In this document: positions 1 to 64,000 of the stretch, piece by piece | How the letters are laid out: the number at the start of each line of letters is the position of its first letter | Position numbering within the stretch: the stretch's first letter is position 1 | Assembly: GCF_988243305.1 (NCBI RefSeq) | Contig: NZ_OZ547136.1 | Strand: one strand, 5' to 3' | DNA: 64,000 bases | Made by a program: the position numbers and the translations under genes | The notes under the pieces: generated by a model | Database searches by the model: none | Told to the model about the DNA's origin: nothing | What the model saw: the letters and a program-made list of their open reading frames with translations, nothing else

Positions 1-524
1 GCGTGCGTGCGGTTCGCGATCTGAAAGCGCTCTACCCGCACAAAATCGTACTGGCTGACGCCAAAATTGCCGATGCAGGCAAAATCCTTTCGCGTATGTG
101 CTTCGAAGCCAACGCTGACTGGGTGACCGTGATTTGTTGTGCGGATATCAACACCGCCAAAGGTGCGCTGGACGTGGCAAAAGAGTTTAACGGCGACGTG
201 CAGATCGAACTGACCGGTTACTGGACCTGGGAACAGGCGCAACAGTGGCGCGATGCAGGTATTCAGCAGGTGGTTTATCACCGCAGCCGTGACGCGCAGG
301 CCGCTGGCGTGGCATGGGGTGAAGCCGATATCACTGCGATCAAACGTCTTTCCGATATGGGCTTCAAAGTCACCGTCACCGGTGGCCTGGCGCTGGAAGA
401 TCTGCCGCTGTTCAAAGGCATTCCAATTCATGTGTTTATCGCCGGTCGCAGCATCCGTGATGCCGCTTCTCCGGTTGAAGCCGCGCGTCAGTTCAAACGT
501 TCCATCGCCGAACTGTGGGGCTAA
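1..524 (+). CDS. ulaD: 3-keto-L-gulonate-6-phosphate decarboxylase UlaD (5' end outside window)
   Basis: Translation matches the UlaD/SgbH decarboxylase C-terminal 173 aa (recalled); immediately followed by a ulaE start, and ulaF lies after the island. Confidence 0.9.
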
Positions 525-533
525 GGAGCGGAT

Positions 534-647
534 ATGTTGTCCAAACAAATCCCGCTTGGCATCTATGAAAAAGCGCTCCCCGCCGGGGATGAGCTTAAGA
601 TAGCTATAACATTGAATAATAAAAATATATTTAAATATATCGTATAA
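534..647 (+). pseudogene. ulaE: ulaE 5' fragment (L-ribulose-5-phosphate 3-epimerase), first 18 codons then island-derived read-through
   Basis: MLSKQIPLGIYEKALPAG matches the UlaE N-terminus; frame then enters AT-rich island sequence and stops. Confidence 0.8.
576..589. repeat. 14-bp direct repeat CTCCCCGCCGGGGA, left island junction (att core)
   Basis: Identical 14-mer at 50681..50694; deleting 590..50694 restores a continuous ulaE reading frame (…[13 protein letters not shown]…). Confidence 0.75.
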
Positions 648-669
648 ATAGCCCCCAATATAGCCCCCA
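647..669. repeat. Tandem ATAGCCCCCAA x2 (candidate integrase arm-type sites, left end)
   Basis: Two copies 1 bp apart; same TAGCCCCCA motif occurs twice at 50522..50542 just upstream of the integrase start. Confidence 0.45.
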
Positions 670-795
670 AGGTGTAGTTGTTATACATGAAGGTATATTG
701 AACTCTGTTGAAATATTATCTGTAATGGTTCAGTGAATGCAGCATACCTACCTGTCTTGTTCCGGGACGAGACACAATATCTGTGATATATAAGT

Positions 796-1644
796 CTATA
801 CTGAAGAAGAGACTTTTCCCGCATAATGTTTCGCAATAATATCATTTAGCCGATCAACCAGTTCTGGTTTCCTGAACGTGATATGTGCGGAGCCCTTCTT
901 AAAGTATCTGATGCTGAACATCTCATCTTCATAGCACGCTTTGCCCTGAACGGAGCGGATGTGATCATCCAGACGAATAGTGATGTTTTCCCGGTTGTCG
1001 GGGATTGGTTTGCCGCTGAACAGGTGCAGCATTCTTTCCTGGTCGGCAAGTCTATCTGCCTGTTGCCCGGTGATAAGATGCAATCCCCATCGGTCCCATC
1101 TCACCAGATTGTTGACGATAATTTTATTGCCAAATTTACAGGGGGAGTTGGTTTTGTAATTCCAGCTCAGCCCTCTGAAGAGGTTGATCACACCTCGCTC
1201 AAACACTTCATCCTTATTCTGGTGCAGTTGTTCAAATGTGCTCAGGATATTCGCCTCGCTGATTTCCGGAAAATTATCGTACTCCAGTGACCGGTACCAT
1301 GTATCACGGGCCTGTGCATCCATTAATGACAGCATCCCTGAACGTTGCATCAGGTCACGCCAGATTTCGCGGTCAAGGTTGCGGGTGATAGCTTTCATTG
1401 CGGTTTCCGTTTTATCCATCAGCCAGCAGCCGCAGCGAAAATCCTGTTTCATGGCCCAGTCCCGGGCGGTTTTACCTCCAATACTTTCTGTCAGTACTGA
1501 GATTTCTGCCAGTTGCCGGATAAGTGTGTCGATTTGCAGCAGCGCACTCTTTCGCACAGCTAGAATGTGGCTGACTGAGGTGGAGCAGATAACGTCCGTA
1601 TGCCCGTTGACCACTTCCGGACGGGAGGCTGTGATTTCAGACAT
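796..1644 (-). CDS. Hypothetical protein (282 aa) at the distal end of the CP4-like backbone
   Basis: Long ORF, same strand as the backbone genes; family not recognised. Confidence 0.5.
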   Translation of the reverse strand: MSEITASRPEVVNGHTDVICSTSVSHILAVRKSALLQIDTLIRQLAEISVLTESIGGKTARDWAMKQDFRCGCWLMDKTETAMKAITRNLDREIWRDLMQRSGMLSLMDAQARDTWYRSLEYDNFPEISEANILSTFEQLHQNKDEVFERGVINLFRGLSWNYKTNSPCKFGNKIIVNNLVRWDRWGLHLITGQQADRLADQERMLHLFSGKPIPDNRENITIRLDDHIRSVQGKACYEDEMFSIRYFKKGSAHITFRKPELVDRLNDIIAKHYAGKVSSSV

Positions 1645-1728
1645 AATCGTTTTTCCTTTTTACTGATAAACGAAAACGCCAGCCGTATTCAGGCTGGCGT
1701 CAGTGGAATGAAGTCTGGTGAGTAAGAC

Positions 1729-1926
1729 TCACCGGTTCTGTTGCAGAAACTGCACCTGGCGCAGGGTACGGATATCTTCCCTGGCCTGTTCAATGCAGGG
1801 CAGCAGTGCTGCTGAATCCGTGTTATCCTCATCGTTGTCGAAGATAATCCCTGATTCGCAGTCAATATTGTCCTGCAGCCACGCAATCAGAATATCCAGC
1901 GCCGTTTCTGTGGTTAATAATTTCAT
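1729..1926 (-). CDS. Small hypothetical protein (65 aa, MKLLTTETALDILIAWLQDN…)
   Basis: In-frame internal Met of a 144-aa ORF; lies just downstream of the YeeW-like gene. Confidence 0.35.
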   Translation of the reverse strand: MKLLTTETALDILIAWLQDNIDCESGIIFDNDEDNTDSAALLPCIEQAREDIRTLRQVQFLQQNR

Positions 1927-1945
1927 CCAGTGTCTTTTGTCCTGA

Positions 1946-2434
1946 TTACCAGTCGAAAGTGGGTAAATCCGGCAGACATTCTGCGCTGGCATCCAGATGA
2001 ATGAGACTGACGCCATAACGCCGGATGAGAGTGACAACCAGACGACGGAACGTTTTTGACAGGCCCAGGCGTTTAAGCTGCAGAATCGGGTATGACCATG
2101 CATTGGCACGTAACAGATATCCGCTGCCTGTAAAATGAATCCATTCTGATTCGCCGGTGTCATTCGTCTGATGTGACAGCGAGTACAGCCAGGCGTTGTC
2201 TGTTTCCGTGATATGTGCGGTGCTGCAGCGTATACCGCTCAGGGCAGCAGAGGGGGGCATGCTGTCAGTTGCGGTCCGGTCAGATGCATCAACAACACGA
2301 AGGGAGTAGCCATTATCGCAGACCACGTTAATCAGTTCGGCAAGCTCAATACCATCGATGTCAACGACAATGCGCCCCATGTTCAGCGCCTGCACGTTAA
2401 TGCTGTCGGCCTCCAGCGTCAGGGCCAGTTTCAT
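1946..2434 (-). CDS. YeeW-like hypothetical protein
   Basis: 162-aa ORF directly downstream of cbtA, the position YeeW-type genes occupy in CP4-44-like elements. Confidence 0.5.
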   Translation of the reverse strand: MKLALTLEADSINVQALNMGRIVVDIDGIELAELINVVCDNGYSLRVVDASDRTATDSMPPSAALSGIRCSTAHITETDNAWLYSLSHQTNDTGESEWIHFTGSGYLLRANAWSYPILQLKRLGLSKTFRRLVVTLIRRYGVSLIHLDASAECLPDLPTFDW

Positions 2435-2478
2435 TGTTTCGCCTCCGGATGCTTACCCAGGATAATGTCATTTACCGT

Positions 2479-2808
2479 TCAGTAGTGGCTGCGGGTCATC
2501 AGGCCGGTTGCCCGGCGGGCCCGGAGAATATCAATGCTGTTGATTAACTGCGACGGGGCTCCTGCGCTGAATCCCGGCTGGTCAGTTCGTACCAGCGCGT
2601 ATTTTTCAACGAGAAAGTTCACCGCATCACACAGTGAAATCCCTGCCTCAATATGCTGCTCAATCACACGTTCATCAGCGAACGGTGTGTCATTCAGCGT
2701 GAGGCCATAGTGCTGGTCCAGCAGTCGGGTGAGCAGTGTCTGCCAGATGGTGACGGGAGACGGGCAGCCCGATGCCTCCCGTACGTGAGTGTCGGGTAAT
2801 GTATTCAT
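2479..2808 (-). CDS. cbtA: CbtA/YeeV-family toxin (type IV toxin-antitoxin, cytoskeleton inhibitor)
   Basis: …[52 protein letters not shown]… matches CbtA/YkfI/YpjF; start taken at MNTLPD. Confidence 0.8.
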
Positions 2809-2854
2809 CTTAAGTTCTCTGTAACAGGTGGTGATAAAGGGGAGATATCCGGGG

Positions 2855-3232
2855 TTATACGGTGATTGTGGGCGCTGCCGGTGTCGGATAAACAGCCAGA
2901 TAAACGTAACCACAACTGCCAAGGGTATCGGCTTCGCAGGTCAGCCCTTTCGCATACAGTGTGACGGTATGCTGATGACGGGGATTCAGTTCACCGCCGG
3001 TGAGCATGAGTTCCAGTTGTTTCATCAGCAACGGAAAGGCCTGGTCCAGATGGTACGCATCCGCGTCGCTGAACCGGCCTCTGATACCGGCGCGGTCGGC
3101 AAGGTAATGCAGGCGGTTACCCTCCTGTACCAGTCGGGCCCCGAAACAGGGCGTCACGGTGCAGGGCCCCCCCCACCAGGGGCGGTCGTGATTGTCGTCG
3201 GGATGCGTTGTCCCGGGGAGTGTGTCTGACAC
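2855..3232 (-). CDS. cbeA: CbeA/YeeU-family antitoxin
   Basis: [21 protein letters not shown]…[12 protein letters not shown]… matches CbeA/YafW/YfjZ; directly upstream of cbtA. Confidence 0.8.
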
Positions 3233-3307
3233 GATAAAGTCCTCACAAAAAATCGGTTAAGAATGGTCCGGTGGTGGCGATAATGCTGCTCATCAGAATG
3301 CCCTGAT

Positions 3308-3529
3308 TCAGTTCAGGGTGACGCTCATCAGCCGGACATACGGGCCAAAACTGTCCTTATGGCGTTCAGCAAACACGGCCAGCACTCCGGGAATATCCTG
3401 CACTTCACGACCGGTATACGCCCCGGCACTGCCGTGCCAGCGGTACTTACCGGTGCAGAACGGAAAAAGACGGGATGCCGGATGCTGTTGGTGAATACGC
3501 ATGGCTTCACCACGGGTGATGATTTTCAT
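3308..3529 (-). CDS. DUF987 protein (YeeT/YkfH-like)
   Basis: 73-aa ORF between RadC-like and cbeA, the conserved position of this family. Confidence 0.65.
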   Translation of the reverse strand: MKIITRGEAMRIHQQHPASRLFPFCTGKYRWHGSAGAYTGREVQDIPGVLAVFAERHKDSFGPYVRLMSVTLN

Positions 3530-3597
3530 GATGTGATACCTCTGAAGACAGAAGATAAAAGTGAAAACAGGTATGATGTGGTTGTGACGGTGACGGG

Positions 3598-4089
3598 TTA
3601 AAGCAGACCGTGTTCCGCAAAGGAGAAAACCTGGCTGCCACCGATTATCAGATGGTCCGGTACCCGGATATCCACCAGGGCCAGTGCCTGTACCAGACGC
3701 TCAGTGATAAGGCGGTCTGCCTTGCTGGGGGTGACTTCACCGGACGGGTGATTGTGCGCCAGCACCACGGCAGCGGCATTGTGGTACAGGGCGCGTTTAA
3801 TCACCTCCCGGGGATGGACTTCTGTGCGGTTGATGGTGCCAGTGAAGAGGGTTTCACCGGCAATCAGCTGATTCTGGTTGTTCAGGTACAGCACCCGGAA
3901 CTCTTCACGCTCCAGCCCTGCCATGTTCAGAATCAGCCATTCCCGTGCCGCACGGGTGGAGGTGAAGGCCACGCCGGGTTCATGAAGATGGCGGTCCAGG
4001 GTTTTCAGGGCCCGTTGAATGAGGCTGCGCTCGCCGGGCGTCATCTCTCCGGGCAGAAAGGAAAGCTGTTGCATTGTACTTCTCTCCAT
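3598..4089 (-). CDS. RadC-like JAB/MPN-domain protein (YeeS/YkfG/YfjY family)
   Basis: HNHPSG JAMM motif; conserved CP4-type context. Confidence 0.85.
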   Translation of the reverse strand: MERSTMQQLSFLPGEMTPGERSLIQRALKTLDRHLHEPGVAFTSTRAAREWLILNMAGLEREEFRVLYLNNQNQLIAGETLFTGTINRTEVHPREVIKRALYHNAAAVVLAHNHPSGEVTPSKADRLITERLVQALALVDIRVPDHLIIGGSQVFSFAEHGLL

Positions 4090-4563
4090 TCAGTCGATGA
4101 TGCGCATAATGGCGCTGCATTCCGGATGCTGCAGGGCGTAATCCCGCAGCCGGTAATAATGGACCGTCATGGCATAACACTCCGTACGACAGGCATGATG
4201 ACTGTACGTCATCAGACAGGCAGCAATGCCGGCAGCTTCCGGACTCATTTCAGCGCGGTTACCGTTCATGGCATTGAACAGTACCCATGTTTCGTCATCA
4301 TCGTCATCCGGTTCGGGTGCCATAAATGCCCCGCCGTTGTTCAGGGTGTACAGATTCCAGATACCACCGCAGTAGTCTTCGCACAGACGGTCCATCCAGC
4401 CGAAGACACGGGGCTCCAGGGTCACCCACTGTGGAATGAGGCCAAAGTGCTGCGGCCAGAAGCTGATGCGCTGTTCATCAGGGACGAGGGTGGCAACCAG
4501 TTGTTGCAGGTCAGTCTCCGGTGCACAGGCTGAAGAGGTGGTGTTCTGAGACAATGTTTTCAT
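4090..4563 (-). CDS. Antirestriction protein, KlcA/ArdB family (YfjX-like)
   Basis: Acidic DDDDDE stretch and conserved context upstream of radC-like; start taken at MKTLSQ. Confidence 0.7.
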   Translation of the reverse strand: MKTLSQNTTSSACAPETDLQQLVATLVPDEQRISFWPQHFGLIPQWVTLEPRVFGWMDRLCEDYCGGIWNLYTLNNGGAFMAPEPDDDDDETWVLFNAMNGNRAEMSPEAAGIAACLMTYSHHACRTECYAMTVHYYRLRDYALQHPECSAIMRIID

Positions 4564-4656
4564 GTATGAAATCCTTGTAATGTGAATAAATGAGAGGGAG
4601 TAAAGGCCGGGGGCTGACAACATCACGTTCATCACTGAGCGTGAGACCCGGTAATG

Positions 4657-4902
4657 TCAGGGATGAATGATATTCGGCTGAAATTCCGGACAGCCGTACG
4701 CGTAACCGTTCCGGTCACAGACGGATGGCCAGATGCCATTGCCTGTACTCAGTCTGCACAGACTGAGTTCTCCGGGACGGTAAAGCAGACGGGTACACCA
4801 GGCGCACAGGTCATCATCAGAAATGGAACGACACCCCGGCAGCGCCTCCGGGGCGTCGGGTGATTCTGGTACCTGAATCACGCCTTCAGGGATATGTTTC
4901 AT
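4657..4902 (-). CDS. Small hypothetical protein
   Basis: ORF between DUF932 and antirestriction genes; family not recognised. Confidence 0.3.
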   Translation of the reverse strand: MKHIPEGVIQVPESPDAPEALPGCRSISDDDLCAWCTRLLYRPGELSLCRLSTGNGIWPSVCDRNGYAYGCPEFQPNIIHP

Positions 4903-5723
4903 CAGCGCATACTCTCCAGCAGCGTTTCTGCCATTACCCACAATGCGCGGTTGAGCTTAATATCGGTGTCGATGCTGTGAATGGCACGGGTGTGGATACG
5001 TTTTCCTCTGGCACTGCGCCCGGAAATCCCCCCTTTCAGCATATTCTCCTGGATGGTCTGATAAGCACTCCACAGGTCCTTTCCGTAATCCTCCCGGCGT
5101 CGTGGCGTCAGAATGTCGGCGGTGGTGACGGGCTGATGTTCGTCACCATAACGGTAAGTCAGTGCCGCCTGTGCCAGCGCCTGGCGTGCCGGTGGCGGCA
5201 GGACCAGCGACTGCATGGCATCACGCTTCTCCTCTATCCGGTCAAAAACCCCCACCACCTCGTAAGCCCCTTCGATAACTTTCTCCACTACATTTCCCCG
5301 GTGCGGAACACGCACTTCCCCCAGAGACTGACCACAGACGCACCCGTTCTGGCAGACGAACCTGAAGTAACCCGGCAGCATCTGGTAGCTGGATGAACCG
5401 TCATGAGAGTTGAGCAGAATAATTTCAGGGACATGCTGACCGGTTATCTGTCCGGCCCGCCGCAGACGCAGCATGTGTTTTGTGTATTCCCGGCGACCCG
5501 GGTCACGCACACGTGTCTGGCAGGCGAAGAATGGCTGAAAGCCTTCCCGCTGCAGGCTTTCCAGTACGGTGATGGTGGGAATGTACGCATAGCGTTTACT
5601 GCGGGAAGTATGCCGGTCTTCACCGAAAATACTGGGAACATAGTGCATCAGTTCTTCGTGTGTCAGCGGACGGTCACGGCGTATCTGGTTTGCAGCATAA
5701 CCAAAACGACTGGCTAGTCGCAT
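4902..5723 (-). CDS. DUF932-family protein (YfjQ/YafZ/YkfF-like)
   Basis: 273-aa ORF with the recalled family signature (…EIILLNSHDGSSSYQ…); conserved CP4-type gene. Confidence 0.7.
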   Translation of the reverse strand: MRLASRFGYAANQIRRDRPLTHEELMHYVPSIFGEDRHTSRSKRYAYIPTITVLESLQREGFQPFFACQTRVRDPGRREYTKHMLRLRRAGQITGQHVPEIILLNSHDGSSSYQMLPGYFRFVCQNGCVCGQSLGEVRVPHRGNVVEKVIEGAYEVVGVFDRIEEKRDAMQSLVLPPPARQALAQAALTYRYGDEHQPVTTADILTPRRREDYGKDLWSAYQTIQENMLKGGISGRSARGKRIHTRAIHSIDTDIKLNRALWVMAETLLESMR

Positions 5724-6115
5724 AATTTGCTCCTTATCGGTGGTTAAGATTTACTGGTGTAATAAATGAAAAAGCCACGTCTCCCGGAGAAGACGCGGCC
5801 TGATGGACGAAATTAATGAGGTTTATTGTCTGAGAAGACCGTCACTGGCGAACCTTCCGGCGTCAGTCTCTGCGTTGCGGATAACCCGACGGAAATGAGT
5901 TCCCTGGTCATCGTCGATAAACACATTGCGGTAAGCTGTTGTGATGACAACAGCCTGCTCGCGTGAGAAAGGGACTTCGGGCAATAAACGTGACATACAA
6001 CCAGACCTGTATTTGGTTCCCTGAAAATATAAGTCCCTGTCATCATGGCAGAGCCGTATTTACTTTTGATATCAATAAATTAATAACGCGAAGATGAACC
6101 GCATAACTTACGCCT

Positions 6116-6379
6116 TTAATTTGTTTTGTTTACGTAGTCCCTGACCAGGTACGCGAATTCGTGAACGCCAGTTTCACCAAACCAAATCAGGTAACCAGGG
6201 TCGATGTTGTAATAGTAACCAACGACTTTATGCGTTTTTGGGTTATAGAGTGTTACGATATAGTCCCAGCCGCAGGCGTGGGCTTTACAACCGCCACCTT
6301 CTACCCAGGTCGTTCCGTTAATGTTTACAGGATACGCACCACCATCAGGACCATCCATATAGCCGTCTTCCCCAAACAT
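6116..6379 (-). pseudogene. Possible C-terminal remnant of a gene truncated by IS1
   Basis: 87-aa ORF whose upstream side runs into the IS1 end at 6547; no credible start. Confidence 0.25.
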
Positions 6380-6561
6380 TCCGTTTAACCCAACAGGGTT
6401 TAATGCTTTGTCGATAGCAGCTCTGTAGGTAGCGTCACCTTCGTATAACTCGTACGTTGTTGGACATGCACCAGGCTGGTCAGCCCGGGCTTTTGAGTCG
6501 CATTTAAGTGTCTGATTTACAGTGGCGGCGTTTGTGTCAGGACTTAGGTAATGACTCCAAC

Positions 6562-7065
6562 TTATTGATAGTGTTTTATGTTCAGATAATGCCCGATGAC
6601 TTTGTCATGCAGCTCCACCGATTTTGAGAACGACAGCGACTTCCGTCCCAGCCGTGCCAGGTGCTGCCTCAGATTCAGGTTATGCCGCTCAATTCGCTGC
6701 GTATATCGCTTGCTGATTACGTGCAGCTTTCCCTTCAGGCGGGATTCATACAGCGGCCAGCCATCCGCCATCCATATCACCACGTCAAAGGGTGACAGCA
6801 GGCTCATAAGACGCCCCAGCGTCGCCATAGTGCGTTCACCGAATACGTGCGCAACAACCGTCTTCCGGAGCCTGTCATACGCGTAAAACAGCCAGCGCTG
6901 GCGCGATTTAGCCCCGACATAGCCCCACTGTTCGTCCATTTCCGCGCAGACGATGACGTCACTGCCCGGCTGTATGCGCGAGGTTACCGACTGCGGCCTG
7001 AGTTTTTTAAGTGACGTAAAATCGTGTTGAGGCCAACGCCCATAATGCGGGCTGTTGCCCGGCAT
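6562..7065 (-). CDS. insB: IS1 InsB (expressed as InsAB' by frameshift)
   Basis: 167-aa IS1 transposase ORF overlapping insA. Confidence 0.9.
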
Positions 7066-7259
7066 CCAACGCCATTCATGGCCATATCAATGATTTTCTG
7101 GTGCGTACCGGGTTGAGAAGCGGTGTAAGTGAACTGCAGTTGCCATGTTTTACGGCAGTGAGAGCAGAGATAGCGCTGATGTCCGGCGGTGCTTTTGCCG
7201 TTACGCACCACCCCGTCAGTAGCTGAACAGGAGGGACAGCTGATAGAAACAGAAGCCAC
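6984..7259 (-). CDS. insA: IS1 InsA
   Basis: 91 aa, [23 protein letters not shown]… zinc-finger/HTH InsA. Confidence 0.9.
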
Positions 7260-7425
7260 TGGAGCACTTCAAAAACGCCATCATACACTAAATCAGTAAG
7301 TTGGCAGCATCACCTAAGTGCTTTTACGATGAATTTCATGATAACTCTCCTTATGACATTAATAAATGCGTTAATCTTAAATCTCACCCAGGTAATATAT
7401 ATCTGAAAATATTTTCAACAACACC

Positions 7426-7450
7426 AGACAGGAAAAACACCACCACAGGC
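7426..7450 (-). terminator. Putative rho-independent terminator downstream of the patatin gene
   Basis: On the minus strand CCACC-N6-GGTGG stem followed by a T-rich tract, about 25 bp after the stop codon. Confidence 0.4.
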
Positions 7451-7473
7451 GGTGGCGTTTCTTTGGGGCGTCT

Positions 7474-8544
7474 TTATTTAATCCGGGCCATCGCGCTTCT
7501 CAGTGCCAAATCTGCCTCTTCCGTTATCTCCAGACTTTTCTGCAACACCGTTTCTGACCGGGACAGTGCCTGACGTGCTGCCAGCGGTTTCCGGATATGC
7601 TCCATCGTCAGCATCGTGTCCTCGTAGCCCTGCTGACGCCAGGCGTCGGTATGTGCCGACGTGAAACTGAGCAGACCGCCACTGTTGCCACCATCACCTG
7701 CATATTTCAGCCTTTTCCGGGGACGGATCTCAAGGATTGTGGTGTCCGGAAAAGCCTGGCGATCCCATAAAGAACCGTCACTCAGATGCGACACAATCAC
7801 CATATTGCATCCGGCATCGACCAGAGGCGTTACAGGGGTATTTCCCTGCATATTTCGCCATCCTCCCATACCACCATCACCGAACATTGTCCCCTGAACC
7901 TCACGGGGACGGAACAACAGGGGCAGTGCGGCTGACGCAAGCAGAGCCTCTTTCTGCTGTCCGCGGGGCAGACTCTGGATATGCTGAAAAACGGCGTTTT
8001 TCGTGGTTCCGGAACCCAGTTCAGCACGAATGCAGTCAATAATATCCTGCATGCCCCCTTCTGTGGGGTACAGCGACACATACAGCGGTAGCCCGTCTGC
8101 CAGAGCATCTGTATCAAGATAATGATCCATCAGCGCTGTCAGGGGCCCATCTGACAACAACGGCTGAGTCATCGGATTGTCGAAGCCGTTGATTATCGAT
8201 ATATGGCGAAGAAGTGTCGTAAGCAGTGCTCCTGCACGTCCGGGGATCTGGCAGAGGTTCATTGCCTGGAACAATTTTTTCAGCAATGAAAAGTAAACCG
8301 ATCGGTTTACCGACAGCACCTGATTATTCCCAAGATGATCCCAGAGCGCCTCCAGGCGTACGGCAGCTTCTGACAGATCGGGAGAGGCCGCGATAATGGC
8401 ACCATTGAATGCGCCAATGCTGGCCCCTGAAACCATGCTGATCTGTGTACCACACTCTGCCAGTGCCTTAACCACTCCCGCCTGATAAGCGCCCACCGCC
8501 CCACCGCCGGACAGCACCAGCCCTGTTTTTATTTCTATACTCAT
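7474..8544 (-). CDS. Patatin-like phospholipase (356 aa)
   Basis: GGGAVGAYQAG glycine-rich oxyanion motif, GASIGA (GxSxG) nucleophile, DGG catalytic Asp; start overlaps upstream stop (ATGA). Confidence 0.85.
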   Translation of the reverse strand: MSIEIKTGLVLSGGGAVGAYQAGVVKALAECGTQISMVSGASIGAFNGAIIAASPDLSEAAVRLEALWDHLGNNQVLSVNRSVYFSLLKKLFQAMNLCQIPGRAGALLTTLLRHISIINGFDNPMTQPLLSDGPLTALMDHYLDTDALADGLPLYVSLYPTEGGMQDIIDCIRAELGSGTTKNAVFQHIQSLPRGQQKEALLASAALPLLFRPREVQGTMFGDGGMGGWRNMQGNTPVTPLVDAGCNMVIVSHLSDGSLWDRQAFPDTTILEIRPRKRLKYAGDGGNSGGLLSFTSAHTDAWRQQGYEDTMLTMEHIRKPLAARQALSRSETVLQKSLEITEEADLALRSAMARIK

Positions 8545-9446
8545 GCAGCCCCCTTCTGAAATATTTCATCGACCATACTTTCAGAGAGGCGTTCTGCAGA
8601 GCAGAGACGGGGCATGCGAACCGGTAAGTGTTCTGCAGCCTGCGTGGTTGACCAGATCACCGGATGCTGCTCTTCACTGCACCAGTCCCCCAGCCAGTTA
8701 ATCGCGTCATGCCACTCGTTATCTGCCTGCTCCCGGCCCTGACCACCAAGCCAGTCCAGAGTGTTCAGACGCACGGTTGCACTACCGCCACTCTCCTGTG
8801 CCATCTGCGTTAATGCTTTATGTCTGAGAATATCCAGTAGCTGGTTAACCTGGCCTGTTTCGCCCTGACGTATCACATCACCAAACGCGCCCCAGCGAAG
8901 CTCTTCAAGTGCCACATAACAACGTCCGGCAGGGGAAAATGACGCATATCGCCCGGCGCTCCACCAGGAGAATATCTGCTCAAGATGTAACTGCGCCCGC
9001 TGAACCAGGTCAACACGGTGGAGTTTTTCTTCAAGATGATTCAGTTTCTGGTGAACCTGATCGGCCAGGGTGAGTAACTGCTCCCGCGTATCTGCGGAAT
9101 AATGCGCCAGCCTGGCAGTATCACTGACCAGTGAACTGACCCTGTCGTTTACCCGGGTAATCGCGTAGTTTGTGGTGGCAAGTGACGTTGTCAGCTCCGT
9201 CAGCCAGCGCAGGGACGCCTCAACGCCCTGTGCAAGCGAAGCATTGATGGCATTCTGCCGTGCAGCACCTTCGCCGCTCAGCCCCTCTTTTAACCGCCGG
9301 AAGAACGTGCGCTCTCCGGCCGTACGGATATGCTCCTGTGCAACATCAATACCGTTTGCGAAATCAACCACAAATTTTTCAGGAAGACAGGTGAGTACCT
9401 GACATACCCGGTTATCAGCAATTTGTTGAATAAATGGTGAAGTCAC
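8541..9446 (-). CDS. Hypothetical protein, partner of the dynamin-like GTPase (possibly YjcZ-like), 301 aa
   Basis: ORF overlapping both neighbours by 4 bp; no TM segments; YjcZ-like assignment is only by synteny with crfC(yjdA)-yjcZ. Confidence 0.6.
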   Translation of the reverse strand: MTSPFIQQIADNRVCQVLTCLPEKFVVDFANGIDVAQEHIRTAGERTFFRRLKEGLSGEGAARQNAINASLAQGVEASLRWLTELTTSLATTNYAITRVNDRVSSLVSDTARLAHYSADTREQLLTLADQVHQKLNHLEEKLHRVDLVQRAQLHLEQIFSWWSAGRYASFSPAGRCYVALEELRWGAFGDVIRQGETGQVNQLLDILRHKALTQMAQESGGSATVRLNTLDWLGGQGREQADNEWHDAINWLGDWCSEEQHPVIWSTTQAAEHLPVRMPRLCSAERLSESMVDEIFQKGAA

Positions 9447-11827
9447 AGCATTGTCTCCAGTTCTTCCCTTAACGCCTTACTGTCAGTAATGAGCTCAGGA
9501 ACCCTTTCATTTAACGCCTGAAGACGCCCGGTCAGCCGTTCCTGCGCCTGCTGATCGCGTTTATGATCTTCAGAGCTCTGAATCAGCGTGTTACGCAGCT
9601 GTTCAACTTTCTCCCTGAATGTACAGAAAAAGGCATCGATTTCCTGGCGGACGGGCTGGTTAATATCCTGCTCAATGGATGCCTGCAGCTCCCCGAAATA
9701 TGCCCGGGTCAGTGACATCACTTCCTCTCTGACCTTGTTGATATTGATCACGCTGCGGCTCACATCCACACTGTACTCTTTCCAGCCCCAGTCACTGGTG
9801 TTTGCCCATCGACAAAGCGTACCCCAGACACCATCCTGTCGACAGCGACGGGTTACTGTCTCCGTTCTTTCCTCCATAAGCGCGCTCAGATTTGTTTTTA
9901 CTGCGAGCCGGGTCTGTAACTGGCTGACTGCCGGAAAACTGATTTTTACAGTGAAACCTTCATCCTCCAGACGGGCATTGATGCGTCCGGCAATATTTTC
10001 TGTGGCGTACAGGGCCGTACCACGAAAACCTGTTTCAATACCCCTGACGATTTTTTCCAGTTCAGGACGGAACTGTGCTTCAGCCTCACGGTGCAGGCTG
10101 GTCACGGTCGATTCGATTTGCGTCATCAGTTCAAGGGCTTCCCTGCGATCACTGAATTTTATTTCGGGGCTGTCCGGATCAAAGTCCCGCATCCTGTCAT
10201 GCTGATTTCCGGTTCCGAAAATATCGTGAAAGAAAGCGAATGCGTTTCTCTCCCGGGGCTGCGCTGAATTTTCTTCCTCCAGCATTTGCTGTTCTTTGCG
10301 TTTACCGCTTCTGAAATAGTCATTCAGCTCCTCTTCCAGTGAGGTGCAGACCCCCGTCAGTAATTCCCGGGTTCTGGCATCGATCTCCTCCATGGCCATT
10401 CTGACATCAGCGGTCACCTGCTCCTGACAGTCCGCGATTTCCCGGATATCCGCAAGCAGGCTGGTGATATGCGACTGCAGTGACTGAATGCTTTGCTGTA
10501 GCCCCTGATGGCGTAATGACAGATATTCGCTGACATTTTCCGCATTCTGCATCAGTTTTGCGGCGGCAGAATCAACCGCCAGTGCCGCCGCTCTGGAATG
10601 GGAGCTCTGTATGACTTCCGTTATCAGTTGATCGATAAGTGAGCCTTCCCACAGGTCTGTCGCCCCTTCGGTTGCCATTTCACTGTCTTTACAGACGTAT
10701 TCTTTTTTCATGCGACCGAAGGCTTCCCTGACAAAATCATCGACCCAGGCTTCATCAACAGGAAGGGTTCTGTTTTTCCGTAACTCATGAAGCGCACGGT
10801 TAGCCAGGTACGCCTGACGTGATGAGCCTGGATAAACGCGGGAGGCGGGCAGCACATCGCTGTTCAGCATTGCCGGAACTTTCTGGCGTACGGCATCTGC
10901 CCCATCGCCATTGCGGTCTTTCTCATCAAATTTATTGACCAGCACAAACAGGCGGCCAGCTGATACGTCAGCAATGGCATTAAGCTCTTTACGGACGTCT
11001 TCATCCGCTTTTGAGTTCATCTGGGTGTAATCCATCACCGCCAGCACCGCAGAGGCTTTCTGCAGTTGATCCCGCATCATCACTTCCATCTGCGGTTGTC
11101 CGGCCTCATTAGGGCCGGGGGTATCCAGCAGTGTGAGTGTTCCCTGGCATGGATCCATCCCCACCAGATGGCTGAATTCCACGTCGATCACCGGCAGTTT
11201 CTGCACTTCTGCGTATTCATCAAAAGGAAACTCACTCCCCATTGCCGCAGCAAGGCGAACCAGATCGTTTAACGATGCCAGTCCGGTAAAAATTTCCTCC
11301 TCCCCGTGGTATTCATTTTTGAGCCAGCCATCATTTGCCAGAATATCCAGCAGTTCGCAGGTATCCCCGGTTTGCTGCAGGGTCTGTGCGACTTGCTGTC
11401 CTGCCGGGGTGTCGAGTTTTTGTTTCAGTGTGCTTAATAAATTGCGGACGGGCTGAATATGTTCCAGATGGAGGACCGGCTCAGTTTTTCCGGGAACGTG
11501 GCGGATGAGCGTCGGTACAGAGGTCATGGGGCGGTTACGGTTAGGCAGAATTTCCTGCCCCACAATGGCGTTGATGGTGGTTGATTTACCTGCTTTCATC
11601 GTGCCGACAACAGCCAGCACCATCTCCCTGCGGGCGGTTTTGATTTGTTCGCCCTCCAGCTCCTCAATTCTTTTCAGTGCTTTCTGTTTATCAAAAAGCA
11701 GTCTGTTTTCGTTCTTACTGTCAGATAACACATCCGGCTCATCAACCATTTGCCGGAGCAGATTAATGTTCAGTTGCAAAAGTCGGTCGGCTTCATCACA
11801 AAGCAGGGCGATGTTCTTTTCGTGCAT
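9443..11827 (-). CDS. Dynamin-family GTPase, CrfC/YjdA-like bacterial dynamin-like protein (794 aa)
   Basis: G1 GTMKAGKST, G3 DTPG, G4 NKFD; N-terminal GTPase region resembles E. coli CrfC as recalled; long coiled-coil-rich C-terminus. Confidence 0.85.
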   Translation of the reverse strand: MHEKNIALLCDEADRLLQLNINLLRQMVDEPDVLSDSKNENRLLFDKQKALKRIEELEGEQIKTARREMVLAVVGTMKAGKSTTINAIVGQEILPNRNRPMTSVPTLIRHVPGKTEPVLHLEHIQPVRNLLSTLKQKLDTPAGQQVAQTLQQTGDTCELLDILANDGWLKNEYHGEEEIFTGLASLNDLVRLAAAMGSEFPFDEYAEVQKLPVIDVEFSHLVGMDPCQGTLTLLDTPGPNEAGQPQMEVMMRDQLQKASAVLAVMDYTQMNSKADEDVRKELNAIADVSAGRLFVLVNKFDEKDRNGDGADAVRQKVPAMLNSDVLPASRVYPGSSRQAYLANRALHELRKNRTLPVDEAWVDDFVREAFGRMKKEYVCKDSEMATEGATDLWEGSLIDQLITEVIQSSHSRAAALAVDSAAAKLMQNAENVSEYLSLRHQGLQQSIQSLQSHITSLLADIREIADCQEQVTADVRMAMEEIDARTRELLTGVCTSLEEELNDYFRSGKRKEQQMLEEENSAQPRERNAFAFFHDIFGTGNQHDRMRDFDPDSPEIKFSDRREALELMTQIESTVTSLHREAEAQFRPELEKIVRGIETGFRGTALYATENIAGRINARLEDEGFTVKISFPAVSQLQTRLAVKTNLSALMEERTETVTRRCRQDGVWGTLCRWANTSDWGWKEYSVDVSRSVININKVREEVMSLTRAYFGELQASIEQDINQPVRQEIDAFFCTFREKVEQLRNTLIQSSEDHKRDQQAQERLTGRLQALNERVPELITDSKALREELETML

Positions 11828-11884
11828 TATTTAACCTTCCTGAGACGCATTTTCATGACAACCACGGAGGAGGTCATTTACTAC

Positions 11885-11910
11885 AAACGATCGTTTATAA
11901 CGATCGATAT
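11885..11910. promoter_or_regulatory. Palindromic operator-like motifs upstream of the dynamin operon (AAACGATCGTTT, CGATCGAT)
   Basis: Perfect 12-bp palindrome plus adjacent palindrome in the 199-bp gap between the GTPase stop and the dynamin start. Confidence 0.3.
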
Positions 11911-12026
11911 ACTCTATTAACTTGAGAAACACAACGCAAGGGGACAACCCGGGTATGGCTGCGTTTGCATAGTGTTTTCATGGAGTTAAAAATCTGTAAC
12001 AATAGCCTGGTACATCACCACCGGGT

Positions 12027-12899
12027 TCAGAAGAAAATCCAGTTCCATACCGCGCGGGCAACAGAGACCACCGAGTCACGGACGGCTCGCAGAACCGTAC
12101 GAGCCACAGAGGCAACACAGACGCTCTCCGCTGTGTCAAATATCCGGTCCACCGCACCGGTAAACTGTTCACGGGCCTGAGAGCGGACAGACTCCGTGCG
12201 CAGTTCGTCCTGCAGGCGGGTCATCAGGGGGCTGGCGGCATGGTCGGGAAGCGCTGTCATGAGCGCACTGACCAGCGTATCCAGTTCCCAGCCGGTGCAG
12301 GCCGATACGGCCACAACCGGATGTACGGGCCGGAACAGCCGGAATACCGCCTCCGTTTTCTCACGAATGTTCTGTGCCTGTGCGGGAGAAGGCTGAATGC
12401 CGGCCATATCCCATTCATGGCAGGGCTCCGTTTTGTCGGCCTGCGTCACCACAAACAGCACCTGCTGATGTCCCCGGTGCAGGATGTGTCGCCAGAAATA
12501 CTCATCCACAGACAGGGCACGGTCATCGGCTTTAATCAGCCACAGTACCAGGTCAAGTTCAGGCAGAATGTCACGGTACAGGGCTTCATACTCTGCATCC
12601 CTGTCCCGGCTCTCGCCCACCCCGGGCAGGTCAGTGATAATCATGCTGTGACCGTGGCCACTCAGACGGAAGCGCCGCACTTCCCGGGTGCCGGCGTGAA
12701 CATCACTGACCGGGGTGACCTCCCCCTGAAACAGCGCATTACAGAGTGAGGATTTACCGGCCCCGCTTTTACCCATAATGCCAATCACGGGTTCGTGACT
12801 GGTGAGTTTGCGCAGATGTTCCTGGATGTGACGGGAAAGTGAGTAAGGCAGGGAGGAGAGCGGTTTTTCAATTGCCTCAATGGCATCAGACGGATTCAT
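12027..12899 (-). CDS. YfjP/YeeP/YkfA-family GTPase
   Basis: P-loop GIMGKSGAGKSS and DLPG motifs; conserved CP4-type gene; start taken at MNPSDAIE. Confidence 0.8.
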   Translation of the reverse strand: MNPSDAIEAIEKPLSSLPYSLSRHIQEHLRKLTSHEPVIGIMGKSGAGKSSLCNALFQGEVTPVSDVHAGTREVRRFRLSGHGHSMIITDLPGVGESRDRDAEYEALYRDILPELDLVLWLIKADDRALSVDEYFWRHILHRGHQQVLFVVTQADKTEPCHEWDMAGIQPSPAQAQNIREKTEAVFRLFRPVHPVVAVSACTGWELDTLVSALMTALPDHAASPLMTRLQDELRTESVRSQAREQFTGAVDRIFDTAESVCVASVARTVLRAVRDSVVSVARAVWNWIFF

Positions 12900-12983
12900 A
12901 CATGTATTCCCGGTGAAAAAAGACAAAACCCCCGCACACCGGAAAGGTGGCGGGGGACTCACAGAGATAATATATGTCTGAAA

Positions 12984-13901
12984 TTATCTGGAATGTCGGT
13001 ACCTTTTATACTCTTCAACAATCAGGTCATGCAGCATTTCGCCGGTACTGAGTCTTCTGACCCTCGATAATTCTTTGAGCTGCGCCCTGGTTTCTGCGTC
13101 AAGAAAAAACTGTACATTGACTTTATCTTCCTGCATTTTTTTGTACTTGCGCTGCGCCTTGGCCTTATTGAAACTGTTTCTGAAATTTTTTATATCGTCA
13201 GGTGAGGTGAGTGTACAGGTAACCCATATGTCAAATGAAAGGTGAATTGCGTGGTAAATATCAGCAGAACCAGGAAAACTGGCCAGTTTTTCCAGTGCAA
13301 TATTTTTTCCCTTCAAATAATTCCATGTCCATATGCATTCATGTTCGTTCTCCGGGAGGAGGTAACTGAAAGGACTCTTTGATTTAAATGCCCGTATCCA
13401 TCTGTCTTTGGTCTGGATTATCCACTCATCCCGCAAATTCTTATCAGAAAGAATATCGAGAACTCTGAGTATTTGTCTGAACTGTGTCGATGAGTCCGAC
13501 GGGAAGGCATTCCCTTCTAAATACTCTTCTTTAAGATACAGTTTATTCTTTTGAAGCAAGTCTGCACTTATTTTTGCCCTGTTATTCTGGATAAACTGCA
13601 TCAACAGATACCAGGAAAATAAGCATGCGCGTTCACTGCCCGCGATCCAGGATATTTTTTCCAGGGGGACCAGGAAGGCCTGGGCCTTCAGACGCATACC
13701 AGAAATGATTTGTTCAAGTTCAAAATCTGAAAGTGTGATGTTCAGATTTTCTCTGTTTTTTTTTATGTAAGCGATAAAACGTTCCGGGGGATCATAAACA
13801 TTAAGGGGCAGTACGGAGATATTACGCTCTCCAAGATAATAAGAGTAATACGCATTTGTTCTTTCATTCATAACCTTATCCGACAAAATTTTCTGAACCA
13901 T
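12984..13901 (-). CDS. Hypothetical protein (305 aa), AT-rich, with C-terminal ribbon-helix-helix-like segment
   Basis: Long ORF with low-GC codon usage; C-terminus VQFFLDAETRAQLKELSRVRRLSTGEMLHDLIVEEY resembles CopG/Arc-type RHH. Confidence 0.55.
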   Translation of the reverse strand: MVQKILSDKVMNERTNAYYSYYLGERNISVLPLNVYDPPERFIAYIKKNRENLNITLSDFELEQIISGMRLKAQAFLVPLEKISWIAGSERACLFSWYLLMQFIQNNRAKISADLLQKNKLYLKEEYLEGNAFPSDSSTQFRQILRVLDILSDKNLRDEWIIQTKDRWIRAFKSKSPFSYLLPENEHECIWTWNYLKGKNIALEKLASFPGSADIYHAIHLSFDIWVTCTLTSPDDIKNFRNSFNKAKAQRKYKKMQEDKVNVQFFLDAETRAQLKELSRVRRLSTGEMLHDLIVEEYKRYRHSR

Positions 13902-15101
13902 CCCCTTTCTCCGGTTGCTTAAAAATTAAACACAACAAGGTGATAATAACATGATAAAAAGAAGTTTATAATGGTATATTAAGGTGGTCAATAAAAAGGC
14001 AATCTGCGCACTGTATAGTCATTATGACAGGAAATGCAGGAGGAAGGGAAGGTAACCGGCTTCGTTATGCTGACAGGAATACCTGTTATCATGGAAGTGC
14101 ATTCATGTGGCCGACGTAGCTTAAGAGGATGGAAGAGTGGAGACTGCAGACAGGGGGTATTGAAAGGTAAACATGTTTCGCCCGCCAGCTGCACCGGAGG
14201 CCAGCATCACTTTTTTTACGTTGTAACCTGGTATGCATTCCGGCTTTGATGATTACAGTCAGAGGGCAGCAGACTGACGTTATTTAACCGGACAGCAAAA
14301 TTATGGACACTGAAATATCGTCCGTTAATACCTCGTTTGTCGGTGTGGTATTCCCTGTATTACCGGCGTCACCGATAAAGAGAGTTATAAACGCCAGAAA
14401 GGTACCTGCTTTATGCCGGGGAACACTTATGGAAAATGAAGTCTGAAAAGGAGCACAATGAAAAGAGACGTGTCCCGTAAATATAACGAATCATCGCAGG
14501 ATATGCATTATCAGGTGATACCAGAGTGCATTAAACTGCCGTCACGGATAAGAATATACAACATTTCTGATAACAAAACATCATAACGTGTTTCAGATAT
14601 GTTCCGGCATCAGTCTGACGGATATTATTTCCCGGGAAAACAAACCTGCTACTGTGACGGTTAACTGTATCTGCATAAATTATTTATGATGAAAGAACAG
14701 TATTACGGATTCAAATATCATCCTGTTTGCATTCAGGCGGACATTCCCGGATGCCGAAAAGAATATCCTGCAGGCTGAGTGAGTCTCTTCCACAGTGCCG
14801 GGATCGCTGTCGCCACGTACATATTGTCACCAGGATGGGTATGTACCGCAGCATGCCATTTCTGGTGAATAACCGCACCTGCACATTCAGTCTGCTGAGA
14901 ACCTGGCGTGCATCGGGCTGTAAAGAACATCCCTGTCCGTGGCTCCTCTGGTGGTGTTGCCTGCTCAGTAATGACAGGATGCCCTTAAGACGCCCGTCAT
15001 GGCTCAGTATGATGACGACGAACACGCTCTGCAGGTGAGCATGCGGGGCCGGGAGCATCATCATTTCCGTATTTTGTCACACCTTCCGGAAGCAACCGGC
15101 A

Positions 15102-15719
15102 TCAGTTGCGGTTATCGTCAACCGTTGTGCGGTATGCCAGGAGCACGTACTGATCCATCAGATCCGTCAGTGCTGCGCTCTGCCTCTGACGGTTGATGAT
15201 CCATTCCTCCAGCTCTTTTTCTGATTTCCGTTTCAGGTTCTCTTTCCAGTCTTCAAGGCTGTTTCCGGTCATTAAATCAAGCCAGCAAAGCCAGACCAGT
15301 TTGAGGCGCAACTCCGTGCCACCAAACTGACGGAAGAGGCTAATCAGTTTATTTGCCAGAGAACGCTGCCTCAGACGTTCACATTCAGACAGGAGAATGC
15401 CTTCCAGCATCGGATGATGAACCAGCAGATGTTCACTGGTGCATAAATTCACTATCAGATCATCATCCAGGGGCGGCGTGGCCCGTTTGTCAGGGCCATA
15501 AATCAGCCGGTGCAGGCTCTGGGGTACGATGGCAATCTCCGGTTTTTCACCATTGAATGACACCCACCCGGGCGTCAGATTATGGAAGTAGTAGATATTC
15601 GGATGACACACGCCCCAGGATACGGCGTGCCGGGTGAAGCCGGTCAGCCATTTCTGGTAGCTTTCGTGGAGCAGTTCGTAACGGGTCTGATACTGTTGTT
15701 TCATTTTCATATTCCTCAC
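15102..15719 (-). CDS. Hypothetical protein (205 aa) downstream of alpA
   Basis: ORF on the backbone strand; family not recognised. Confidence 0.45.
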   Translation of the reverse strand: MRNMKMKQQYQTRYELLHESYQKWLTGFTRHAVSWGVCHPNIYYFHNLTPGWVSFNGEKPEIAIVPQSLHRLIYGPDKRATPPLDDDLIVNLCTSEHLLVHHPMLEGILLSECERLRQRSLANKLISLFRQFGGTELRLKLVWLCWLDLMTGNSLEDWKENLKRKSEKELEEWIINRQRQSAALTDLMDQYVLLAYRTTVDDNRN

Positions 15720-15798
15720 GGGGATATAACAGGCAGCAGAATGCCGCCGGCAGGCCGGGGATTACGTCTGCTGCGGGTGAACGGATAACGGTCAGAAA

Positions 15799-16005
15799 TT
15801 ACGGACGGGACTGTGCAATACGCGCCTGCAGCCAGGCTTCCACTTCACTTTTCAGCCATCGGGAACTGCGGCCCAGCTTGATGGGGGCCGGAAAGGCCCC
15901 ATCCCTGATGAGTTTGTAAAACCACTTATCGGTCAGGCCAGTCAGTTGAGTGATAAACGCCATGTCGACCATCTGGTCATCCATCAGTGAAACTGGGGTG
16001 GTCAT
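15799..16005 (-). CDS. alpA: AlpA-family transcriptional regulator / excisionase-like protein
   Basis: MTTPVSLMDDQMVDMAFITQLTGLTDKWFYKLIRDGAFPAPIKLGRSSRW… matches AlpA. Confidence 0.8.
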   Translation of the reverse strand: MTTPVSLMDDQMVDMAFITQLTGLTDKWFYKLIRDGAFPAPIKLGRSSRWLKSEVEAWLQARIAQSRP

Positions 16006-16911
16006 GAGAATGTTCCTCCGGATGTTGTTAATCTCAACCGGCGTTGGTGATGAAAACAACGCACCACCTTCACCGGCATAACAACCGGGGAGAAACGTAA
16101 AAAATAATCGGGAATGTGACCGCCAGGAGATAAACGGGGGGATTGCGGTGGCTGAGCCGTACCGGTATGTCGGGTGGTTGTTGCGAAACGATGCTTCCGC
16201 ACGCGATAAAGGAGGGAGGACTTTCGTGAGACAAGGGGAAAACTAGCGTTCTGATAATTGCAGAGTTGTTTTTGAAGGCGGTTGTGGTATATCAGCCTGT
16301 GACCTGTGGGCAGGCGACAGTTATCACTGGTGGGATAATACTGTCTGATTGGTATTATAAATATATAAGAGAGATCAAACACATGAGATCAAACACATGA
16401 GTTCATATATGTGAAATAAATCTGTGAGTGTGATCAGCAGACCAGTCTACCCAGTAGCAACAGATTGCGTTGTACTCACAGGGTTATCCCTGATAACTGG
16501 CGTATAACCTGCGTACATAAAACGTACCTGCAATGCACCTGAACAGAGTGCATTAAGCATCCGCCTGAGCGGTAAACGTATCCGATCTGGTGAGTGACAG
16601 TCTGAGAGCATTCTCAGTAATCGCCCCCTTGTATCCTGGAAATTGGTTAAGATAACAGCGATTAGATTTGGCAAGGTGTATGCAGCCAGCAGCTTAACAT
16701 CTCAGCTAACTGGCTGGTTACCTTCAGGTTGTCGCAATGGCATCGGACATCCGGTGTCGGATAACTAAACGTAGCGTTAAGGCGATATTGCTGAGAGACC
16801 GGTTAAGTGGTTGCACGGGAGTAATGAGTTTGGGGAGGGCACCAGAATGCCAGGTTGGTGCGGTATGCTGACAGCATCCTGTTAACCGCAGCATAAAGTA
16901 ATGAGAGGCTA

Positions 16912-17124
16912 ATGGAAGTTAAAACCAAAGAAGACTGGCTGTATCAGCTCCGTCGTTGTTCATCCCGGGAGACACTGGAAAAAGTGATTTCCCACACACG
17001 TTATAAACTTACCCCTGCGGAGCTGGAAGCCTTCAACTCTGCGGTCGATCACCGGCTGGCAGAACTGACAATGAACAAGCTTTACGATCGCGTGCCGGCT
17101 TCAGTCTGGAAATATGTCATCTGA
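16912..17124 (+). CDS. Hha/YmoA-family nucleoid-associated modulator
   Basis: 70 aa; …[14 protein letters not shown]…VPASVWKYV closely parallels Hha/Cnu. Confidence 0.8.
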
Positions 17125-17720
17125 GCGTTCGGTAATCACAACGGCATCGCGCCAGGTGTTATCCGCTTTGTGATTCTTATTGGCTCTTCTCAGGTTATTA
17201 AAAGCTGAATATGTTCCTGTTGTCGGGAACCAGGATAATGTCGGGAACGTTAAGCTGTATAACGACAACAAAGAATTCGAAATCAAAAGGGAATGGTGTA
17301 CGGAGGTGTGGACGGTAATGGGCCGATTTTCGGGCATTACCGACCTCTGCTGAGGTTTTCTCGTATTTCTGGGGATCCGGTGAGTTACTGTCACTGTCTG
17401 GCACAGCAAGCGCAGAGGCGGCGGGGCGCTTTGCTCCGCTGATTCCGGATAATTCCTCCCCTGTAACCTACCGCAACAGTACAAATACACTGACGCCTGA
17501 AACGACAGCCAGAATCAGCACAAGCCACAATCCCTGCACACCGTTTTGCGTATCACCATAACGCCTCCTCACAGCCTTACCCGTAACCGGTTTTTTACAT
17601 TAAAAAAACAACGCTGGGAATTCAATCGTCAGTCCGGAGACGACAGTCGGGTTATCACAGAGTGCCTGAGACAGTGTCCTGCCGGAGGTCACCTCAGGGA
17701 CTCTGCACATTTTTTACAGC

Positions 17721-18326
17721 GTGGCTATTCCGTATGAACCATACGGAGATTTAACCATGACCTACAAATACAACCCCTTCTGGCAGCAACGTATTCGTGA
17801 GACGGTGCGGCACGCACTGAATGTTCATCCCCGCCTGACGGCATTGCGGGTTGACCTGCGTCTCCCGGATGTACCGGCAGCAACGGACGCAGCTGTGATA
17901 TCCCGCTTCATCAATGCCCTGAAAGCCCGAATCGACGCTTACCAGAAACGTAAGCATCGGGAAGGTAAACGCGTGCATCCCACAACCCTGCATTACGTCT
18001 GGGCCCGGGAGTTTGGGGAGTGCAAAGGTAAAAAACACTATCACCTGCTGCTGCTGGTCAACCGGGATACCTGGTGTCGTGCCGGTGATTACCGCGCTCC
18101 GGGGTCACTGGCCGGGATGATTAAACAGGCCTGGTGCAGTGCCCTGGGAGTGGATGCCGGACGTTATGACACGCTGGCACATTTTCCGGTCAGGCCGGCG
18201 GTGTGGCTGGAACGCGATGATGACACCGGCTTTCAGCAGGTGCTGGAGCGTGCTGACTATCTGGCGAAGGAGAGTACCAAAGCTTACGGCACCGGTGAGC
18301 GCAACTTTGGCTGCAGTCGTGGCTGA
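17721..18326 (+). CDS. YagK/YfjJ-family (inovirus Gp2-like) protein with HUH-like motif
   Basis: HYHLLLLVN His-hydrophobic-His motif; family assignment from memory; start may be the internal Met at 17757. Confidence 0.55.
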   Translation: MAIPYEPYGDLTMTYKYNPFWQQRIRETVRHALNVHPRLTALRVDLRLPDVPAATDAAVISRFINALKARIDAYQKRKHREGKRVHPTTLHYVWAREFGECKGKKHYHLLLLVNRDTWCRAGDYRAPGSLAGMIKQAWCSALGVDAGRYDTLAHFPVRPAVWLERDDDTGFQQVLERADYLAKESTKAYGTGERNFGCSRG

Positions 18327-18455
18327 GCCCGACAGACGACTTATCTGACTTCAGTGTGATGACGTGTTCACAGCGACCACACTGATTTTCCCTTCTGAGA
18401 CTGAACTGAAAACCGCCATTCACACCTGACCACGCTGCCCGTACCGGGACGGCTG

Positions 18456-19057
18456 TTGCCTGCGTGTCGTCTGGCGGTAAGGAACCACACTATGTACGCA
18501 AAATCTTTTCTCGCACTTGATGGCAACGGACGTCTGACCGGTGCCCGTACCGCACAGACCGCACCTTATGCTTACTACACCTGCCACCTTTGCGGCAGTG
18601 CACTCAGATACCACCCGCAGCACGACACGGAACGTCCCTGGTTTGAACACACTGACGACGGGCTGACGGAGCACGCGCAGCAATGTCCTTATGTCAGGCC
18701 GGAACGCAGAGAAATACGGTTGATTAAACGTCTGCAGCAATTCGTCCCGGATGCCTTACCCGTGGTACGTAAAGCCAGCTGGTACTGCAGGCAATGTCAC
18801 CACGATTATTATGGGGAGCAGTACTGCACACACTGCCAGACCGGGCGCTTCAGTGAGGACGGGGAGCAGAATGAACGGTATAAAAACGGGGCTGGGGATC
18901 ACGCCGGGTGAGCACATTATCAGTGCCGACTCTGCGCTCAGCAGAAATATCCGGCATTGTTTCTGCCTTTCCTGTCATGGCCGGTTGATTCTGCAGACAG
19001 ATGCTCAGGGGGCGTGGTTTGAGCACGATTTACATGCCCTGAGTGAGCAACAGAAGG
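18456..19057 (+). pseudogene. Disrupted gene for a Cys-rich protein with repeated C..C…WFEH modules; frameshifted and cut by IS66
   Basis: Two overlapping ORFs in different frames each carry CxxC…WFEH(D/T) modules; 3' end runs into the IS66 terminus. Confidence 0.4.
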
Positions 19058-19094
19058 GTAAGCGTGCAGCAAGAACCGTATTGACGGGGATGTG

Positions 19095-20633
19095 TTATTC
19101 AGTCGGCAGTGCTACGCGCCAGGGGAGCAGTTCGCCGACCCGGTTTATCGGCCAGTCGGCTATGACGTCAAGGACATAGCGGAGGTAGCTTTCTGGCTCC
19201 ACTCCGTTCAGTTTGCACGTCCCGATCAGGCTGTACAGCAGCGCTCCCCGCTCTCCTCCATGATCCGAACCGAAGAACAGGTAGTTTTTGCGGCCCAGAC
19301 TGACCATCCGCAACGCATTTTCAGCGATGTTATTGTCCGCCTCAGCCCAGCCATCATCTGCATAGTACGTCAGCGCCGGCCACTGGTTCAGGGCGTATGC
19401 GAACGCTTTCGCCAGTTCTGAGTGTCGCGACAGGGTTTTCATCTTTTCACGCAGCCAGCTTTCCAGGGATTTCAGCAGCGGTTTCGTTTTCAACTGACGT
19501 TCGGCAAGGCGCTGTTCCGCCGTCATTCCCCTTATCTCTGCCTCGATGGCGTACAGTTCGCCGATCCGTTTCAGCGCTTCCTCCGTCAGGGCTGACGGGG
19601 TGCGAACGTGCACATCGTGGATTTTACGGCGGGCGTGAGCCCAACAGGCGGCTTCCGTTATCCGGCCATCCCGGTACAGCTCGTTGAACCCGGCGTATGC
19701 ATCCGCCTGCAGTACACCACTGAACCCCGCAAGATGGGTCTGCGGATGGATGCCTTTTCTGTCCGGGCTGTAAGCGAACCACACCGCCGGCGCCAGCGTT
19801 GACCCGGCGTTACGGTCGTCACGAACATACGCCCACAACCGCTCGGTCTTCGTTTTCTTATTGCCTGGCAACAGCACCGGGACAGGCGTGTCATCAACAT
19901 GGAGCTTACCGTCAGTCAGCACATAGCCATGAAGCGCCTCTTCCAGCGGAGACAGCTGCCGGCAGCATGCATCCACCCAGCCCGACAGCAGTGAACGGCT
20001 CAGCTCCACACCTTGCCGGCCGTATATTTCTGACTGGCGATACAGCGGGGTGTGCTCTGCATACTTCGAGGTCAGCACGCGGGCCAGCAGCCCCGGTCCG
20101 GCGATACCCCGCTCGATGGGCCGCGAAGGTGCAGGTGCCTGCACGATGGCATCGCACTGAGTACAGGCATGTTTTTCCCGTACCGTCCGGATAACCCGGA
20201 AGGCGCTACGCATCAACTCCAGCTGTTCGGCGATATCCTCGCCCAGATAGCTCAGTGAACCGCCGCAGTTCGGGCAGCACGGCGCCGCAGGCAACAGTCG
20301 CTTTTCGTCACGGGGTAGTGATTCAGGGAACGGCTTACGGGTGCGGGTCTGACGCAACGGACGCTGTACTGCCGGGTCATACACCCTACCAGTCAGCGTA
20401 TCGCTCTCTTTCTGAAGCCGGTTCAGATCGGCTTCCATTTGTGCGATACGGCGGGAGACTTTTTCGGAACGACTGCCGAAGTTCATCCGGCGGAGTTTAT
20501 CCAGCTGCGCCTGCAGATGGTCTATTTCGCGCTCCCGGTTGCTCAGCTTTTCCTGCAGGGCGTGGATCAGCGCTTCCTGTTCGGCCAGGCGCTGTTTCAG
20601 CAGGAAAATGTCGTCAGAAGAGATGTCGTTCAT
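19095..20633 (-). CDS. IS66-family transposase TnpC (complete, about 512 aa)
   Basis: Full-length TnpC with CPNCGG zinc motif; start taken at MNDISSDD. Confidence 0.9.
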
Positions 20634-21730
20634 ACATCGTGTATTTTTCGCCGGGCATGGACCCAGCACGCAACTTCTGTCTGTGCACCACCTTCACGTT
20701 TGGCACTGAACAGCCGATCGTAACCGCTGAATGCATCCGCCTGCAGGATACCCCGGAAGGGACGAAGGTGTTGTACCGGATGTTTTCCCTGCCTGTCTGG
20801 TGAGTAGGCGAACCAGACCGCCGGTGGCTCTGATGAGCCCGCATTCCGGTCATCCCGGACATACGTCCAGATGCGTCCTGTTTTTGCCTTTTTTCTGCCC
20901 GGTGTCAGCACTTTTACCGGTGTGTCGTCAGTGTGAACCTTGCGGGTGTTCATCACGTAACGGTACAGGGCATCATTCAGCGGAGTCATTAACTGGCAGC
21001 ACGCGTCAACCCAGTTGGAGATTAATGCACGGCTCAGTTCGGCACCCTGTCGGGCAAAGATTTCACTCTGACGATACAGTGGCAGGTGTTCGCAGTATTT
21101 TCCCGTTAACACGCGGGCAAGTAATCCGGAGCCCGCGATGCCGCGCGCTATCGGGCGGGACGGCGCTGGCGCTTCAACTATACAGTCACATTTTGTACAG
21201 GCTTTTTTTACCCGAACAGTGCGGATCACTTTCAGGGCGCTACTCACCAGTTCCAGCTGCTCAGCACTGACTTCACCCAGATAATCCAGCTCACTGCCAC
21301 ACTCCGGGCAACAACTTTCTTCAGGCTCCAGGCGGTGTATTTCACGGGGAAGATGTGCTGGTAACGGACGACGATGACGTGACTGTCGCAACTGGCGGGG
21401 AACCTGCGGGTCATCCTCACGCCCACTGTAACGATCGCTTTCCTGTTCGCGTTGTTTCAGTTGGGCCTCAGCCTGTTCAACCTCACGCTGCAGTTTTTCA
21501 GAACGGGTACCGAACAGCATCCGGCGCAGTTTTTCTATCTGGGCCCTCAGATATTCTATTTCCCGCTCCTCCTCTTCGATCTTTTCTTCGGCACGTGCCA
21601 GTGCAGAGCGCAGGAAGGCCTCCGTCTCTTCAACCAGACTCAGTTGCAGATCTCTCTGACGGAGGGCTTCAGCCTGCTCAGAGAGCAGCCTTTCCAGCTC
21701 AGTGATACGAATGAGGTATTTCCGACTCAT
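20630..21730 (-). pseudogene. IS66-family transposase TnpC, C-terminally truncated (N-terminal 366 aa of a different copy)
   Basis: Ends at …[12 protein letters not shown], the point homologous to the middle of the complete TnpC; its stop overlaps the next start. Confidence 0.8.
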
Positions 21731-21760
21731 GACCGTTTTTATAATCCGGCCATGACATTT

Positions 21761-22111
21761 TTACAACATTGTCAGTGCGTTAAGACGGGATGTTTTTGGC
21801 TGACGCCAGTCCAGCTTATCGAGGAGCATTGCCAGCTGCGAGCGGGTAATGGATACCTTACCGTCACGCACCGCAGGCCAGATAAACAGGCCTTCCTCCA
21901 GGCGTTTGGTGAACAGGCACAGACCATCAGCATCAGCCCAGAGGATTTTAATCATGTCACTCCGTCGGCCACGGAAGATGAACAGGTGACCGGAGAAGGG
22001 GTTCTCATCCAGCACATGTTGTACCTGTTCCCCCAGACCGTTGAAGGATTTACGCATATCAGTAACGCCGGCAACCAGCGAGATTCGAGTGTCTGATGGG
22101 AGCGAGATCAT
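21761..22111 (-). CDS. IS66-family TnpB (Orf2)
   Basis: 116-aa IS66 Orf2-like protein overlapping tnpA. Confidence 0.85.
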   Translation of the reverse strand: MISLPSDTRISLVAGVTDMRKSFNGLGEQVQHVLDENPFSGHLFIFRGRRSDMIKILWADADGLCLFTKRLEEGLFIWPAVRDGKVSITRSQLAMLLDKLDWRQPKTSRLNALTML

Positions 22112-22533
22112 CGCCCCCTCCCGGTCAGTTCACGGATCAACACCGTGAGCAGCTCTGGTGAAGGATTTTCCAGCGTCATGTTACCGTGGCGGAACTCAAC
22201 TTTACAGGAACTGGCACTGACTGTGCTTTGTGAAGGAGTGGATAAAAGCGGAGTAAGAGCCGCCATAGGCTCTTTCTGCTCATCAGGCGTTATCTCAACA
22301 GGTAATAATTCAACGCCAGCGTCAGAAGAGGTTGTTACCGGAAGACGCCGCGATATACGCCCTTCGTTCTGCCAGAGCCTGAGCCATTTGAACAGGAGGT
22401 TATCATTGATATCGTGTTCCCTGGCAATACGGGCAACAGAGGCTCCTGGTTGCAAAGCCAGTTTAACCATTTGAAGTTTAAACTCATTTGAAAATGTTCT
22501 GCGGGGTTCTGCGGATAATATTTTCTGTTCCAT
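22108..22533 (-). CDS. IS66-family TnpA (Orf1, HTH)
   Basis: 141-aa IS66 Orf1-like protein. Confidence 0.85.
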   Translation of the reverse strand: MEQKILSAEPRRTFSNEFKLQMVKLALQPGASVARIAREHDINDNLLFKWLRLWQNEGRISRRLPVTTSSDAGVELLPVEITPDEQKEPMAALTPLLSTPSQSTVSASSCKVEFRHGNMTLENPSPELLTVLIRELTGRGR

Positions 22534-23194
22534 AACAGGTGTCCACTAGTTGATGAAAAGGTGGGCACCTACGTTACCAATACTGGCTTAATGGCTACAT
22601 ACGGCGGTCAGTTTACGCTTACCATGTATCTGGCGAGTGAAGCTTTATGTCGTGTTCTGGCGTGTCCTGTGTTAGTTAGAACACGCCATCGATGGTCAGC
22701 AGGTTCATATTGCACCAGAGCGGATACAGCGTGGTGTTATGTCAGGGCTGCGCTGTTTACGTGAACACGTGGCGTATGGCCCCGCTTCCTGGCCGCTGCT
22801 GGGCATGGATCACGGCGCGACAAAGGGGCGACTACCTGGCAGCATGTGTCCAGCCGGTTCACAATCTGGTGAAGGTTCCTTACGCTCATGGGCCATACTG
22901 ATAATTCACCAGGCCATCATTTCCAGAGGAAGACGCCGTTTGCGTAGCGTGACAGTGTCGGACTCTTCAGGGCTGTGGGTAATCAGTTCCGGGGCAAGAT
23001 AGTCGCAGAGGGTTACGCAGAGAATAGTAACTGGACACTGGATCGATCAACCGATCCTTAACTGAGCGGCATGACAGCTTTCTGATGGTTTTTTTTTGAT
23101 AATCTTCACATTGTGCTTCTTTTCTGTTGGATAATCTTTGTACTTGATGGTGTACTAGGTATCCCATTATGCAGTTAAGTGAAGGTGATTAAAA

Positions 23195-24112
23195 ATGCAA
23201 TGTGAATTTAAAGGGGTCATATCAGCATTACCCACTCCTTATGACCAATCCCAGCAAACCGATATGGAGAGTCTTCGAAAACTGATCCGTTTTAATATCG
23301 AACAAAATATTAAGGGATTGTATGTTGGAGGCTCTACTGGAGAAGCATTTCTTCAGAATGTTGCAGAGCGAGAAAAAATTCTTGAAACAGTAGCCGATGA
23401 ATCAGATGGAAGACTGACACTTATAGCGCATGTGGGCGGAATCAGTACGGCAGAAAGCGAGGTACTTGCAAAAGCTGCAAAAAAATACGGATATCATGCT
23501 ATATCTGCTGTTACTCCATTTTATTATCCTTTTTCATTTGAAGAGCATTGTATCCATTACAGGAAGATTATTGATTCTGCAGATGGACTTCCGATGGTAG
23601 TTTATAATATACCGGCTCTTAGCGGAGTGCGTTTTTCTTTAGATCAGATAAATGAGCTTGTCACAATACCCAGGGTTTGTGCATTAAAACAGACATCCGG
23701 TGATTTATTCCAGATGGAACAAATCAAAAGGAATCATCCAGAGCTTGTGTTATATAATGGTTACGATGAAATATTTGCATCAGGGTTAATTGCAGGTGCA
23801 GATGGGGGAATCGGTAGTACATATAATATAATGGGGTGGCGTTATCTTGAAATATTTGAAGCAGTCAAAAACAATGATGTGATTAAGGCGAAGGAAATGC
23901 AAGTAGCCTGTAACCAGGTTATTGACACTCTTATTCAGAGTGGTGTCCTGGCAGGTATAAAAACTCTTCTTTACTATATGGGGATTATAAATACTCCTGT
24001 ATGCAGAAGTCCTTTTTCTCCGGTAAAGGAAAAGAATCTGGATGTATTATCAAAACTTGCAGAGCGACTGTTCGAAGAACATGACAGAAACAAAAAAATG
24101 AAAATAATCTGA
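23195..24112 (+). CDS. nanA: N-acetylneuraminate lyase (NanA paralog)
   Basis: High similarity to E. coli NanA across the full length (…[12 protein letters not shown]…[14 protein letters not shown]…). Confidence 0.9.
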
Positions 24113-24145
24113 ATAATTGCAAGATTGTTATATAGGTGAAAATGA

Positions 24146-25021
24146 ATGATAACACTGGCTGTTGATATAGGAGGAACGAAAATTTCAGCGGCGTTGATAT
24201 CTGATGACGGTTCATTTTTGCTGAAAAAACAGATATCAACACCTCATGAAAGATGTCCTGACGAAATGACAGGGGCTTTACGTCTACTGGTTTCTGAAAT
24301 GAAGGGAACAGCGGAGCGATTTGCAGTAGCATCAACAGGGATTATTAATAATGGAGTATTGACAGCTCTGAATCCAGACAATCTTGGAGGGCTGAAAGAG
24401 TATCCTCTGAAAAATATAATGGAAGATATAACTGGTTTAAATGGAAGTGTGATAAATGATGCCCAGGCAGCCGCATGGGCAGAATATACAGTTTTGCCGA
24501 AAGAAATTTGTGATATGGTTTTTATAACCGTTTCTACGGGGGTTGGAGGGGGAATTGTAGTTAACAGAAAATTATTAACAGGTGTTTCTGGATTAGCCGG
24601 ACATGTTGGGCATATATTGTCCGGAGTAACGGATACAGAATGTGGATGTGGTCGTCGGGGATGCGTTGAAGCGGTTTCATCTGGTCGGGCCATCATGGGG
24701 GCAGCAAAAAATAAACTTGCAGGATATAGCACCAAATATATTTTTGAATTAGCGAGACAGGGATATAAGGAAGCAGAATTTTTGACAGAGCGTTCTGCCA
24801 GTACTATTGCTGAATTAATAGTAAGTTTAAAATTACTGCTTGATTGTCAGGTTGTTGTTGTCGGAGGAAGTGTTGGACTTGCTGATGGGTATGTTCAGAA
24901 AGTGTCGAAACATCTTTCCATATATTCTGAAATTTGTAATGTAATGCTGTTTCCGGCATATTTCAGAAGTGACTCTGGTCTTATTGGTGCAACTCTTTGG
25001 GACCGGGATTGTATTACTTAA
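24146..25021 (+). CDS. nanK: N-acetylmannosamine kinase (NanK-like, ROK family)
   Basis: ROK motifs, N-terminal DIGGTK, CGCGRRGC zinc site. Confidence 0.85.
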   Translation: MITLAVDIGGTKISAALISDDGSFLLKKQISTPHERCPDEMTGALRLLVSEMKGTAERFAVASTGIINNGVLTALNPDNLGGLKEYPLKNIMEDITGLNGSVINDAQAAAWAEYTVLPKEICDMVFITVSTGVGGGIVVNRKLLTGVSGLAGHVGHILSGVTDTECGCGRRGCVEAVSSGRAIMGAAKNKLAGYSTKYIFELARQGYKEAEFLTERSASTIAELIVSLKLLLDCQVVVVGGSVGLADGYVQKVSKHLSIYSEICNVMLFPAYFRSDSGLIGATLWDRDCIT

Positions 25022-25069
25022 AGTAATACTCCAGTGTATTATAAATCCGCTATTATTGTGAGGTTTAAT

Positions 25070-26536
25070 ATGGACTCCTGTATTCAGAAAAAGCAGGTTT
25101 GGTATAAGCATCTTTCACCCAGACAGTGGAAGATATTCGGTGCGGCATGGACAGGTTATTTACTTGATGGTTTTGATTTCGTTCTGATATCTCTGGTTCT
25201 TACAGAGGTTCAGCATGAATTCGGCTTGACGACAATAGAAGCGGCAAGCCTTATTTCCGCTGCTTTTATTTCTCGATGGTTTGGGGGGCTTGCTATTGGC
25301 GCTTTATCGGACAAGATGGGGCGCAGGATGGCAATGGTTTTAAGTATAGTGCTATTCTCTCTCGGAACCCTTGCCTGTGGTCTGGCTCCTGGATATGCAG
25401 TGATGTTTATTGCTCGCATTGTTATTGGGCTTGGTATGGCAGGTGAATATGGCTCAAGTGTAACATATGTTATCGAAAGCTGGCCTGTTCATCTCAGAAA
25501 CAAGGCAAGTGGTTTTTTAATTTCTGGATTTTCTATTGGGGGAGGTTTAGCTGCACAGGTTTATAGCATTGTAGTACCACTATGGGGCTGGCGTTCTCTT
25601 TTCTTTGTCGGCATGCTTCCAATATTATTTGCTTTTTATCTTCGCAAGAATCTTCCGGAGTCTGATGACTGGCAAAAAAGGCAACAAGAGAATAAACCCG
25701 TCAGAACAATGGTGGATATTCTGTACAGAGAAAAGAATAAATACATAAATATTCTTCTGTCTTGTATTGCATTTGCATGTCTATATGTTTGTTTTTCAGG
25801 CGTCACTGCAAACGCTGCTTTAATCACAGTTATGGCATTGTGCTGTGCGGCTGTTTTTATCAGTTTTATATATCAGGGTATGGGGAAAAGATGGCCAACA
25901 GGCATTATGTTGATGCTTGTGGTTATGTTCTGTTTCCTCTACGGATGGCCACTGCAGGCTTTTCTTCCTACATGGCTTAAGGTTGATATGCAGTATTCAC
26001 CAGAAACTGTTGCTCTCATATTTATGCTGGCAGGTTTTGGCTCTGCAGCTGGAAGTTGTATAGGTGGTTTTATGGGGGACTGGCTTGGAACCCGAAAAGC
26101 ATATGTTATATCACTTCTTATCGGTCAGCTTGTTATTATCCCCGTTTTTCTTGTGGACCGGGACTATGTATGGTTACTTGGCCTTCTAATCTTTACTCAG
26201 CAGGTTTTTGGTCAGGGGATTGGTGCTCTGGTGCCGAAAATAATCAGTGGTTATTTTAATGTGGAGCAGCGTGCGGCAGGACTGGGGTTTATTTATAATG
26301 TAGGTTCACTTGGTGGAGCATGTGCGCCTATTCTTGGTGCAGTTGTTGCGTCTCATACAAGTCTTGGTACAGCAATGTGTTCTCTTGCTTTTATCTTAAC
26401 ATTTGTTGTTCTTGTCCTTATTGGTTTTGATATGCCATCACGTGTACAGAGATGGATCCATCCAGAAGCTGCGCTTGAATATGATACTGTCGATGGAAAA
26501 CCTTTTTATGGAGCAAGAAAAAAGAATGTTGCATAA
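25070..26536 (+). CDS. nanT: Sialic acid MFS transporter (NanT paralog)
   Basis: Strong similarity to NanT throughout (…[12 protein letters not shown]…GEYGSS…TYVIESWP…). Confidence 0.9.
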
Positions 26537-26545
26537 GAATAACGG

Positions 26546-27376
26546 ATGCTATCAGGGAATAAAAAAATGATTCATTACAGGGAGAATATATATTCTCTTG
26601 ATAATTATGAGCGTTATATAACTGACAGTTCGCTATTTGAGAATACTGGCGATGGCATAATATATACAGGTATTGTGCCCCTTATTACAGTTGTTGAGCC
26701 TGTTGTATCTAATCAACATAGTGTGCTGATTATACCTGGAGGTGGATACAGGAGGATTGTTTATGAAAGAGAGGGACTTGATGTTGGCAGATGGATAGCA
26801 GGTCAGGGATATACGGCATTTATTCTTTCTTACAGAATGCCCTCCGTTAATGGTTATTATTCCTTTGCAGATGCGAAGAATGCCCTGAACTTTATTTCTT
26901 ACTGGGCCGGAATGTCGGAGAGAACATTTAAGAGTGTTGGATGTATGGGGTTTTCGGCAGGTGGTCATCTTGCTGGATATATTACTCATCTCCATTATGA
27001 GGAAGAGACTTCTGTGCGTCCTGACTGGATGGCTCTGATATATCCAGTTATATCTCTTGACAGGAGTATTGCTCATCAGGGATGCCGGAAACGTCTTCTG
27101 GATGCAGGTGAAAGTGAATATTCAGCCAGTCTTGAAAATAGTGTTACAGAGTATATGCCACCAGTCTTTATTGTGCATGCAACAGATGATAAGGATGTTC
27201 CAGTTATTCATTCTCTGAGATATTTTAACTCTATTCGGGATAAGGGACATCATGCAGAAGCTCATTTTTTTGATAAGGGAGGTCATGGATTTGGTGTATC
27301 CGGAAAAAATGGATATCCGATAGAAAAATGGCAAAGCCTGCTTCTGGAATGGCTTGCGGAACATAAGTTTTATTGA
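26546..27376 (+). CDS. Alpha/beta-hydrolase esterase (putative sialate O-acetylesterase), copy 1
   Basis: GFSAGG (GxSxG) and HGF motifs; nan-cluster context; start may be the internal Met at 26567. Confidence 0.65.
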   Translation: MLSGNKKMIHYRENIYSLDNYERYITDSSLFENTGDGIIYTGIVPLITVVEPVVSNQHSVLIIPGGGYRRIVYEREGLDVGRWIAGQGYTAFILSYRMPSVNGYYSFADAKNALNFISYWAGMSERTFKSVGCMGFSAGGHLAGYITHLHYEEETSVRPDWMALIYPVISLDRSIAHQGCRKRLLDAGESEYSASLENSVTEYMPPVFIVHATDDKDVPVIHSLRYFNSIRDKGHHAEAHFFDKGGHGFGVSGKNGYPIEKWQSLLLEWLAEHKFY

Positions 27377-27421
27377 GAAATCAAATTACAAGTGATAAAT
27401 ATATTTAATGATGAGGCATTT

Positions 27422-28132
27422 ATGAAAAAATATTATCCACTATTAACTGTAATTCTTCTTGGTTTACCTTTGTGCTCTCAGGCATTAACTCTTAATCTAC
27501 GTGGGGGATACAGAAGCGCCAGTCACGCTTATGAAACGTTGATTCAGGTTAGTCAGGGGTGGAATAATGGTTGGTGGGCAAGTTTTGAGTCAAACACCTG
27601 GAATACAATTCACAACAATGAAAATGAATTGTTTGCACTCAATTATAATAAAATAGATATAAATAAAACATATAAAATAGATGACAAATGGGCTCTAATC
27701 CCAGGGATTCAGACACAATGGATGTCAGCAGGAAGTCAGTATAACCCTTATCTGAAAATTTCGTATCAGGCAACGCCAGATCTTAATCTGGCCTTACGCT
27801 ATCGCTATGACTGGAAAGCTTTCCGACAGACGGATTTAGATGGCAACAGGGCGCGTAATGATCAGCATCAGTTTGATGGTTATGTGACATACAAAATTAA
27901 TGATTCATGGTTGTTTGCATGGCAGACCACGGTATATACGAAGGTTAATAATTTCAAATATGGGAATCATAAAAAAACAGCAACTGAAAATGCATTTGTT
28001 CTGCAATATAAAATGTCACCGGTGTTCACCCCATATATAGAATATGATTACTTGGATAAACAAGGGGTGTATAAGGGGAAAGATAATAAACATGAAAATA
28101 GTTACCGTGTCGGTGTTCTGATTAATTTTTAA
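27422..28132 (+). CDS. KdgM/NanC-family outer-membrane porin
   Basis: Signal peptide MKKYYPLLTVILLGLPLCSQA, Tyr-rich beta-barrel ending in F. Confidence 0.75.
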   Translation: MKKYYPLLTVILLGLPLCSQALTLNLRGGYRSASHAYETLIQVSQGWNNGWWASFESNTWNTIHNNENELFALNYNKIDINKTYKIDDKWALIPGIQTQWMSAGSQYNPYLKISYQATPDLNLALRYRYDWKAFRQTDLDGNRARNDQHQFDGYVTYKINDSWLFAWQTTVYTKVNNFKYGNHKKTATENAFVLQYKMSPVFTPYIEYDYLDKQGVYKGKDNKHENSYRVGVLINF

Positions 28133-28144
28133 AAGGTGATTACA

Positions 28145-29254
28145 ATGAAAGTGAAAAACTTTATATATCTTCCCTTCTGCTTGTTTATTGGAACGTCGGT
28201 AGCCGGAGCTTTACCGGAAATTCCTGAACCATTTAAATATGGTGTAGGAGGGATCGAGAATGGTAAAATATATATAGGACTGGGAAGTCTGGGAAATAAC
28301 TGGTATATGATAGATACAAACCAGAGTGAAAAAAAATGGACTAAGATAGCGCAATGGCCGACAGTTCCCAGAGAGCAGGCAACAGCTACTATTATTGATG
28401 GTAAGATCTATGTATTTGGAGGAATTGGAAAAGATAAAAGTGGAGTCATAACCTTACAAAAAGATGTCTATTCCTATGATATTGCTAAAGATAAATGGGA
28501 AAAATTGATGACCCGTCCCCCTGTATCTCTTGCCGGTCATGTTTCTTTTATCCATAATGGTCATGCGGTATCTACTGGTGGTGTAAATGAGAATATTTTT
28601 AATGGATACTTTTCAGATGTCGAGTTATCAAAAGGGAATTCCGCGCTGACAGAGAAAGTCAACAGGGATTATTTTAGTAAACCTGCTGATGATTATTTTT
28701 TAAATAATCATATAATTTCTTATGACCCGTCAAAAAACCAGTGGAAGAACCTGGGAACGACTCCATTTCCGGGAACTGCTGGTTCATCGGTGATTTTTGC
28801 AGAACAGCAAATTTATATACTGGGAGGGGAGAGAAAACCGGGGCTTCGTTCTGTTAGATCCTGGACGGGGGAGCTTTCGCATGATCGAATTAAATGGTTT
28901 GAACTTCCACCAGTAGCTTCACCCGAGGGGGTGTCAGGAGCATATGCCTCTGTTATTGATGGAAATATCTTTCTGGCCGGTGGTGCATATTTCCCGGGGG
29001 CGGCAGAAAAGTATAGCAATGGTGAATACTGGTCTCATAAAGGACTGGATAAAGCCTATTCAAAAGAGATATATCAGCTAATAAAAAATGACTGGAAAAA
29101 AGTTGGTTCTTTGCCGGAAGGACTTGCTTATGGTGTAAGCCTGCCCTGGCAGGGGGGGATGCTCATTCTGGGGGGGGAGAAAAAAGATGGTAAAGCTGTT
29201 TCAGATGTTATTTATCTGAAAAAAAATGACAAACAAATAAAGATTGTTAAATAA
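28145..29254 (+). CDS. nanM: N-acetylneuraminate mutarotase (NanM/YjhT-like, Kelch repeats)
   Basis: Signal peptide plus repeated Kelch-type (IYV/I F GG) blades. Confidence 0.8.
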   Translation: MKVKNFIYLPFCLFIGTSVAGALPEIPEPFKYGVGGIENGKIYIGLGSLGNNWYMIDTNQSEKKWTKIAQWPTVPREQATATIIDGKIYVFGGIGKDKSGVITLQKDVYSYDIAKDKWEKLMTRPPVSLAGHVSFIHNGHAVSTGGVNENIFNGYFSDVELSKGNSALTEKVNRDYFSKPADDYFLNNHIISYDPSKNQWKNLGTTPFPGTAGSSVIFAEQQIYILGGERKPGLRSVRSWTGELSHDRIKWFELPPVASPEGVSGAYASVIDGNIFLAGGAYFPGAAEKYSNGEYWSHKGLDKAYSKEIYQLIKNDWKKVGSLPEGLAYGVSLPWQGGMLILGGEKKDGKAVSDVIYLKKNDKQIKIVK

Positions 29255-29315
29255 CTGTAATGCAGGTGACTGTATTAGTTGTTCAGTCACCTGAGTTATT
29301 TTAATGGGGTTTATA

Positions 29316-30239
29316 ATGAATAAAGATAGATCTTTAAATGAAATGATGTTAAGCTTGTTTAATAAATCAACTATTGTTGACTTGTCAAGTGAGACAATAT
29401 CTGAGAGTAAATCTCTTTCAGGCCGTATTTATCAGGATCCTGAACATAACGGGGAATTTGAACTTGATCGTGTATTGACAGATATTTATGCTCCTCAGTT
29501 AATTATTTTTTTACCAGATAAACCAAATGGAACAGGAATATTGATTATTCCCGGGGGGGGCTACCAGGCTGTTATGTTAGATAAGGAAGGTACAGCTCTT
29601 GCTCCAGAGTTTTTATCTCAGGGCTATACATTATTTGTTCTTAGTTACAGATTACCATCGCCAGTTGAGGGAGAAAATATAAACAAAACTTTTATTGATG
29701 CAATATCTGCAATGCTTTATATTCGTAAGAATGCTGATAAATGGCATCTACAGCGTCATCGTATTGGTGTATTAGGATTTTCTGCTGGGGGGCATATCGC
29801 CTCAACGTTTGTGAATCAGATTTGTGATTTCAAACGTTCTTCTGACAGTAAAGAACAAGAGATTTTCGCTATTCCCGATTTTGTCGGGTTAATTTATCCT
29901 GTAATATCAATGAAAGATGATGTGACACATCCAGGCTCCAGGAAGCAATTACTGGGGGACAATAGTACCTCAGAAAATATAATACAATATAGTGCGGATC
30001 TTAATGTCACATCATGTTTTCCTCCTGTGTTTTTACTCCATTGTTGTGATGATGATCTTGTGTCAATTGAAAACAGTCTGCTCATGTACCGTGGCCTAAT
30101 AGAGAAAGGTGTTTCTGCTGAAATGCATCTCTATGAGAAAGGAGGGCATGGTTTTAGTATTCAGTGGGCCACAGATCTTCCTGTTGGAGGATGGATAAAA
30201 CTGTTTATGGACTGGATGTATTCTCATGGATTTAAATAA
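29316..30239 (+). CDS. Alpha/beta-hydrolase esterase, copy 2
   Basis: Paralog of 26546..27376 with the same GFSAGG and HGF motifs. Confidence 0.65.
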   Translation: MNKDRSLNEMMLSLFNKSTIVDLSSETISESKSLSGRIYQDPEHNGEFELDRVLTDIYAPQLIIFLPDKPNGTGILIIPGGGYQAVMLDKEGTALAPEFLSQGYTLFVLSYRLPSPVEGENINKTFIDAISAMLYIRKNADKWHLQRHRIGVLGFSAGGHIASTFVNQICDFKRSSDSKEQEIFAIPDFVGLIYPVISMKDDVTHPGSRKQLLGDNSTSENIIQYSADLNVTSCFPPVFLLHCCDDDLVSIENSLLMYRGLIEKGVSAEMHLYEKGGHGFSIQWATDLPVGGWIKLFMDWMYSHGFK

Positions 30240-30274
30240 TATTTATGGTGACTACCTGGTGAAGCGTCGAGTAA

Positions 30275-31009
30275 CTATGATGCTTCAATTCGTTTATAAA
30301 GGTGATTATACATTAGCTGTTCAGCTTTATCACAATCATGCTCTTTTATGGCCGTAAGTATTTCAATATGCTGCTGATGGGTTTTTTTGTTATTTTCATA
30401 TGTCATTTTATTCTTTTCCAGAGGTTTGGCCATTATCAGCCATTCAGAAAATGCTGAGTGTATTGTTTTTAATACTTTATTGTCAGGTATATCAGCAAGT
30501 ATACTATGAAATTCAATATCATATTGAGCATACACTTCGGGGGTTCTCAGTGAGTTATGATGGATACTGAGCACCTTCTCAAGCCTGTGAATATCCTCAG
30601 GCGTTGCATTTTTTGCTGCATATCTTACAAGGTTGGTTTCAAAAAAGATGCGTAGTCTTTCAAAATCCTTGATGCCATCAGCTGTAGATAAAAAATCTTT
30701 AACAATGCCTGATAACCCATTAATGATGGTTTCTGGTGATGGACGGCAGACACTGGCTTTTTCTCCCTTGTTATACCGGATTAGCCCTTTATGTCTGAGA
30801 GATGATAAAGCCTCTCTGACAGATGGTCTTCCAACGCCAAAGAATGCCATAAGTTCACGTTCAGAAGGCAGGTATTCACCTTCCCTTATCTCCTCCTGGC
30901 GGATCATTCTTTCAAGCTCTTCGGCAACGATTTCTGAAAGTTTTTTTGTAACAATGGGCTTTCTGGTCGTTGTTAGCCCGGGTAACACGGTTTTTTTGTT
31001 GTCGGACAT
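30275..31009 (-). CDS. GntR/FadR-family regulator (NanR-like)
   Basis: …LPSERELMAFFGVGRPSVREAL… and overall colinearity with NanR. Confidence 0.8.
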   Translation of the reverse strand: MSDNKKTVLPGLTTTRKPIVTKKLSEIVAEELERMIRQEEIREGEYLPSERELMAFFGVGRPSVREALSSLRHKGLIRYNKGEKASVCRPSPETIINGLSGIVKDFLSTADGIKDFERLRIFFETNLVRYAAKNATPEDIHRLEKVLSIHHNSLRTPEVYAQYDIEFHSILADIPDNKVLKTIHSAFSEWLIMAKPLEKNKMTYENNKKTHQQHIEILTAIKEHDCDKAEQLMYNHLYKRIEAS

Positions 31010-31105
31010 ATATTGATTTATATGGATTAGAGCAAATGAGTTTTTAATTTAACACTTTCTTTTAATAATGAAAATATTTAATTAAATCTATTATGTAAAG
31101 GGGGA

Positions 31106-32095
31106 ATGATGTATCATCATGATTTTAATGAAAAAATAGGTTTCTGGTATGTGATAGCCCTCGCAGGACAGTCTAATGGTATGGCCTACGGTGAAGGTAT
31201 TCCCCTGCCAGATACACTCGACAAACCCGAGTCCCGTGTAAAACAACTGGCTCGTCGAAAAACAATCACACCAGGAGGAAAAGAGTGTAAATTCAATGAG
31301 ATTATTCCGGCAGATCACTGCCTGCATGATGTTCAGGATATGAGTGGATATCACCATCCGGCTGCTGATTTGCATAAAGGGGAATATGGTTGTGTCGGAC
31401 AGGGATTGCATATAGCTAAAAAGTTACTGCCATACATACCTGAGCAAGCAGGGATATTACTGGTTCCTTGTTGCAGAGGAGGTGCCGCCTTTACTGTTGG
31501 AGCTGAAGGTATGTATGTACCTGATACAGGGGCAACAGCTGATGCAATGCGGTGGGGCACCGGAACAGCACTCTATGAGGACTTAGTAGCCCGGGTTAAG
31601 GTAGCTCTGGAATATAACAGAAAGAATAAACTGCTATCTGTCTGCTGGATGCAGGGGGAGTTTGATCTTATGTCACCAGATTATGAAAAGCATCCTGACT
31701 TGTTTTATCAGATGGTAACTTCTTTCAGGTCTGAGTTATCTGAATACTCATCTCAGTGTGTTGGTAATTCGTCAGAAAGAGTTCCATGGTTGTGTGGTGA
31801 TACAACCTGGTACTGGAAGGAATCTTATCAAAAAGAATATGATTTTATATATGGACATTACAGACAACGGACTGATGATGAAATACATTTTCTCAGCTTT
31901 CAGGATAGTAACCGACATGAATTAACTAATGAGCCAGAAGAAGATGCCGATGATTTATCTGTCGGGTATCTGGGGTCATCATGGAGGACAGAATTAAGCT
32001 GGACAACGTCACAGAGAAGTACACATTTTAATTCAATGGCCAGAAGGGGAGTTATTGCTGAATGTTATGCGCAAAAAATAAGAAATTATTTGTAG
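31106..32095 (+). CDS. nanS: Sialate O-acetylesterase NanS/YjhS-like (SGNH hydrolase)
   Basis: ALAGQSNGMAYGE GDS-type motif; similarity to YjhS as recalled. Confidence 0.8.
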   Translation: MMYHHDFNEKIGFWYVIALAGQSNGMAYGEGIPLPDTLDKPESRVKQLARRKTITPGGKECKFNEIIPADHCLHDVQDMSGYHHPAADLHKGEYGCVGQGLHIAKKLLPYIPEQAGILLVPCCRGGAAFTVGAEGMYVPDTGATADAMRWGTGTALYEDLVARVKVALEYNRKNKLLSVCWMQGEFDLMSPDYEKHPDLFYQMVTSFRSELSEYSSQCVGNSSERVPWLCGDTTWYWKESYQKEYDFIYGHYRQRTDDEIHFLSFQDSNRHELTNEPEEDADDLSVGYLGSSWRTELSWTTSQRSTHFNSMARRGVIAECYAQKIRNYL

Positions 32096-32139
32096 ACTGA
32101 ACCGCCCCGGGTTTCCTGGAGAGTGTTTTATCTGTGAAC

Positions 32140-34882
<2,743 letters not shown>

Positions 34883-35300
34883 CGTAAGTAAAATCAGCCA
34901 CCCACAGCTGGTCAGGACGTTCTGCCACGCACTGACGGTTTACGCGGTCACCTGTGGCAACGGTTTTCCGGCTGACGGTAGTGCGGACCTTTTTACCCCG
35001 GAGAACACCGGCAAGTCCCATAACCGCCATGAGGCGCGCCACTGTACATCTGGCCACCCTGATTCCTTCCCGTAACAACTGACGCCAGACTTTACGCACA
35101 CCGTACACCTGATGATTTTCATCGTATACGCGCTGTATCTCTCTCTTCAGCCAGTCATCGTGCTGCGCACGGGCACTGCGTTTATCCGGATGATGTCGCT
35201 GTTGCTGACAATGGTAATACGTTGACGGGGCAATATGCAGTTCGCTGCATACCGGTCCGACCCCGTACTGCTCACGCAGCTTATCCAGCAGTGGCATCAT
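34883..35300 (-). pseudogene. IS629 orfB, 5' exon portion
   Basis: [21 protein letters not shown]…QLWVADFTY then intron sequence. Confidence 0.8.
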
Positions 35301-35623
35301 TTTTTCCAGAGGCGGTCGAACTCCGCCTTCGCAAAATAAGCGGAAGCCTGGCGAAGGATATCGTTACTGCGGCGCAGTTCACGATTTTCACGTTCCAGCT
35401 CTTTCAGACGCTGACGTTCAGCGGTGGTGAGCCCTCCATCACCGCCCCCGGTATCCCGCTCATGCTGGCGAACCCAGACACGCAGAGTCTCCGGCGTACA
35501 GCCAATCTTTGGGGCAATGGAACAAATTGCCGCCCACTGTGAGTCATACTCATCCTGACTTTCCAGAACCATACGAATCGCCCGCTGACGGACTTCGGGG
35601 GAAAAACGAGTATTTTTAGTCAT
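35297..35623 (-). CDS. IS629 OrfA
   Basis: [60 protein letters not shown]…. Confidence 0.85.
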
Positions 35624-36027
35624 CCTGTTTACCTCTTTCTCAGGGAGTTTAGTCTCCAGGATTCCCGGGACGGTTCAGTTTCCATTCATGCTTTTAATCT
35701 TTCCCAAAATAACTAAAGCCAGATGTAACAGGCGAACATGGTAAAGTGTCCGCATATTTGAACCTCGCTGATAACGCCTTCACCTGACAACATATTGTCA
35801 GTGCTTCAGCATGTTAAGCTGTTCTTCTGAAAGGTCGGTAAGCTCCAGGACCATATTCCGACTTATCCTGGAAGGATGGCTGGTTCAGACTTCAGGATAT
35901 GGTTGAGGGTTACCTAGTGATGAAGTCTCTTGATCAGGAGATCTGATCAAGAGACAGCACTGGGTGGGGGTGACCATCTCATATCTATGCCTCCATTTGG
36001 CAATCATCAATTTTGACAGAAATAAAG

Positions 36028-36055
36028 CACAGGGGCTGTTCACATAGCCCCTGTG
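36028..36055 (-). terminator. Rho-independent terminator downstream of the MFS transporter gene
   Basis: 10-bp stem CACAGGGGCT / AGCCCCTGTG with 8-nt loop, T-rich 3' side on the minus strand. Confidence 0.5.
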
Positions 36056-36138
36056 CAGAGCAATTGATAACTCTTACTTTGTTGAAAATTCATTGCAGCT
36101 AAGGTCAATGCCACAACAACAAAGCAAATAAAGATTAA

Positions 36139-37425
36139 TCAGGCTTTATTAGGTAAAGTATTTACCGAATGTGAAATCTTCACTGTCAGTGTAACAACTG
36201 CTGAACACAATAGCGTGGCTATCATAAAGATGAATGCACTGTTGTAACTTCCGTCGCTGCTTTGGATCAACCAGCCAATGACAGGGGCAGAAATAACCCC
36301 AGCCATCTGACCGCCAAAGTTAACGATACCTGATGCTCGCCCCATGATATTACTGGGAATAGTATCCATCAAAATGCCCCAGAACATTGCCATAGCGAAG
36401 AACATAAACAACGCTGAAACACATTGATAAACAACAGCCATATCCGCACTACTTACGCTGAAAGTCAAGTACAGGAACCCTGCAGCAATTACGGAAGTCA
36501 AGACATATAGTGTTTTACGTTGTGGTTTTAATTTATCTGAGCAATAGCCACCTAATAATGTCCCCCCAGCTCCAAATAGAAAGGGGATCGCAGCCATTAC
36601 GCCAGTTTTGGCCAATGAGAATTCACGAACAGTAATTAGATAACTTGGCAACCAAGTTGAAAAGCCCCAGAACGTAATATCAAACAAAAACCAAATGCAG
36701 GCCATCTGCCAAAGTACAGGCATCTTAAGTACATCTTTAAATGCAATATTACTTTTGCCTTGCCCCCCGTCCTGGTTATCTGATGCTAGCTCAACCAGAT
36801 CCTGCTGCGTTATTGCTGGATGATCTTTTGGATTATCACGGGTAAATAACCAGATACCCGCAGCAATAAATAAACCTGGTATACCCAATACGATGAAGAC
36901 CATGTGCCAGCCAAATGCACCGATAATGCTCGCCGCTACAACAACCGCCAGTGCTGGCCCTAAGGTGTTCACCGTAGACTGAATGGCTGTTGCGCGTCCT
37001 CGCTCTTTCGATGGAAAATAGGTCGAAATCATCTTCCATGAAGCTGACGGGAAACAACCTTCCCCTATACCAAAGAAGAAACGAACAATCAGCATTAACG
37101 GCAGAGCAAGTACCGCACCAGTAAGGCTGGTAAATATGGACCACCATGCAATACCAATGGCCATAATTTTCCTTGAGCCAAACTTATCGGCTAACATTCC
37201 ACCGGGAATCTGAAATGCAGCATAACCAATAAAAAAAGCACTAATAATTAAACCTTGTTGTGTTGTATCAAGATTTAAATCTTTGCCAATATAAGGTAAT
37301 GAAACACTCATGACCATTCTGTCGAGAAAAGAGAGTAACCATGCTAACCAAATTAAGGTCAAGACGGTATATCTTGCTTTCCAAAGTTTTGGTTTACCTA
37401 AAGGTAAAGATGTTTGTAGATTCAT
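36139..37425 (-). CDS. MFS transporter (428 aa)
   Basis: 12-TM-type hydrophobic profile; last gene of the sigma-54 operon. Confidence 0.85.
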   Translation of the reverse strand: MNLQTSLPLGKPKLWKARYTVLTLIWLAWLLSFLDRMVMSVSLPYIGKDLNLDTTQQGLIISAFFIGYAAFQIPGGMLADKFGSRKIMAIGIAWWSIFTSLTGAVLALPLMLIVRFFFGIGEGCFPSASWKMISTYFPSKERGRATAIQSTVNTLGPALAVVVAASIIGAFGWHMVFIVLGIPGLFIAAGIWLFTRDNPKDHPAITQQDLVELASDNQDGGQGKSNIAFKDVLKMPVLWQMACIWFLFDITFWGFSTWLPSYLITVREFSLAKTGVMAAIPFLFGAGGTLLGGYCSDKLKPQRKTLYVLTSVIAAGFLYLTFSVSSADMAVVYQCVSALFMFFAMAMFWGILMDTIPSNIMGRASGIVNFGGQMAGVISAPVIGWLIQSSDGSYNSAFIFMIATLLCSAVVTLTVKISHSVNTLPNKA

Positions 37426-37502
37426 TGTAATGTCCTTTGAGTGTAACTATCTATCGCGACTCTTTTGGTCGCGATAGATCAATAAGTATTTAACGTAATT
37501 TA

Positions 37503-39098
37503 TTAATATTCTTTTCTGATAACTTTACCGCTACAGGCATAACTTTCCGTACCATTAATTAAGGCGATACGTCCATTGACCATTACAAGTTCAATTCCTT
37601 CTGGATACTGATTTGGCTCTACAAATGTTCCCTTATCTGCAATGGTTTTGGGATCGAACATTACAATATCAGCCGCATACCCAACTTTAAGTAATCCCCT
37701 GTTTTGCAGACCTAATACTTCCGCAGGTTTGCCGGTCATTTTACGAATTGCATCCTCCCAACTTAGGCATCCCTCTTCACGCACATATTTGCCCAGTACA
37801 CGAGGAAAGGCTCCAAACACTCGAGGATGGGGTTTTCCTGCCCCCATTAAACCATCAGTACAGACGTTCTGCTCTGCACGACAGAGGAATTTAATAACGT
37901 GTTCTTCTGTCCCATAGAAATCAACCATTCCTACAGCGTTTTCTTCTTCAAGAAGCAAATCGAAAGTGGCGTTATAGGGATCTTTACCGCGTAATTCGCC
38001 TAACTGGACAAGATTCAAACCTACGGCATCCTGATTTTTGGCAGTTTTCACACTGGTGACAAAAATTTGGTCTAGACCAGCAAAGTCAATAAAGTTATCC
38101 CATCCTGGAATACCTTGCTGAATGTCGTCGATCATTTTTGCACGCAGTTCTGGCGAAGCTAGTCGTTTCAGCAATTTATCCGTTCCTCCGGAATGGACCC
38201 ACGGAGGTAGGATTACACCAAGCATAGTGCTACCTGCAACATACGGATATTGATCGTAAGAGATACGTATTCCCTCTTTCTGCGCCTGTTCCAACATGCC
38301 AAGCATTTGGTCAATAAGCCCCCAGTTTTTCTTCCCACATACTTTCATATGTGATATATGGAGCCACACACCACTAGCTTTGGCTATATCGATTAATTCT
38401 TGGGTTGAATTGATAATATCATCAGCTTCACTGCGCTGATGCACCACAAAGAGCCCATCATATTTCGCTGTGACTTTACATAATTCAATCAACTCAGCAG
38501 TATCGCCAAAGGCGCAGGGCATATAGATAAGCCCAGAGGAAAGACCAAATGCCCCAGCTTTTAACTCCCGCTCAAGGATTTCACACATCTTTGCGACGTC
38601 TTCACGGGTAGAAGGGCGACCATCAAGTCCCATCGCTTCCATACGTACATTACCATGCGGAACCAGATACGCTAGATTTGTTGCTGGATGGTGAGATTCC
38701 AATAGGTTTAGGTATCCATCGGTATTTTTATATTTCCAGTCTATTTTATCGGTATCACCGTCAAGTCCAGCAATATTTTTACGCCAAGCTGGAATATATT
38801 TCTCAGGTAGTGGAGCCAATGCGACACCATCCTGTCCAAGTAACTCAGTAGTAATACCTTGACGTATTTTTGCCGATAGTTCAGGATTTATAATGGCCGA
38901 TAAATCAGAATGTGTGTGTGTATCAATAAAACCAGGGCAAATAATTTTTCCGCTTGCATCAATAAATTGTTCATTCTTACCAACATCAACGTGGCCGATG
39001 GAAATAATATATCCATCATCAACTACCACGTCAGTAATTATGCCCGGACTTCCTGTTCCATCAATAACATTTCCATTTTTAAAAATTGTTTTCATCAT
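37503..39098 (-). CDS. Amidohydrolase, N-acyl-D-amino-acid deacylase (D-aminoacylase) family
   Basis: GFIDTHTH metal-binding motif and family-like N-terminus; start taken at MMKTIF with GGAG RBS. Confidence 0.8.
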   Translation of the reverse strand: MMKTIFKNGNVIDGTGSPGIITDVVVDDGYIISIGHVDVGKNEQFIDASGKIICPGFIDTHTHSDLSAIINPELSAKIRQGITTELLGQDGVALAPLPEKYIPAWRKNIAGLDGDTDKIDWKYKNTDGYLNLLESHHPATNLAYLVPHGNVRMEAMGLDGRPSTREDVAKMCEILERELKAGAFGLSSGLIYMPCAFGDTAELIELCKVTAKYDGLFVVHQRSEADDIINSTQELIDIAKASGVWLHISHMKVCGKKNWGLIDQMLGMLEQAQKEGIRISYDQYPYVAGSTMLGVILPPWVHSGGTDKLLKRLASPELRAKMIDDIQQGIPGWDNFIDFAGLDQIFVTSVKTAKNQDAVGLNLVQLGELRGKDPYNATFDLLLEEENAVGMVDFYGTEEHVIKFLCRAEQNVCTDGLMGAGKPHPRVFGAFPRVLGKYVREEGCLSWEDAIRKMTGKPAEVLGLQNRGLLKVGYAADIVMFDPKTIADKGTFVEPNQYPEGIELVMVNGRIALINGTESYACSGKVIRKEY

Positions 39099-39161
39099 AA
39101 TTCTCCATGACGATGTCACATGGTGACACCGCCTGTAAGGGAAGAGGTTTTATCTTTAAAT

Positions 39162-40346
39162 TTAACGGAGATATAGTGTCTGAATAATGCTGTAATAACC
39201 ACTGGCCGAACCGGTTAATTGCTCGATCTCAATGTACTCATCAATGGTGTGCGCCAAGTTTTCCCGTGAAGGTCCAAACCCAATAGTTTTGATCCCCGCT
39301 TCACCAGCATAGTGGCTTCCGTTTGTACAAAATGAGTACTGCGTGATGGTCGGTGAAAACCCTGCCTTACGAATACCAACCAACGCAGCTTGTACAAATT
39401 CATCAGATTCGTCAAACACCCACCCAGGGAAGAAACGCTCACCTTCAATAGTTGCTCCTGTGTAGCAGGACTCTTGGCCTACTGCGTACGAGACCCGCCC
39501 TTTAAACTGCGGATCGAGGATTGCGAACTCTGCCAGTACACGTTCCAGAGGTGCAATAACGTTTTCTTTCGTTTCTCCGACAAGCAAACGGCGATCGTAA
39601 GTTGCACGGCAGTAATCCGGCACTACTGATGCTCCCGGATATGGCGATGATTTAATGTCTGTTAACTCTAAAATTCCGGGGCCAAGTATCGGATGCATTG
39701 GTGGTACAATGGTACGAATTTTGTCAATTAATTGTGCCATTTTGTAGACAGCATTTATTCCTGCCTGTGGATTGGCTGAGTGAGCTGGTTTCCCAAATGT
39801 TTCGACAACAATTTCAGCGCGTCCACGCTGACCGATTTTCAGGTTTAATTCGGAAGCTTCACCGATAATTACGTAATCAGGTTTAAAACGTTCACTGACC
39901 AAGCGTGCCGCAACACCTTCAAAACACTCTTCATGGACAATACAGGCTACGTAAATTTTGCCGGAAAAATTACGCTGGTAATCCTGACCAAAAAAACCAA
40001 CGGCGGAGATCATAGCCGCAACAGCTCCCTTCATGTCGGTTGCCCCCCGACCATAAATTTTGCCTTCGTCAATATCACCGCCATATGGATTCCGAGTCCA
40101 CATATCTTCGTTTACAGGCACAGTATCAATATGCCCATCCAAAACGAGAGTTTTCCCTGGCTGATTGCCAATAATACCACCAATAATATTGCCATACTTA
40201 TCGATATGAATATCGTCAAACTGGTAATACTGCATCATATCTTTTATGGCATTCACTACATCCCCTTCCTGACCGGAATAGCTTTTTTGTTGGATCAATG
40301 TCTGACAATTTTTAATAACTTCTTTATAACGACTTGCAGATAACAT
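39162..40346 (-). CDS. M20-family metallopeptidase/deacylase (YgeY/ArgE/DapE-like)
   Basis: LDGHIDTVP and GRGATDMKG motifs. Confidence 0.8.
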   Translation of the reverse strand: MLSASRYKEVIKNCQTLIQQKSYSGQEGDVVNAIKDMMQYYQFDDIHIDKYGNIIGGIIGNQPGKTLVLDGHIDTVPVNEDMWTRNPYGGDIDEGKIYGRGATDMKGAVAAMISAVGFFGQDYQRNFSGKIYVACIVHEECFEGVAARLVSERFKPDYVIIGEASELNLKIGQRGRAEIVVETFGKPAHSANPQAGINAVYKMAQLIDKIRTIVPPMHPILGPGILELTDIKSSPYPGASVVPDYCRATYDRRLLVGETKENVIAPLERVLAEFAILDPQFKGRVSYAVGQESCYTGATIEGERFFPGWVFDESDEFVQAALVGIRKAGFSPTITQYSFCTNGSHYAGEAGIKTIGFGPSRENLAHTIDEYIEIEQLTGSASGYYSIIQTLYLR

Positions 40347-40378
40347 GGTGTTCCTCCGTTATTATTTAAATTAGAAAA

Positions 40379-41593
40379 TTACTGCTGAAGTACCGGATAC
40401 TGAGTCCCCCAGACAATATTGCGATATGATTCTGGGTCAGTGTCACCTTCAGTGCTGATTAGCAAAACACGGGAATGTGAATCCAGCCCCAACTGTTCAC
40501 GGGTTTGCCTAAATGTAGGGGAGGTCATCAGTAACGCCAGAAGCCCTGTGGTTACTGCCCCTGACTCTCCAGAAATAATCTGCGGATCTCCTGCTAACGG
40601 ATTTCCCAAAATACGCATACCCAACATTGCAACCTCGTCAGGACAGGAGGCAAAGGCTGTAGCATAGTCACGTAGCAGCTTCCAGCCGATACTGTTAGCC
40701 TCGCCACAAGCCAGTCCTGCCATGAGTGTCTGCAAATCCCCCCCTACTGCCACGGCATTTCCATCTTTCGCCAAGGCTGAGCGGTAGAGGCAATCGGCAA
40801 TTAATGCTTCTACAACGATTACTTTTGGACGATTATCCCCCCAAGCAGCAGTCACCATTCCCTGGACCATACCCGCAAACGAACCAACCCCCGCTTGGAC
40901 AAAGATATGTGTTGGTGCTACCTGATGGAGTTGAGCCATAGCCTCCAGCATCAACGTGCTATAGCCCTGCATGATCCATAGAGGAATTTTTTCATACCCT
41001 TCCCAAGCGGTGTCCTGAACAACAATCCAGCCGGATTTATCTGCCTGCTCTGCGGTCATTCGAACAGCATCGTCATAGTTCATATTGACAATTTCAGCCG
41101 TAGCACCTTCATTGCGAATTGATGACAGGCGTTGTTGCGAAGACCCCTTTGGCATATAAACTACTGCATTTTGCTTTAGCTGACGCGCCATCCACGCTAC
41201 TCCCCGCCCGTGGTTACCGTCAGTAGTAGTAGCAAAGGTAACTGTTTTCAGATAATGGCGCACATCGTCACTAGTCATGATATCAAACGACAATTCATCA
41301 ATCTCTTTCCCTAGTAATTCTGCGATATGACATGCCATGGCATAGGCGCCACCCAGCACTTTGAAGGCTTTTAGGCCAAAACGCTGAGACTCATCTTTGA
41401 GATAGATCTTTTTTATCCCTAATTTTTGTGAAAGCGCAGGTAATGTATAGAGCGGCGTTGGCTCGTAGCCTGGTATTGTCCGATGAAAATTCAATGCTTT
41501 TACCAGCTCATTGTGACTAAATGAAGCTAGTGGTGCGCTAGGTTGCTGAGTAAATTGTGTCTGGTTAATAAAAAAGGATATTTTTTCCTGCAT
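40379..41593 (-). CDS. PLP-dependent diaminopropionate ammonia-lyase-like enzyme (DpaL/YgeX family)
   Basis: Family-level resemblance to YgeX-type ammonia-lyases; first gene of the operon. Confidence 0.75.
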   Translation of the reverse strand: MQEKISFFINQTQFTQQPSAPLASFSHNELVKALNFHRTIPGYEPTPLYTLPALSQKLGIKKIYLKDESQRFGLKAFKVLGGAYAMACHIAELLGKEIDELSFDIMTSDDVRHYLKTVTFATTTDGNHGRGVAWMARQLKQNAVVYMPKGSSQQRLSSIRNEGATAEIVNMNYDDAVRMTAEQADKSGWIVVQDTAWEGYEKIPLWIMQGYSTLMLEAMAQLHQVAPTHIFVQAGVGSFAGMVQGMVTAAWGDNRPKVIVVEALIADCLYRSALAKDGNAVAVGGDLQTLMAGLACGEANSIGWKLLRDYATAFASCPDEVAMLGMRILGNPLAGDPQIISGESGAVTTGLLALLMTSPTFRQTREQLGLDSHSRVLLISTEGDTDPESYRNIVWGTQYPVLQQ

Positions 41594-41675
41594 GATAAGA
41601 CCTCATTGTACTGGTATCTCGCACCCTGTAATCAGAGAAATCCAAAGATGCCTTCTGTATGACTATTCACTAAAA

Positions 41676-41691
41676 AGCAAAATGCGTACCA
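41676..41691 (-). promoter_or_regulatory. Candidate sigma-54 (-24/-12) promoter for the dpaL-like operon
   Basis: Minus strand reads TGGTAC-GCATT-TTGCT (GG-N10-GC spacing) about 85 bp upstream of the dpaL-like start; sigma-54 activator encoded divergently. Confidence 0.5.
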
Positions 41692-41973
41692 GTTTTTTAT
41701 TAGAGTTAGTAAAAAGTAACATATATTTCTTTAACCTTTTCATTTCAATGAATTAGGAAGTCATTGCGTCATAATGAATCCCCCTCCCTAGTATTGGCCT
41801 TATTTCAATGCCTGATAAATTCTCATTAATGAGAATTTATGTGATCAATCAAAAGAAAATAATAAAAACACAAATAAAACATATAGATATATTGATCTTT
41901 TTCAAGTAAATTTTTCCTAATATCATATAATTTCTCATTTTTCTGAGAATTTTATACTGACTGGAGGAGAACC

Positions 41974-43719
41974 ATGATTTCAGTACTGAGAAACATTCAG
42001 GATGATATATGTAATTATGCCGATGCTATCTCTGGCATAATCGGAACTGATGTAGAAATCATTGATGAGTCATTAATGCGCATAGCTGGTACAGGTCAAT
42101 ACAGGTATATGCTCAATGAGAGTGTGGTAAAAAATGGTTACATTTATCGGCATGTATTACAGGTACGAAAAACAGTTCTGATCACAAATCCAGGAGAACA
42201 TCCTCTCTGCCAGTTATGTGAGAAAAACCATTATTGCTCGGAAATGTTAGATTTGAACACACCCATTTTTCTCAATGAGCGTGTCATCGGAGTCATTGGA
42301 ATTATTTGCTCTACCCAGACACAGCGTAAAATCTTGTTGAACCAGATTGATAAATTTATTACCTTTATTGAGCAAATTGCTGCGATGATTTCCAGTAAAG
42401 TCTTCGAATGTCTGGAACGCCTGCGGGCCCAAGAAACTCTCAGTACATTTCGTCGATTGATTGATGCGATGGATCGCGGTGTTGTAGCTATTGATGGTAA
42501 GGGCCGAATCTGGCACGCTAACAACTCAGCCGATCGCATACTTAACCGCAAGGTTCAAGGTATTACGTTAACGATTGAAACAACCGGGGACATTCTATAT
42601 GGAGATGAAGAAGCATGGTTGACGCTGGAAGGAGAAAGATACCATGTGTTGTGCAAACAAATTTCTCTTTCCTCATTAGATAATGATCGACTCACCATGA
42701 TTATCTTTCGTGATGCACATGACTATCTGAGCACAATAGTTTATCCTTACGAATCTGATGCTCAAGTGCGATTAATTGGACATTCACCACTAATGGAACA
42801 ACTCAGAAGCACCGTTAGAAAAATCGCCAGTAGTTGTGCCAGCGTACTGATCACCGGAGAAAGTGGCTCAGGTAAAGAAGTTGTGGCATTTGCTATTCAT
42901 CAGAATAGTCCACGTAAATCCGCTCCTTTTGTAACAATCAACTGCGCTGCAATCCCAGAGCAACTGCTGGAAAGCGAGCTATTTGGCTACGTGAAGGGGG
43001 CATTTAGTGGGGCGAATCCTAAAGGACGTATAGGTAAATTTGAACTGGCCAATGGGGGAAGTCTCTTTCTCGATGAGATCGGAGATATGCCGCTCCATCT
43101 GCAGGCCAAGCTGCTTAGAGTTCTTCAGGAAAAAAACATTACCCGCGTTGGCTCTAATAATATTATCAATATTGATGTGCGCATTATTGCTGCGACCAAC
43201 AAAAACATCCGTGAAATGGTTGAGAGTAATCAGTTTCGAGAAGACCTTTATTATCGCCTGAATGTGGTTCCTCTAGTAATTCCTTCTTTACGGGAACGAC
43301 GGACTGATATTGCCCTCCTTGCACAATATTTTGCTGATGAGTTCTCTGAAAGCTATCAACGTCCAGTGAAAAAACTCCCCGATGATATAATTAACCATCT
43401 TTACGCTTGGCACTGGCCTGGTAACATCCGTGAATTACGTAATGTCATTGAGTATATTTTTGTTATGCGTGGTGAAACTACTGATATCAACGTCAGCCAT
43501 CTTCCCCCTTATCTGCTCAATGTAGTGGACAACAGCAAAACTGTTATGACAATCAACACCAAGCAGCTACTGAGTCAGGGAAGACAAGCGGAAAGGAGGG
43601 CAATTGAAACTGCATTACAACGATATAGCCCAAGTGGAGAGGGGAAAAAACAAGCTGCCGCTGAATTAGGAATAAGTATTGCTACACTATACCGAAAGAT
43701 AAAACAATATGGTTTATAG
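41974..43719 (+). CDS. Sigma-54-dependent transcriptional activator (YgeV-like)
   Basis: AAA+ Walker [15 protein letters not shown] and ESELFGY sigma-54 interaction motifs, C-terminal HTH; GGAGGAG RBS. Confidence 0.85.
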
Positions 43720-43948
43720 GCGAATTTTCTTTATCACACAATATTTAGATAAGCAAATTGAGTAATTATTCTGTAAAGCATTCAGCGAATGCCTGTTATG
43801 TCACAAAAATTATTTACAGATCACATAAGTCATTTTCAAATGGCTTTGACTCTGGAAAAATAAGGTGTGCACTACTGTACGGGGTGAGCAACACTGGTGA
43901 TGGCGGGGTATTGTTTCATGAAATGCTAAATAACTGCTCCTAATGCCG

Positions 43949-44835
43949 CTACACTTTAGCCAGCCCATGTTTTCCACCGGGAAATGGGCTGACGGTATCC
44001 ATAAAGTGACGAACCTTTTTCAACAACTGCCACATTGAACGGCACTGGTGATTTCGGGTTACTGTCTCATGAAGCGCCTGCCATAACCGTTCGATATGAT
44101 TGACCCACGGCGAGTAAACCGGCTGATAAATTATCCTGAACTTCGAGTTTGCTTTCAGCCAGCGCAACGTTTCACGGCTTTTGTGGATGATGTAGTTATC
44201 GACAATGAGTGTAATCGTTTTTGCCCGCCGGTATGTCGCTTTCAGGTGTTTTAACAGACTGATAAATAAGGACGAACCTTTACTGTTCCCACCAACGTAG
44301 CTGACTTTTCCCGTACCGCTGTGCAGCGCACCGGCAAGATAGTACTTTTCATTCTGACCCGGCGTGACAACGCGCTTTTGCTGCCCACGTAGCTGCCAGC
44401 CTGCACCAATTTTGGGATTGAGGTGAATATCCACTTCATCTTCGTAAAACACGGGGTTTTCCGCACAGCATTTCGCCAGTGCTTCATGAATAGCGACCAT
44501 TTTTTCTTCTTTGTGTGGGTCACGGATACGCAGTGTCGGCGCAGTTCTCCGCCATACCAGTCCGGCAGCAGGCAACCAGCGGCATATACACTCGGCAGGT
44601 AATGATTTGTCCATTAACACCCGACTGCGTGAACCAGTTAATCCAGGGTCCAACATAGGAACGGACTCAGCAGAGCATTCTAGCAACATCGCTGACACGG
44701 TGGAGCCATTGCAGTATCACCATAGCAGTCAGTCTGCGGGCATAATTTTTATCGTGTGTTTTGTGGATAGCTTTCTGTATCAGGTGTCGTTCGTTACAGG
44801 GAATTGGCTCTATGATTGGCATAGTTCAGTCCGGT
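43949..44835 (-). pseudogene. IS630-family transposase, decayed (frameshift and internal deletion)
   Basis: N-terminal MPIIEPIPCNERHLIQKAIHKTHDKNYARRL… in one frame, DDE part (…TITLIVDNYIIHKS…) in another, about 150 bp missing. Confidence 0.75.
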
Positions 44836-47179
44836 TGGTGATTTGTTTTAATTTGTCGATTGAACAAACGCACAATCCGGGCTGAGTTCCCTCAAAGTGA
44901 TCTACTATTCCGTGCAGCTATTTAGATCAAGGCTAAGGCAGGAATTTTATGTAATTAATGCTAGAGGTAAACGTTGTGGGTAAATGGTTTGCATGGTTAA
45001 TATTTAACCATAAGGAATAAGAGGTATTGCAGAATTAATTCCGTATAGTTATTCTTCTTGTAAGAAGATTTTTGGGTGCTAGTGATAAATTACAGAGCCT
45101 ATAGAAATGTAAAGTAACAAATCACAGAATAAGGATACAATAGCATAATTTATTGTCACACAAAGCCCCAAGACATTCTGTAATAAAAGGAATTTCCATA
45201 AGAAGAACCATTGACAATAATATGAGCACCACCATTGTAGAGATATTTATTTATGACTGAAAAGGAACTCCAAAATTTGGCTATTTCTATATATGAAAGG
45301 CAACGAGAGAAGTTATCACGTGAGACAGAGTGTAATAAATCTACCTCAATAAGATTTGCCCTAGAAGATTTCCTAAAGAATGCTCCGAAACGTATGCGAT
45401 CTGCGCGTGCTCGCCCCCCAGGGTAATAAATGTCGCAAACTCTGATAATATTTTTATGAAAACAAGCATATTTACAAACGTAAACTAATGATTCTAATTT
45501 GACAGAATATAAACTATAAGTATTAATAAATACCATACGGAGCAGAAAAAAATATCAAAATGAGTTAATTTGATTAGAAAGATTTATCCCATTTATAAAG
45601 ATAATTGTAGAAAGATTCATTGACTCTAAGAGCAAATAAGGAGAGGGCATACAGGATATAACTAGTACTCATAATAAAAATCCCTCTACCGATATAAGTA
45701 AAATTTATTTCCCAGACGAGTTTTTAATAATACATATCAGAAACAGTGCTAAACGATGGGCCGTAATCCTCATGAATAGTAACTCATGGTTATTTTACAC
45801 TGGATTATCGGTGGGGTAATTCTGATAATAGAAACACCTGAAAAACTAAAATCATTAATTTTAAAATACAACCATATACTCATCAAACTCTCGATACACC
45901 ATTCTTCTTTTAAAGTAAAGAAAAACTCTATCTGTGCTTATGTTCCACAACATAAATAGAATAAAAAAATTAAGGATTTATATATTAAGAGTGAATTTAC
46001 ATTTTAGGCTAACTTTAGTACATATTAATTATTGTTTCTTATTAATTTTAAACTTCAAAAGCTATATCAAGGGTTGCCACTTCTATCTGCGACTAACAGC
46101 ATATCTATCAGCAACAATTGATTAATTCCAGCACCTCATGTCGGCGCGATCTGGTGGAAAAGCCATTCCACCAAAACAACCCCAAGCGCTGGCACGTTGG
46201 GGAGATCTGCACTGTGAACCAGCTGGCAATGAGCCGCTTTATTATCGAGTTCGGTGACCGCCTAGACGGTCACTTCTGAGAAAAGGCATTTACACAGAAT
46301 CCTAAACCGGCTCGCAGGTTTCCCCCACTCCCCATCCGCACTCAAGTTCAGACGGCGAATAACATAGCTAATCAGCTCATTACGGAATGACTACCATCCA
46401 GATAGTGTGCCGCAGTTTAAGGTTCGGTCAACCGCTTTTTAACCATTCAGCATTGCCTACAATACAAATAAGGAGCCTTATATTATGCCTAATCTCTGTA
46501 TGCTGCATAGTGCCGGGTGCCTCCCGGTGAGTCCAGCCTGGTGTCTCTGAACCCGCATAGAAAGGATTAGGGTAATATAAAAACAAACACCTGTTACTGA
46601 TATGCTCCGCCGCTTAGGGGAGTTCACCATACATTTTTATTTTTAACAAAAAAGCTCAAGGCGACAATAATAAATACTATAAAATGTGAGCAGCATAACA
46701 TTTTAACTTAGTAACTAATATTCACTAAACTTACCAATTCACATACGCCCCACGGCATGGCAAAGCTTCGTTACGTTAGTTTATACCACATAGGTATTAT
46801 TACCAAACTAAATAATCACTTTACGCTCTGTATTTTGCCTGTTTTCACTGCGGTTTTTCTCAATACCCCGTCCAGAATAACGTTAACACATTATTAACTT
46901 AAATCCGGAGAACATGATGATGACTGGATTCAAACACACTTAACATGAATATCCTCTATCCATTAAAATAACTGTCATTGAGCCGGTTGAAAAAACGAGA
47001 TGAACTATAAACAGATCTAGCAGTGGCATGGCTGGCGAATGGCGTTATCAATCCACTGCCTTTACTGAGTGCTGAATATCCCTTCACTGACCTGGAAGAG
47101 GTGCTACGTTTCGCCGGTGATAAAACCCAGGCATCAAAAGTCCAGCTTGTTTTCTTAGAGATAAATAAAGGAATAATAC

Positions 47180-47863
47180 AATGAACAAGCAATTTTCACT
47201 GGCAGAAAAAATATCTTGATTACCGGATCAGCACAGGGCATTGGCTTTTTACTGGCAACCGGTCTGGGTAAATATGGCGCACAAATAATTATTAATAATA
47301 TTACTGCCGAACGCGCATAACTTGCTGTAGAAAAACTCCACCAGGTGGGTATTCAGGCCGTTGCCGCACCTTTTAATGTTACTCATAAACATGAAATTGA
47401 TGCCGCCGTTGAACATATCGAAAAGGACATCGGCCCCATTGATGTGCTGGTGAATAACGCCGGTATCCAGCGCCGTCATCCTTTTACTGAGTTCCCTGAA
47501 CAAGAGTGGAATGATGTGATCGCAGTAAACCAGACCGCCGTGTTCCTGGTGTCGCAAGCGGTAACCCGTCACATGGTTGAACGCAAGGCAGGTAAAGTTA
47601 TTAATATTTGCTCGATGCAAAGCGAACTGGGACGTGGCACCATCACCCCTTATGCCGCATCGAAAGGGGCGGTAAAAATGCTCACCCGCGGCATGTGCGT
47701 CGAGCTGGCGTGCCACAATATTCAGGTCAACGGTATTGCGCCGGGCTATTTCAAAACAGAAATGACTAAAGCACTGGTTGAGGACGAAGCCTTCACCGCC
47801 TGGTTGTGCAAGAACAAATTTCCATTGCGGGTTTTTATGGGCTGGAGATTGGCAGGCAAATGA
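47180..47863 (+). pseudogene. idnO: Gluconate 5-dehydrogenase idnO pseudogene (frameshift, in-frame stop, 3' truncation)
   Basis: MNKQFSLAEK… then frameshift; …ITGSAQGIGFLLATGLGKYGAQII… and a 172-aa ORF match IdnO; C-terminus diverges. Confidence 0.8.
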
Positions 47864-47865
47864 TC

Positions 47866-48003
47866 CCAAGCCTCGCCAGCGTAATTACTCCCCGTTTTGA
47901 TATTGGTCGGATGGCCGCCCAAATGTTGCTGAGCAAAATTAAGAATAACGATCACAACACTGTTGACCTCGGGTATCAGATTTATCACTGTAACACGCTT
48001 TAG
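47866..48003 (+). pseudogene. LacI-family regulator 3' fragment (possibly idnR)
   Basis: …SLASVITPRFDIGRMAAQMLL… is a LacI-type C-terminal signature; follows idnO as in the idnDOTR operon. Confidence 0.45.
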
Positions 48004-48745
48004 GTTATTTTCTCTTCATTACACGTATTCTCTTTGCCGGACGTTGCCTATACTCCAAGCAGGAAACTGGAGGAAATCTCATGAGCGCCTCCCTGTTAAT
48101 TGCCCGCATGCCAATACGGTGGGGTGGGATATCTTTGGCGAGAAAGGCCATCCGGTGCGGGCAACGGTTTCAGACCTAGGGCCACTGTTGCTGGCGTGGC
48201 TGTTGAATCTCAACGATGTGCAGTCTGGCGTGCTGGATATCATTTTCCGCATTGCTGATGATCAGGGATTGTTGCTGCTCGACTTTAAAGATCTGCGGGC
48301 AATTACCCAGTACATCGGCGATAACGCCAAATCCTTCCAGAATCAGTACGGTAATATCAGTAGCGCATCGGTTGGTGCCATCCCGCGCGGATTACTGTCG
48401 CTGGAGCAACAAGGCGCAGAGCATTTCTTTGGCGAGCCGATGCTGGATATCAAAGACTGGATGCGCACCGATACCAACGGTAAAGGCGTTATTAATATCC
48501 TCAGCGCCGAGAAGCTTTATCAGATGCCGAAACTGTATGCAGCCAGTCTGCTGTGGATGCTCTCGGAGCTGTATGAACAATTGCCGGAAGCGGGCGATCT
48601 GGAGAAACCAAAACTGGTGTTTTTCTTCGACGAAGCGCATCTGCTGTTTAACGATGCAGCACTGGTACTGCTGGATAAGATTGAGCAGGTGATAAGGCTT
48701 ATTCGCTCAAAAGGCGTTGTCGTCAGAACGGCTTCCCCTGTGTGA
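47990..48745 (+). pseudogene. yjgR: yjgR internal fragment (DUF853 ATPase)
   Basis: …[26 protein letters not shown]…[18 protein letters not shown]… matches the middle of YjgR; both ends missing. Confidence 0.7.
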
Positions 48746-49263
48746 CAAAGCCATAGCTCAGGTGCGTGCGGTCCGCACGGCGCGGAGCCTGAGGGCTTCA
48801 CGGCGGAGGATATGCGGACCATCGGGCGCTACCTGCACTGCGAGGCGAATTGGAACATCGACTCGGACTTGAGCCTGTGAGGGGGGCCGTCCTCGGGAGA
48901 AGTTTTTCTGCGAAATAACTATGCGCCGACGGACGAACACTCGTTCGTGTGGCCTATGGCCCAGGGCAAAGGCTGGGGGGCCCCTATTAAGTTGTCAAGA
49001 ATGTTTATTACACCAGCGGGGTATAAAAAGTACCGTCACGCATCATGGCGAATAGAACGTCGCAGCGCCTTGTTCACAGTGTTTTCACTCGTGGTTATCT
49101 GTACCCGTGAATATCAGACCATTGTCACCAGCCCATGCCTGTAATTCTGTCAGAATGGCTACAGCCTGTTTGTTGGGTGGTACAAGATGCAGTGCCCTCT
49201 GGTTCCCTCTGATGAGAGTCCTGGCGGGGTGAACAAATAAAAAAGAAAACATAAATAAAACCA

Positions 49264-49292
49264 TCCGGCTTTTGGGGCCGGATGGTTATTCA
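49264..49292 (-). terminator. Rho-independent terminator downstream of the integrase gene
   Basis: AACCATCCGGC-N7-GCCGGATGGTT hairpin followed by a T-rich run on the minus strand. Confidence 0.6.
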
Positions 49293-49321
49293 TTATTTCT
49301 GTGTCACTGAATTTTCATTCA

Positions 49322-50503
49322 TCAGGTCTGCTCAGAAAGTGAATCAATGTAGTCAGCGTACCATTGCATCATTTCACGGCGACCATCGAGATACTGTGCG
49401 TGGTTATAGGTACCGCGCATGATGTTTTTATCAACATGGGCAAGCTGGAGTTCAATCCAGGCAGAGCTGAAATCATGGTCATGGAGAATGGTACTGAAAG
49501 TATGCCGAAAACCATGAGCTGTAGTGAATGTATGCCAGCCAACTTGTTGAAGAAACTCATTGATGCAACCACGGCTACGAGGTTGATTACCCCTGTATAC
49601 ACCAGGAATAACCAGATCTGAGTTACGGGGATTTGTGATTATTTTTATATCTTTCAATAACATTTGAGCCTGATGAGAAAGAGGAACAACATGCGGCCTC
49701 CGCATTTTCATTCTCTCTTTTGGGATTACCCAGAGGGCATTGGTAAAATCAATTTCATCCCAAGTAGCCAGGCGTAATTCTCCCGTTCGAACAGCAGTCA
49801 GAACCAGTATCCGCGTTACCAGAGACATAAAATTTCCTGAAACTTTCATTTGGTACATGAAAGCTCCTAACTGTTCTTCAGATAGCATCCGTCTCTGCTG
49901 TTTTTCAGGATGCAGAACAACACTGCTGAGAGTCGATGCTGGGTTAATAGTGGCGCGCCCCGTCGCAATGGCATAATCAAATATTTGAGAACAGAGCTGA
50001 CGAGTCTTACGTAACGCTTCAAGTTTGCCATTCCTTTCAATAACCCTCAGTGCATTCAATATTTCCAAGGGGCGAATATCAGCCACAGGACGCTTCCCTA
50101 GCGTGGGATTAATATGATTCTCGAATCTTGCACGCTGGTCCGCTAAATAACCCGCAGTCCAACGACAAGCCATATGTGTGAACAACTCTTCTGCAAGAGT
50201 ACAAAATGTGCATGCAATACTTTCTCTTAGTGCATGTTTACTCGCCTGTTTTTCATATGAAGGATCTTTTCCTTCAGCCAGGAGTTTACGTGCGTCATCC
50301 CGTTTCTGACGCGCCAGAGCCAGTGATATGCCTGGATAGACACCAATCACCAATTTCTTTTCTTTACCCGCAAATCGATACTTCAGATTCCAGTAACGAG
50401 CGCCAGATTTCTTGATAAGAAGGTAAAGTCCTTGACCATCAGAAAGTTTGTAATCCTTGTCAGCGGGTTTGGCCGACTCAATTTGTCGAACAGTAAGTGG
50501 CAT
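49322..50503 (-). CDS. int: Tyrosine integrase, P4-type
   Basis: 393 aa; N-terminal …KLSDGQGLYLLIKKSGARYWNLKYRFAGKEK… and C-terminal HGFRHTF…LAHVD…Y catalytic signature; 177 bp from the right junction. Confidence 0.9.
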   Translation of the reverse strand: MPLTVRQIESAKPADKDYKLSDGQGLYLLIKKSGARYWNLKYRFAGKEKKLVIGVYPGISLALARQKRDDARKLLAEGKDPSYEKQASKHALRESIACTFCTLAEELFTHMACRWTAGYLADQRARFENHINPTLGKRPVADIRPLEILNALRVIERNGKLEALRKTRQLCSQIFDYAIATGRATINPASTLSSVVLHPEKQQRRMLSEEQLGAFMYQMKVSGNFMSLVTRILVLTAVRTGELRLATWDEIDFTNALWVIPKERMKMRRPHVVPLSHQAQMLLKDIKIITNPRNSDLVIPGVYRGNQPRSRGCINEFLQQVGWHTFTTAHGFRHTFSTILHDHDFSSAWIELQLAHVDKNIMRGTYNHAQYLDGRREMMQWYADYIDSLSEQT

Positions 50504-50521
50504 GATGTTAACTCCGAAAAG

Positions 50522-50542
50522 TAGCCCCCAGAGTAGCCCCCA
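50522..50542. repeat. TAGCCCCCA x2 direct repeats just upstream of the integrase start (candidate arm sites or operator)
   Basis: Same motif and orientation as the pair at 647..669 at the other island end. Confidence 0.45.
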
Positions 50543-50680
50543 AAATCATCTTGATGCTCATGGAAGATGGTTTACATCCAGAGTAAAAGAATTTCTGATA
50601 ATACCTTATTTTAACGTGTGTTAAAGGGGATGAAGAGAGTTCTGTTGAAATCAGTCGAAATAAATAGGGCTTAATAAATC

Positions 50681-50694
50681 CTCCCCGCCGGGGA
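50681..50694. repeat. 14-bp direct repeat CTCCCCGCCGGGGA, right island junction (att core)
   Basis: Identical to 576..589. Confidence 0.75.
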
Positions 50695-51493
50695 GTGCTG
50701 GCTGGAACGCCTGCGACTGGCAAAAACGTTGGGCTTCGATTTTGTCGAGATGTCGGTAGATGAAACTGACGAGCGCCTGTCGCGCCTCGACTGGAGCCGC
50801 GAGCAGCGTCTGGCGCTGGTGAATGCGATTGTTGAAACCGGCGTGCGTGTGCCGTCCATGTGCCTTTCTGCCCATCGTCGTTTTCCGTTGGGCAGCGAAG
50901 ATGACGCGGTGCGGGCGCAGGGGCTGGAGATTATGCATAAAGCCATCCAGTTCGCCCAGGACGTTGGCATTCGCGTGATCCAGCTGGCGGGCTATGACGT
51001 TTACTATCAGGAAGTCAATAACGAAACGCGTCGTCGTTTCCGTGACGGCCTGAAAGAGAGCGTTGAGATGGCAAGCCGCGCGCAGGTGACGCTGGCGATG
51101 GAGATCATGGATTATCCGTTGATGAACTCCATCAGCAAGGCGCTGGGTTACGCGCACTATCTCAACAACCCGTGGTTCCAGCTCTACCCGGATATCGGCA
51201 ACCTGTCGGCGTGGGACAACGATGTGCAGATGGAGTTGCAGGCCGGAATCGGGCATATCGTCGCGGTACATGTGAAAGACACCAAACCTGGCGTCTTCAA
51301 AAACGTGCCGTTTGGCGAAGGTGTAGTGGATTTCGAACGTTGTTTCGAAACGCTCAAACAGAGTGGCTATTGCGGGCCGTACCTGATTGAGATGTGGAGC
51401 GAAACGGCGGAAGACCCGGCGGCAGAAGTGGCGAAAGCGCGTGATTGGGTGAAAGCGCGCATGGCGAAAGCGGGCATGGTGGAGGCGGCATAA
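50681..51493 (+). pseudogene. ulaE: ulaE 3' portion (L-ribulose-5-phosphate 3-epimerase lacking its first about 14 codons)
   Basis: Resumes …[24 protein letters not shown]…; in-frame stop immediately upstream in island sequence; first Met at 50729. Confidence 0.85.
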
Positions 51494-52179
51494 TGCAAAA
51501 GCTAAAACAGCAGGTATTTGAAGCCAACATGGAGCTGCCGCGCTACGGGCTGGTGACCTTTACCTGGGGCAACGTCAGCGCTATCGACCGCGAACGCGGG
51601 CTGGTGGTGATCAAGCCCAGCGGCGTTGCCTACGAAACCATGAAAGCGGCCGATATGGTGGTGGTTGATATGAGCGGCAAGGTGGTGGAAGGGGAGTATC
51701 GCCCATCTTCCGACACTGCGACGCATCTCGAACTCTACCGTCGTTACCCGTCGCTTGGCGGCATTGTCCATACCCACTCCACTCATGCCACCGCATGGGC
51801 GCAGGCGGGGCTGGCAATTCCGGCGCTAGGCACCACGCACGCCGACTACTTCTTTGGCGATATCCCGTGCACGCGCGGATTAAGCGAAGAAGAGGTGCAG
51901 GGCGAGTATGAACTGAACACCGGCGAAGTGATTATCGAAACGCTGGGTGACGCCGAGCCGCTGCATACGCCGGGGATTGTGGTGTATCAGCACGGGCCGT
52001 TCGCCTGGGGGAAAGATGCTCACGATGCGGTGCATAACGCGGTAGTGATGGAAGAAGTGGCGAAAATGGCGTGGATTGCGCGCAGTATTAACCCACAACT
52101 GAATCACATCGACAGCTTCCTCATGAATAAACACTTCATGCGTAAGCACGGTCCTAACGCTTATTACGGGCAGAAGTAA
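51493..52179 (+). CDS. ulaF: L-ribulose-5-phosphate 4-epimerase UlaF
   Basis: [45 protein letters not shown]… class II aldolase-type epimerase; start overlaps ulaE stop. Confidence 0.9.
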
Positions 52180-52248
52180 AACACGCGCTGCGGAAATTTC
52201 CTTCTTCGGGAGATAACTGGTCTAATTCCGCAGCCGTTTTTCAAAAAA

Positions 52249-52268
52249 AGCCCCCTGCGAAGGGGGCA
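52249..52268 (-). terminator. Intergenic hairpin terminator between ulaF and yjfY
   Basis: GCCCCCT-GCGAA-GGGGGC with a T-run on the minus strand. Confidence 0.5.
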
Positions 52269-52307
52269 AAGCAAACTATGGCAATGTTTCGTTGGTTATA
52301 CCTGGTG

Positions 52308-52583
52308 CTAGCGATAAATATCCGCGCTGGCGTGCATATTGCCGTTACTCCCCGGTTCCCGCATCAGAATTACGTGGTAGTACGTTGCGCCCTGCGCATC
52401 TGTTTCTTCATTTAATGCCTGACGTGCTTCACTTTCAGTGGCGAAATTATGATTGATATAAATCACGCCTAAGCTTTGCATATCGTCCATATTTCTGGCC
52501 TGGTGGTTATTGATTTCAATGGCTGCCCATGTATTTGCACTTAGCAAAAGCACAGCCAGAAGGGCTAAAACTCGACTGAACAT
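52308..52583 (-). CDS. yjfY: YjfY (DUF1471 periplasmic protein)
   Basis: Signal peptide MFSRVLALLAVLLLSANTWA; conserved position before rpsF. Confidence 0.8.
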   Translation of the reverse strand: MFSRVLALLAVLLLSANTWAAIEINNHQARNMDDMQSLGVIYINHNFATESEARQALNEETDAQGATYYHVILMREPGSNGNMHASADIYR

Positions 52584-52891
52584 AGATACCTCCTCGACGG
52601 CTGACTTTGTGTGCTCTCCTCTGTGATGATCTTCTGATTTAATTTTAATCAATGATAAAGAAGTTGATGGTGACCATTTCTGATGCAGTTGTTCAAAAAA
52701 ACACCATGATGAAGTGTGATGAACTCCAAATCAGCGGTTTAGAGGTTAATTGCGAAAGGGGAGATTTATTTCGGCTCTGCCCTTGAGTTTAGCGGGGCAT
52801 ACAAGTACTATAACGCGTCATTTTTCAGCCGACCTTTAACACGTTCCTTGCCTCCCCGGGATTCGGCTGACCCAGACAGGAGGCTGAATAA

Positions 52892-53305
<414 letters not shown>

Positions 53306-53311
53306 TTTCTG

Positions 53312-53858
<547 letters not shown>

Positions 53859-53887
53859 TCGGTCACGGTCCATTAATACGACTTTGA

Positions 53888-54349
<462 letters not shown>

Positions 54350-54370
54350 TTCGTTATTCAACGAGACGTA

Positions 54371-54397
54371 AAAACGCCGACCATTGGTCGGCGTTTT
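54371..54397 (+). terminator. rplI rho-independent terminator
   Basis: AAAACGCCGACC-ATT-GGTCGGCGTTTT perfect hairpin followed by a T-run. Confidence 0.8.
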
Positions 54398-54450
54398 GCT
54401 TTATAGCGAAAGCGTTACAACTGGTAGTATAACGCTCTGATATCTATTAA

Positions 54451-55267
54451 TTAGCTTGTCGCTAACTGTACTTGCGGTTCTTCATCTTTAACTTTGATAA
54501 GCGTCCACAGCGCAATGGCGCCAATAATGTCAAAGAAAGCCAGGGCAATAAAGAACGGCGCGAAGCCGATAATGTGAACGAATGCCCCGATAAACAGGTT
54601 GAAAATCAACTGACCGCTCCACGCACAGGCTCCTGCCATACCCACTGCGGTAGCTACTTCGTCTTTTTTGAACAGATCGCCACCCAGAGTTGCTGCTACA
54701 GTAGAAAGACATTGATGCGAGAACGCGCCAATACTAATCAGTAATACGGCAATGTAGGGATTTTCGACAATACTCACCAGGCCAATCGTCATCATAATGA
54801 CGGCTGCAATAGTGAAGGTAATTCTTCGTGAGTTAATTAAACTCACGCCGCGATCGTGGAAGAACTTCGCGACAAAACCACTGGCTAAACAGCCGAGATC
54901 GCCCAGCAGGAAAGGCAGCCAGACGAACATGGCAATTTCTTTCAGGCTAAAATGCAGCGTTTCGACGAAGAAAATCGGCACCCAGAAGTTAATGGTTCCC
55001 CATGCCGGGTCTGCGAGAAAACGCGCGATGCCAATCCCCCAGAAATTACGTTGGCTGAGGATATGCTTGATTGACGTTTTTTCTTTCTTATCTGTTTTAA
55101 GATGCTGTTCTTGTCCTGATTCAATATAGTGGCGCTCTTCATCAGAAAGGCGTTTGGCATCTTTCGGATCTTTATAACAAAAGAACCAAAATAAAGCCGC
55201 GAGCAAAGCAAGGCTACCTGAAACAATAAACGCAAATTGCCAGCTATGAAACATAATGCACCAGGCA
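54451..55267 (-). pseudogene. MFS transporter gene, 5'-truncated by IS1 (C-terminal about 276 codons remain)
   Basis: ORF with multiple TM segments runs directly into the IS1 end at 55268 without a start codon. Confidence 0.7.
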
Positions 55268-55282
55268 GGTAATGACTCCAAC

Positions 55283-55786
55283 TTATTGATAGTGTTTTAT
55301 GTTCAGATAATGCCCGATGACTTTGTCATGCAGCTCCACCGATTTTGAGAACGACAGCGACTTCCGTCCCAGCCGTGCCAGGTGCTGCCTCAGATTCAGG
55401 TTATGCCGCTCAATTCGCTGCGTATATCGCTTGCTGATTACGTGCAGCTTTCCCTTCAGGCGGGATTCATACAGCGGCCAGCCATCCGTCATCCATATCA
55501 CCACGTCAAAGGGTGACAGCAGGCTCATAAGACGCCCCAGCGTCGCCATAGTGCGTTCACCGAATACGTGCGCAACAACCGTCTTCCGGAGACTGTCATA
55601 CGCGTAAAACAGCCAGCGCTGGCGCGATTTAGCCCCGACATAGCCCCACTGTTCGTCCATTTCCGCGCAGACGATGACGTCACTGCCCGGCTGTATGCGC
55701 GAGGTTACCGACTGCGGCCTGAGTTTTTTAAGTGACGTAAAATCGTGTTGAGGCCAACGCCCATAATGCGTGCAGTTGCCCGGCAT
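55283..55786 (-). CDS. insB: IS1 InsB
   Basis: One amino-acid difference from the first copy (…VIWMTDGW…). Confidence 0.9.
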
Positions 55787-55980
55787 CCAACGCCATTCAT
55801 GGCCATATCAATGATTTTCTGGTGCGTACCGGGTTGAGAAGCGGTGTAAGTGAACTGCAGTTGCCATGTTTTACGGCAGTGAGAGCAGAGATAGCGCTGA
55901 TGTCCGGCAGTGCTTTTGCCGTTACGCACCACCCCGTCAGTAGCTGAACAGGAGGGACAGCTGATAGAAACAGAAGCCAC
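55705..55980 (-). CDS. insA: IS1 InsA
   Basis: Identical to the InsA of the first copy. Confidence 0.9.
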
Positions 55981-56099
55981 TGGAGCACCTCAAAAACACC
56001 ATCATACACTAAATCAGTAAGTTGGCAGCATCACCCTGGAAGCCAGACGTAAGGTCATCAAAGAGACAATCCTTAGCTGGCTTTTGGTTGACCCTTCAT

Positions 56100-56738
56100 C
56101 TACCGCGCACGAATAAAACTGCCATCCGGCTGGCGGGTGAACAGGACCTGTTGATTATTCCCCGTATCAATGGTTAAGCCCGTCACCACGCCGCTGGCGT
56201 TCTGGCGGATTTTCACCATTTGCCCGTTTTGCAAATTACTCAGCGGCTTACCCGCGCCTTCTACCTGCGCCATTGCATAGACATCGGTAGCGGGCAGTCC
56301 GTGGTCGCGGAACAGCTGCGCCATCGTTTTACCGGGTTCGACACGGTAAGAGCGCCATTGATTATCAATTCCGCTATCTGGCTGGAATGGTTGTGTTTGG
56401 GTAGTTTGCGGCTGTTCTTCTGGCTGGCCTTCCTGTATAGGTTCTGGAGCGACCGGAGCCACCTGATCAGGATCATTTTGTGGTGTGACTAATTGCGCCC
56501 GCAGCTGTTCTTCTGTCGGCGGTTGTGATTGCGACTGAATATCTAACTGCGCTTCACGCGTCACCACCGGCGCGTTGGGCGTATCATCAGATGGAAGCAG
56601 AAATCCGACCACCAATATAATGGCGGCAATAATGATCCCCCGACGATGCATCGGCGGCAGCGGGTCCATGAAGCGAAAATTGTCCGGCGCGTGCCAGACT
56701 TTCTCCAGGGTTGGTTTTAGTTCAAAGCGCCCGGGCAT
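56100..56738 (-). CDS. ytfB: Cell-division protein YtfB (OapA/LysM-like)
   Basis: [33 protein letters not shown]… with Pro/Gln-rich linker; conserved position before fklB. Confidence 0.85.
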
Positions 56739-56956
56739 GGTTTCCTCCTGCTCCGCGTCTTGTTCCTCAATCATAGCCTATGAATAAGCTAACGCTATGA
56801 TGTCCGTGGTAAACCCGCCTTTATTATATTCATACGGGATATTGCTATTGTTTCTTTTTCCCCGGGATTTGTCATCATTCCTGCGACAAAGTTTTACCCA
56901 AAGAAGTGTGGCTGATATGCTGCCCGCTACTTTTATACCCTAAGAAAGGAAATACG

Positions 56957-57577
56957 ATGACCACCCCAACTTTTGACACCATCGAAGCGCAAGCAAGCTA
57001 CGGCATTGGTTTACAGGTAGGCCAACAACTGAGTGAATCTGGCCTGCAAGGGCTGCTGCCGGAGGCGCTGGTGGCTGGTATTGCAGATGCGCTGGAAGGC
57101 AAACATCCGGCTGTTCCGGTTGATGTGGTGCATCGCGCGCTGCGTGAAATCCACGAACGCGCCGATGCCGTTCGTCGTCAGCGTTTCCAGGCGATGGCTG
57201 CCGAAGGTGTGAAATATCTTGAAGAAAATGCCAAAAAAGAAGGTGTGAACAGCACCGAATCTGGCCTGCAATTCCGCGTGATCAACCAGGGTGAAGGCGC
57301 AATTCCGGCACGTACTGACCGCGTTCGTGTTCATTACACCGGTAAACTGATCGACGGCACCGTGTTTGACAGCTCCGTTGCTCGTGGTGAACCCGCTGAA
57401 TTCCCGGTTAATGGCGTGATCCCTGGCTGGATTGAAGCACTGACTCTGATGCCGGTAGGTTCTAAATGGGAACTGACTATCCCGCAGGAACTGGCATATG
57501 GCGAGCGCGGCGCAGGCGCATCCATCCCTCCGTTCAGCACCCTGGTGTTTGAAGTCGAACTGCTGGAAATCCTCTAA
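56957..57577 (+). CDS. fklB: FKBP-type peptidyl-prolyl cis-trans isomerase FklB
   Basis: [25 protein letters not shown]…FEVELLEIL. Confidence 0.9.
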
Positions 57578-57885
57578 GCAGCGCATTCTGTTCCCCTCGA
57601 ACCAGAGGGGAGCAGGCATTCAGCAATAAACCCTTCAGTTTGCCAAACGGCGCTATTTTGTGTTGCAAAGACCCCGTAAGCGTGTATTTTTGTGAGCTGT
57701 TTCGCGTTATCACCGTGATATGACACTCACTTTAAACATAAAATTAACATTAGATCTAAATCTTAGTATTCATCCCGCGTATTGTTACCTAATATCGATG
57801 AGTCCCGATACAGATTCGTCGTATCATAGACTGACTAAAGGCCGTAGAGCCTGAACAACACAGACAGGTACAGGAAGAAAAAAAC

Positions 57886-59298
57886 ATGGTAGATCAGGTA
57901 AAAGTCGTTGCCGATGATCAGGCTCCGGCTGAACAGTCGCTACGGCGCAATCTCACAAACCGACATATTCAGCTTATTGCCATTGGCGGTGCCATTGGTA
58001 CGGGGTTGTTTATGGGGTCTGGCAAAACGATTAGCCTTGCCGGGCCGTCGATCATTTTCGTTTATATGATCATCGGTTTTATGCTCTTTTTCGTGATGCG
58101 GGCAATGGGGGAATTGCTGCTTTCGAATCTGGAATACAAATCTTTTAGTGACTTCGCTTCCGATTTACTCGGGCCGTGGGCAGGATATTTCACCGGCTGG
58201 ACTTACTGGTTCTGCTGGGTTGTAACCGGTATGGCAGACGTGGTGGCGATCACTGCTTATGCTCAGTTCTGGTTCCCCGATCTCTCCGACTGGGTCGCCT
58301 CGCTGGCGGTGATAGTGCTGCTGTTGACGCTCAACCTTGCCACCGTGAAAATGTTCGGTGAGATGGAGTTCTGGTTTGCGATGATCAAAATCGTCGCCAT
58401 CGTGTCGCTGATTGTCGTCGGCCTGGTCATGGTGGCGATGCACTTTCAGTCACCGACCGGTGTGGAAGCGTCATTCGCGCATTTGTGGAATGACGGCGGC
58501 TGGTTCCCGAAAGGTTTAAGTGGCTTCTTTGCCGGATTCCAGATAGCGGTTTTCGCTTTCGTGGGGATTGAGCTGGTAGGTACAACAGCTGCGGAAACCA
58601 AAGATCCGGAGAAATCACTGCCACGCGCGATTAACTCCATTCCGATCCGTATCATTATGTTCTACGTCTTCGCGCTGATTGTGATTATGTCCGTGACGCC
58701 GTGGAGTTCGGTAGTCCCGGAGAAAAGCCCGTTTGTTGAACTGTTCGTGTTGGTAGGGCTGCCTGCTGCCGCAAGCGTGATCAACTTTGTGGTGCTGACC
58801 TCTGCGGCGTCTTCCGCTAACAGCGGCGTCTTCTCTACCAGCCGTATGCTGTTTGGTCTGGCGCAGGAAGGTGTGGCACCGAAAGCGTTCGCTAAACTTT
58901 CTAAGCGCGCAGTACCAGCGAAAGGGCTGACCTTCTCCTGCATCTGCCTGCTCGGTGGCGTGGTGATGCTGTATGTGAATCCTAGCGTGATTGGCGCGTT
59001 CACGATGATTACAACCGTTTCCGCGATTCTGTTTATGTTCGTCTGGACGATTATCCTTTGCTCGTACCTGGTTTACCGCAAACAGCGTCCTCATCTGCAT
59101 GAGAAGTCGATCTACAAGATGCCGCTCGGCAAGCTGATGTGCTGGGTATGTATGGCGTTCTTTGTGTTCGTGGTCGTGTTGCTGACACTGGAAGATGACA
59201 CTCGCCAGGCGCTGTTGGTCACCCCGCTGTGGTTTATCGCACTGGGGCTGGGCTGGTTGTTTATTGGTAAGAAGCGGGCTGCTGAACTGCGGAAATAA
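57886..59298 (+). CDS. cycA: D-serine/D-alanine/glycine transporter CycA
   Basis: 470-aa APC-family permease matching CycA as recalled. Confidence 0.9.
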   Translation: MVDQVKVVADDQAPAEQSLRRNLTNRHIQLIAIGGAIGTGLFMGSGKTISLAGPSIIFVYMIIGFMLFFVMRAMGELLLSNLEYKSFSDFASDLLGPWAGYFTGWTYWFCWVVTGMADVVAITAYAQFWFPDLSDWVASLAVIVLLLTLNLATVKMFGEMEFWFAMIKIVAIVSLIVVGLVMVAMHFQSPTGVEASFAHLWNDGGWFPKGLSGFFAGFQIAVFAFVGIELVGTTAAETKDPEKSLPRAINSIPIRIIMFYVFALIVIMSVTPWSSVVPEKSPFVELFVLVGLPAAASVINFVVLTSAASSANSGVFSTSRMLFGLAQEGVAPKAFAKLSKRAVPAKGLTFSCICLLGGVVMLYVNPSVIGAFTMITTVSAILFMFVWTIILCSYLVYRKQRPHLHEKSIYKMPLGKLMCWVCMAFFVFVVVLLTLEDDTRQALLVTPLWFIALGLGWLFIGKKRAAELRK

Positions 59299-59342
59299 CC
59301 GCATTATCATGCTGGATGGCGCAATGCCATCCAGCTTTTAGA

Positions 59343-60005
59343 TTACTCACCCGCCAACGCGCGTGGGAACAGTACATTGTTTTCCAGACTGATGTGATCC
59401 ATCAGGTCATCAATCAGTTCATTAATGCCGTTATACATCGCTTTCCAGGTGGTGCAGGCTTCTGGCGGCGGTGTGACGTTATTGGTAGTGTGTTTGATCA
59501 CTTCCAGCAGTTCGCCCGCTTCATCGTGCTCGCTTTCCATTACGCTGATTGGCCCCATTGCCTGGCTGCCCATGCCTTGTTTGATCATCGGGAAGAGGAT
59601 CTGCTCTTCTTTCATCATGTGGCTGGAAAGCTCTTCATGCAGCATGGTCAGGTATTTTGTCAGCCCTTTTGGCACGCTCGGTTTGTCGGCGTGAACGCGC
59701 TCGACTTTAGTCGCTTGCAGGATCAGCTCCGGCAGTTGCTCGCGGTGACGATCGTGGTAGCGCACGATGATATGGTCGATGATTTCTGCCAGCGGGGCGC
59801 TACGCCAGTCTTTCTCAATCGGTTGTTCAGCAAGCTTTGCCAGCTCAGCTTCAATGACCTCAACATCCAGTTCTTTACGTGCCGCCGCACGCGCCAGCGT
59901 TTGCTTACCGCCGCAGCAGTAATCCATATCATATTTACGAAACAGAGCCGAAGCGCGAGGGATAGAGAGCGCCAGTTCACCTAAAGGTTGGTCGCGATAA
60001 GCCAT
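59343..60005 (-). CDS. ytfE: Iron-sulfur cluster repair di-iron protein YtfE
   Basis: [37 protein letters not shown]… hemerythrin-like. Confidence 0.9.
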
Positions 60006-60112
60006 AGCTGATACCTCATTCTTAATAAGATAAGATGTATTTTAAATGCATCTTTAAGGCAAATGCTATAACCCTTACGTAGCAGAGGCTTATTTAACTC
60101 ACTGCCAGTATG

Positions 60113-61087
60113 TCAACTTTCTGAGACAGATTCAGTTAAAGGCTTTTCCGGTTTTGCTCTGACTGCAATGACCACGCCAACCACTAACAGCGCGATACCG
60201 CTCAGCGTCATCAGCGGCGGCATTTGCTGGCGTATCAAAAAGGTGTACAGCAAACCTGCCAGTGTTTCGAAAACGATCAGCGGCCCGAGAATCACTGTCG
60301 GTAATCGCTGGCTGGCGACGTTCCAGCAGAGTGCGCCAACCCATGAGCAAAGCACGGCTATCGCAACCATCAGACTAATAAACACCAGCGGACGGGGGCC
60401 AAAAGGTAAGGAGAAGTCCGGCGTTTGTATATTCAGCCAGTAACAGGCGACGAGATAGCCGATGAGAGAAACCGGCAGCGTGACCAGCGCCTGCGCCGTC
60501 GCCCACATCATCGGATGTTTGTCGGGATTTTCCCGCAGCCAGCGGGCGTTGCGCAGGGCATACCATGCCCAGCAGACCACGGAAACTAACGCTAGCACGA
60601 TGCCAGAGGTATAACGTGCCCAGTCAAAATCGGGGAGTCCGTGGTTTAACTCAGCAATATTCACACACGCCAGGCCGATGCCAATACAAATCAGTGCCGG
60701 GGCGAGTTTTCCCCACGCGAGTTTGCCGTCGCGCTGGCTATAAAGCAGATTGGCAAAGACAGGAATGACCACCGGCAGGGTGCCAATAATCATCGTAGAA
60801 ACAGGCGCGCCAGTACGTTGAATGGCACTGGCAAGGCAGAAGTAATAGATGAGGTTGCCCATCATAGTGAGCATCAAGGCGGTAAGCCAGTCGCGACGCG
60901 CCAACTGACGCAGACGCACGCGTCCCAGCCAGGCAATGGGTAGCGCAATTAACCCTAACGCCAGATAACGCCCCATCGACTGCAACATCGCCGGGTATTC
61001 CGGCACGATCAACGGCCCGACAAAAATAAGCCCCCACATCAACCCTGCTAACAGGGCGTACAGCACGCCGCTAATCATTACTGGCAT
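60113..61087 (-). CDS. ytfF: Inner-membrane EamA/DMT-family transporter YtfF
   Basis: 324-aa polytopic membrane protein in the conserved position. Confidence 0.8.
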   Translation of the reverse strand: MPVMISGVLYALLAGLMWGLIFVGPLIVPEYPAMLQSMGRYLALGLIALPIAWLGRVRLRQLARRDWLTALMLTMMGNLIYYFCLASAIQRTGAPVSTMIIGTLPVVIPVFANLLYSQRDGKLAWGKLAPALICIGIGLACVNIAELNHGLPDFDWARYTSGIVLALVSVVCWAWYALRNARWLRENPDKHPMMWATAQALVTLPVSLIGYLVACYWLNIQTPDFSLPFGPRPLVFISLMVAIAVLCSWVGALCWNVASQRLPTVILGPLIVFETLAGLLYTFLIRQQMPPLMTLSGIALLVVGVVIAVRAKPEKPLTESVSES

Positions 61088-61186
61088 CCATTGGTCTGTC
61101 AGAAGAAACGTTCAGGAAGCAGACATGATTGCTCCCGGCATCCCGTCATTATCAGAGAGGATGCGGGAGGATGCCACTTTAATTAA

Positions 61187-62047
61187 CTATTTATTAACAT
61201 TAAAAAGATGGCTTACGCTTTCGGCTAACGTTGTCGTTGGGCGGCCAATCAATTTGCTCAGCGTTTTGCTGTCATCAAACAGACCGCCTTTCGATGCGCC
61301 AACGTCAGAATCCGCCAGCATATCCGCCAGTCCGTCAGGCAGGCCAACGCTTTTCAGCGCCGCAGCGAAATCGGTTTCGCTCAGATTTTGATAGGTAACC
61401 TGTTTGCCGCTCTGTTTGGTCAGCTCTGCCGCTAACTGTGTCAACGTCCAGGCACTATCGCCCGCCAGCTCGTAAACCTTGCCTTCGTGACCGGCTTCGC
61501 TAATCACGCGTGCCGCAGCTGCCGCATAATCTGCCCGCGTTGCCGAGGCAATTTTGCCATCGCCCGCGGCACCGATAAATACGCCGTGCTCCAGTGCTGC
61601 CGGGGCGCTGGCGAGATAGTTTTCGGTGTACCAGCCGTTGCGCAGCAGGGTGTAAACGATGCCAGAATCAGCCAACATTTTCTCCGTCTCGATGTGCTCA
61701 TCGGCGAGGCCGAGCGGAGATTTATCCGCGTGAAGCAGACTGGTATAAGCGATAAATTTCACGCCAGCCGTCTTTGCGGCATTAATAACATTACGATGCT
61801 GCGGGGCACGTTGACCCACTTCGCTGGAAGAGATCAGCAGTAGTTTTTCCACTCCCTGAAGTGCAGATGTCAGTGCGGCTTCATCGCCGTAGTCAGCCTG
61901 ACGCACGGTAATGCCTTGTGCTGTCAGTGCCTGGGCTTTTGCCGGATTACGAACGATAGCCACTATTTGGCTGGCAGGAACCGTTTTCATCAAGGATTTA
62001 ATAACATAGTGACCAAGTTGGCCAGTGGCACCAGTAATAGCGATCAT
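61187..62047 (-). CDS. qorB: NAD(P)H:quinone oxidoreductase QorB (YtfG)
   Basis: MIAITGATGQLGHYVI… NmrA-like Rossmann N-terminus. Confidence 0.85.
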   Translation of the reverse strand: MIAITGATGQLGHYVIKSLMKTVPASQIVAIVRNPAKAQALTAQGITVRQADYGDEAALTSALQGVEKLLLISSSEVGQRAPQHRNVINAAKTAGVKFIAYTSLLHADKSPLGLADEHIETEKMLADSGIVYTLLRNGWYTENYLASAPAALEHGVFIGAAGDGKIASATRADYAAAAARVISEAGHEGKVYELAGDSAWTLTQLAAELTKQSGKQVTYQNLSETDFAAALKSVGLPDGLADMLADSDVGASKGGLFDDSKTLSKLIGRPTTTLAESVSHLFNVNK

Positions 62048-62135
62048 GGGAAGTCTCCATCGTTTTGTCTTGTGTTTAAATACGCTAACACCTAAACTTA
62101 CTTTTAGTAAGTACGTACAAAAAGGTAAGTATGAA

Positions 62136-62516
62136 ATGAGTCAGGTTAGCCTGTCACAACAACTGAAAGAGGGTAATCTCTTTGCGGAACAGTGCCCGTC
62201 GCGCGAGGTGTTGAAACACGTCACCAGCCGTTGGGGGGTGTTGATTCTGGTGGCGCTACGCGAAGGTACTCATCGCTTTAGCGACCTGCGGCGCAAAATC
62301 GGTGGGGTGAGTGAAAAGATGCTTGCGCAGTCGTTACAGGCGTTAGAACAGGATGGTTTTCTTAACCGTATCGCGTATCCGGTGGTGCCGCCGCATGTGG
62401 AATATAGCCTCACGCCGCTGGGCGAGCAGGTGAGCGAAAAGGTTGCTGCACTGGCGGACTGGATTGAGTTGAATTTGCCCGAGGTGTTGGCGGTGCGGGA
62501 TGAACGTGCGGCATAA
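62136..62516 (+). CDS. ytfH: HxlR-family transcriptional regulator YtfH
   Basis: …CPSREVLKHVTSRWGVLILVALREGTHRFSDLRRKIGGVSEKMLAQSLQALEQDGFLNR… winged helix; start at MSQVSL. Confidence 0.8.
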   Translation: MSQVSLSQQLKEGNLFAEQCPSREVLKHVTSRWGVLILVALREGTHRFSDLRRKIGGVSEKMLAQSLQALEQDGFLNRIAYPVVPPHVEYSLTPLGEQVSEKVAALADWIELNLPEVLAVRDERAA

Positions 62517-62638
62517 CTGCCGGCTGCGCTTATCCGGCCTACGGTTCATGACTTGTAGGGCGGATAAGATGCGCCAGCATCGCATCCGACAAAAGTGCCG
62601 GATGCGGTTGATGATTTATAGGCCGAAAAAGAAGTGTA

Positions 62639-64000
62639 TTACTTACTCAAATCCACCTGATAAATCGCAAACCCGATATCATCGGTCGCGACTTTATTCA
62701 TCGGATATTGCCCTTTCTCTTTAATAAACGCCGCGGCTTTATCTGATGGAGAGGTTTCGAAACGGATATCCAGTTTCTTATCGCCAGCTATCGGTGCTAA
62801 ACGCCAGTTGTTATCTGCCGCCGGGTGAATTTCCCCCGCACGTTTCGACTCATCAGCAATCCACGCTGCCAGCACCGAGCGGTTCTCATCCGGTGAAGCA
62901 AAAGCGATATGGCTGTCGCCCGTACCGGCAAATTTGCCGCCGTAAGCGCGATAGTTATTGGTGGCAACCAGGAACATGGCGTTCGGATCAATCGGCTTGC
63001 CATTAAAGGTCAGGTTCTTAATCCTTTCCGCATTGGCATTAACCATCTGGCACTCGCCGTCATAACGGGCAGGCTGGGTAACATCAATCTGATAATTCAC
63101 ACCATCAATCACATCAAAGTTATAGGTGCGGAAACCATCCCAGTTGATGAGTGACTGTGGTTTCGTGTTGTCAGGATCAATCTGGTTAAACTGTCCGGCG
63201 GAGCACTCCAGCCACTCTTTCACCTCTTTACCGCTGGCTTTCACCACAATCAGCGTATTGGGGTAGAGATAAAGATCGGCGGCATTACGGAAGGTCAACT
63301 GGCCTTTTTCCACCTCCACATAGCTTGCCGGATCATTTTTGCGACCACCAACTTTAAACGGTGCAGCAGCTGAAAGCACCGGCAGTTTTGCCAGATCCGG
63401 ATCGCCCTGAATGTAATGCTCGACATACGCTTTTTGCGCGTTGTTCACCACCTGCACGGTCGGATCGTCCTGCACCAGCGCCAGATAGCTATACATATTG
63501 TCGGCGGATTTACCGATTGGCTTGCTGACGAACTGGCGTGTGGCATCGTGATCGGCTTTGAGTGTTTCTACTAGCTTGCTGTCTTCCGCCGCGAGGGATT
63601 TTTTATTGGCGATGTCGTAAATCGGCCGTGCTTCCGCTTTCGCCTGCGTCACCTGCCATTTACCGCTGTTATTACTGAGTTGTAAGTCGACCACCCCAAG
63701 ATGATCGCCCCACATGCCCGGCATTACCGCCGGAACACCATTCAGCGTGCCTTTCGCGATATCAGCCCCTTCGATATCAGCAAAATCTTTACCTGGGAAA
63801 ACGGCGTGAGCATGGCCAAACATAATGGCGTTAACGCCAGGAATTTCACTGAGGTAATAAACTGAGTTTTCCGCCATCACTTTATACGGATCGGCAGATA
63901 GCCCGGAATGCGCCAGAACGACAACGACATCGGCACCTTTCTCGCGCATTTCAGGCACGTATTTGCGCACGGTTTCGGTAATATCATTCACCGTCACTTT
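62639..64000 (-). CDS. cpdB: 2',3'-cyclic-nucleotide 2'-phosphodiesterase / 3'-nucleotidase CpdB (N-terminus outside window)
   Basis: C-terminal 452 aa with metallophosphoesterase and 5'-nucleotidase C-domain similarity; conserved position after ytfH. Confidence 0.9.

Follow-up and report, generated by a model that had tools for sequence, protein, structure and literature searches.

A five-gene cassette in the analyzed window (a stretch of 64,000 nucleotides of contig NZ_OZ547136.1) probably represents, at odds of roughly two in three, the lower half of the 2,8-dioxopurine pathway for reductive breakdown of uric acid, in the hydrolytic version that relies on UacY, importing a ureido intermediate and converting it to pyruvate and ammonia. 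This pathway was published in 2025 (Li et al., PMC12507026; Liu et al., preprint 10.1101/2025.04.24.650524). In it, 2,3-diureidopropionate loses both ureido groups to UacY and YgeY, and pyruvate is formed from the resulting diaminopropionate by YgeX/DpaL, while HyuA and UacY turn ureidomethylhydantoin into albizziin, from which YgeY and YgeX yield pyruvate (PMC12507026); in Clostridioides difficile, the D-aminoacylase homologue UacY (PF07969) substitutes for YgeW/YqeA (Li et al. 2025, PMC12507026). Since the three enzymes of the cassette correspond to UacY, YgeY and YgeX, whose reactions are here carried over from that literature (PMC12507026) rather than from the cassette proteins, the likely substrate is a ureido (N-carbamoyl) derivative of diaminopropionate. 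Among the substrates suggested by the initial annotation, a diaminopropionate-containing compound thus pointed in the right direction; a generic N-acyl-D-amino acid is less likely.

Organization and genomic context of the cassette

The proposed four-gene minus-strand operon with a divergent sigma-54 activator was borne out: five intact ORFs lie exactly at the positions given in the initial annotation, four on the minus strand and the activator on the plus strand (Table 1). In the direction of transcription the operon comprises dpaL, a YgeY-family M20 hydrolase, a D-aminoacylase-like amidohydrolase and an MFS transporter, tightly spaced (gaps of 32-77 nt) and followed by a strong intrinsic terminator. 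The ORF of the amidohydrolase spans 37503-39119 (minus strand), but homologues and database entries begin at the ATG at 39095, which was taken as the start on the basis of a GGAGA ribosome-binding site and the lengths of the homologues.

Table 1. Features of the cassette and its boundaries (positions in the window)
Feature	Position	Strand	Details
IS3/IS629-family transposase remnants	34818..35623	-	Left boundary
Intrinsic terminator of the operon	36027..36056	-	11-bp stem, 8 G-C pairs, then TTTATTTCTG; 83 nt past the MFS stop codon
MFS transporter, organic-anion (ACS/SLC17) branch	36139..37425	-	428 aa; top NCBIfam TIGR00893, 254 bits, below cut-off
UacY-type amidohydrolase, D-aminoacylase homologue (PF07969)	37503..39095	-	530 aa; matches to D-aminoacylase structures
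YgeY-family M20 metallohydrolase	39162..40346	-	394 aa; NF009555, 476 bits (cut-off 321)
Diaminopropionate ammonia-lyase, DpaL/YgeX type	40379..41593	-	404 aa; TIGR03528, 589.5 bits (cut-off 532)
Sigma-54 -24/-12 promoter element	41676..41691	-	TGGTACGCATTTTGCT; GG at 41690-41689, GC at 41678-41677
UAS1, proximal candidate activator site	41815..41840		Perfect 26-bp palindrome ATAAATTCTCATT/AATGAGAATTTAT; core TTCTCA-N4-TGAGAA at 41820-41835; centre ~138 bp upstream of the -24 GG
UAS2, distal candidate activator site	41932..41949		TTCTCA-N6-TGAGAA; 25 bp upstream of the activator ATG
YgeV-family sigma-54 enhancer-binding protein	41974..43719	+	581 aa; Sigma54_activat, AAA lid and HTH_8 domains
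IS630-family transposase	43949..44698	-	Right boundary

The location on an island was likewise upheld: the cassette has a G+C content of 42.6% (~51% for the host), is flanked by remnants of IS3/IS629 and IS630 elements within a mosaic island, bounded at one end by an integrase adjoining ulaE, and was not found among 5,426 complete E. coli genomes. It is a rare, horizontally acquired, mobile and self-contained catabolic unit with its own transporter and regulator. The left-boundary IS3/IS629 element is disrupted by a group II intron, with the intron reverse transcriptase at 32703-34226. Genes of the upper pathway (SsnA, an XdhD/XdhAC-type hydroxylase, YgfK/UacX, HyuA and a xanthine/uracil permease) are missing from the E. 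coli cassette which, together with the added organic-anion MFS transporter, suggests that an external ureido intermediate is taken up.

Enzymes and transporter

Formal profile and structure searches sustained the family assignments, whose failure had been named as a possible refutation, and none of the three enzymes has lost its catalytic or metal-binding residues. The parallel drawn with the chromosomal ygeV-ygeWXY-hyuA region also stood, in the divergent layout as well as in the proteins: DpaL is 52% identical to K-12 YgeX and keeps the counterparts of its residues K77, D120 and D189, and the M20 hydrolase, with conserved metal-ligand motifs, is 31% identical to E. coli YgeY. The latter enzyme nevertheless belongs to a different branch from K-12 YgeY, matching NF009555 rather than TIGR03526 (264 bits, under the cut-off of 321.5), and is 64-67% identical to M20 proteins of UacY-type uricolytic clusters. 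It is proposed to remove the remaining ureido group, giving 2,3-diaminopropionate.

The amidohydrolase matched the structures of D-aminoacylases and N-acyl-D-glutamate deacylase (1m7j, E = 1e-79; 3gip, E = 1e-74), with which it has in common the fold, the length and the HxH, His, His and Asp metal ligands. The SH-x-K, YPYVAGST and PHPR motifs, whose K, Y and R residues bind the carboxylate, are also conserved. In contrast, the bridging Cys96 of D-aminoacylases is always Asp in this family (GQDG vs. GNCG), so that of the earlier label "D-aminoacylase" the homology was retained and the literal activity was not. Unlike D-aminoacylases, which act on N-acyl substrates, the protein would, judging by its gene context, act on a ureido (N-carbamoyl) substrate: it is 64-65% identical to PF07969 proteins encoded in SsnA/XDH/HyuA clusters without YgeW, and its orthology with C. 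difficile UacY (Q181U6) rests on gene context and the operational definition in PMC12507026. Its proposed role is the cleavage of one ureido group of 2,3-diureidopropionate; the two pathway papers conflict on which ureido group leaves first, so either hydrolase may act before the other. One UacY-family homologue (75% identical) stands alone, without the cassette.

The solved structures closest to the MFS transporter are DgoT, sialin and VGLUT, and orthologues occupy the equivalent position in Budvicia (81%), Propionivibrio (74%) and Sporomusa (63%). Based on family and context, it is proposed to act as an importer of an anionic ureido substrate.

Homologous loci and alternative substrates

The relatives of the M20 hydrolase and the amidohydrolase lie in clusters with SsnA (697 and 642 bits, cut-off 444), HyuA, an XDH homologue, a xanthine/uracil permease and a UacX-like DHO_dh, from which YgeW is missing; such clusters occur in Clostridium tanneri, C. 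paraputrificum, Sporomusa and an acidobacterial contig. The five-gene cassette without the upper pathway was found in Citrobacter werkmanii, Budvicia aquatica, Propionivibrio (where RidA comes next) and Rhodovastum (on a plasmid, with transposases on either side), and no upper-pathway genes were detected within ~9 kb of these stand-alone cassettes. A variant in Providencia carries a hydantoinase (TIGR02033, 403 bits, cut-off 393) and an NCS1 allantoin-permease-like transporter in place of the MFS transporter; this covariation of transporter type with entry enzyme is expected if the MFS substrate is a ring-opened ureido acid. Sporomusa also has a second UacY copy, which forms a pair with an MFS transporter; the pair has a sigma-54 promoter of its own.

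The environmental origin of several carriers (Budvicia from water, Propionivibrio, the Rhodovastum plasmid) and the absence of nearby upper-pathway genes would also agree with degradation of an environmental diaminopropionate derivative unrelated to urate, with the hydrolases stripping acyl groups before DpaL acts. Candidates are L-albizziin (2-amino-3-ureidopropionate), which is known as an amino acid of plants (PMC12990295), further N-carbamoyl or N-acyl derivatives of diaminopropionate (e.g. oxalyl-diaminopropionate), and fragments of diaminopropionate-containing antibiotics or siderophores. This explanation is considered unlikely, although it is the strongest of the alternatives: complete uricolytic clusters contain orthologues of these enzymes (64-67% identical), a D-aminoacylase-type enzyme is a better fit to bacterial intermediates, for which the D (R) configuration has been proposed, than to plant L-albizziin, and a mono-ureido substrate needs fewer than two deacylating enzymes.

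Slightly less probable still is that the cassette works on intracellular intermediates of the host's own chromosomal xdhD-ygfK-ssnA-hyuA route as a hydrolytic bypass of YgeW/YqeA, with the MFS transporter exporting an intermediate or importing urate or another purine. The ygeV locus of E. coli does encode HyuA together with the upper pathway (PMC12507026), pathway-blocked mutants leak intermediates into the supernatant, i.e. export occurs, and the likeness of the palindrome half-sites to sequences in the K-12 ygeV-ygeW region permits cross-talk. Yet the cassette is kept as a unit where upper-pathway genes are missing within ~9 kb, full uricolytic clusters take up purines by Xan_ur_permease and not by the cassette-type MFS transporter, and the exchange in Providencia of the latter for an allantoin-permease-like importer plus hydantoinase points to import.

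A general operon for N-acyl-D-amino-acid or D-amino-acid utilization, with DpaL as a broad D-serine/D-amino-acid dehydratase, would fit the public annotation of the amidohydrolase ("D-aminoacylase" or "N-acyl-D-amino-acid deacylase family") and its homology to 1m7j and 3gip, but is very improbable: DpaL passes an equivalog-level diaminopropionate ammonia-lyase model with the specific catalytic residues kept, the D-aminoacylase Cys ligand is replaced throughout the amidohydrolase family, and the latter is constantly linked to YgeX and YgeY homologues and purine-degradation genes.

Regulatory region

The sigma-54 element of the initial annotation was recovered as described; it reads TGGTAC-GCATT-TTGCT, with 10 nt from GG to GC, and lies 82 nt upstream of dpaL, placing the predicted transcription start near 41665, ~70 nt ahead of the dpaL ATG. 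Across the whole window such elements were no commoner than chance (2 matches with at most one mismatch vs. 3.2 expected); when only the correct strand of the 380-bp intergenic region was considered, 0.1% of dinucleotide shuffles equalled it (p ~0.001). Ten homologous regulatory regions, from nine loci in several phyla, were compared, and all ten had a comparable element upstream of the operon (9-11 of 11 consensus positions; shuffle p per region from 0 to 0.037). At position 4, where the consensus has C, the E. coli promoter carries T, and one more mismatch occurs in the Citrobacter copy; these leave the GG and GC dinucleotides untouched.

Palindromes of the form TTATCA-N3-7-TGATAA were present in each of the ten regions (17 matches in 8 regions vs. 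0.29 expected), the E. coli form being the variant TTCTCA..TGAGAA. The spacing from palindrome to promoter is the same in four Enterobacterales (144 bp, start to start), and the half-sites are similar to sequences in the K-12 ygeV-ygeW region. UAS2 may double as an autoregulation site for the activator gene.

The activator aligned over its full length with E. coli YgeV (38% identity over 596 aa) and comprises a GAF-like domain (1-123), a long helix, a PAS domain (166-255), AAA+ (GAFSGA loop; Walker A GESGSGKE) and HTH_8. The N-terminal sensor region noticed earlier is thus specified as a GAF plus PAS sensor, predicted at high confidence (pLDDT 95). Its top structural match was DhaR (PDB 4lrx), an E. 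coli regulator of the enhancer-binding-protein family, which has the same arrangement of GAF, long helix and PAS (TM 0.51, E = 4e-10) at 13% sequence identity. DhaR detects partner proteins, whereas members of the YgeV family, the cassette activator included, have an invariant CxxC-x5-C motif in the GAF-like domain.

That the cassette is a silent passenger brought by IS activity, unexpressed or useless, with a promoter-like element non-functional in its E. coli host, is the least credible explanation despite the IS remnants on its flanks, the heavily rearranged island, its great rarity in E. coli and the off-consensus -24 element (TGGTAC), given that all five genes are full-length against orthologues, that promoter, both palindromes and terminator are intact, and that the E. 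coli palindromes show perfect symmetry in a variant half-site, which argues for continued selection.

Proposed mechanism and comparison with known systems

In the preferred reading, a cassette for the lower half of the uric-acid pathway, the GAF-PAS sensor would respond to a signal, which is probably either the substrate itself or some related ureido compound. The activator would bind the two palindromes, which lie ~140 and ~250 bp ahead of the -24 element, and its ATP hydrolysis would open the sigma-54 closed complex at TGGTAC-N5-TTGCT, giving one transcript (dpaL-ygeY'-uacY'-mfs) terminating at the hairpin at 36056-36027. The compound brought in by the MFS transporter would be an anionic ureido-carboxylate, with (R)-2,3-diureidopropionate as the most likely one; its two carbamoyl groups may be removed by the UacY-type amidohydrolase and the YgeY-type M20 hydrolase, one by each, and DpaL would convert the resulting 2,3-diaminopropionate to pyruvate and two NH3.

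The C. difficile-type UacY cluster has the same three families of terminal enzymes in one operon (a PF07969 homologue, a YgeY-family M20 protein and YgeX/DpaL; orthologues 57-67% identical) and likewise a divergent or upstream YgeV-like sigma-54 activator. The E. coli cassette differs in lacking SsnA, the hydroxylase, YgfK/UacX, HyuA and the permease, in adding the organic-anion MFS transporter, and in being mobile and IS-flanked; as the published survey was anchored on SsnA (PMC12507026), SsnA-less cassettes fell outside it. The K-12 ygeV-ygeW-ygeX-ygeY-hyuA-yqeA locus also sets a divergent sigma-54 activator opposite an operon with DpaL and an M20 hydrolase, but there the YgeW carbamoyltransferase and the YqeA carbamate kinase conserve ATP; the cassette, with a transporter and without HyuA, has a hydrolase in their place, so its route would gain no ATP.

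A parallel logic is found in allantoin systems, where a hydantoin (allantoin; here ureidomethylhydantoin) enters via an NCS1 permease and is then ring-opened, or a ring-opened diureido acid (allantoate; here diureidopropionate) enters via an anion-type MFS transporter, with stepwise ureido hydrolysis after uptake in both systems. Dal5, the allantoate/ureidosuccinate permease, belongs to the ACS family, and the Providencia variant and the E. coli cassette mirror the split between allantoin and allantoate permeases. The cassette differs in its C3 diaminopropionate skeleton, instead of glyoxylate, in its hydrolase families, and in the formation of pyruvate via a PLP lyase. If the preferred reading is true, a recently discovered gut pathway gains a free-standing "scavenger" form.

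Gene content and enzyme families

An ORF check returned the five open reading frames of the initial annotation at exactly the same coordinates (see the table). Spacers of 32-77 nt lie between the four minus-strand genes, and the last of these genes is followed by a hairpin with a T-run. For the second gene, which encodes the amidohydrolase, the ATG at 39095 is the most likely start, since it is preceded by a GGAGA ribosome-binding site and gives the length of 530 aa found in all homologues and database entries.

Coordinates of the cassette, its regulatory elements and neighbouring features in the window
Feature	Position	Strand	Description
MFS transporter gene	36139-37425	-	
Amidohydrolase gene	37503-39095	-	UacY-type; includes the GQDG motif
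M20 peptidase gene	39162-40346	-	YgeY family
dpaL	40379-41593	-	
Activator gene	41974-43719	+	
Sensor cysteines	42208-42237		C79, C82 and C88 (CxxC-x5-C)
-24/-12 element	41691-41676	-	TGGTACGCATTTTGCT (TGGTAC-GCATT-TTGCT), 82 nt before the dpaL ATG
Proximal palindrome	41820-41835		TTCTCA-N4-TGAGAA, within a perfect 26-bp palindrome (41815-41840)
Distal palindrome	41932-41949		TTCTCA-N6-TGAGAA, 25 bp before the activator ATG
Terminator	36056-36027		11-bp G+C-rich hairpin and T-run, 83 nt past the last stop codon
Other sigma-54-like match	22212-22227	+	TGGCACTGACTGTGCT
Match to the selC island of strain BR1220	812-35678		
Accessory sialic-acid utilisation block	22000-32100		~40% G+C
IS3/IS629-family element split by a group II intron	32703-35623		
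idnT-idnR-yjgR-idnO-idnD fragments	47020-48725, 49322-51500		96% identical, three pieces
Chromosomal segment, cycA to cpdB	54000-64000		100% identical to E. coli chromosomes

Formal searches bore out the families proposed for the operon: DpaL and the M20 protein scored above curated cut-offs (589.5 bits vs. 532.25 for the equivalog TIGR03528, and 476 vs. 321 bits for the NF009555 "YgeY family" model, respectively), the amidohydrolase was a D-aminoacylase homologue (PF07969), and the fourth product was an MFS transporter. DpaL keeps all the residues equivalent to YgeX K77, D120 and D189 (E. coli numbering), the catalytic residues of diaminopropionate ammonia-lyase. The metal-ligand motifs of the M20 protein (H/D/EE/E/H) are intact. 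Close orthology of this protein to the characterised E. coli YgeY was not found, the two sharing 31% identity, and its score against TIGR03526 was below the cut-off (264 vs. 321.5). The M20 protein belongs to a sister branch that travels with UacY, distinct from the E. coli YgeY branch.

The nearest solved relatives of the amidohydrolase were D-aminoacylases (1m7j, E = 8e-79) and N-acyl-D-glutamate deacylase (3gip), and the protein retains the HxH, His, His and Asp ligands as well as the SH-x-K, YPYVAGST and PHPR motifs. The canonical D-aminoacylase zinc site is formed by Cys96, His220 and His250 (A. faecalis numbering); it was not found in the UacY-type members aligned, all eight of which have Asp for Cys96, with conservation of the remaining ligands. 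Across the UacY-type family, the Asp of GQDG sits where D-aminoacylases have the zinc-bridging Cys96, a switch that may relate to ureido instead of acyl substrates. The transporter falls within the ACS/SLC17 organic-anion group, with best similarity to the D-galactonate/allantoate/sialin branch; its top family was TIGR00893 (254 bits, below the subfamily cut-off of 395), and its nearest solved structures were DgoT, sialin and VGLUT.

Relationship to uricolytic gene clusters

The anaerobic urate pathway was defined by two studies in 2025 (Li et al. 2025, PMC12507026; Liu et al. 2025, preprint 10.1101/2025.04.24.650524). Urate is converted to 2,8-dioxopurine, which YgfK or UacX dearomatises in a reductive step. 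SsnA and HyuA carry out the ring opening, which yields 2,3-diureidopropionate; both ureido groups are then removed, and YgeX converts 2,3-diaminopropionate to pyruvate in the last step (PMC12507026; 10.1101/2025.04.24.650524). UacY and HyuA were reported to convert ureidomethylhydantoin to albizziin, with YgeY and YgeX leading on to pyruvate (PMC12507026). On the regiochemistry of the first ureido cleavage the two papers are at odds, with albizziin in one and 3-amino-2-ureidopropanoate in the other (PMC12507026; 10.1101/2025.04.24.650524), and a commentary counts the order of ureido removal as open. SsnA served as the anchor of the published survey (PMC12507026), and UacY was operationally defined as a PF07969 homologue accompanied by YgeY and YgeX homologues in SsnA clusters without YgeW/YqeA (Li et al. 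2025). Our full-text literature search on UacY and diureidopropionate retrieved the pathway papers as the sole matches.

The amidohydrolase of the window belongs to a very tight family, with 62-100% identity among the best 120 database clusters listed, and shares a full-length identity of 64-65% with PF07969 proteins of four SsnA-type clusters. Within these complete uricolytic clusters, the neighbouring M20 and DpaL proteins are 64-67% and 56-57% identical, respectively, to those of the window. The Clostridium tanneri cluster comprises the activator, PALP, M20, UacY, SsnA, a xanthine/uracil permease, HyuA and XDH (SsnA, 697 bits vs. a cut-off of 444; HyuA, 617 vs. 393), and that of Clostridium paraputrificum has the same gene set plus a UacX-type DHO_dh and RidA. 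The third, on an acidobacterial contig, contains SsnA, UacX, XDH, M20 and UacY, and the fourth belongs to Sporomusa sphaeroides. No YgeW-type carbamoyltransferase was in view in any of the four. Under the definition that Li et al. applied, the PF07969 proteins of these clusters count as UacY. The characterised C. difficile UacY (Q181U6) was not among the best 120 matches listed for the window, acidobacterial or Clostridium queries, and the orthology of the window amidohydrolase to it is argued from gene context. A cluster look-up did not yield it either, the large Logan-derived clusters being from Cetobacterium, C. paraputrificum and C. intestinale.

Between the insertion sequences flanking the cassette there is no SsnA, XdhD/XdhAC-type hydroxylase, YgfK/UacX or HyuA, nor were these families found among the flanking ORFs scanned, a subset of those in the window. 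The cassette is the lower pathway module only and does not make up a complete cluster. Five-gene cassettes of this kind, again without nearby upper-pathway genes, occur in Citrobacter werkmanii, Budvicia aquatica, Propionivibrio and on a plasmid of Rhodovastum atsumiense, where the cassette is flanked by transposases; one member of the UacY family was found alone, without a cassette.

Several homologous loci showed variations on this layout. The Providencia locus has a hydantoinase-family enzyme and an NCS1 allantoin-permease-like transporter in place of the MFS (L083, 10670-13450), a gene swap suggestive of a pathway entered at the level of the hydantoin (ureidomethylhydantoin). Sporomusa sphaeroides carries two UacY paralogues in one locus (L081, 9001-11997 and 12521-16546), one of them with an MFS gene behind its own sigma-54 promoter and the other within the main operon, alongside PALP, M20, a permease, HyuA and XDH. 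DpaL releases reactive aminoacrylate, with which a RidA neighbour fits; a RidA-family enamine/imine deaminase follows the cassette in Propionivibrio (L084, 12030-12407) and the cluster in C. paraputrificum (L093, 19418-19801), and none is present in the E. coli cassette.

Predicted sigma-54 promoter and divergent activator

A sigma-54 element was taken to have GG at -24 and GC at -12, exactly 10 nt apart, in a TGGCAC-N5-TTGCW-like context. The element claimed upstream of dpaL proved to be present in the correct orientation, with GG and GC 10 nt apart and agreement with the consensus at 10 of 11 positions. Across the 64-kb window, the consensus with at most one mismatch showed no excess (2 matches vs. 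3.2 expected); the motif alone being uninformative at this scale, region-specific shuffles and comparative conservation were used instead. The score of the element was reached by just 0.1% of dinucleotide shuffles of the 380-bp intergenic region on the correct strand (p = 0.001). Moreover, 9-11 of the 11 consensus positions were matched upstream of the operon in 10/10 homologous regulatory regions examined, which represent nine loci (E. coli, Citrobacter, Budvicia, Providencia, Propionivibrio, the Rhodovastum plasmid, Sporomusa with two promoters, C. tanneri and C. paraputrificum) and include the Rhodovastum region, of 64% G+C. Citrobacter werkmanii, the closest relative (proteins 85-93% identical), keeps the element as CTGGTAAGCATTTTGCT at the same distance to the start codon, within intergenic DNA that has strongly diverged around it. 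The predicted sigma-54 promoter upstream of dpaL is thus well supported by comparison.

The best sigma-54-like element of the K-12 ygeV-ygeW region (L088, 7788-8262) was TGGCACACTTATTGTT, in which TT replaces the -12 GC, and the TTATCA-type repeats of this region are imperfect; the resident YgeV promoter of K-12 looks weaker than, or different from, those of UacY-type loci. The sole near-consensus match in the window besides that of dpaL, TGGCACTGACTGTGCT, has GTGC rather than TTGC in its -12 region and precedes the low-G+C block of sialic-acid genes by ~1 kb. Matches in a sigma-70 promoter scan were no more numerous than in shuffles.

The divergent gene, annotated initially as a sigma-54 activator with an N-terminal sensor, agreed with that description in its domain matches, in its homology to YgeV and in the predicted fold of the sensor. 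The domain search identified Sigma54_activat (PF00158, E = 1e-72), an AAA lid and HTH_8 (E = 7e-7), and the sequence contains Walker A, Walker B and a GAFSGA loop; the protein therefore combines the AAA+ sigma-54 interaction domain, GAFTGA-type loop and C-terminal Fis-type HTH of enhancer-binding proteins. It is 38% identical to E. coli YgeV across 596 aligned positions, that is, over its full length including the sensor. Relatives of residues 1-264 were found in 759 clusters (50% identity), nearly all of them proteins of ~580 aa. An AlphaFold2 model of the sensor (60-sequence alignment, pLDDT 95.2) predicted a GAF-like domain, a 40-residue helix and a PAS domain, and the best solved structural match to it was the GAF-PAS N-terminus of DhaR. 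Three cysteines of the GAF-like domain are invariant in 60/60 diverse homologues, YgeV included, and may constitute a metal, Fe-S or redox site of YgeV-family sensors.

Palindromic sites in the intergenic region

TTATCA-N3-7-TGATAA palindromes are common to the homologous regulatory regions, usually two per region. With at most one mismatch allowed, eight regions together contained 17 matches; the expectation was 0.29, and none of 300 shuffles exceeded 4. In the four Enterobacterales, the proximal palindrome starts exactly 144 bp ahead of the start of the -24/-12 element. Given their position and symmetry, the palindromes are probable binding sites of the activator. In the window, the distal one lies a short way before the activator ATG and directly downstream of a sigma-70-like match, and may therefore autoregulate the activator gene as well.

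The E. coli sites carry the half-site variant TTCTCA/TGAGAA, as opposed to TTATCA/TGATAA at most other loci, and are the only two perfect matches to the variant pattern in the window. Mixed TTATCA/TGAGAA sites were observed in Citrobacter (L001, 8621-9000) and C. paraputrificum (L093, 7331-7571). A change in the recognition helix of the activator was rejected as the cause of the variant, the helix (IATLYRK) being invariant; half-site position 3 may accordingly go unread, and the variant is probably a tolerated position.

Genomic setting

The cassette, with a G+C content of 42.6%, is bordered by IS3/IS629 remnants, split by a group II intron, on one side and by an IS630 transposase on the other. 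The island at selC of strain BR1220 is matched by the DNA to its left, and in that strain the IS is followed by the Sat autotransporter instead of the cassette. The same intron-split arrangement of the IS3/IS629-family element is present in BR1220, and the reverse transcriptase/maturase of the intron scored 337 bits against TIGR04416. Based on annotation in other E. coli, the DNA left of the cassette carries sialic-acid and other island genes. The accessory sialic-acid block is annotated in related E. coli as encoding an MFS transporter, N-acetylneuraminate lyase and epimerase, sialate O-acetylesterase, alpha/beta hydrolases and a NanR-like regulator; a query spanning 22000-36100 was covered to more than 80% in only 6/5,426 complete E. 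coli genomes. On the right-hand side, idn-locus remnants are accompanied by a tyrosine integrase that directly adjoins ulaE, an arrangement that indicates a rearranged junction of the idn and ula regions. No tRNA genes were detected in the window with ARAGORN.

Megablast searches found the cassette in none of the 5,426 complete RefSeq E. coli genomes and on no PLSDB plasmid, so it is rare and has no annotated twin in these collections. The exact cassette proteins are recorded on only ~47-73 E. coli contigs, and Citrobacter sequences predominate in the M20 protein's 90% cluster. Direct transfer from Citrobacter was rejected because the C. werkmanii cassette has 50.4% G+C, despite the high identity of the proteins.

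Proposed function and significance

No part of the cassette falls outside known families, and its chemistry follows the pathway published in 2025. What is new with respect to those papers is a free-standing, transporter-equipped and mobile lower pathway, a common regulatory architecture of the YgeV family, and a distinct M20 branch that travels with UacY. We propose, with a probability of roughly one in three, that the cassette represents the pathway in a mobile "scavenger" form, in which 2,3-diureidopropionate released by uricolytic neighbours is imported and detected by a dedicated YgeV-type GAF-PAS protein, with its invariant Cys triad, acting through the TTATCA/TGATAA palindromes.

In the mechanism that we propose for the cassette itself, the GAF-PAS activator would sense the signal, bind the two palindromes and drive the ATP-dependent opening of the sigma-54 complex, giving a single transcript from ~41665 to the terminator. 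The MFS protein would import the ring-opened ureido acid, 2,3-diureidopropionate, a role suggested by the fact that the type of transporter changes together with the first enzyme. UacY and the type-2 YgeY would then carry out two hydrolytic decarbamoylations, in either order, and DpaL would convert diaminopropionate to pyruvate and ammonia. The resident YgeW/YqeA route of E. coli obtains ATP from carbamoyl phosphate, whereas the version encoded by the cassette would yield none.

The anaerobic urate pathway of gut bacteria, elucidated as recently as 2025, is under study as a means of treating hyperuricaemia. The pair formed by UacY and the type-2 M20 protein would be compact and ATP-independent, and could be used both in a test of the regiochemistry and in the engineering of uricolytic probiotics. 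If our reading is right, the YgeV family shares a sigma-54 promoter, a palindromic site at fixed distance and an invariant Cys triad in the sensor, features that would serve as handles for finding its signal. The lower half of the pathway would likewise be an independent, transporter-equipped unit, borne on insertion sequences or plasmids in Enterobacterales, Betaproteobacteria and Alphaproteobacteria, which would imply that ureido intermediates are available outside cells. For E. coli, the cassette represents a rare accessory trait and not a core function. Its users would be bacteria in which the selenium-/molybdenum-dependent upper pathway is missing or not expressed, and they would gain three carbons and four nitrogens from 2,3-diureidopropionate, while the Providencia variant would import the hydantoin precursor instead; late intermediates of gut urate degradation would then be cross-fed public goods.

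Follow-up and report, generated by a model that had tools for sequence, protein, structure and literature searches.

The window, that is, the whole stretch of 64,000 nucleotides analyzed here, contains on its minus strand a relic of an IS630-family insertion sequence, which spans positions 43926–44925 including the flanking C-TA and TA-G. The gene for a sigma-54 activator (41974–43719) is convergent with the relic, which is inserted 207 bp downstream of it. This gene heads a cluster that also encodes a diaminopropionate ammonia-lyase, a YgeY-family hydrolase, an amidohydrolase, and an MFS transporter. The catabolic cluster (36139–43719) is low in GC, its activator is of the GAF/PAS type, and its gene content resembles that of the ygeV-ygeY region.

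From ~36 to 46.2 kb, the GC content is 39–47%, against 51–58% in the flanking core DNA. At the megablast level, a search of 5,426 complete E. coli genomes gave no match to the segment of ~36–46 kb, including the catabolic cluster. At 50–64 kb, the core is 99–99.5% identical to E. coli. The earlier note had placed the IS630 copy in an island. Based on the low GC content, the absence from the complete E. coli genomes, and the E. coli-like flanking core, this placement is sensible, and it is reasonable to consider that the surrounding 36–46 kb behaves as a horizontally acquired island. The IS content and the absence of the island from complete E. coli genomes make the host chromosome look like that of an IS-rich lineage of the E. 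coli/Shigella type. The presence of the relic indicates that the catabolic cluster around it belongs to a segment that is rich in mobile DNA and probably acquired horizontally.

Directly to the right of the relic, ~1.3 kb (44926–46200) is very AT-rich, with ~31% GC at 45–46 kb. No ORF with a family match is found in 44926–46200, and a 126-aa ORF at 45156–45536 has no NCBIfam match. Further right, positions 46464–46662 (minus strand) match the Rfam family of the STnc100 sRNA with 103 bits (gathering score 47), and this match overlaps a repeat of ~55 bp at 46498–46556. Sister assemblies contain ~1.04 kb of extra sequence between two copies of the ~55-bp repeat (L003 10576–11613), and the window represents the short allele. 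Two sister assemblies also have an IS5-like insertion at the repeat region linked to STnc100.

Fragments of the idn operon and yjgR occupy 47020–48724. The end of idnD, most of idnO, the end of idnR, and parts of yjgR are left, while tRNA-leuX, ahr, idnK, and idnT are absent. The idn operon and yjgR are neighbors of tRNA-leuX and an integrase in E. coli. The fragmentary state of this region suggests IS-associated deletions.

Other mobile DNA is seen elsewhere in the window. Two direct repeats of 769 bp, the size of IS1, are 99.1% identical to each other; they lie at 6546–7314 and 55267–56035, ~48.7 kb apart, and bracket most of the window. A group II intron reverse transcriptase/maturase (TIGR04416, 1.4e-100) is encoded at 32703–34226, a fragment of an IS3-family transposase at 34818–35300, and an integrase-domain protein at 49322–50503, all on the minus strand.

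Boundaries and Target Site

The boundaries of the relic are given by the pattern of its terminal repeats and by end-to-end alignments to intact copies. At the transposase-distal end (43926–43937, plus strand), the terminal inverted repeat reads CTAAATAACTGC, and the putative duplicated TA corresponds to 43927–43928 after C. At the transposase-proximal end (44914–44925), it reads CTAAATAGCTGC on the minus strand, and the putative duplicated TA (44923–44924) is followed by G. The two repeats agree at 11 of the 12 positions. In a pattern search of the whole window, the terminal repeat CTAAATA(A/G)CTGC is seen only at 43926 and 44925, in inverted orientation. By this search, the window holds a single copy of the element. 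Between the TA pairs, the element body is 994 bp long (43929–44922), which is 159 bp shorter than the canonical IS630 of Shigella sonnei measured in the same way (1153 bp). The span of 43949–44835 proposed in the earlier note covers the ORF remnants, but falls short of the whole element as defined by the terminal repeats.

The intact copies aligned are those of E. coli pCFSAN004181P (L001 1513–2670), a plasmid copy labelled ISSpu2 (L002 1507–2665), E. coli 2013C-3033 (L012), and the canonical IS630 of S. sonnei pSS_046 (L015 478–1636). The nearby Klebsiella/E. coli plasmid type carries the NCBI label "ISSpu2 family". Homology to the intact copies runs from 43926 to 44925, and the outer 11–12 bp at both ends of the window copy are the same as theirs. 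The arrangement C-TA … TA-G bounds all copies examined, at six unrelated loci (the window and five others), and the sequences outside are unrelated to one another.

These flanks are as expected from an insertion into the TA of CTAG with a duplication of TA, the putative duplication being read from the flanks themselves. A duplication of TA is known in the IS630 family (PMC2170065). A preference of IS630 for CTAG is stated in the title of Tenzen and Ohtsubo (1991), which appears in the reference list of the same paper. The predicted empty site reads TTTCATGAAATGCTAGATCAAGGCTAAGG. The left flank followed by CTA, which would fit a filled or an empty site, had no match in the GTDB species-representative genomes, and no empty site was found there.

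Family Assignment and Lesions of the Transposase Gene

The minus strand of the relic contains two overlapping ORFs in different frames, at 44822–44667 (51 aa, ending with TGA) and 44698–43949 (249 aa), in agreement with the earlier description of a transposase in two frames. The 249-aa ORF matches Pfam DDE_3 (6.7e-24) and the NCBIfam model NF033545, "IS630 family transposase", with 168.6 bits (cut-off 100); the stitched translation reaches 175 bits against NF033545. At the nucleotide level, annotated IS630-family elements that match the relic with 80–95% identity occur in 693 E. coli records and 1,079 plasmid records, and the full-length identity of the relic to annotated intact elements (~1158 bp) is 88–90%. 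Because of the DDE_3 match, the NF033545 score above the cut-off, and the 88–95% nucleotide identity to annotated IS630-family elements, the family assignment is secure, and the match is far above chance. In the translations, the motifs DEVDIHL, IVDNYIIH, and NHIERLW, in which we place the catalytic D, D, and E residues, are kept as in intact relatives, and the second D is separated from E by 35 residues.

Lesions were mapped by alignment to at least four intact copies. All close relatives encode the transposase in one 343-aa ORF. In these intact relatives, the N-terminal pair of helix-turn-helix domains would bind the terminal repeats, and the C-terminal DDE domain would cut and paste the element. 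In the window copy, the N-terminal transposase fragment (44667–44822, minus strand) has 51 codons and corresponds to the first helix-turn-helix region. It ends at a TGA (44669–44667) at codon 52, where all relatives have a Cys codon (TGC or TGT). Within the first 69 codons of the transposase, 16 amino acid changes are private to this copy. A 2-bp deletion between 44609 and 44608 (minus strand), GGAC^AAATC compared with GGACTGAAATC in relatives, shifts the frame at about codon 71. It is followed by the junction of an in-frame 156-bp (52-codon) deletion (44576–44588, minus strand), placed at ~44588/44587 with an ambiguity of ~10 bp. The catalytic DDE-domain part (43949–44569, minus strand), which is the homologous part of the 249-aa ORF, is open to the native stop …GLAKV*. 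Outside the coding region, 1 bp is deleted in the untranslated leader near 44869.

With the 52-codon deletion, residues ~82–133 are lost, and with them the greater part of the second helix-turn-helix. On an intact relative, these residues fall into HTH_32 (57–136) and the start of HTH_33 (108–157), which together make up the second helix-turn-helix. In ISY100, tight binding to the terminal repeats depends on the N-terminal domain with its two helix-turn-helix motifs (PMC2170065). ISY100 and other Tc1/mariner elements serve here as a mechanistic reference; the window copy, known here from its sequence, is only distantly related to ISY100. Since codon 52 is a stop, the frame shifts at about codon 71, and 52 codons of the second helix-turn-helix are lost, a full transposase cannot be made, and so, judging from the sequence, this copy cannot transpose autonomously.

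The DDE_3 and NF033545 matches, the alignments, and the three transposase lesions bear out the claim of the earlier note that a decayed IS630-family copy lies here. Its proposal of an alignment with IS630 references has been followed; the alignment maps the deletion and both termini. The internal loss, estimated there as about 150 bp, is 158 bp in the alignment, composed of the 156-bp block and the separate 2-bp deletion. That note had given the split frame and the internal loss as the damage to the gene. Both are real, but the 156-bp loss is in frame, it is the 2-bp deletion that separates the two frames, and a nonsense codon has to be added. The possibility that an intact single ORF appears after sequence correction fails: six independent NCBI assemblies with this locus agree at every base of 43700–45200, so the lesions are not sequencing errors. 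The insertion is fixed in every related assembly retrieved.

A full single-ORF transposase is thus not present, with the codon-52 stop, the 2-bp frameshift, and a 52-codon deletion over HTH_32/HTH_33. The copy is a member of the IS630 family by descent, yet a pseudogene. A dead IS630-family copy is a kind of feature already known, and what is added here are its exact boundaries, the list of its lesions, and its chimeric origin. Taken as a whole, the feature is very probably a non-autonomous, chimeric relic of an IS630-family (Tc1/mariner-like, DDE) insertion sequence on the minus strand.

Chimeric Structure and Unequal Decay

Informative sites divide the relic into two parts. From 44925 to 44573, they are of the canonical IS630 type, and from 44570 to 43926, they are of the type represented by the chromosomal element of E. 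coli 2013C-3033 (L012, type H58; WP_106894605.1). The informative-site track and sliding identity place the switch point at 44570–44573 (minus strand). This is a few bases downstream of the junction of the 156-bp deletion, and the junction itself is of the IS630 type. In sliding comparisons, identity to canonical IS630 is 85–96% in the 5′ part and 73–88% in the 3′ part. Identity to the 2013C-3033 type is 62–85% in the 5′ part and 93–98% in the 3′ part. Overall, the 5′ third is ~89% identical to the canonical Shigella IS630, and the 3′ two-thirds are 94–95% identical to the other IS630-family type. Read from these sites, the copy is a recombinant of two IS630 types.

The two types are represented by intact elements. 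The IS630 of S. sonnei (pSS_046, NC_007385.1; WP_005137849.1, 343 aa) shares its terminal repeats (CTAAATAGCTGC…) and CTA…TAG flanks with the window copy, and gene order and orientation are alike. At nearly every informative site in its 5′ third (44925 to ~44573), the window copy agrees with this type. Unlike the S. sonnei element, the window copy contains the codon-52 stop, the 2-bp frameshift, and the 52-codon deletion. The element of pCFSAN004181P (L001; WP_065224993.1) is grouped with the 2013C-3033 type, and both are intact, with ~1158 bp. The part of the window copy that resembles this type (44570–43926) comprises the DDE domain and the distal end, and the frame is kept there.

Decay is unequal between the two parts. 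Substitutions private to the window copy number 31 in the 5′ ~340 nt, in contrast to 12 in the 3′ ~660 nt. Among the 5′ private changes, 21 of 30 are GC-to-AT. GC-to-AT bias is the usual signature of unconstrained bacterial DNA. Against the nearest relative, dN/dS is 0.70 for the N-terminal part, which also has the stop and the frameshift, and 0.09–0.11 for the C-terminal part. The latter is on a par with the dN/dS between two intact copies (0.084). When the 3′ changes are polarized with six relatives, the strictly private ones (~1.5%) are ~2 nonsynonymous to 1 synonymous, which is neutral. Some of the "private" changes in the 5′ part could belong to an unsampled IS630 subtype instead of decay, because, in both collections searched, no 5′ match exceeds ~89% identity.

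The earlier note saw in this copy a marker of older IS activity. This is apt for the 5′ third, where ~9% private, GC-to-AT-biased changes are found together with a dN/dS of ~0.7, the nonsense codon, and the frameshift. It does not describe a uniformly old insertion, as the 3′ two-thirds are far less decayed and of the other IS630 subtype, and the copy is a recombinant.

Three steps are likely to have generated the relic. A canonical-IS630-like copy would have lost 156 bp between two 9-bp direct repeats, and the deleted copy would then have decayed neutrally. Later, gene conversion or homologous recombination would have exchanged its 3′ two-thirds for those of another IS630-family type that was intact at the time. 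Such a replacement by a then-functional type would leave the catalytic half still in an open frame. We infer the order of these events, as well as the 3′ replacement by recombination, from the distribution of types and private changes. The relic is now most likely inert DNA, which may still act as a substrate for homologous recombination.

Sequence Exchange in a Sister Assembly

A second case of exchange is seen in the sister assembly L008 (GCA_028130695.1). The 8 kb to the left of the relic are ~0.45% different from the window, and only two differences are found in the first ~120 bp of the relic. From 44048 inward, the divergence is ~20%. The relic of L008 (7953–8460) corresponds to 43926–44421 of the window; its interior is replaced by a heavily decayed IS630-family sequence with stops and frameshifts, and it is cut off near 44421 beside an IS3-family orfA. 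Neutral decay from a shared insertion was considered as the cause of the interior divergence (16–20%) and rejected, because the flank and the first ~120 bp are near-identical. The near-identical flank and first ~120 bp, followed by a divergent interior, mark instead a recombination breakpoint inside the relic in this very close relative.

Recombination and rearrangement via IS copies are well known in Shigella and E. coli genomes. The chimera in the window and the breakpoint in L008 are small, concrete cases of dead IS copies that exchange sequences and mediate rearrangements.

The 156-bp Deletion and Possible Mobilization

In full-length IS630, the block that is deleted sits between two imperfect direct repeats, CG(T/C)CGCTGG, which encode two RRW motifs. 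Their contexts are …GRARRW|PFEH… and …GTVRRW|LPSAG…, and it is the second repeat that remains at the junction in the window. The exact position of the junction is ambiguous because it lies between these repeats.

The same deleted form is seen at one other locus. The relic of E. coli RM10740 (L010 1890–2894) shows the identical 156-bp in-frame gap, and its junction is bounded by the repeats as well. Like the window copy, it is a pseudogene whose two ends are preserved. It occupies another genomic site, is flanked by other sequences with its own CTA/TAG, and is 84% identical to the window copy overall. Its secondary lesions are its own, a TAG at codon 16 and deletions of 2 bp and 1 bp elsewhere, and its internal patch of the other subtype is different from that of the window copy. 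This is a single locus, common to six pig-associated strains (RM10740 and five others) whose flanks are 100% identical. Among the best 30 of 1,420 E. coli records, the remaining matches are full-length across the deletion region; the deleted form is represented by two loci in all, the window and this one. A degenerate pattern for the junction, validated by its matches to the window, its orthologues, and L010, was found in none of 100,044 species-representative genomes. The repeat-bounded deletion at two loci is a minor curiosity for the curation of IS630 variants. In E. coli Nissle 1917 (L011 1721–2836), a pseudogene of canonical-type IS630 has a different internal deletion of 43 bp, an independent route of decay.

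The shared deletion could be due to descent with mobilization by the transposase of another copy, to gene conversion, or to recurrence at the repeats. Because both ends and the TA flanks are intact, mobilization of the window copy by a transposase supplied by another copy is possible on structural grounds. The statement of the earlier note that the copy is probably immobile therefore stands for autonomous movement, but not as full immobility.

It might be considered further that the 156-bp-deleted form, having retained both ends without the DNA-binding module, is a propagating, non-autonomous derivative, similar to a MITE precursor, which is moved by the full-length IS630 transposase, and that the window copy could still move. 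The occurrence of the same deletion and junction type at the unrelated locus of L010 with its own CTA/TAG flanks, and the terminal 11–12 bp shared with intact copies, would fit this idea. It is nevertheless unlikely. Only the two loci carry the deletion in the matches listed from more than 1,400 E. coli records, the junction is absent from the species-representative genomes scanned, and the window copy has one position and one sequence in all related assemblies. Besides, recurrence between short direct repeats or gene conversion explains the sharing equally well. The preferred reading is still that of an inert, non-autonomous relic.

The Open Frame of the Catalytic Part

The DDE-only ORF is 249 aa long when read mechanically and 235 aa from the ATG at 44656. 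It can be asked whether this ORF is under selection, either because an N-terminally truncated transposase made from it dampens the transposition of IS630 or because it has been domesticated. Its 194 C-terminal codons are unbroken, with a dN/dS of ~0.1 against intact relatives, and a 235-aa DDE_3 protein is annotated here in one assembly. However, the low pairwise dN/dS reflects the divergence among once-active IS lineages. The private changes are few and, at ~2 nonsynonymous to 1 synonymous, look like brief neutral drift; at this low number of substitutions, the frame would be expected to stay open by chance. The ORF begins with out-of-frame junk, no convincing promoter stands above shuffled controls, and the matching region in L008 contains stops and frameshifts. 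Rfam, promoter, and terminator scans found nothing inside the relic. Selection on the C-terminal ORF was rejected on the small number and neutral appearance of the private changes, and its probability is considered extremely low.

That the relic is still active in either way, as IS630Δ156 moved by full-length IS630 or through the DDE-only ORF as a truncated transposase that modulates IS630 in IS-rich genomes of the Shigella type, is very unlikely.

A programmed ribosomal frameshift or an artefact of sequencing or assembly, with a transposase that is really intact, has a negligible probability and was rejected on the lesion alignment and the six identical assemblies: some IS families, including a few IS630-family entries, use frameshifting and single-base errors are common in homopolymers, but all close relatives have a single 343-aa ORF, the frame change coincides with the 2-bp deletion relative to them, an in-frame TGA precedes it and a 52-codon gap follows it, and no slippery heptamer is visible in the overlap of 44698–44667.

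For annotation, one IS630-family pseudogene or relic at 43926–44925 fits this locus, rather than two small genes.

Follow-up and report, generated by a model that had tools for sequence, protein, structure and literature searches.

An AT-rich interval at an Escherichia coli island edge as a probable junction scar of successive mobile elements

Background

In P4-like and PICI satellites, the immunity ("Bro") zone is arranged as int, alpA, eta/ash with the CI/C4 RNA, and primase, and for the P4 eta-type leader translation matters more than a conserved protein sequence (PMC10111431). Prophage sRNAs of the STnc100 family represent another described system. These sRNAs are related to PasD (bioRxiv 10.64898/2026.05.13.724894) and have relatives in Stx phages, downstream of stx2 (PMC12370729). 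Phage copies of the family reside in the late region, often in pairs, and in lambdoid phages related sequence is located between the Q/nin region and the lysis genes. A further point of reference is IS-mediated gene decay, as described in IS-rich E. coli and Shigella. Finally, foreign DNA of approximately 30% GC in E. coli is usually bound and silenced by the enterobacterial protein H-NS.

The stretch of DNA analyzed here, hereafter the window, is 64 kb long. Within it, positions 44900-47150 had been described in a sequence-only reading as very AT-rich, ORF-poor island DNA containing no convincing gene, for which decayed genes, an H-NS-silenced region, or a non-coding element were offered as candidates. 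Our analysis indicates that the interval is in all probability no single feature; it would represent a junction scar at the border of a composite island, in a rare lineage of E. coli, where successive mobile elements inserted, were each cut by the next, and decayed. The locus resembles known IS-mediated decay in that four IS families (IS630, IS256/IS1414, IS4, and IS3) occur within 3.2 kb and one IS fragment abuts a truncated core gene, idnD. The one unusual point is the stability of the arrangement, which recurs in many isolates and metagenomes from a single lineage. Taken together, the pieces probably serve no common function; the interval is mostly ordinary, although not empty.

Composition and coverage of the interval

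The GC content of positions 44900-47150 is 36.7%, compared with a mean of 48.4% across the window, and the AT-rich core at 44930-46130 falls to 30.8%, which makes it the AT-richest 1.2 kb anywhere in the 64 kb. The initial impression of AT-richness is therefore borne out. To the right of the core, GC rises to 48.3% at 46131-46662 and drops to 33.9% at 46663-47019; the more GC-balanced piece that had been noted at 46140-46560 exists and consists of an IS1414 end, an IS4-like scrap, and the GC-rich portion of an STnc100 gene. Runs of five or more A/T bases are more common in the core (6.7 per kb) than across the window (3.7 per kb), but the longest spans 7 bases, so that "homopolymer-like" holds only as mild wording.

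The description as ORF-poor is also accurate: each of the six frames contains between 43 and 61 stops, five of them have no open stretch of more than 68 codons, and the interval holds no long annotated-type gene. The exception is a 132-codon frame on the minus strand at 45159-45554, discussed below. The absence of any convincing gene holds for long genes, but not for a coding-type ORF of 57 codons or for a full-length STnc100 match. Similarly, the interval lies within the island except for its right-hand 130 bp (47020-47150), which are the 3' end of the core gene idnD. A consensus scan detected 11 promoter-like sites against 8.6 +/- 3.0 expected, which is no enrichment, and no terminator-like sites.

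With a core of 31% GC in a 48% GC context, unmatched in other E. coli genomes, the interval resembles xenogeneic DNA silenced by H-NS, and from its GC content it is plausible that the core is bound and silenced in this manner. It differs from such DNA in that the AT-rich part amounts to just about 1.2 kb plus 0.35 kb.

Nucleotide searches covered complete E. coli genomes (n=5426; near and distant modes), 72,556 plasmids, and 50,697 phage records. They matched the IS ends, the sRNA gene, and idnD, whereas the AT-rich core matched nothing. Nucleotide homology of the core is limited to two loci, L005 and L026 (59% identity), which share positions 45020-45770 with the window; at the protein level, the core matches O157 OI-43/48 and satellites.

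The left edge and the AT-rich core

The left boundary is formed by a defective insertion sequence at 43924-44927 on the minus strand, of which only the last 28 bp fall within 44900-47150. Its transposase is assigned to the IS630 family (NCBIfam NF033545, E = 2e-49) and is split into ORFs of 249 and 51 aa. Plasmid pCFSAN004181P carries an intact copy of 1160 bp (L025 489-1648), which aligns with window positions 43926-44581 and 44598-44927, with both ends included, and reference bases 1145-1316 are absent from the window, which corresponds to an internal deletion of 172 bp. Through this internal loss and the split ORF, the element is no longer an intact IS630-family sequence. Matches to E. coli genomes stop at 44927. 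An 8-bp repeat, ATTTAGAT, was considered as the target duplication of this element and rejected, since the alignment to the intact copy places the left end at about 43924 and not at 43750.

The AT-rich leader that follows, at 44928-45252, lies upstream of the small ORF and yielded no nucleotide match in any of the genome, plasmid, or phage collections searched. Its homology to the corresponding part of L005 begins at 45020: a gapped alignment pairs window 45020-45766 with L005 398-1179 at 59% identity over 801 columns (E = 8e-27). For 44928-45019, the same genome, plasmid, and phage searches found no homology.

The leader is followed by the small ORF (45253-45426) and by a decayed paralogue of it at 45560-45770 on the plus strand, whose window copy carries stops and indels in the DNA alignment. 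The equivalent in L005 is an intact ORF of 93 aa, ORF2, ending in ...RRFALDDFLSTHIKKRSKRWGRN; tblastx matches window 45715-45759 (DEFLIIHIRNSAKRW) to L005 1127-1171 (DDFLSTHIKKRSKRW), and blastn aligns 45560-45766 with L026 55-260 at 59% identity.

The remaining spacer, at 45771-46223, has about 28% GC up to about 46130, and its last 94 bp (46130-46223) are GC-balanced. It is unmatched in E. coli genomes, plasmids, and phages, Rfam returned nothing near a gathering score, and its ORFs have no Pfam match. A weak match of 45 bp to L005/L026, in collinear position (E = 0.04-0.07), is the sole further signal. Across the whole core, Rfam at permissive thresholds produced chance-level matches of 12-18 bits, with neither C4 nor any other RNA family found.

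A conserved small ORF

The ORF at 45253-45426 (plus strand) is intact over 57 codons, encoding MTEKELQNLAISIYERQREKLSRETECNKSTSIRFALEDFLKNAPKRMRSARARPPG followed by tandem stops, and is assigned by homology to an uncharacterized family of E. coli small proteins. Its product matches the family over 57 of 57 residues, with 63% identity to the homologue in L005 and 47% to that in L006 (OI-43/48 of O157 EDL933), and these homologues have the start and the ...RPPG stop in common with it. A tblastn search of the protein against 7.3 Gb of plasmid records reached E = 6e-7, and a profile search recovered 18 cluster representatives of the family, in which the C-terminal motif "...FALEDFL.KYPRRLKSGK.RPPG" is strongly conserved. 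No Pfam or NCBIfam model matches the family. Four of 17 members match phrog_21027, a group of unknown function; for the window protein this match is weak (E = 0.013), and for other members it reaches 1e-13.

The substitutions within the family follow a protein-coding pattern, with differences in the plus frame of 0.458, 0.383, and 0.599 at codon positions 1, 2, and 3. In a gap-free block, the plus frame exceeds the antisense frame both in BLOSUM score (3.24 versus 2.12) and in synonymous share (0.40 versus 0.31), and identity also favors it. These substitution statistics favor a gene on the plus strand over the antisense ORF of 126 aa.

Sister contigs, which include human gut metagenomes, are 99.2-99.9% identical to the window. 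Twenty-four contigs carrying the antisense ORF were read, and in all eight examined in detail the same arrangement is fixed. Eight sister contigs cover the small ORF, and in seven of them it is intact, as in the window; across the ORF, six of these seven are identical to the window, and for L017 the comparison covers the sequence outside a gap that hid later differences. The remaining contig has two non-synonymous changes and a frameshift, which falls in a C-run and in an assembly built from short reads. No ancestral, uninterrupted version of the locus was found among the eight contigs shown, and L005/L026 share 45020-45770 only.

Satellite context of the small-protein family

The family occurs in all six of the other loci examined, each time in a P4-like/PICI satellite, between alpA and the ash/primase operon. 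Synteny is the same in the six: int, alpA, [AntA/Rha/Bro], the small ORF on the opposite strand, the ash position, and a DUF927 or D5_N primase. In three of them ash itself follows, and in the other three an unassigned ORF takes its place. Unlike these satellite loci, P4 and all other phage records searched by tblastn contain no copy of the small protein.

The window resembles the P4-like/PICI immunity zone in having the same small-protein family and an open antisense frame reminiscent of an eta-like leader ORF, 132 codons long here. It differs in having no adjacent int, alpA, ash, C4 RNA, or primase. The nearest alpA homologue is 29 kb away (15799-16059), the integrase is found past core genes (49322-50503), and tblastx against four satellite/island loci matched the small ORF alone in the 44-47 kb region. 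The closest relative of the module (L005/L026) likewise belongs to no satellite and is flanked by an autotransporter gene and lutABC.

We tentatively suggest that the small ORF could represent an overlooked family, antisense within the translated eta/Ash-like leader of enterobacterial P4-like/PICI satellites, that might regulate the satellite switch at the C4/CI immunity circuit as a protein, a counter-transcript, or both; the window copy would then be an orphan outliving its satellite. On this reading, annotation pipelines would often miss the ORF or call the opposite strand. A small-protein family with no Pfam or NCBIfam model and a fixed place opposite the satellite immunity region is a cheap candidate for studies of the satellite switch.

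A possible but doubtful alternative to simple survival is an AT-rich core that still works as a module: the 57-aa protein would regulate, for instance, satellite or phage functions and be retained for its use to the host or the island, and the AT-rich DNA around it would form a regulatory region under H-NS control. This explanation overlaps with that of a junction scar and claims function over mere survival. The intact ORF in the window and in most sister contigs is consistent with it, as are purifying selection across the family in the plus frame, the conserved start, stop, and satellite position, and the fact that the L005 lineage also keeps the module outside satellites, beside an autotransporter gene. 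Arguing against it, the usual partners int, alpA, ash, primase, and C4 RNA are all absent nearby, the paralogue is decayed, promoter-like sites are not enriched, and the window copy has no clear Shine-Dalgarno sequence. The damaged copy in one sister contig also counts against it and would fit relaxed constraint on the ORF, while the sister strains are too alike to reveal selection within the lineage. The small ORF may still be expressed.

The open frame on the opposite strand

Antisense to the small ORF, and sharing its wobble position, is the open frame of 132 codons at 45159-45554 (minus strand), which gene callers report as a 126-aa protein at 45156-45536. That this is the real gene, with the 57-codon plus-strand ORF as its shadow, appears unlikely, despite several observations that favor it. 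Gene calls for the ORF exist in 50 or more contigs, and its equivalent in EDL933 is annotated by RefSeq as WP_001303898.1. The frame is longer than expected from composition (P = 0.003; 2000 dinucleotide-preserving shuffles), is open in eight of nine homologous loci, and extends over 347-619 codons in satellites.

However, in L005 the minus frame is interrupted by three stops, whereas the plus ORF is intact there at 63% identity. Read in the minus frame, position 2 varies more than position 1 (0.458 versus 0.383), which is atypical for coding sequence, and Arg/Leu codon swaps are synonymous solely in the plus frame, in line with the BLOSUM scores and synonymous share. The product has a shadow-like composition, and its sole Pfam match is LRR_5 at E = 0.028; given this value and the break in L005, its identification as a leucine-rich-repeat protein was rejected. 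The long open minus frame in satellites is explained by the need to translate a P4 eta-type leader (PMC10111431). We conclude that the antisense frame is in all likelihood no gene here but the shadow or relic of a leader ORF resembling eta/Ash, and that the 126-aa "hypothetical protein" is a likely mis-annotation.

Insertion sequence remnants and truncated idnD

To the right of the core, positions 46224-46310 (plus strand) are an 87-bp terminal remnant of IS1414 (IS256 family), comprising the last 19 transposase codons (...AMSRFIIEFGDRLDGHF, then the stop) and the right inverted repeat. Window 46224-46322 has 95-98% identity to the 3' end of E. coli IS1414 copies and aligns to L013 2001-2099, a locus in which the IS terminates near position 2087. 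Of the complete element of about 1.3 kb with its transposase, only the last 87-99 bp are present.

The adjoining IS4-family-like fragment (insZ-like; 46314-46404) is a 91-bp match, with 77-79% identity to DNA that about 2000 E. coli genomes label as "IS4 family transposase" and 80-82% to plasmid p147 (L004). For the following segment, 46405-46463, searches of E. coli genomes, plasmids, and phages found no match.

At the far right, an IS3-family left end of ISSen1 type (46867-47032, plus strand) consists of the inverted repeat and a degenerate start of orfA, cut at the idnD junction. Over 166 bp it has 81-83% identity to the ISSen1-type left end and first codons found on many plasmids, and these 166 bp are all that exists here of a complete IS3 element with orfA/orfB. 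The 3' end of idnD (L-idonate 5-dehydrogenase) occupies 47020-47184 on the plus strand, where its reading frame ends. It retains the last 55 or so codons, the remainder being deleted, with 97.7% identity to E. coli K-12 and thousands of genomes from window 47020/47021. Beside it, idnO is a pseudogene and idnT is missing.

A hybrid STnc100-family sRNA gene

Between these IS fragments, an STnc100-family (PasD-related) prophage sRNA gene is located at 46464-46662 on the minus strand. It matches Rfam RF02076 over model positions 1-206 of 206, with a score of 103.2 bits against a gathering score of 47 (E = 2e-22). The gene is unannotated here, and our analysis supplies the correction. It resembles described members in matching the whole covariance model, but differs from phage copies as an orphan among IS scraps: its flanks are IS1414, IS4-like, and IS3 fragments, with no phage genes.

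Sister loci L014-L021 contain two STnc100 copies about 880 bp apart; in L014 they are located at 7788-8007 and 8887-9073 and score 102 and 110 bits. Alignments of the window to these two copies overlap at 46498-46556, and about 1037 bp are missing from the window. The window gene combines into one hybrid two diverged copies that sister strains carry separately, and its single copy, compared with two in the sisters, implies a deletion of about 1 kb. A three-way alignment resolves it as a B-A-B-A mosaic of the sister copies; a single clean crossover between them was accordingly rejected.

In the last hairpin, 1 nt stands in for the 18-nt inner part, as it does in sister copy A, and the hairpin falls far short of the consensus length of the family. 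In sister copy B the 3' hairpin is complete and GC-rich and carries a U-run, a strong terminator, where the window copy is much shortened. The predicted fold is not unusually stable (z = -1.38). The hybrid may still be expressed. With two copies, a copy with an IS1 insertion, and a recombined hybrid, the sister strains form a natural STnc100/PasD series that illustrates the diversification of prophage sRNAs after phage loss.

Upstream of the sRNA gene, positions 46663-46866 are AT-rich DNA (34% GC) that is identical in sister strains and unmatched in E. coli genomes (at blastn sensitivity), plasmids, and phages.

Assembly of the probable junction scar

With the homologies and boundaries computed above, about 64% of the interval can be traced either to truncated idnD or to pieces of five or more mobile elements, which agrees with the earlier suggestion of decayed genes. 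A known pseudogene series covering the whole stretch was found only in part; about 36% matched nothing, or 808 bp in four blocks (44928-45019, 45771-46223, 46405-46463, and 46663-46866), in which a further element could hide. A single non-coding element is unsupported, since the pieces form a mosaic and are unrelated to one another.

The order of events is inferred; from left to right, the pieces read as follows. A crippled IS630-family element, ending at 44927, borders a core (44928 to about 46130) that is probably the remnant of a small regulatory-type module, with one 57-codon gene intact and its paralogue degenerate. Elsewhere in E. coli this module lies in P4-like/PICI satellites, between alpA and the ash/primase operon, or in a pathogenicity island downstream of an autotransporter gene. 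The 87-bp IS1414 tail and then the IS4-like scrap follow, and next to them is probably a piece of late-region DNA from a lambdoid prophage. In sister strains it carries two STnc100-type genes, which here would have recombined into one hybrid with the loss of about 1 kb. Last would come the IS3-family left end, whose rearrangement may have removed most of idnD.

The default of the initial reading, a purely non-coding spacer with no gene or RNA of any sort, is very improbable: few ORFs, extreme AT content, and the lack of enrichment in promoter-like or terminator-like sites agree with it, but the full-length, high-scoring STnc100 match, the conserved small ORF with its coding signature, and the recognizable IS and idnD fragments contradict it.

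An AlphaFold2 model of the small protein (pLDDT 79) has helices at residues 3-29 and 36-43, a basic tail, and no beta strand; a PDB search found no sequence match, and Foldseek returned one match only, at E = 5.7. The identification of the small ORF as a ribbon-helix-helix antitoxin or repressor from a decayed toxin-antitoxin pair, initially suggested by a possible strand-helix-helix pattern and a short ORF directly downstream, was rejected as extremely improbable, given the 27-residue N-terminal helix of this all-helical model, the absence of a PDB match by sequence or fold, the lack of any RHH or antitoxin family match for the window protein in Pfam, NCBIfam, or PHROGs, and the absence of a toxin-like partner from all homologous loci.

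An apparently empty AT-rich block can thus be read as the remains, layer upon layer, of five or more mobile elements, which matters little for the window itself. For annotation, the analysis corrects a likely error on two counts, the 126-aa antisense protein and the missing sRNA gene.

Composition and structure of the interval

The sequence-only reading had described positions 44900-47150 as very AT-rich, and base composition bears this out, with a GC content of 36.7% over the interval against a window mean of 48.4%. By segment, GC amounts to 30.8% at 44930-46130, 48.3% at 46131-46662 and 33.9% at 46663-47019; the first of these is the AT-richest 1.2-kb stretch, and none comparable exists elsewhere in the 64 kb. 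A/T runs of at least five bases occur at about twice the window-wide frequency, the longest reaching 7 bases. All six frames hold 43-61 stops, and in five of them the longest open stretch does not exceed 68 codons; the sixth, on the - strand (45159-45554), remains open for 132 codons, which is longer than composition predicts (P = 0.003; 2000 dinucleotide-preserving shuffles).

No collective mechanism underlies the interval, which is a mosaic whose pieces can be identified and delimited. At its left lies an IS630-family element (~43924-44927), both ends of which align to an intact 1160-bp copy; it lacks 172 bp internally, and this deletion splits the transposase. Next comes the AT-rich core (44928 to ~46130), to which nucleotide searches of E. 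coli genomes, plasmids and phages yield no match. Within it, 45020-45766 aligns at 59% identity to L005, a 2.2-kb contig of Escherichia sp. MOD1-EC7003, and carries an intact + strand ORF of 57 aa (ORF1, 45253-45426) as well as the degenerate counterpart (~45560-45770) of a second ORF, ORF2. Further right are the last 87 bp of IS1414 (46224-46310), comprising the transposase C-terminus and right inverted repeat, a piece resembling IS4-family, insZ-like DNA (46314-46404; 77-79% identity), an STnc100 sRNA gene on the - strand (46464-46662), the left end of an ISSen1-like IS3 element (46867-47032) and, from 47020, the last ~55 codons of idnD, 97.7% identical to K-12. Four blocks totaling 808 bp (44928-45019, 45771-46223, 46405-46463 and 46663-46866) lack any match. 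The recognizable pieces all belong to known kinds, with four IS families represented beside an Rfam sRNA family and the remnant of a core gene.

The arrangement most likely reflects mobile DNA that inserted repeatedly beside the idn operon, itself dead, and was truncated and recombined; the IS3-family end abutting idnD probably marks the event by which the remainder of that gene was lost. In E. coli, DNA of ~31% GC is a preferred substrate of H-NS; given its own GC content of ~31%, the AT-rich core is probably H-NS-silenced.

A family of small proteins and its probable coding strand

The intact small ORF, the only plausible one in the core, belongs to an uncharacterized family whose members are inconsistently annotated and already stand in databases as hypothetical proteins. 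When 100,044 species representatives were scanned with its peptide pattern, a single locus emerged, L005, which carries ORF1 (57 aa) and a longer ORF2 (93 aa), both with the C-terminal motif RFAL(E/D)DFL. In a word-indexed search of 5.8 billion proteins, the sole match was a near-identical copy from the window's own locus. The exact 57-aa sequence is missing from that collection and a 126-aa antisense ORF (- strand) is called in at least 50 contigs, and therefore gene callers favor the antisense strand. A tblastn search against plasmid-labelled records identified a full-length 62-codon homolog with 47% identity in O157:H7 EDL933, in a region that we take to be O-island 43/48 from the neighboring iha and alpA. 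At this locus (L006 5925-6197; NZ_CP124741.1 166858-167130), RefSeq annotates the 90-aa WP_001303898.1 opposite the unannotated 62-codon family member, probably a wrong-strand call.

A profile built from the three versions of the small protein, searched with HMMER against 1.84 billion representatives, retrieved 18 clusters (31-92 aa), including several truncated or frameshifted copies. Many members begin with MT.EELQ, and most full-length ones end in FALE.F(L/V).KYPRRLK(S/A)GK.RPPG. All named members are labeled “hypothetical protein” and originate in E. coli or Shigella. The family is covered by neither a Pfam nor an NCBIfam model; 4 of 17 members match phrog_21027 (function unknown). The small protein has no PDB match by sequence or fold and none in phage records. 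An AlphaFold2 model built on a 17-sequence alignment (pLDDT 79) shows two helices, one long (3-29) and one short (36-43), followed by a basic, disordered tail, and thus does not fit a ribbon-helix-helix identity. In the sister contig L001 (Logan ERR9716715), the small ORF carries two non-synonymous changes and a 1-bp deletion.

The antisense frame, which shares its wobble position with the + ORF, is open in eight of nine homologous loci. Differences by codon position are 0.458/0.383/0.599, with position 2 the most conserved in the + frame and not in the - frame. Across the gap-free C-terminal block, where the alignment is independent of either frame, the + frame exceeds the - frame in BLOSUM score (3.24 vs 2.12), identity (0.57 vs 0.52) and the synonymous share of changed codons (0.40 vs 0.31). 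Arginine codons alternate between CGN and AGR in the + ORF, and L005 has three stops in the - frame and an intact + ORF. The + ORF thus shows the better coding signal, and these sequence comparisons make it quite probable that the + strand ORFs constitute a real gene family; if so, the window's 132-codon - frame would be a shadow or relic.

Satellite context of the family

All six loci examined for other family members (L007, L010, L011 and L022-L024) are P4-like/PICI satellites with a common gene order: a tRNA or other attachment site, an integrase, alpA and sometimes AntA/Rha/Bro on one strand, followed in all six by the small ORF on the opposite strand. Beyond it lies ash in three loci and an ORF without family match in the rest, then a primase of the DUF927 or D5_N type and ssb, frequently joined by DUF4222 and in some cases by capsid genes.

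In these satellites the antisense frame is stop-free for 347-619 codons, against 7-31 stops in each of the other five frames. These open frames, all on the - strand, span 5334-7190 in L007, 5067-6638 in L010, 4295-5335 in L011, 4785-6263 in L022, 5088-6632 in L023 and 5364-6479 in L024. The long frame terminates in an Ash/Icd-like C-terminus; in at least two loci a C4 antisense RNA gene is embedded in it, close to the end and within the part called as ash, and more C4 copies lie directly downstream. In P4 eta/kil, a long ORF containing the CI immunity RNA is translated from an upstream promoter, whereby transcription passes the immunity terminator (Mageeney et al., PMC10111431). The long satellite frame with its internal C4 RNA matches this translated-leader arrangement. 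The satellite frames are larger than P4 eta, which we take to be 197 codons. A leader ORF of this type must stay open and does not require conservation of its protein sequence.

Since the small ORF keeps a fixed position opposite the immunity region, the protein may have a regulatory role, and we raise only tentatively, as a rather doubtful possibility, that the family acts as a functional regulator encoded antisense within the eta-like leader of these satellites. The window module is accordingly an orphan: no satellite partner genes occur near its small ORF, and its closest relative (L005 and the related locus L026) belongs to a pathogenicity island, where an autotransporter gene, lutABC and the gene of a StcE-like protease flank it. 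In this relative (L005 1-330 and L026/L027) the module directly follows the 3' end and terminator of the autotransporter gene, which ends in ...NANFRYSF, presumably an ending typical of SPATE-type autotransporters. On its other side come 1.4 kb of DNA lacking genes, then lutABC and the genes of a lactate permease and a StcE/TagA-like metalloprotease.

A hybrid STnc100 sRNA gene

The gene at 46464-46662 matches the Rfam model over its full length and scores 103 bits (gathering score 47). STnc100, a prophage sRNA, was discovered in Salmonella and is related to PasD of EPEC (bioRxiv 10.64898/2026.05.13.724894); it is common near Stx-phage late genes, and some STEC carry it 75 nt downstream of stx2 (PMC12370729). 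The lambdoid phage PhiR5_2 carries two related copies between the nin/Q region and the lysis genes.

Sister strains possess two diverged copies ~880 bp apart, as in L014 (copy A, 8887-9073, 110 bits; copy B, 7788-8007, 102 bits, with an intact, GC-rich, strong terminator hairpin), and also in L015, L016, L018, L019 and L021. The window aligns to copy A on the left and copy B on the right, with an overlap at 46498-46556 and 1037 bp missing, and a three-way alignment resolves its gene into a B-A-B-A mosaic. It follows that the window copy arose by recombination, with loss of the spacer. It retains the short 3' hairpin of copy A; no consensus promoter or terminator was detected at the hybrid gene, and its fold is not unusually stable. 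In L001, an IS1 end lies in the 5' part of copy A (10900-10999).

Neighborhood and lineage

The window derives from a rare E. coli lineage. A foreign catabolic cluster of five genes (36139-43719), encoding an MFS transporter, an amidohydrolase, a YgeY-like M20 hydrolase, the diaminopropionate ammonia-lyase DpaL and a divergent sigma-54 activator, was not found in any of 5426 complete RefSeq E. coli genomes and is fixed in the window lineage, gut metagenome contigs included. Database records of the flanking sigma-54 regulator and the ammonia-lyase come from E. coli only.

To the left of this cluster are a group II intron with a 507-aa reverse transcriptase/maturase ORF (32703-34226, - strand; TIGR04416, E = 1e-100), IS66, a sialic-acid-type cluster (23195-32095) and CP4-like island genes with an alpA homolog. 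The sialic-acid-type cluster encodes a DHDPS-family lyase, a ROK kinase, an MFS transporter, a KdgM-family porin, a NanM epimerase, two esterases, a GntR/FCD regulator and a SASA esterase. The AlpA homolog (15799-16059, - strand) is ~70% identical to the alpA product of the EDL933 island region, and alpA lies 29 kb from the small ORF in the window versus ~640 bp there. CP4-like genes nearby (12-19 kb) encode YagK/YfjJ, dynamin-like GTPases, YjcZ, DUF932 and DUF4942.

Downstream of the interval, the dead idn operon is followed by a yjgR fragment and by a P4-type tyrosine integrase of 393 aa (49322-50503, - strand; 41-60% identity by segment to satellite integrases). In the idn region (47192-48003), idnO is disrupted by a frameshift near 47215 and a premature TAA near 47318 and has lost part of its 3' end; there is no idnT, a C-terminal piece resembling idnR occupies ~47806-48003, and the yjgR fragment spans 47963-48745. 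The names idnO, idnR and yjgR are putative ones, taken from the translations and from Pfam families of neighboring genes. The integrase, beyond the yjgR fragment, adjoins ula genes in sister contigs. The whole window contains no tRNA gene, which, together with the integrase's position beside ula, suggests large rearrangements between islands. The window arrangement recurs at 99.2-99.9% identity in all eight sister contigs examined, human gut metagenomes among them, these eight having been drawn from 24 that were read and carry the antisense ORF.

Follow-up and report, generated by a model that had tools for sequence, protein, structure and literature searches.

A decayed fragment of the Escherichia idn-yjgR region beside the integrase of a ulaE-inserted genomic island

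An island inserted in the ascorbate gene ulaE of an E. coli-type chromosome carries, adjoining its integrase gene, a remnant of about 1.7 kb that is collinear with the E. coli segment idnD-idnO-idnR-yjgR. In the 64-kb stretch of DNA that we analysed (the window) it occupies positions 47020-48724, as determined by BLASTN against the leuX-idn-yjgR locus of E. coli SMS-3-5 (L001), which also served as the reference for base-by-base alignment. We regard it as likely that the remnant is a non-functional fossil of Escherichia chromosome, joined illegitimately to cargo of the ulaE island, trimmed by deletions and carried passively. A preliminary description, made from the sequence alone, had proposed that the island previously sat at, or recombined with, a leuX-type locus.

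The island is about 50 kb long and divides ulaE in two. The gene ulaD is found at 3-524 and the 5´ part of ulaE at 534-589; foreign DNA follows after 589, and the remainder of ulaE (ulaE´) starts from 50695, followed by ulaF and by rpsF onwards. Core repeats and the integrase are placed as follows:

576-589 and 50681-50694: attachment core, 14-bp direct repeat CTCCCCGCCGGGGA; the copy at 50681-50694 is the integrase-proximal one.
648-670 and 50520-50542: paired arm-type repeats, near both island ends.
49322-50503, minus strand: P4-family integrase, ulaE-specific, with Pfam domains Arm-DNA-bind_3, Phage_int_M and Phage_integrase.

Uninterrupted ulaE of SMS-3-5 has the core in a single copy, CTCCCCGCCGGGGAG, which is 15 bp long and palindromic save for its centre base. 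The integrase protein is 97% (97.2%) identical to the ulaE integrase of JNEC-KY203, 51% to a selC integrase and 35% (34.6%) to the leuX integrase of SMS-3-5. Given an attachment core within ulaE and this integrase kinship, the element belongs with ulaE islands rather than with leuX islands. Pathogenicity islands of E. coli, namely papGII+ PAIs, have been described in the ula operon (Biggel et al. 2020, PMC7686366). Both traits of that site are present here: insertion between ulaD and ulaE with an integrase at one end, and core repeats at both ends that are single in the empty site. Like the published islands, ours lies beside its integrase and is a large mosaic with a CP4-type distal module, which forms its left end (DUF4942, CbtA/CbeA and others). 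Unlike the papGII+ PAIs, it carries sialic-acid and sigma54-regulated amidohydrolase clusters, and no pap genes were seen in the window.

The distal two-thirds of the island (812-35678) match selC-site islands of E. coli BR1220 and YL3 at 98-99.7% identity. In this part lie the CP4-type module, genes for dynamin, patatin and RdcB, IS66, a group II intron and the cluster for sialic-acid catabolism. The ulaE island is thus demonstrably hybrid, with modules shared with islands at other sites. The integrase gene or its module appears to be mosaic as well, its DNA being collinear with that of the selC island of E. coli strain 164 and the proteins only 51% identical.

Alignment of the remnant to SMS-3-5 resolved three collinear blocks and placed four novel junctions. 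Block 1 (window 47020-47811, L001 4830-5622; 97.6% identity, E=0) holds the idnD 3´ end and idnO codons 1-210. Block 2 (window 47806-48112, L001 8001-8313; 95.2%) comprises the last ~200 bp of idnR, the intergenic region and 31 bp of yjgR, and block 3 (window 48104-48724, L001 8549-9172; about 93.3-93.9%) is internal yjgR. Read from left to right, the idnD 3´ end is followed by idnO, by a gap in which idnT and most of idnR are gone, by the idnR 3´ end with the adjoining intergenic region and the beginning of yjgR, by a second gap of 235 bp, and by internal yjgR of about 0.6 kb. The gene parts are:

47020-47157, plus strand: idnD 3´ end, last ~45 codons, 97% identical to L001 4833-4967.
47182-47811, plus strand: idnO pseudogene, codons 1-210 of 254, 97.8% identical to L001 4991-5622.
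47806-48003, plus strand: 3´ end of idnR (LacI family), ~65 codons, matching L001 8001-8204, with a 6-bp in-frame deletion.
48004-48112, plus strand: native idnR-yjgR intergenic region and the first 31 bp of yjgR, collinear with L001 8205-8313.
48104-48724, plus strand: internal yjgR fragment, approximately codons 90-297 of 500, L001 8549-9172.

The intergenic region is native and collinear, and idnR and yjgR were therefore captured as a single contiguous piece. The idnO pseudogene joined to a LacI-family 3´ end, with idnT missing, had already been recognised in the preliminary description and was borne out by BLASTN, by base-by-base alignment and by Pfam (adh_short at 47345-47863, a weak Peripla_BP_3 match at 47806-48003, HerA_C at 47963-48745). 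The yjgR fragment reported downstream of it is indeed there; it proved to be two pieces, the first being the 31 bp at the start of the gene, with the 235-bp deletion between them. The extent proposed originally was 47180-48745; the remnant starts ~160 bp earlier, at 47020, so as to include the idnD 3´ end, and ends at ~48717-48724.

Orthology and native order of the GntII (L-idonate) cluster are preserved, idnD´, idnO and idnR´ being 95-98% identical to E. coli and the adjoining yjgR 93%. Its reading frames are not intact. The idnO gene has a 1-bp deletion at ~47203, a GAA>TAA stop at 47318-47320 and a missing 3´ end; idnD and idnR are reduced to ~45 and ~65 codons, and sensitive BLAST with the SMS-3-5 locus found no trace of idnT, idnK, ahr or lptG in the 64-kb window. 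The GxxxGxG NAD-binding motif of idnO lies 3´ of the frameshift and 5´ of the stop codon. In yjgR the Walker A motif GATGTGKT (residues 30-37) falls in the 235-bp deletion and the C-terminal ~200 residues are gone too, and the fragment consequently lacks the P-loop core of a HerA-like (DUF853) ATPase.

Two truncated open reading frames nevertheless cross the remnant, a 172-aa SDR-like chimera of idnO and idnR (47345-47863) and a HerA-like fragment of 208/260 aa ending at 48745, and both are called as genes in several assemblies. Retention of these frames for some function would agree with the complete identity of the remnant sequence across hosts; the flanking junk is conserved as well, at 99.4-100%. 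Substitutions in the idn part fit neutrality, with 9 non-synonymous and 5 synonymous differences between idnO and L001 4991-5622, and one variant island (L116, below) has the region disrupted further. Because the NAD-binding motif and Walker A are lost from these products, and the native C-terminus of the SDR fragment with them, we hold a retained function to be very improbable indeed.

All four junctions carry short imperfect homology (roughly 5-12 bp) to both parents, and none of the four coincides with an IS end:

47015-47023: J1, IS-type orfA fragment to idnD´; GCAGT..ATGGC common to both parents.
47806-47811 (overlap of blocks): J2, idnO to idnR; GTGC(A/C)A; removes 2,378 bp, that is the idnO 3´ end, idnT and the 5´ part of idnR.
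235-bp deletion within yjgR: J3, yjgR 5´ piece to yjgR internal piece; CCGCAYGCC.
~48717-48724: J4, yjgR to a tle1-like gene; GGCGTNGNCGTC.

This pattern suggests successive spontaneous deletions, and would mean that a longer molecule once carried the chromosomal piece and the Tle1-like gene in collinear arrangement.

The remnant is set in a patchwork of gene and IS fragments that extends over 44.9-49.3 kb (IS256, IS4, STnc100-like, orfA, Tle1-like and a truncated second integrase, int2´). Its immediate neighbours are:

46867-47019, plus strand: IS-type HTH/transposase orfA fragment, 81-82% identical to genes annotated 'transposase' or to 'helix-turn-helix domain-containing protein' pseudogenes.
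48722-48977, plus strand: internal fragment of a Tle1-like (DUF2235) T6SS phospholipase effector gene, 91-93% identical to Tle1-like genes of E. coli plasmids and of the DETEC-P1056 ulaE island.
49000-49264, minus strand: int2´, C-terminal piece of another tyrosine recombinase, sharing 79% identity with the truncated integrase of strain 164 over 49093-49240.

The orfA fragment abuts the left end of the remnant, and further to the left follow the STnc100-like element, IS4 and IS256 fragments, AT-rich DNA and IS630. Such surroundings invite the explanation that insertion sequences moved the chromosomal piece, either as a composite transposon or by one-ended or IS-mediated deletion and fusion, and were lost later. 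Fragments of IS256, IS4 and an IS3-type orfA, together with IS630, stand immediately to the left, and the variant L116 displays fresh activity of IS3-family and IS110 elements in and beside the remnant. The ends of the remnant point elsewhere, however: J1 falls inside the orfA coding sequence and J4 in the interior of the Tle1-like gene, both at short homologies and neither at an IS terminus. On this evidence we judge an IS-mediated move quite improbable. The orientation of the orfA fragment was also considered as a marker of a former island end and was rejected, as an IS fragment can take any orientation.

Several minor features of this patchwork may be recorded. The STnc100 match (Rfam, 103 bits, window 46464-46662, minus strand) belongs to an sRNA family associated with prophages and PAIs. 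Other assemblies (L005 13900-15150) have two diverged STnc100 copies around 1,037 bp and the window a single recombined one, an arrangement that is consistent with deletion between direct repeats. The stretch 44900-47019 is AT-rich (about 36% G+C); its part 44900-46200 gave no informative match, and a 126-aa ORF within it (45156-45536, minus strand) has only a sub-threshold match to LRR_5.

Next, we compared the substitutions in the two halves of the remnant. In idnD´, idnO and idnR´, 15 differences from E. coli are non-synonymous and 5 are synonymous, and they are distributed across the codon positions. In the yjgR fragment, 27 of 37 differences are at third codon positions, and 28 are synonymous against 9 non-synonymous. 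The non-synonymous density is ~1.5% in both halves alike. These figures indicate neutral decay of ~2% since inactivation, which suggests that the remnant is old and that its capture would be old as well. The additional ~4% of synonymous divergence in yjgR is that of a different functional allele.

Comparison with 5,425 E. coli genomes that match the yjgR fragment gave 92.3-94.2% identity, the nearest allele reaching 94.2%. A donor of yjgR outside E. coli was considered and rejected: allele classes of E. coli yjgR are themselves ~6% apart (native loci L001, L096, L097, L098 and L017), the remnant represents a third class, and yjgR of E. albertii differs from it by 11.5%. The donor is therefore an Escherichia with an unsampled yjgR allele and not necessarily another species. 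Its allele was not found in the E. coli genomes, in JGI metagenomes (an exact 30-mer scan gave no match) or in the genome-contig scan, where five Enterobacteriaceae were among the matches listed and neither E. fergusonii nor the cryptic clades were among them; this counts against the explanation that we favour. The preliminary description had named greater similarity to non-chromosomal paralogues as a finding that would speak against it. No plasmid-borne or other non-chromosomal copy closer than 93% was found, and most of the plasmid matches were mislabelled chromosomes. As a side observation, the idn cluster varies by only 0.2-0.3% between strains and is missing from 20AR0354 and E. albertii (gene order leuX-ahr-yjgR). 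The cluster looks like an insertion of recent spread next to a gene, yjgR, that is old and diverse.

We then examined the remnant in other hosts. It is 100% identical in eight island-carrying assemblies, bar one mismatch in one of them. The ulaE´/ulaF flanks (window 50760-52200 against L004-L011) differ by 2.3-4% among hosts with near-identical islands, and the neighbouring gene content varies. (In the same hosts rpsF-rplI are 99.4-99.9% identical, diversity at the insertion site being unusually high.) Within the assembly collection, 116 blocks list the exact integrase and 49 the exact 172-aa ORF; the ten places shown from these 49 blocks all have the ORF adjoining the ulaE integrase at ula.

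Moreover, the island is found in both orientations. Its integrase lies beside ulaE´ in the window and in most assemblies, and beside ulaD in L009, L010, L110, L117 and DETEC-P1056. At 9740-10010 of L009 and L010 the same island end is joined to the 5´ part of ulaE instead of the 3´ part, and in the complete genome of DETEC-P1056 (L130/L131) both ends of the ulaE island are in the opposite orientation. The near-palindromic 15-bp core probably permits either orientation, and their coexistence implies bidirectional integration or in situ inversion by a tyrosine recombinase. Because the remnant is identical across differing ula flanks and in both island orientations, it is a passenger of the island.

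These comparisons also bear on the idea that the leuX-side locus of the host was scrambled in place and is not island-borne at all. Rearrangement of the idn-yjgR region does occur: in Shigella sonnei an inversion of ~20 kb starts at idnO (PMC12795559). The remnant, on the contrary, lies between the attachment repeats of the island, is the same in hosts that differ in flanks and island orientation, and has a yjgR allele that matches none from E. coli. Scrambling in place is effectively refuted, and we give it next to no credence.

Among the 5,425 complete RefSeq E. coli genomes matching the yjgR fragment, not one carries the remnant or has a second copy at its identity; its presence is a further difference between the island lineage of the window and the papGII+ PAIs. 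The island does occur in CP091409.1 and in a 5.15-Mb contig of GCA_040813565.1. Searches for exact copies of three proteins, the integrase, the sigma54 activator and the 172-aa ORF, retrieved identical copies and the variant L116, and neither a longer or intermediate remnant nor a reciprocal product; this absence counts against the chromosome-scrap explanation. The variant (GCA_002232755.1, 1939-6130) has an IS110-family insertion in idnR´ at window position 47896/47897, and an IS3-family element in place of everything left of 47172, with loss of idnD´. Erosion of the remnant is thus continuing. A literature search returned no description of idnO or yjgR remnants in an island.

What does the origin of these genes say about the past of the island? 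In SMS-3-5 the order is integrase (minus strand), tRNA-Leu (minus strand), ahr, idnK, idnD, idnO, idnT, idnR, yjgR and lptG, and idn/yjgR genes are found near leuX in E. coli, E. albertii, Citrobacter and Enterobacter sp. Ag1. It had been stated that these genes flank leuX. They are its neighbours; all of them, however, stand on one side of it, 2.1-7.9 kb off in SMS-3-5 and behind ahr and idnK, and in that strain this is the side opposite to the leuX island. The observation itself was confirmed: the island contains chromosomal idn/yjgR DNA, which closely follows the integrase on its downstream side and is not separated from it by a tRNA gene. ARAGORN predicted no tRNA gene in the 64-kb window, nor therefore in 48745-49320, where one had been suggested as a finding against the earlier reading, and Rfam over 44000-51000 returned STnc100 only. 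The interval 48745-49320 is not an empty attachment region, being filled by the Tle1-like gene fragment and the truncated second integrase. BLAST of the window with leuX yielded only chance matches of 12 nt or less, and neither a tRNA-Leu (CAA) gene or 3´ attachment fragment at the boundary nor a leuX-type integrase is present.

The island and the leuX islands (KpLE2 of K-12, those of SMS-3-5 and 20AR0354) do share a P4-family integrase and a CP4-like backbone, and the remnant genes are chromosomal neighbours of leuX. They differ in that ours has no leuX or attachment fragment and sits in ulaE, and in that the captured genes come from the non-island side. The proposal that the island previously sat at leuX accordingly received no direct support. 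It can be given a definite form: an ancestor, be it of the whole island or of the portion near the integrase, resided at leuX, took up flanking DNA by imprecise excision as in specialised transduction, and later acquired the ulaE integrase module. The idn and yjgR genes are neighbours of leuX in all Enterobacteriaceae examined, and modules are exchanged between islands at different sites. The order integrase - cargo - yjgR´ - idnR´ - idnO´ - idnD´, with strands relative to the integrase as in the native locus, would fit an aberrant circle (yjgR..leuX-integrase-cargo), and the geometry of the remnant is equally compatible with such a circle from a leuX island. This history nevertheless requires an additional swap of the integrase module and has to accommodate the missing leuX, ahr and idnK, the 35% integrase identity and an attachment site that is the ulaE core. 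Moreover, the selC integrase of strain 164 is likewise followed by a truncated integrase, and the annotations of L001, L096 and L098 show none after the leuX integrase. Taken together, we find a leuX-resident ancestor improbable.

Strain 164 is informative in another respect. Window ~49093-49330, with the integrase 3´ end, the terminator hairpin and int2´, is collinear with its selC island (L094 5675-7413), at DNA identities of at least 79%. In both, a 393-aa integrase is followed by a terminator and, directly downstream, by a truncated second integrase; they differ in the integrase (51%), in the attachment site (tRNA-Sec against the ulaE core) and in the absence of the idn/yjgR remnant from strain 164. 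Because of this common layout, int2´ looks like old backbone, unrelated to the idn/yjgR piece. Its extent outside 49093-49240 is extrapolated, and its match to the HGxR motif is weak. Having a similar truncated integrase directly downstream of the integrase in the selC island, we rejected int2´ as a clue to leuX.

The other half of the earlier proposal, recombination with the leuX-side neighbourhood, is plausible, though unproven, on account of the short map distance: measured from the ulaE core in SMS-3-5, yjgR is 76 kb away and leuX 84 kb. By our calculation a random fragment would originate within 85 kb on either side of the ulaE site with a chance of about 3.4% (170 kb of a 5,068-kb chromosome). 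Proximity is the entire argument for capture on one chromosome, which counts against that part of the explanation.

The history that we favour, that of a chromosomal fossil carried passively, may be outlined as follows. A contiguous piece of Escherichia chromosome of at least 4.3 kb, idnD-idnO-idnT-idnR-yjgR, would have been linked to cargo near the integrase of an island that integrates at ulaE, J4 being the surviving joint. That joint would have formed by illegitimate recombination at short homology, in our preferred reading between island cargo and the leuX-side flank of one chromosome, with a possible second, homologous crossover in the backbone modules common to islands at ulaE, selC and leuX. 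Three later deletions at short homologies would then have produced the junctions of IS-orfA´ with idnD´, of idnO with idnR and of the two yjgR pieces, and point-mutation decay of ~2% would have followed. Since then, the remnant would ride passively whenever the island's own integrase inserts the island into ulaE. Our data show the homology, the breakpoints, the pseudogene state, the borders and attachment site of the island and the sameness of the remnant across hosts; the order of events, and likewise capture on one chromosome, we infer. Against the explanation counts the Tle1-like gene, which is in the opposite orientation relative to the integrase in the sole complete ulaE island that carries it.

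A more specific version is that the remnant marks the junction of an exchange between a ulaE and a leuX island ~80 kb apart, illegitimate at yjgR::tle1 and homologous in the CP4-type backbone. We consider this unlikely. If true, an element mobilised by the ulaE integrase would have received chromosomal DNA from the leuX side, perhaps together with cargo of the leuX island, and the exchange would be a concrete, datable case of islands at different sites trading cargo plus core-genome DNA. The near-palindromic ulaE core, usable in either orientation, would then allow exchanges of both inversion and deletion type.

In specialised transduction by phage lambda, the gal or bio genes that flank the prophage are captured by aberrant excision. 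As there, chromosomal DNA was joined illegitimately to a mobile element and then travelled with it; unlike there, the captured DNA natively lies 76 kb away from the present attachment site and not next to it, and the attachment-proximal flank genes are missing. Genes from the surroundings of a tRNA site, present as a remnant in an island, do not establish that the island was ever inserted there.

For the ulaE island family the remnant offers a lineage marker, with four unique junctions that are invariant across hosts. Rough dating may be possible as well, since neutral decay of ~2% stands against zero variation among present copies, and this suggests old capture followed by recent spread. Where the host is idn-positive, the 0.8-kb idnO remnant has a native counterpart of 98% identity ~76 kb off and is therefore a potential substrate for inversion or deletion of a segment with essential genes. 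Otherwise, the remnant is an ordinary scar of a mosaic island, without function.

A last observation concerns the cargo. At 36139-43719 lie five genes, coding for an MFS transporter, an amidohydrolase, an M20 peptidase, a PLP-dependent enzyme and a divergent sigma54 activator, a cluster that presumably resembles the ygeV-ygeZ neighbourhood. None of 5,426 complete RefSeq E. coli genomes has this cluster, but 148 blocks of the assembly collection do; in one case (L103) its setting is another, and homology stops inside IS630.

Follow-up and report, generated by a model that had tools for sequence, protein, structure and literature searches.

In the stretch of 64,000 nucleotides that we analyzed (the window), the interval between the genes rplI and ytfB holds an IS1 copy that cuts short an MFS transporter gene. 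This raises the question of what the interval contained before IS1 came to lie there, and of the route by which that content was lost. A sequence-only reading of the window had proposed an IS1-associated replacement or deletion, with the K-12 genes yjfZ and ytfA as the arrangement expected at this place. We therefore asked what the interval holds at present, what an intact relative holds in its stead, and which of several routes could lead from one state to the other.

Both genes that border the interval are intact. The first, rplI (53900-54349), is followed on the plus strand by an intrinsic terminator hairpin at ~54371-54397 (AAAACGCCGACC-AUU-GGUCGGCGUUUU, then a U-rich tail), with a minimum free energy of -25.3 kcal/mol and a z-score of -5.2 relative to shuffled sequences; a simple terminator scan made no call at this hairpin. 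Past the terminator, the 3' remnant of the MFS gene occupies the minus strand from 54451 to 55267 (817 of 1,278 nt, residues ~155-425), and IS1 begins at 55268, so that a C-terminal transporter fragment does abut an IS1 end here, as had been claimed. The IS1 copy itself, referred to below as IS1_b, extends on the minus strand from 55268 to 56035. It had also been stated that ytfB comes after the IS, which is correct as to order but not as to adjacency, because the last 81 bp of a TetR/AcrR gene (56036-56116, plus strand; 26 codons and a stop) lie between the two. This remnant overlaps the 3' end of ytfB by 17 bp, and a Pfam search found no domain left in it. The ytfB gene (56100-56738, minus strand), which encodes an OapA/LysM-like cell division protein (Pfam LysM_OapA and OapA_N), is 100% identical at the DNA level to that of E. 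coli L73. Since rplI and ytfB each have the 3' end toward IS1, both should be unaffected by it, and no polar effect is expected.

We compared this arrangement with the L73 locus (L001), which came up when the interval was used as a megablast query on a set of 5,426 complete E. coli genomes. Window positions 52001-55267 align to L001 9652-12918, and the alignment resumes on the far side of IS1 with 56036-58000 matching L001 20301-22265, the TetR remnant aligning from 20301 on. Relative to L73, the window is without exactly L001 12919-20300, or 7,382 bp, and IS1 sits exactly at the junction. Five genes are missing in their entirety; of the MFS gene, 461 nt are gone from the 5' end, and the TetR gene (648 nt) has lost 567. 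We found no differences from L73 over 53435-55267 and one over 56036-60653 (1 SNP in ~6.4 kb), and flanks this similar imply that the deletion is recent relative to point divergence. L73, the closest relative by flank sequence, carries the operon intact and free of any IS. Of the two possibilities raised by the sequence-only reading, an IS1-associated deletion is thus borne out, in that 7,382 bp present in L73 are missing here between otherwise near-identical flanks and without a target-site duplication, while a replacement is not, given that nothing was put in place of the lost DNA, which the comparison with L73 reveals as the operon allele.

In L73, this allele consists of a six-gene catabolic cluster on the minus strand and a divergent, full-length TetR regulator gene, and the comparison shows it to be the ancestral state of the rplI-ytfB interval of the window. 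The cluster is headed by the MFS transporter gene (L001 12102-13379), and its other products are a FAD-dependent oxidoreductase of the fumarate-reductase/aspartate-oxidase type (690 aa, FAD_binding_2), a fused family-I CoA-transferase (513 aa), an enoyl-CoA hydratase, a xylose-isomerase-like TIM-barrel protein and a short-chain dehydrogenase/reductase (SDR). The regulator gene (L001 19734-20381, 648 nt) overlaps ytfB with its 3' end. Judging from these protein families, the pathway probably took up an organic acid and broke it down in a CoA-dependent, beta-oxidation-like manner, and the transporter types encoded at the locus (an anion:cation-symporter MFS or, in other strains, a TRAP transporter) seem to point to a carboxylate as the substrate. 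With the transporter truncated and the enzymes and regulator gone, the strain would have lost this pathway. Our search of the literature found no published function for the operon, and for the interval it yielded only ytfA, as a variably present gene.

What is left of the transporter gene is collinear with the full L73 gene (1,278 nt) up to L001 12918, and its 400 bp next to IS1 show 100% identity to L001 12519-12918. A minus-strand open reading frame can be drawn over 54451-55281, of which only 54451-55267 is transporter sequence; the final 14 nt, with the TTG start, are derived from IS1. The remnant matches Pfam MFS_1 only at profile positions 148-287 of 347 and TIGR00893 at positions 145-398 of 399, which falls short of a 12-helix protein with a complete MFS_1 domain and a start codon of its own. 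Because the promoter, the start codon and the N-terminal ~154 of 425 residues are missing, the remnant is a pseudogene, of the anion:cation-symporter type.

The IS1 copy at the junction is of the IS1A type and has features by which we recognize the IS1 family, namely, a length of ~768 bp (here 768 bp), imperfect inverted repeats of ~23 bp, and insA and insB' with an A6C site. Its terminal repeats, IRR at 55268-55290 and IRL at 56013-56035, are identical at 18 of 23 positions (GGTAATGACTCCAACTTATTGAT versus GGTGATGCTGCCAACTTACTGAT). The insA gene (55705-55980; Pfam Zn_ribbon_InsA and HTH_Tnp_IS1) and insB' (55283-55786; Pfam DDE_Tnp_IS1) both lie on the minus strand, as does the A6C motif AAAAAAC (55723-55729), the -1 frameshift site that joins them. 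The element is 100% identical to the RefSeq-annotated IS1A (programmed frameshift) of strain S1-CAM-01-C, and it is predicted from its sequence to be intact and active. At its left junction, AACATAATGCACCAGGCA is joined to GGTAATGACTCC, and at its right junction, GCAGCATCACC is joined to CTGGAAGCCAGACG. We found no target-site duplication, the 9 bp on the left being CACCAGGCA and those on the right CTGGAAGCC; the sequence-only reading had suggested looking for duplications, and when both IS1 copies of the window were compared at their flanks, neither had one. An element that brought about a deletion, or was subject to one, should have no duplication; its absence speaks against a simple insertion but leaves the identity of the element as IS1 untouched. 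Among IS copies that lack duplications, the documented causes are mainly adjacent deletions and IS-IS recombination (PMC11708052).

We put the probability of an association between IS1 and the deletion at roughly 0.9. For the specific route, we lean, at somewhat better than even odds, toward an IS1 insertion followed by a transposase-mediated adjacent deletion. Under this route, an IS1A copy would have inserted into the operon locus, and intramolecular replicative transposition would then have linked an end of the element to a new target site elsewhere on that DNA molecule. The intervening DNA would have left as a non-replicating circle carrying a second IS1 copy, while the chromosome would have kept a single IS1 without a target-site duplication. 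We infer both the order of these events and which IS1 end moved. Reif and Saedler are said to have described the classical IS1 gal deletions in 1975, and IS1 replicative deletions were reportedly treated by Turlan and Chandler in 1995. Like those classical adjacent deletions, the window has one intact IS1 at the junction, no duplication and a deletion that begins at the IS1 terminus, and the kilobase-scale extent is typical as well; in contrast to them, no pre-deletion simple insertion was found, and the two endpoints share 7 bp.

The adjacent-deletion route makes predictions that can be looked up in other genomes. An IS at a deletion junction, seen against an intact relative and lacking a duplication, is what the window presents. 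If IS1 had first inserted in the MFS gene, a simple insertion with GCAGCATCACC joined to CACCAGGCAATCAACGG should have existed, and if it had first inserted in the TetR gene, one with CCAGGCACTGGAAGCC joined to GGTAATGACTCC. We found a simple IS1 insertion at neither window junction among the 5,426 complete E. coli genomes, so that a junction shared with a pre-existing simple insertion is missing from this set, which counts against the route. Nor did any of these genomes give a single-piece match to either exact IS1 junction, and an exact k-mer scan for the left IS1 junction returned nothing from the GTDB species representatives or the JGI metagenomes. The nearest event was in strain UID2309220015, a simple IS1A insertion 6 bp from the right junction of the window. 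The 7-bp identity of the two breakpoints, CCAGGCA, is also not predicted by the adjacent-deletion model.

On the other side of the balance, what appears to be the same process can be seen at this locus in natural isolates. We mapped the junctions of other finished genomes onto L73 and found IS1 there in the same orientation as in the window. LR-27 carries a simple IS1B insertion (left end at L001 13191, right start at 13184) with an 8-bp duplication, CCATTACC. From the same left position, 13191, P276M continues at 17535 (a 4,343-bp deletion), E308 at 17967 (4,775 bp) and C21 at 20200 (7,008 bp), each of them with IS1B. These four strains thus have one identical junction between IRR and the MFS gene, and the deletions extend from the IRL end. 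A nested series with a fixed junction is the mark of adjacent deletions that are one-ended and transposase-mediated. The fixed junction reads CATTACC/GGTAATG (the slash marks the joint), so that the flanking sequence is the reverse complement of the end of IS1. The locus offers an unusually clean natural series of one-ended IS1 deletions, which might be of use in teaching or in studies of endpoint choice.

The IS1B series resembles the window in affecting the same operon, in IS1 orientation and in the order of MFS remnant, IS1 and downstream remnant, and C21 comes closest, with an endpoint in the TetR gene 101 bp from that of the window. However, the element of the series is IS1B, 98.8-99.0% identical, its left junction is at 13191 rather than 12918, and the right junction of C21 is at L001 20200 rather than 20301. 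The remaining events all involve IS1A. S1-CAM-01-C (left 13167, right 17998; 4,830-bp deletion) and PEC389 (left 13287, right 17912; 4,624-bp deletion) are further independent IS1-flanked deletions, and the insertion of UID2309220015 (left 20303, right 20295) lies in the TetR gene with a 9-bp duplication, CAGGCACTG. The window (left 12918, right 20301; 7,382-bp deletion) has no junction in common with the IS1 events of the other strains, and we therefore regard its deletion as an independent event. We also considered whether the locus is an IS1 hot spot or under selection for IS1 events and set the idea aside, since ~10 IS1 copies per 5 Mb, taken over 8.4 kb and ~2,700 operon-bearing genomes, give by rough reckoning a number of the same order as the dozens observed.

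An alternative to adjacent deletion, possible although a good deal less probable, is that two IS1 copies inserted in the same orientation, one at the MFS target CACCAGGCA and one at the TetR target CTGGAAGCC, and that RecA-dependent recombination between them excised 7.4 kb together with one IS1. This would yield exactly the flanks that we observe, with one duplication represented by its left copy and the other by its right copy, and the same final sequence is predicted as by adjacent deletion. Both regions are also hit by IS1 in other strains. When we searched with the MFS remnant, IS1, the TetR remnant and the end of ytfB as one query, a single match place covered at least 80% of it in 47 complete genomes, which places IS1 close to this MFS segment in them, and 16 genomes have IS1 near the TetR/ytfB end, including the insertion 6 bp from the right junction of the window. 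Recombination nevertheless requires two independent same-orientation insertions within 7.4 kb before it can act, and neither insertion was found at its exact site among the complete E. coli genomes. It leaves the 7-mer unexplained, and the nested natural series displays one-ended extension from a single IS1 at this very locus.

The shared 7-mer raises the possibility of a third route. In the intact sequence, CCAGGCA lies directly to the left of both breakpoints, at L001 12912-12918 and 20294-20300, and one copy is retained at window positions 55261-55267. The MFS gene reads ATGCACCAGGCA up to its breakpoint and ATCAAC after it, and the TetR gene reads CCCCCCAGGCA up to its breakpoint and CTGGAAGCC after it. 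The 7-mer contains a Dcm site (CCAGG). A full enumeration of the 8.9 million breakpoint pairs that the locus allows gave an identity of at least 7 bp on either side at a frequency of 1.9e-4, or a corrected P of ~1e-3 for the six IS1-flanked deletions inspected; the five others at the locus have a breakpoint identity of only 0-1 bp. The coincidence may be due to chance.

It is also conceivable, although doubtful, that the deletion arose by annealing of the two CCAGGCA copies and that IS1 was captured in the break or gap without a duplication. If IS1 is disregarded, the junction is a perfect 7-bp microhomology junction (P = 1.9e-4), a short direct repeat is present at both endpoints with one copy kept, and IS1 comes directly after the retained repeat with no duplication. 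However, this is a single observation made post hoc, with the corrected P of ~1e-3, and none of the five other IS1 deletions here has such microhomology. The junction is also not free of foreign DNA, as 768 bp of IS1 stand between the repeat and the right flank. A truncation that predates the IS, as the sequence-only reading had pointed out, should turn up in relatives without IS1, and it did not: when IS1 was cut out of the query, no place in the 5,426 complete E. coli genomes matched at 80% coverage or more, and the 30-mer that joins CACCAGGCA to CTGGAAGCC had no match in the GTDB species representatives or the JGI metagenomes. This IS-free junction is thus missing from every collection searched. 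We know of no mechanism that has been shown for the entry of IS1 into deletion breaks. That ISs may enter rearrangement breaks without a duplication ("IS at centre of deletion") has been proposed from laboratory events with IS5 and IS481 (PMC11708052). If it were true of the window, microhomology capture would make the window a natural IS1-family example of IS insertion into rearrangement breaks; in any case, a 7-bp microhomology under a duplication-less IS1 is a small data point on whether ISs enter such breaks.

Several other accounts of the 7-mer were tried and rejected. Slippage of one duplication copy against the TetR repeat, other registers of the duplication, end-joining on the terminal bases of IS1, and a shared IS1 target consensus all predict a retained repeat or flank that the window lacks. 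Adjacent deletion in either direction and IS1-by-IS1 recombination likewise do not predict a 7-mer in this position.

An assembly artifact, in which the operon still lies between two IS1 copies that were collapsed as a repeat so that the unique 7.4 kb was skipped, is very improbable even though IS copies are a classic cause of collapses, because the sequence of the window is unbroken across both of its IS1 copies and across other repeats (IS3 and IS66 family elements, a group II intron), which argues for a finished or long-read assembly, and because equivalent deletions occur in several independently finished genomes.

The operon allele is common. Of the 5,426 complete E. coli genomes, 2,715, or about half, contain the 8.4-kb L73 segment over at least 80% of its length. 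Roughly 1,688 of these operon-bearing genomes have the MFS gene of the window, and others have a TRAP transporter instead; in some, yjfZ or a HipA toxin-antitoxin module lies between rplI and the transporter gene. The remaining genomes, K-12 derivatives included, have yjfZ and a 402-bp TetR remnant, the "ytfA" of K-12. The rplI-ytfB interval is accordingly multi-allelic, occurring as operon with MFS, as operon with TRAP, as either of these with yjfZ or with the HipA module, and as yjfZ with a TetR remnant. The remnant of the K-12 type is often split by IS609/TnpB.

That K-12 has yjfZ and ytfA at this place, as the sequence-only reading had it, we could see in the K-12 derivative C600, where "ytfA" lies at L005 4637-5038. 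This arrangement was not what the window lost, however, the ancestor having been the operon allele and K-12 representing a different operon-less state. Like the window, the K-12 allele has no operon and only a 3' TetR remnant beside ytfB; unlike the window, it keeps 402 bp of the TetR gene, has yjfZ rather than an MFS remnant and lacks IS1, with IS609 in many strains. The K-12 allele is older and widespread, and the state of the window does not descend from it. ytfA has been described as a variably present TetR-family gene (PMC6790063). By sequence comparison, the K-12 "ytfA" is a 402-bp remnant of the gene for the operon's TetR regulator. The comparison has some value for annotation, as "ytfA" is what remains of a regulator whose seven-gene operon is still present in half of E. 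coli.

The event in the window is of an ordinary and already known kind, IS-driven loss of an accessory operon. IS-driven gene loss is known from lineages of E. coli and Shigella that are rich in IS elements, and the window is similar to these in that an expanding IS1 population removes an accessory catabolic operon and a pseudogenized transporter remains; it differs in that its flanks are near-identical to those of a commensal-type E. coli, L73. We regard the case as a routine example of insertion-sequence genome decay, with little wider significance.

Two open reading frames can be drawn in the transporter remnant, and we compared both with a protein collection. The TTG-started, 276-aa chimera of MFS and IS1 sequence had no exact match there. 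An ATG-started ORF of 267 aa had exact matches only on contigs in which a nonsense codon at W156 interrupts the full MFS gene; it is listed in 188 blocks of the collection, and these contigs represent a different allele, with the HipA toxin-antitoxin module. Codon W156 sits within the breakpoint 7-mer (window ~55259-55261). It has become a stop independently in two other lineages, by TGA in L003 and by TAG in L004 (gene at 5527-6804 in both). The TAG is the change expected from deamination of 5-methylcytosine at a Dcm site, and that both stops turned up is partly a selection effect of querying with the exact 267-aa ORF.

The window holds a second IS1 copy, IS1_a (6547-7314, minus strand), which is flanked by CAGGACTTA and TAAGTGCTT without a target-site duplication. 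The sequence-only reading had described two direct IS1 copies about 48 kb apart; the orientation and the spacing stand (the starts are 48.7 kb apart), whereas the first copy ends at 7314 rather than 7315. The interval between the copies does contain, as described, the integrase gene (49322-50503), ulaE'/ulaF and rpsF-priB-rpsR-rplI. Inversion variants, for which a check of long reads had been suggested, do not fit this arrangement, because the copies are direct repeats and recombination between them would give a deletion instead. The gene rpsR is essential. Recombination between IS1_a and IS1_b would delete it, and viable variants of this kind are therefore not expected. The two elements are 99.1% identical (7 differences), and when we cross-matched their flanks for a reciprocal exchange, they shared no 9-mers. 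IS1_a and IS1_b have different histories.

IS1_a is located inside an island of ~50 kb (590-50680) in the 5' end of ulaE, with flanks at 1-589 and from 50681 onward; the window starts inside ulaD (3-524). The integrase gene, of the P4-type tyrosine class and on the minus strand, marks the right edge of the island, and an integrase adjoins ulaE in other E. coli strains too. At the position that corresponds to IS1_a in a related island of E. coli BR1220, there is an annotated IS1A. That IS1A adjoins a truncated hypothetical gene, and the BR1220 island lies beside setC, not in ulaE. In the window, the island flanks overlap by 14 bp of L73 (L001 8332-8345), a direct repeat or att-like duplication. 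The ulaD flank of the island is only 93.9% identical to L73, and to the right of the island there are 63 differences to L73, all but two of them at 50715-52803. This clustering suggests that flanking DNA may have been imported together with the island.
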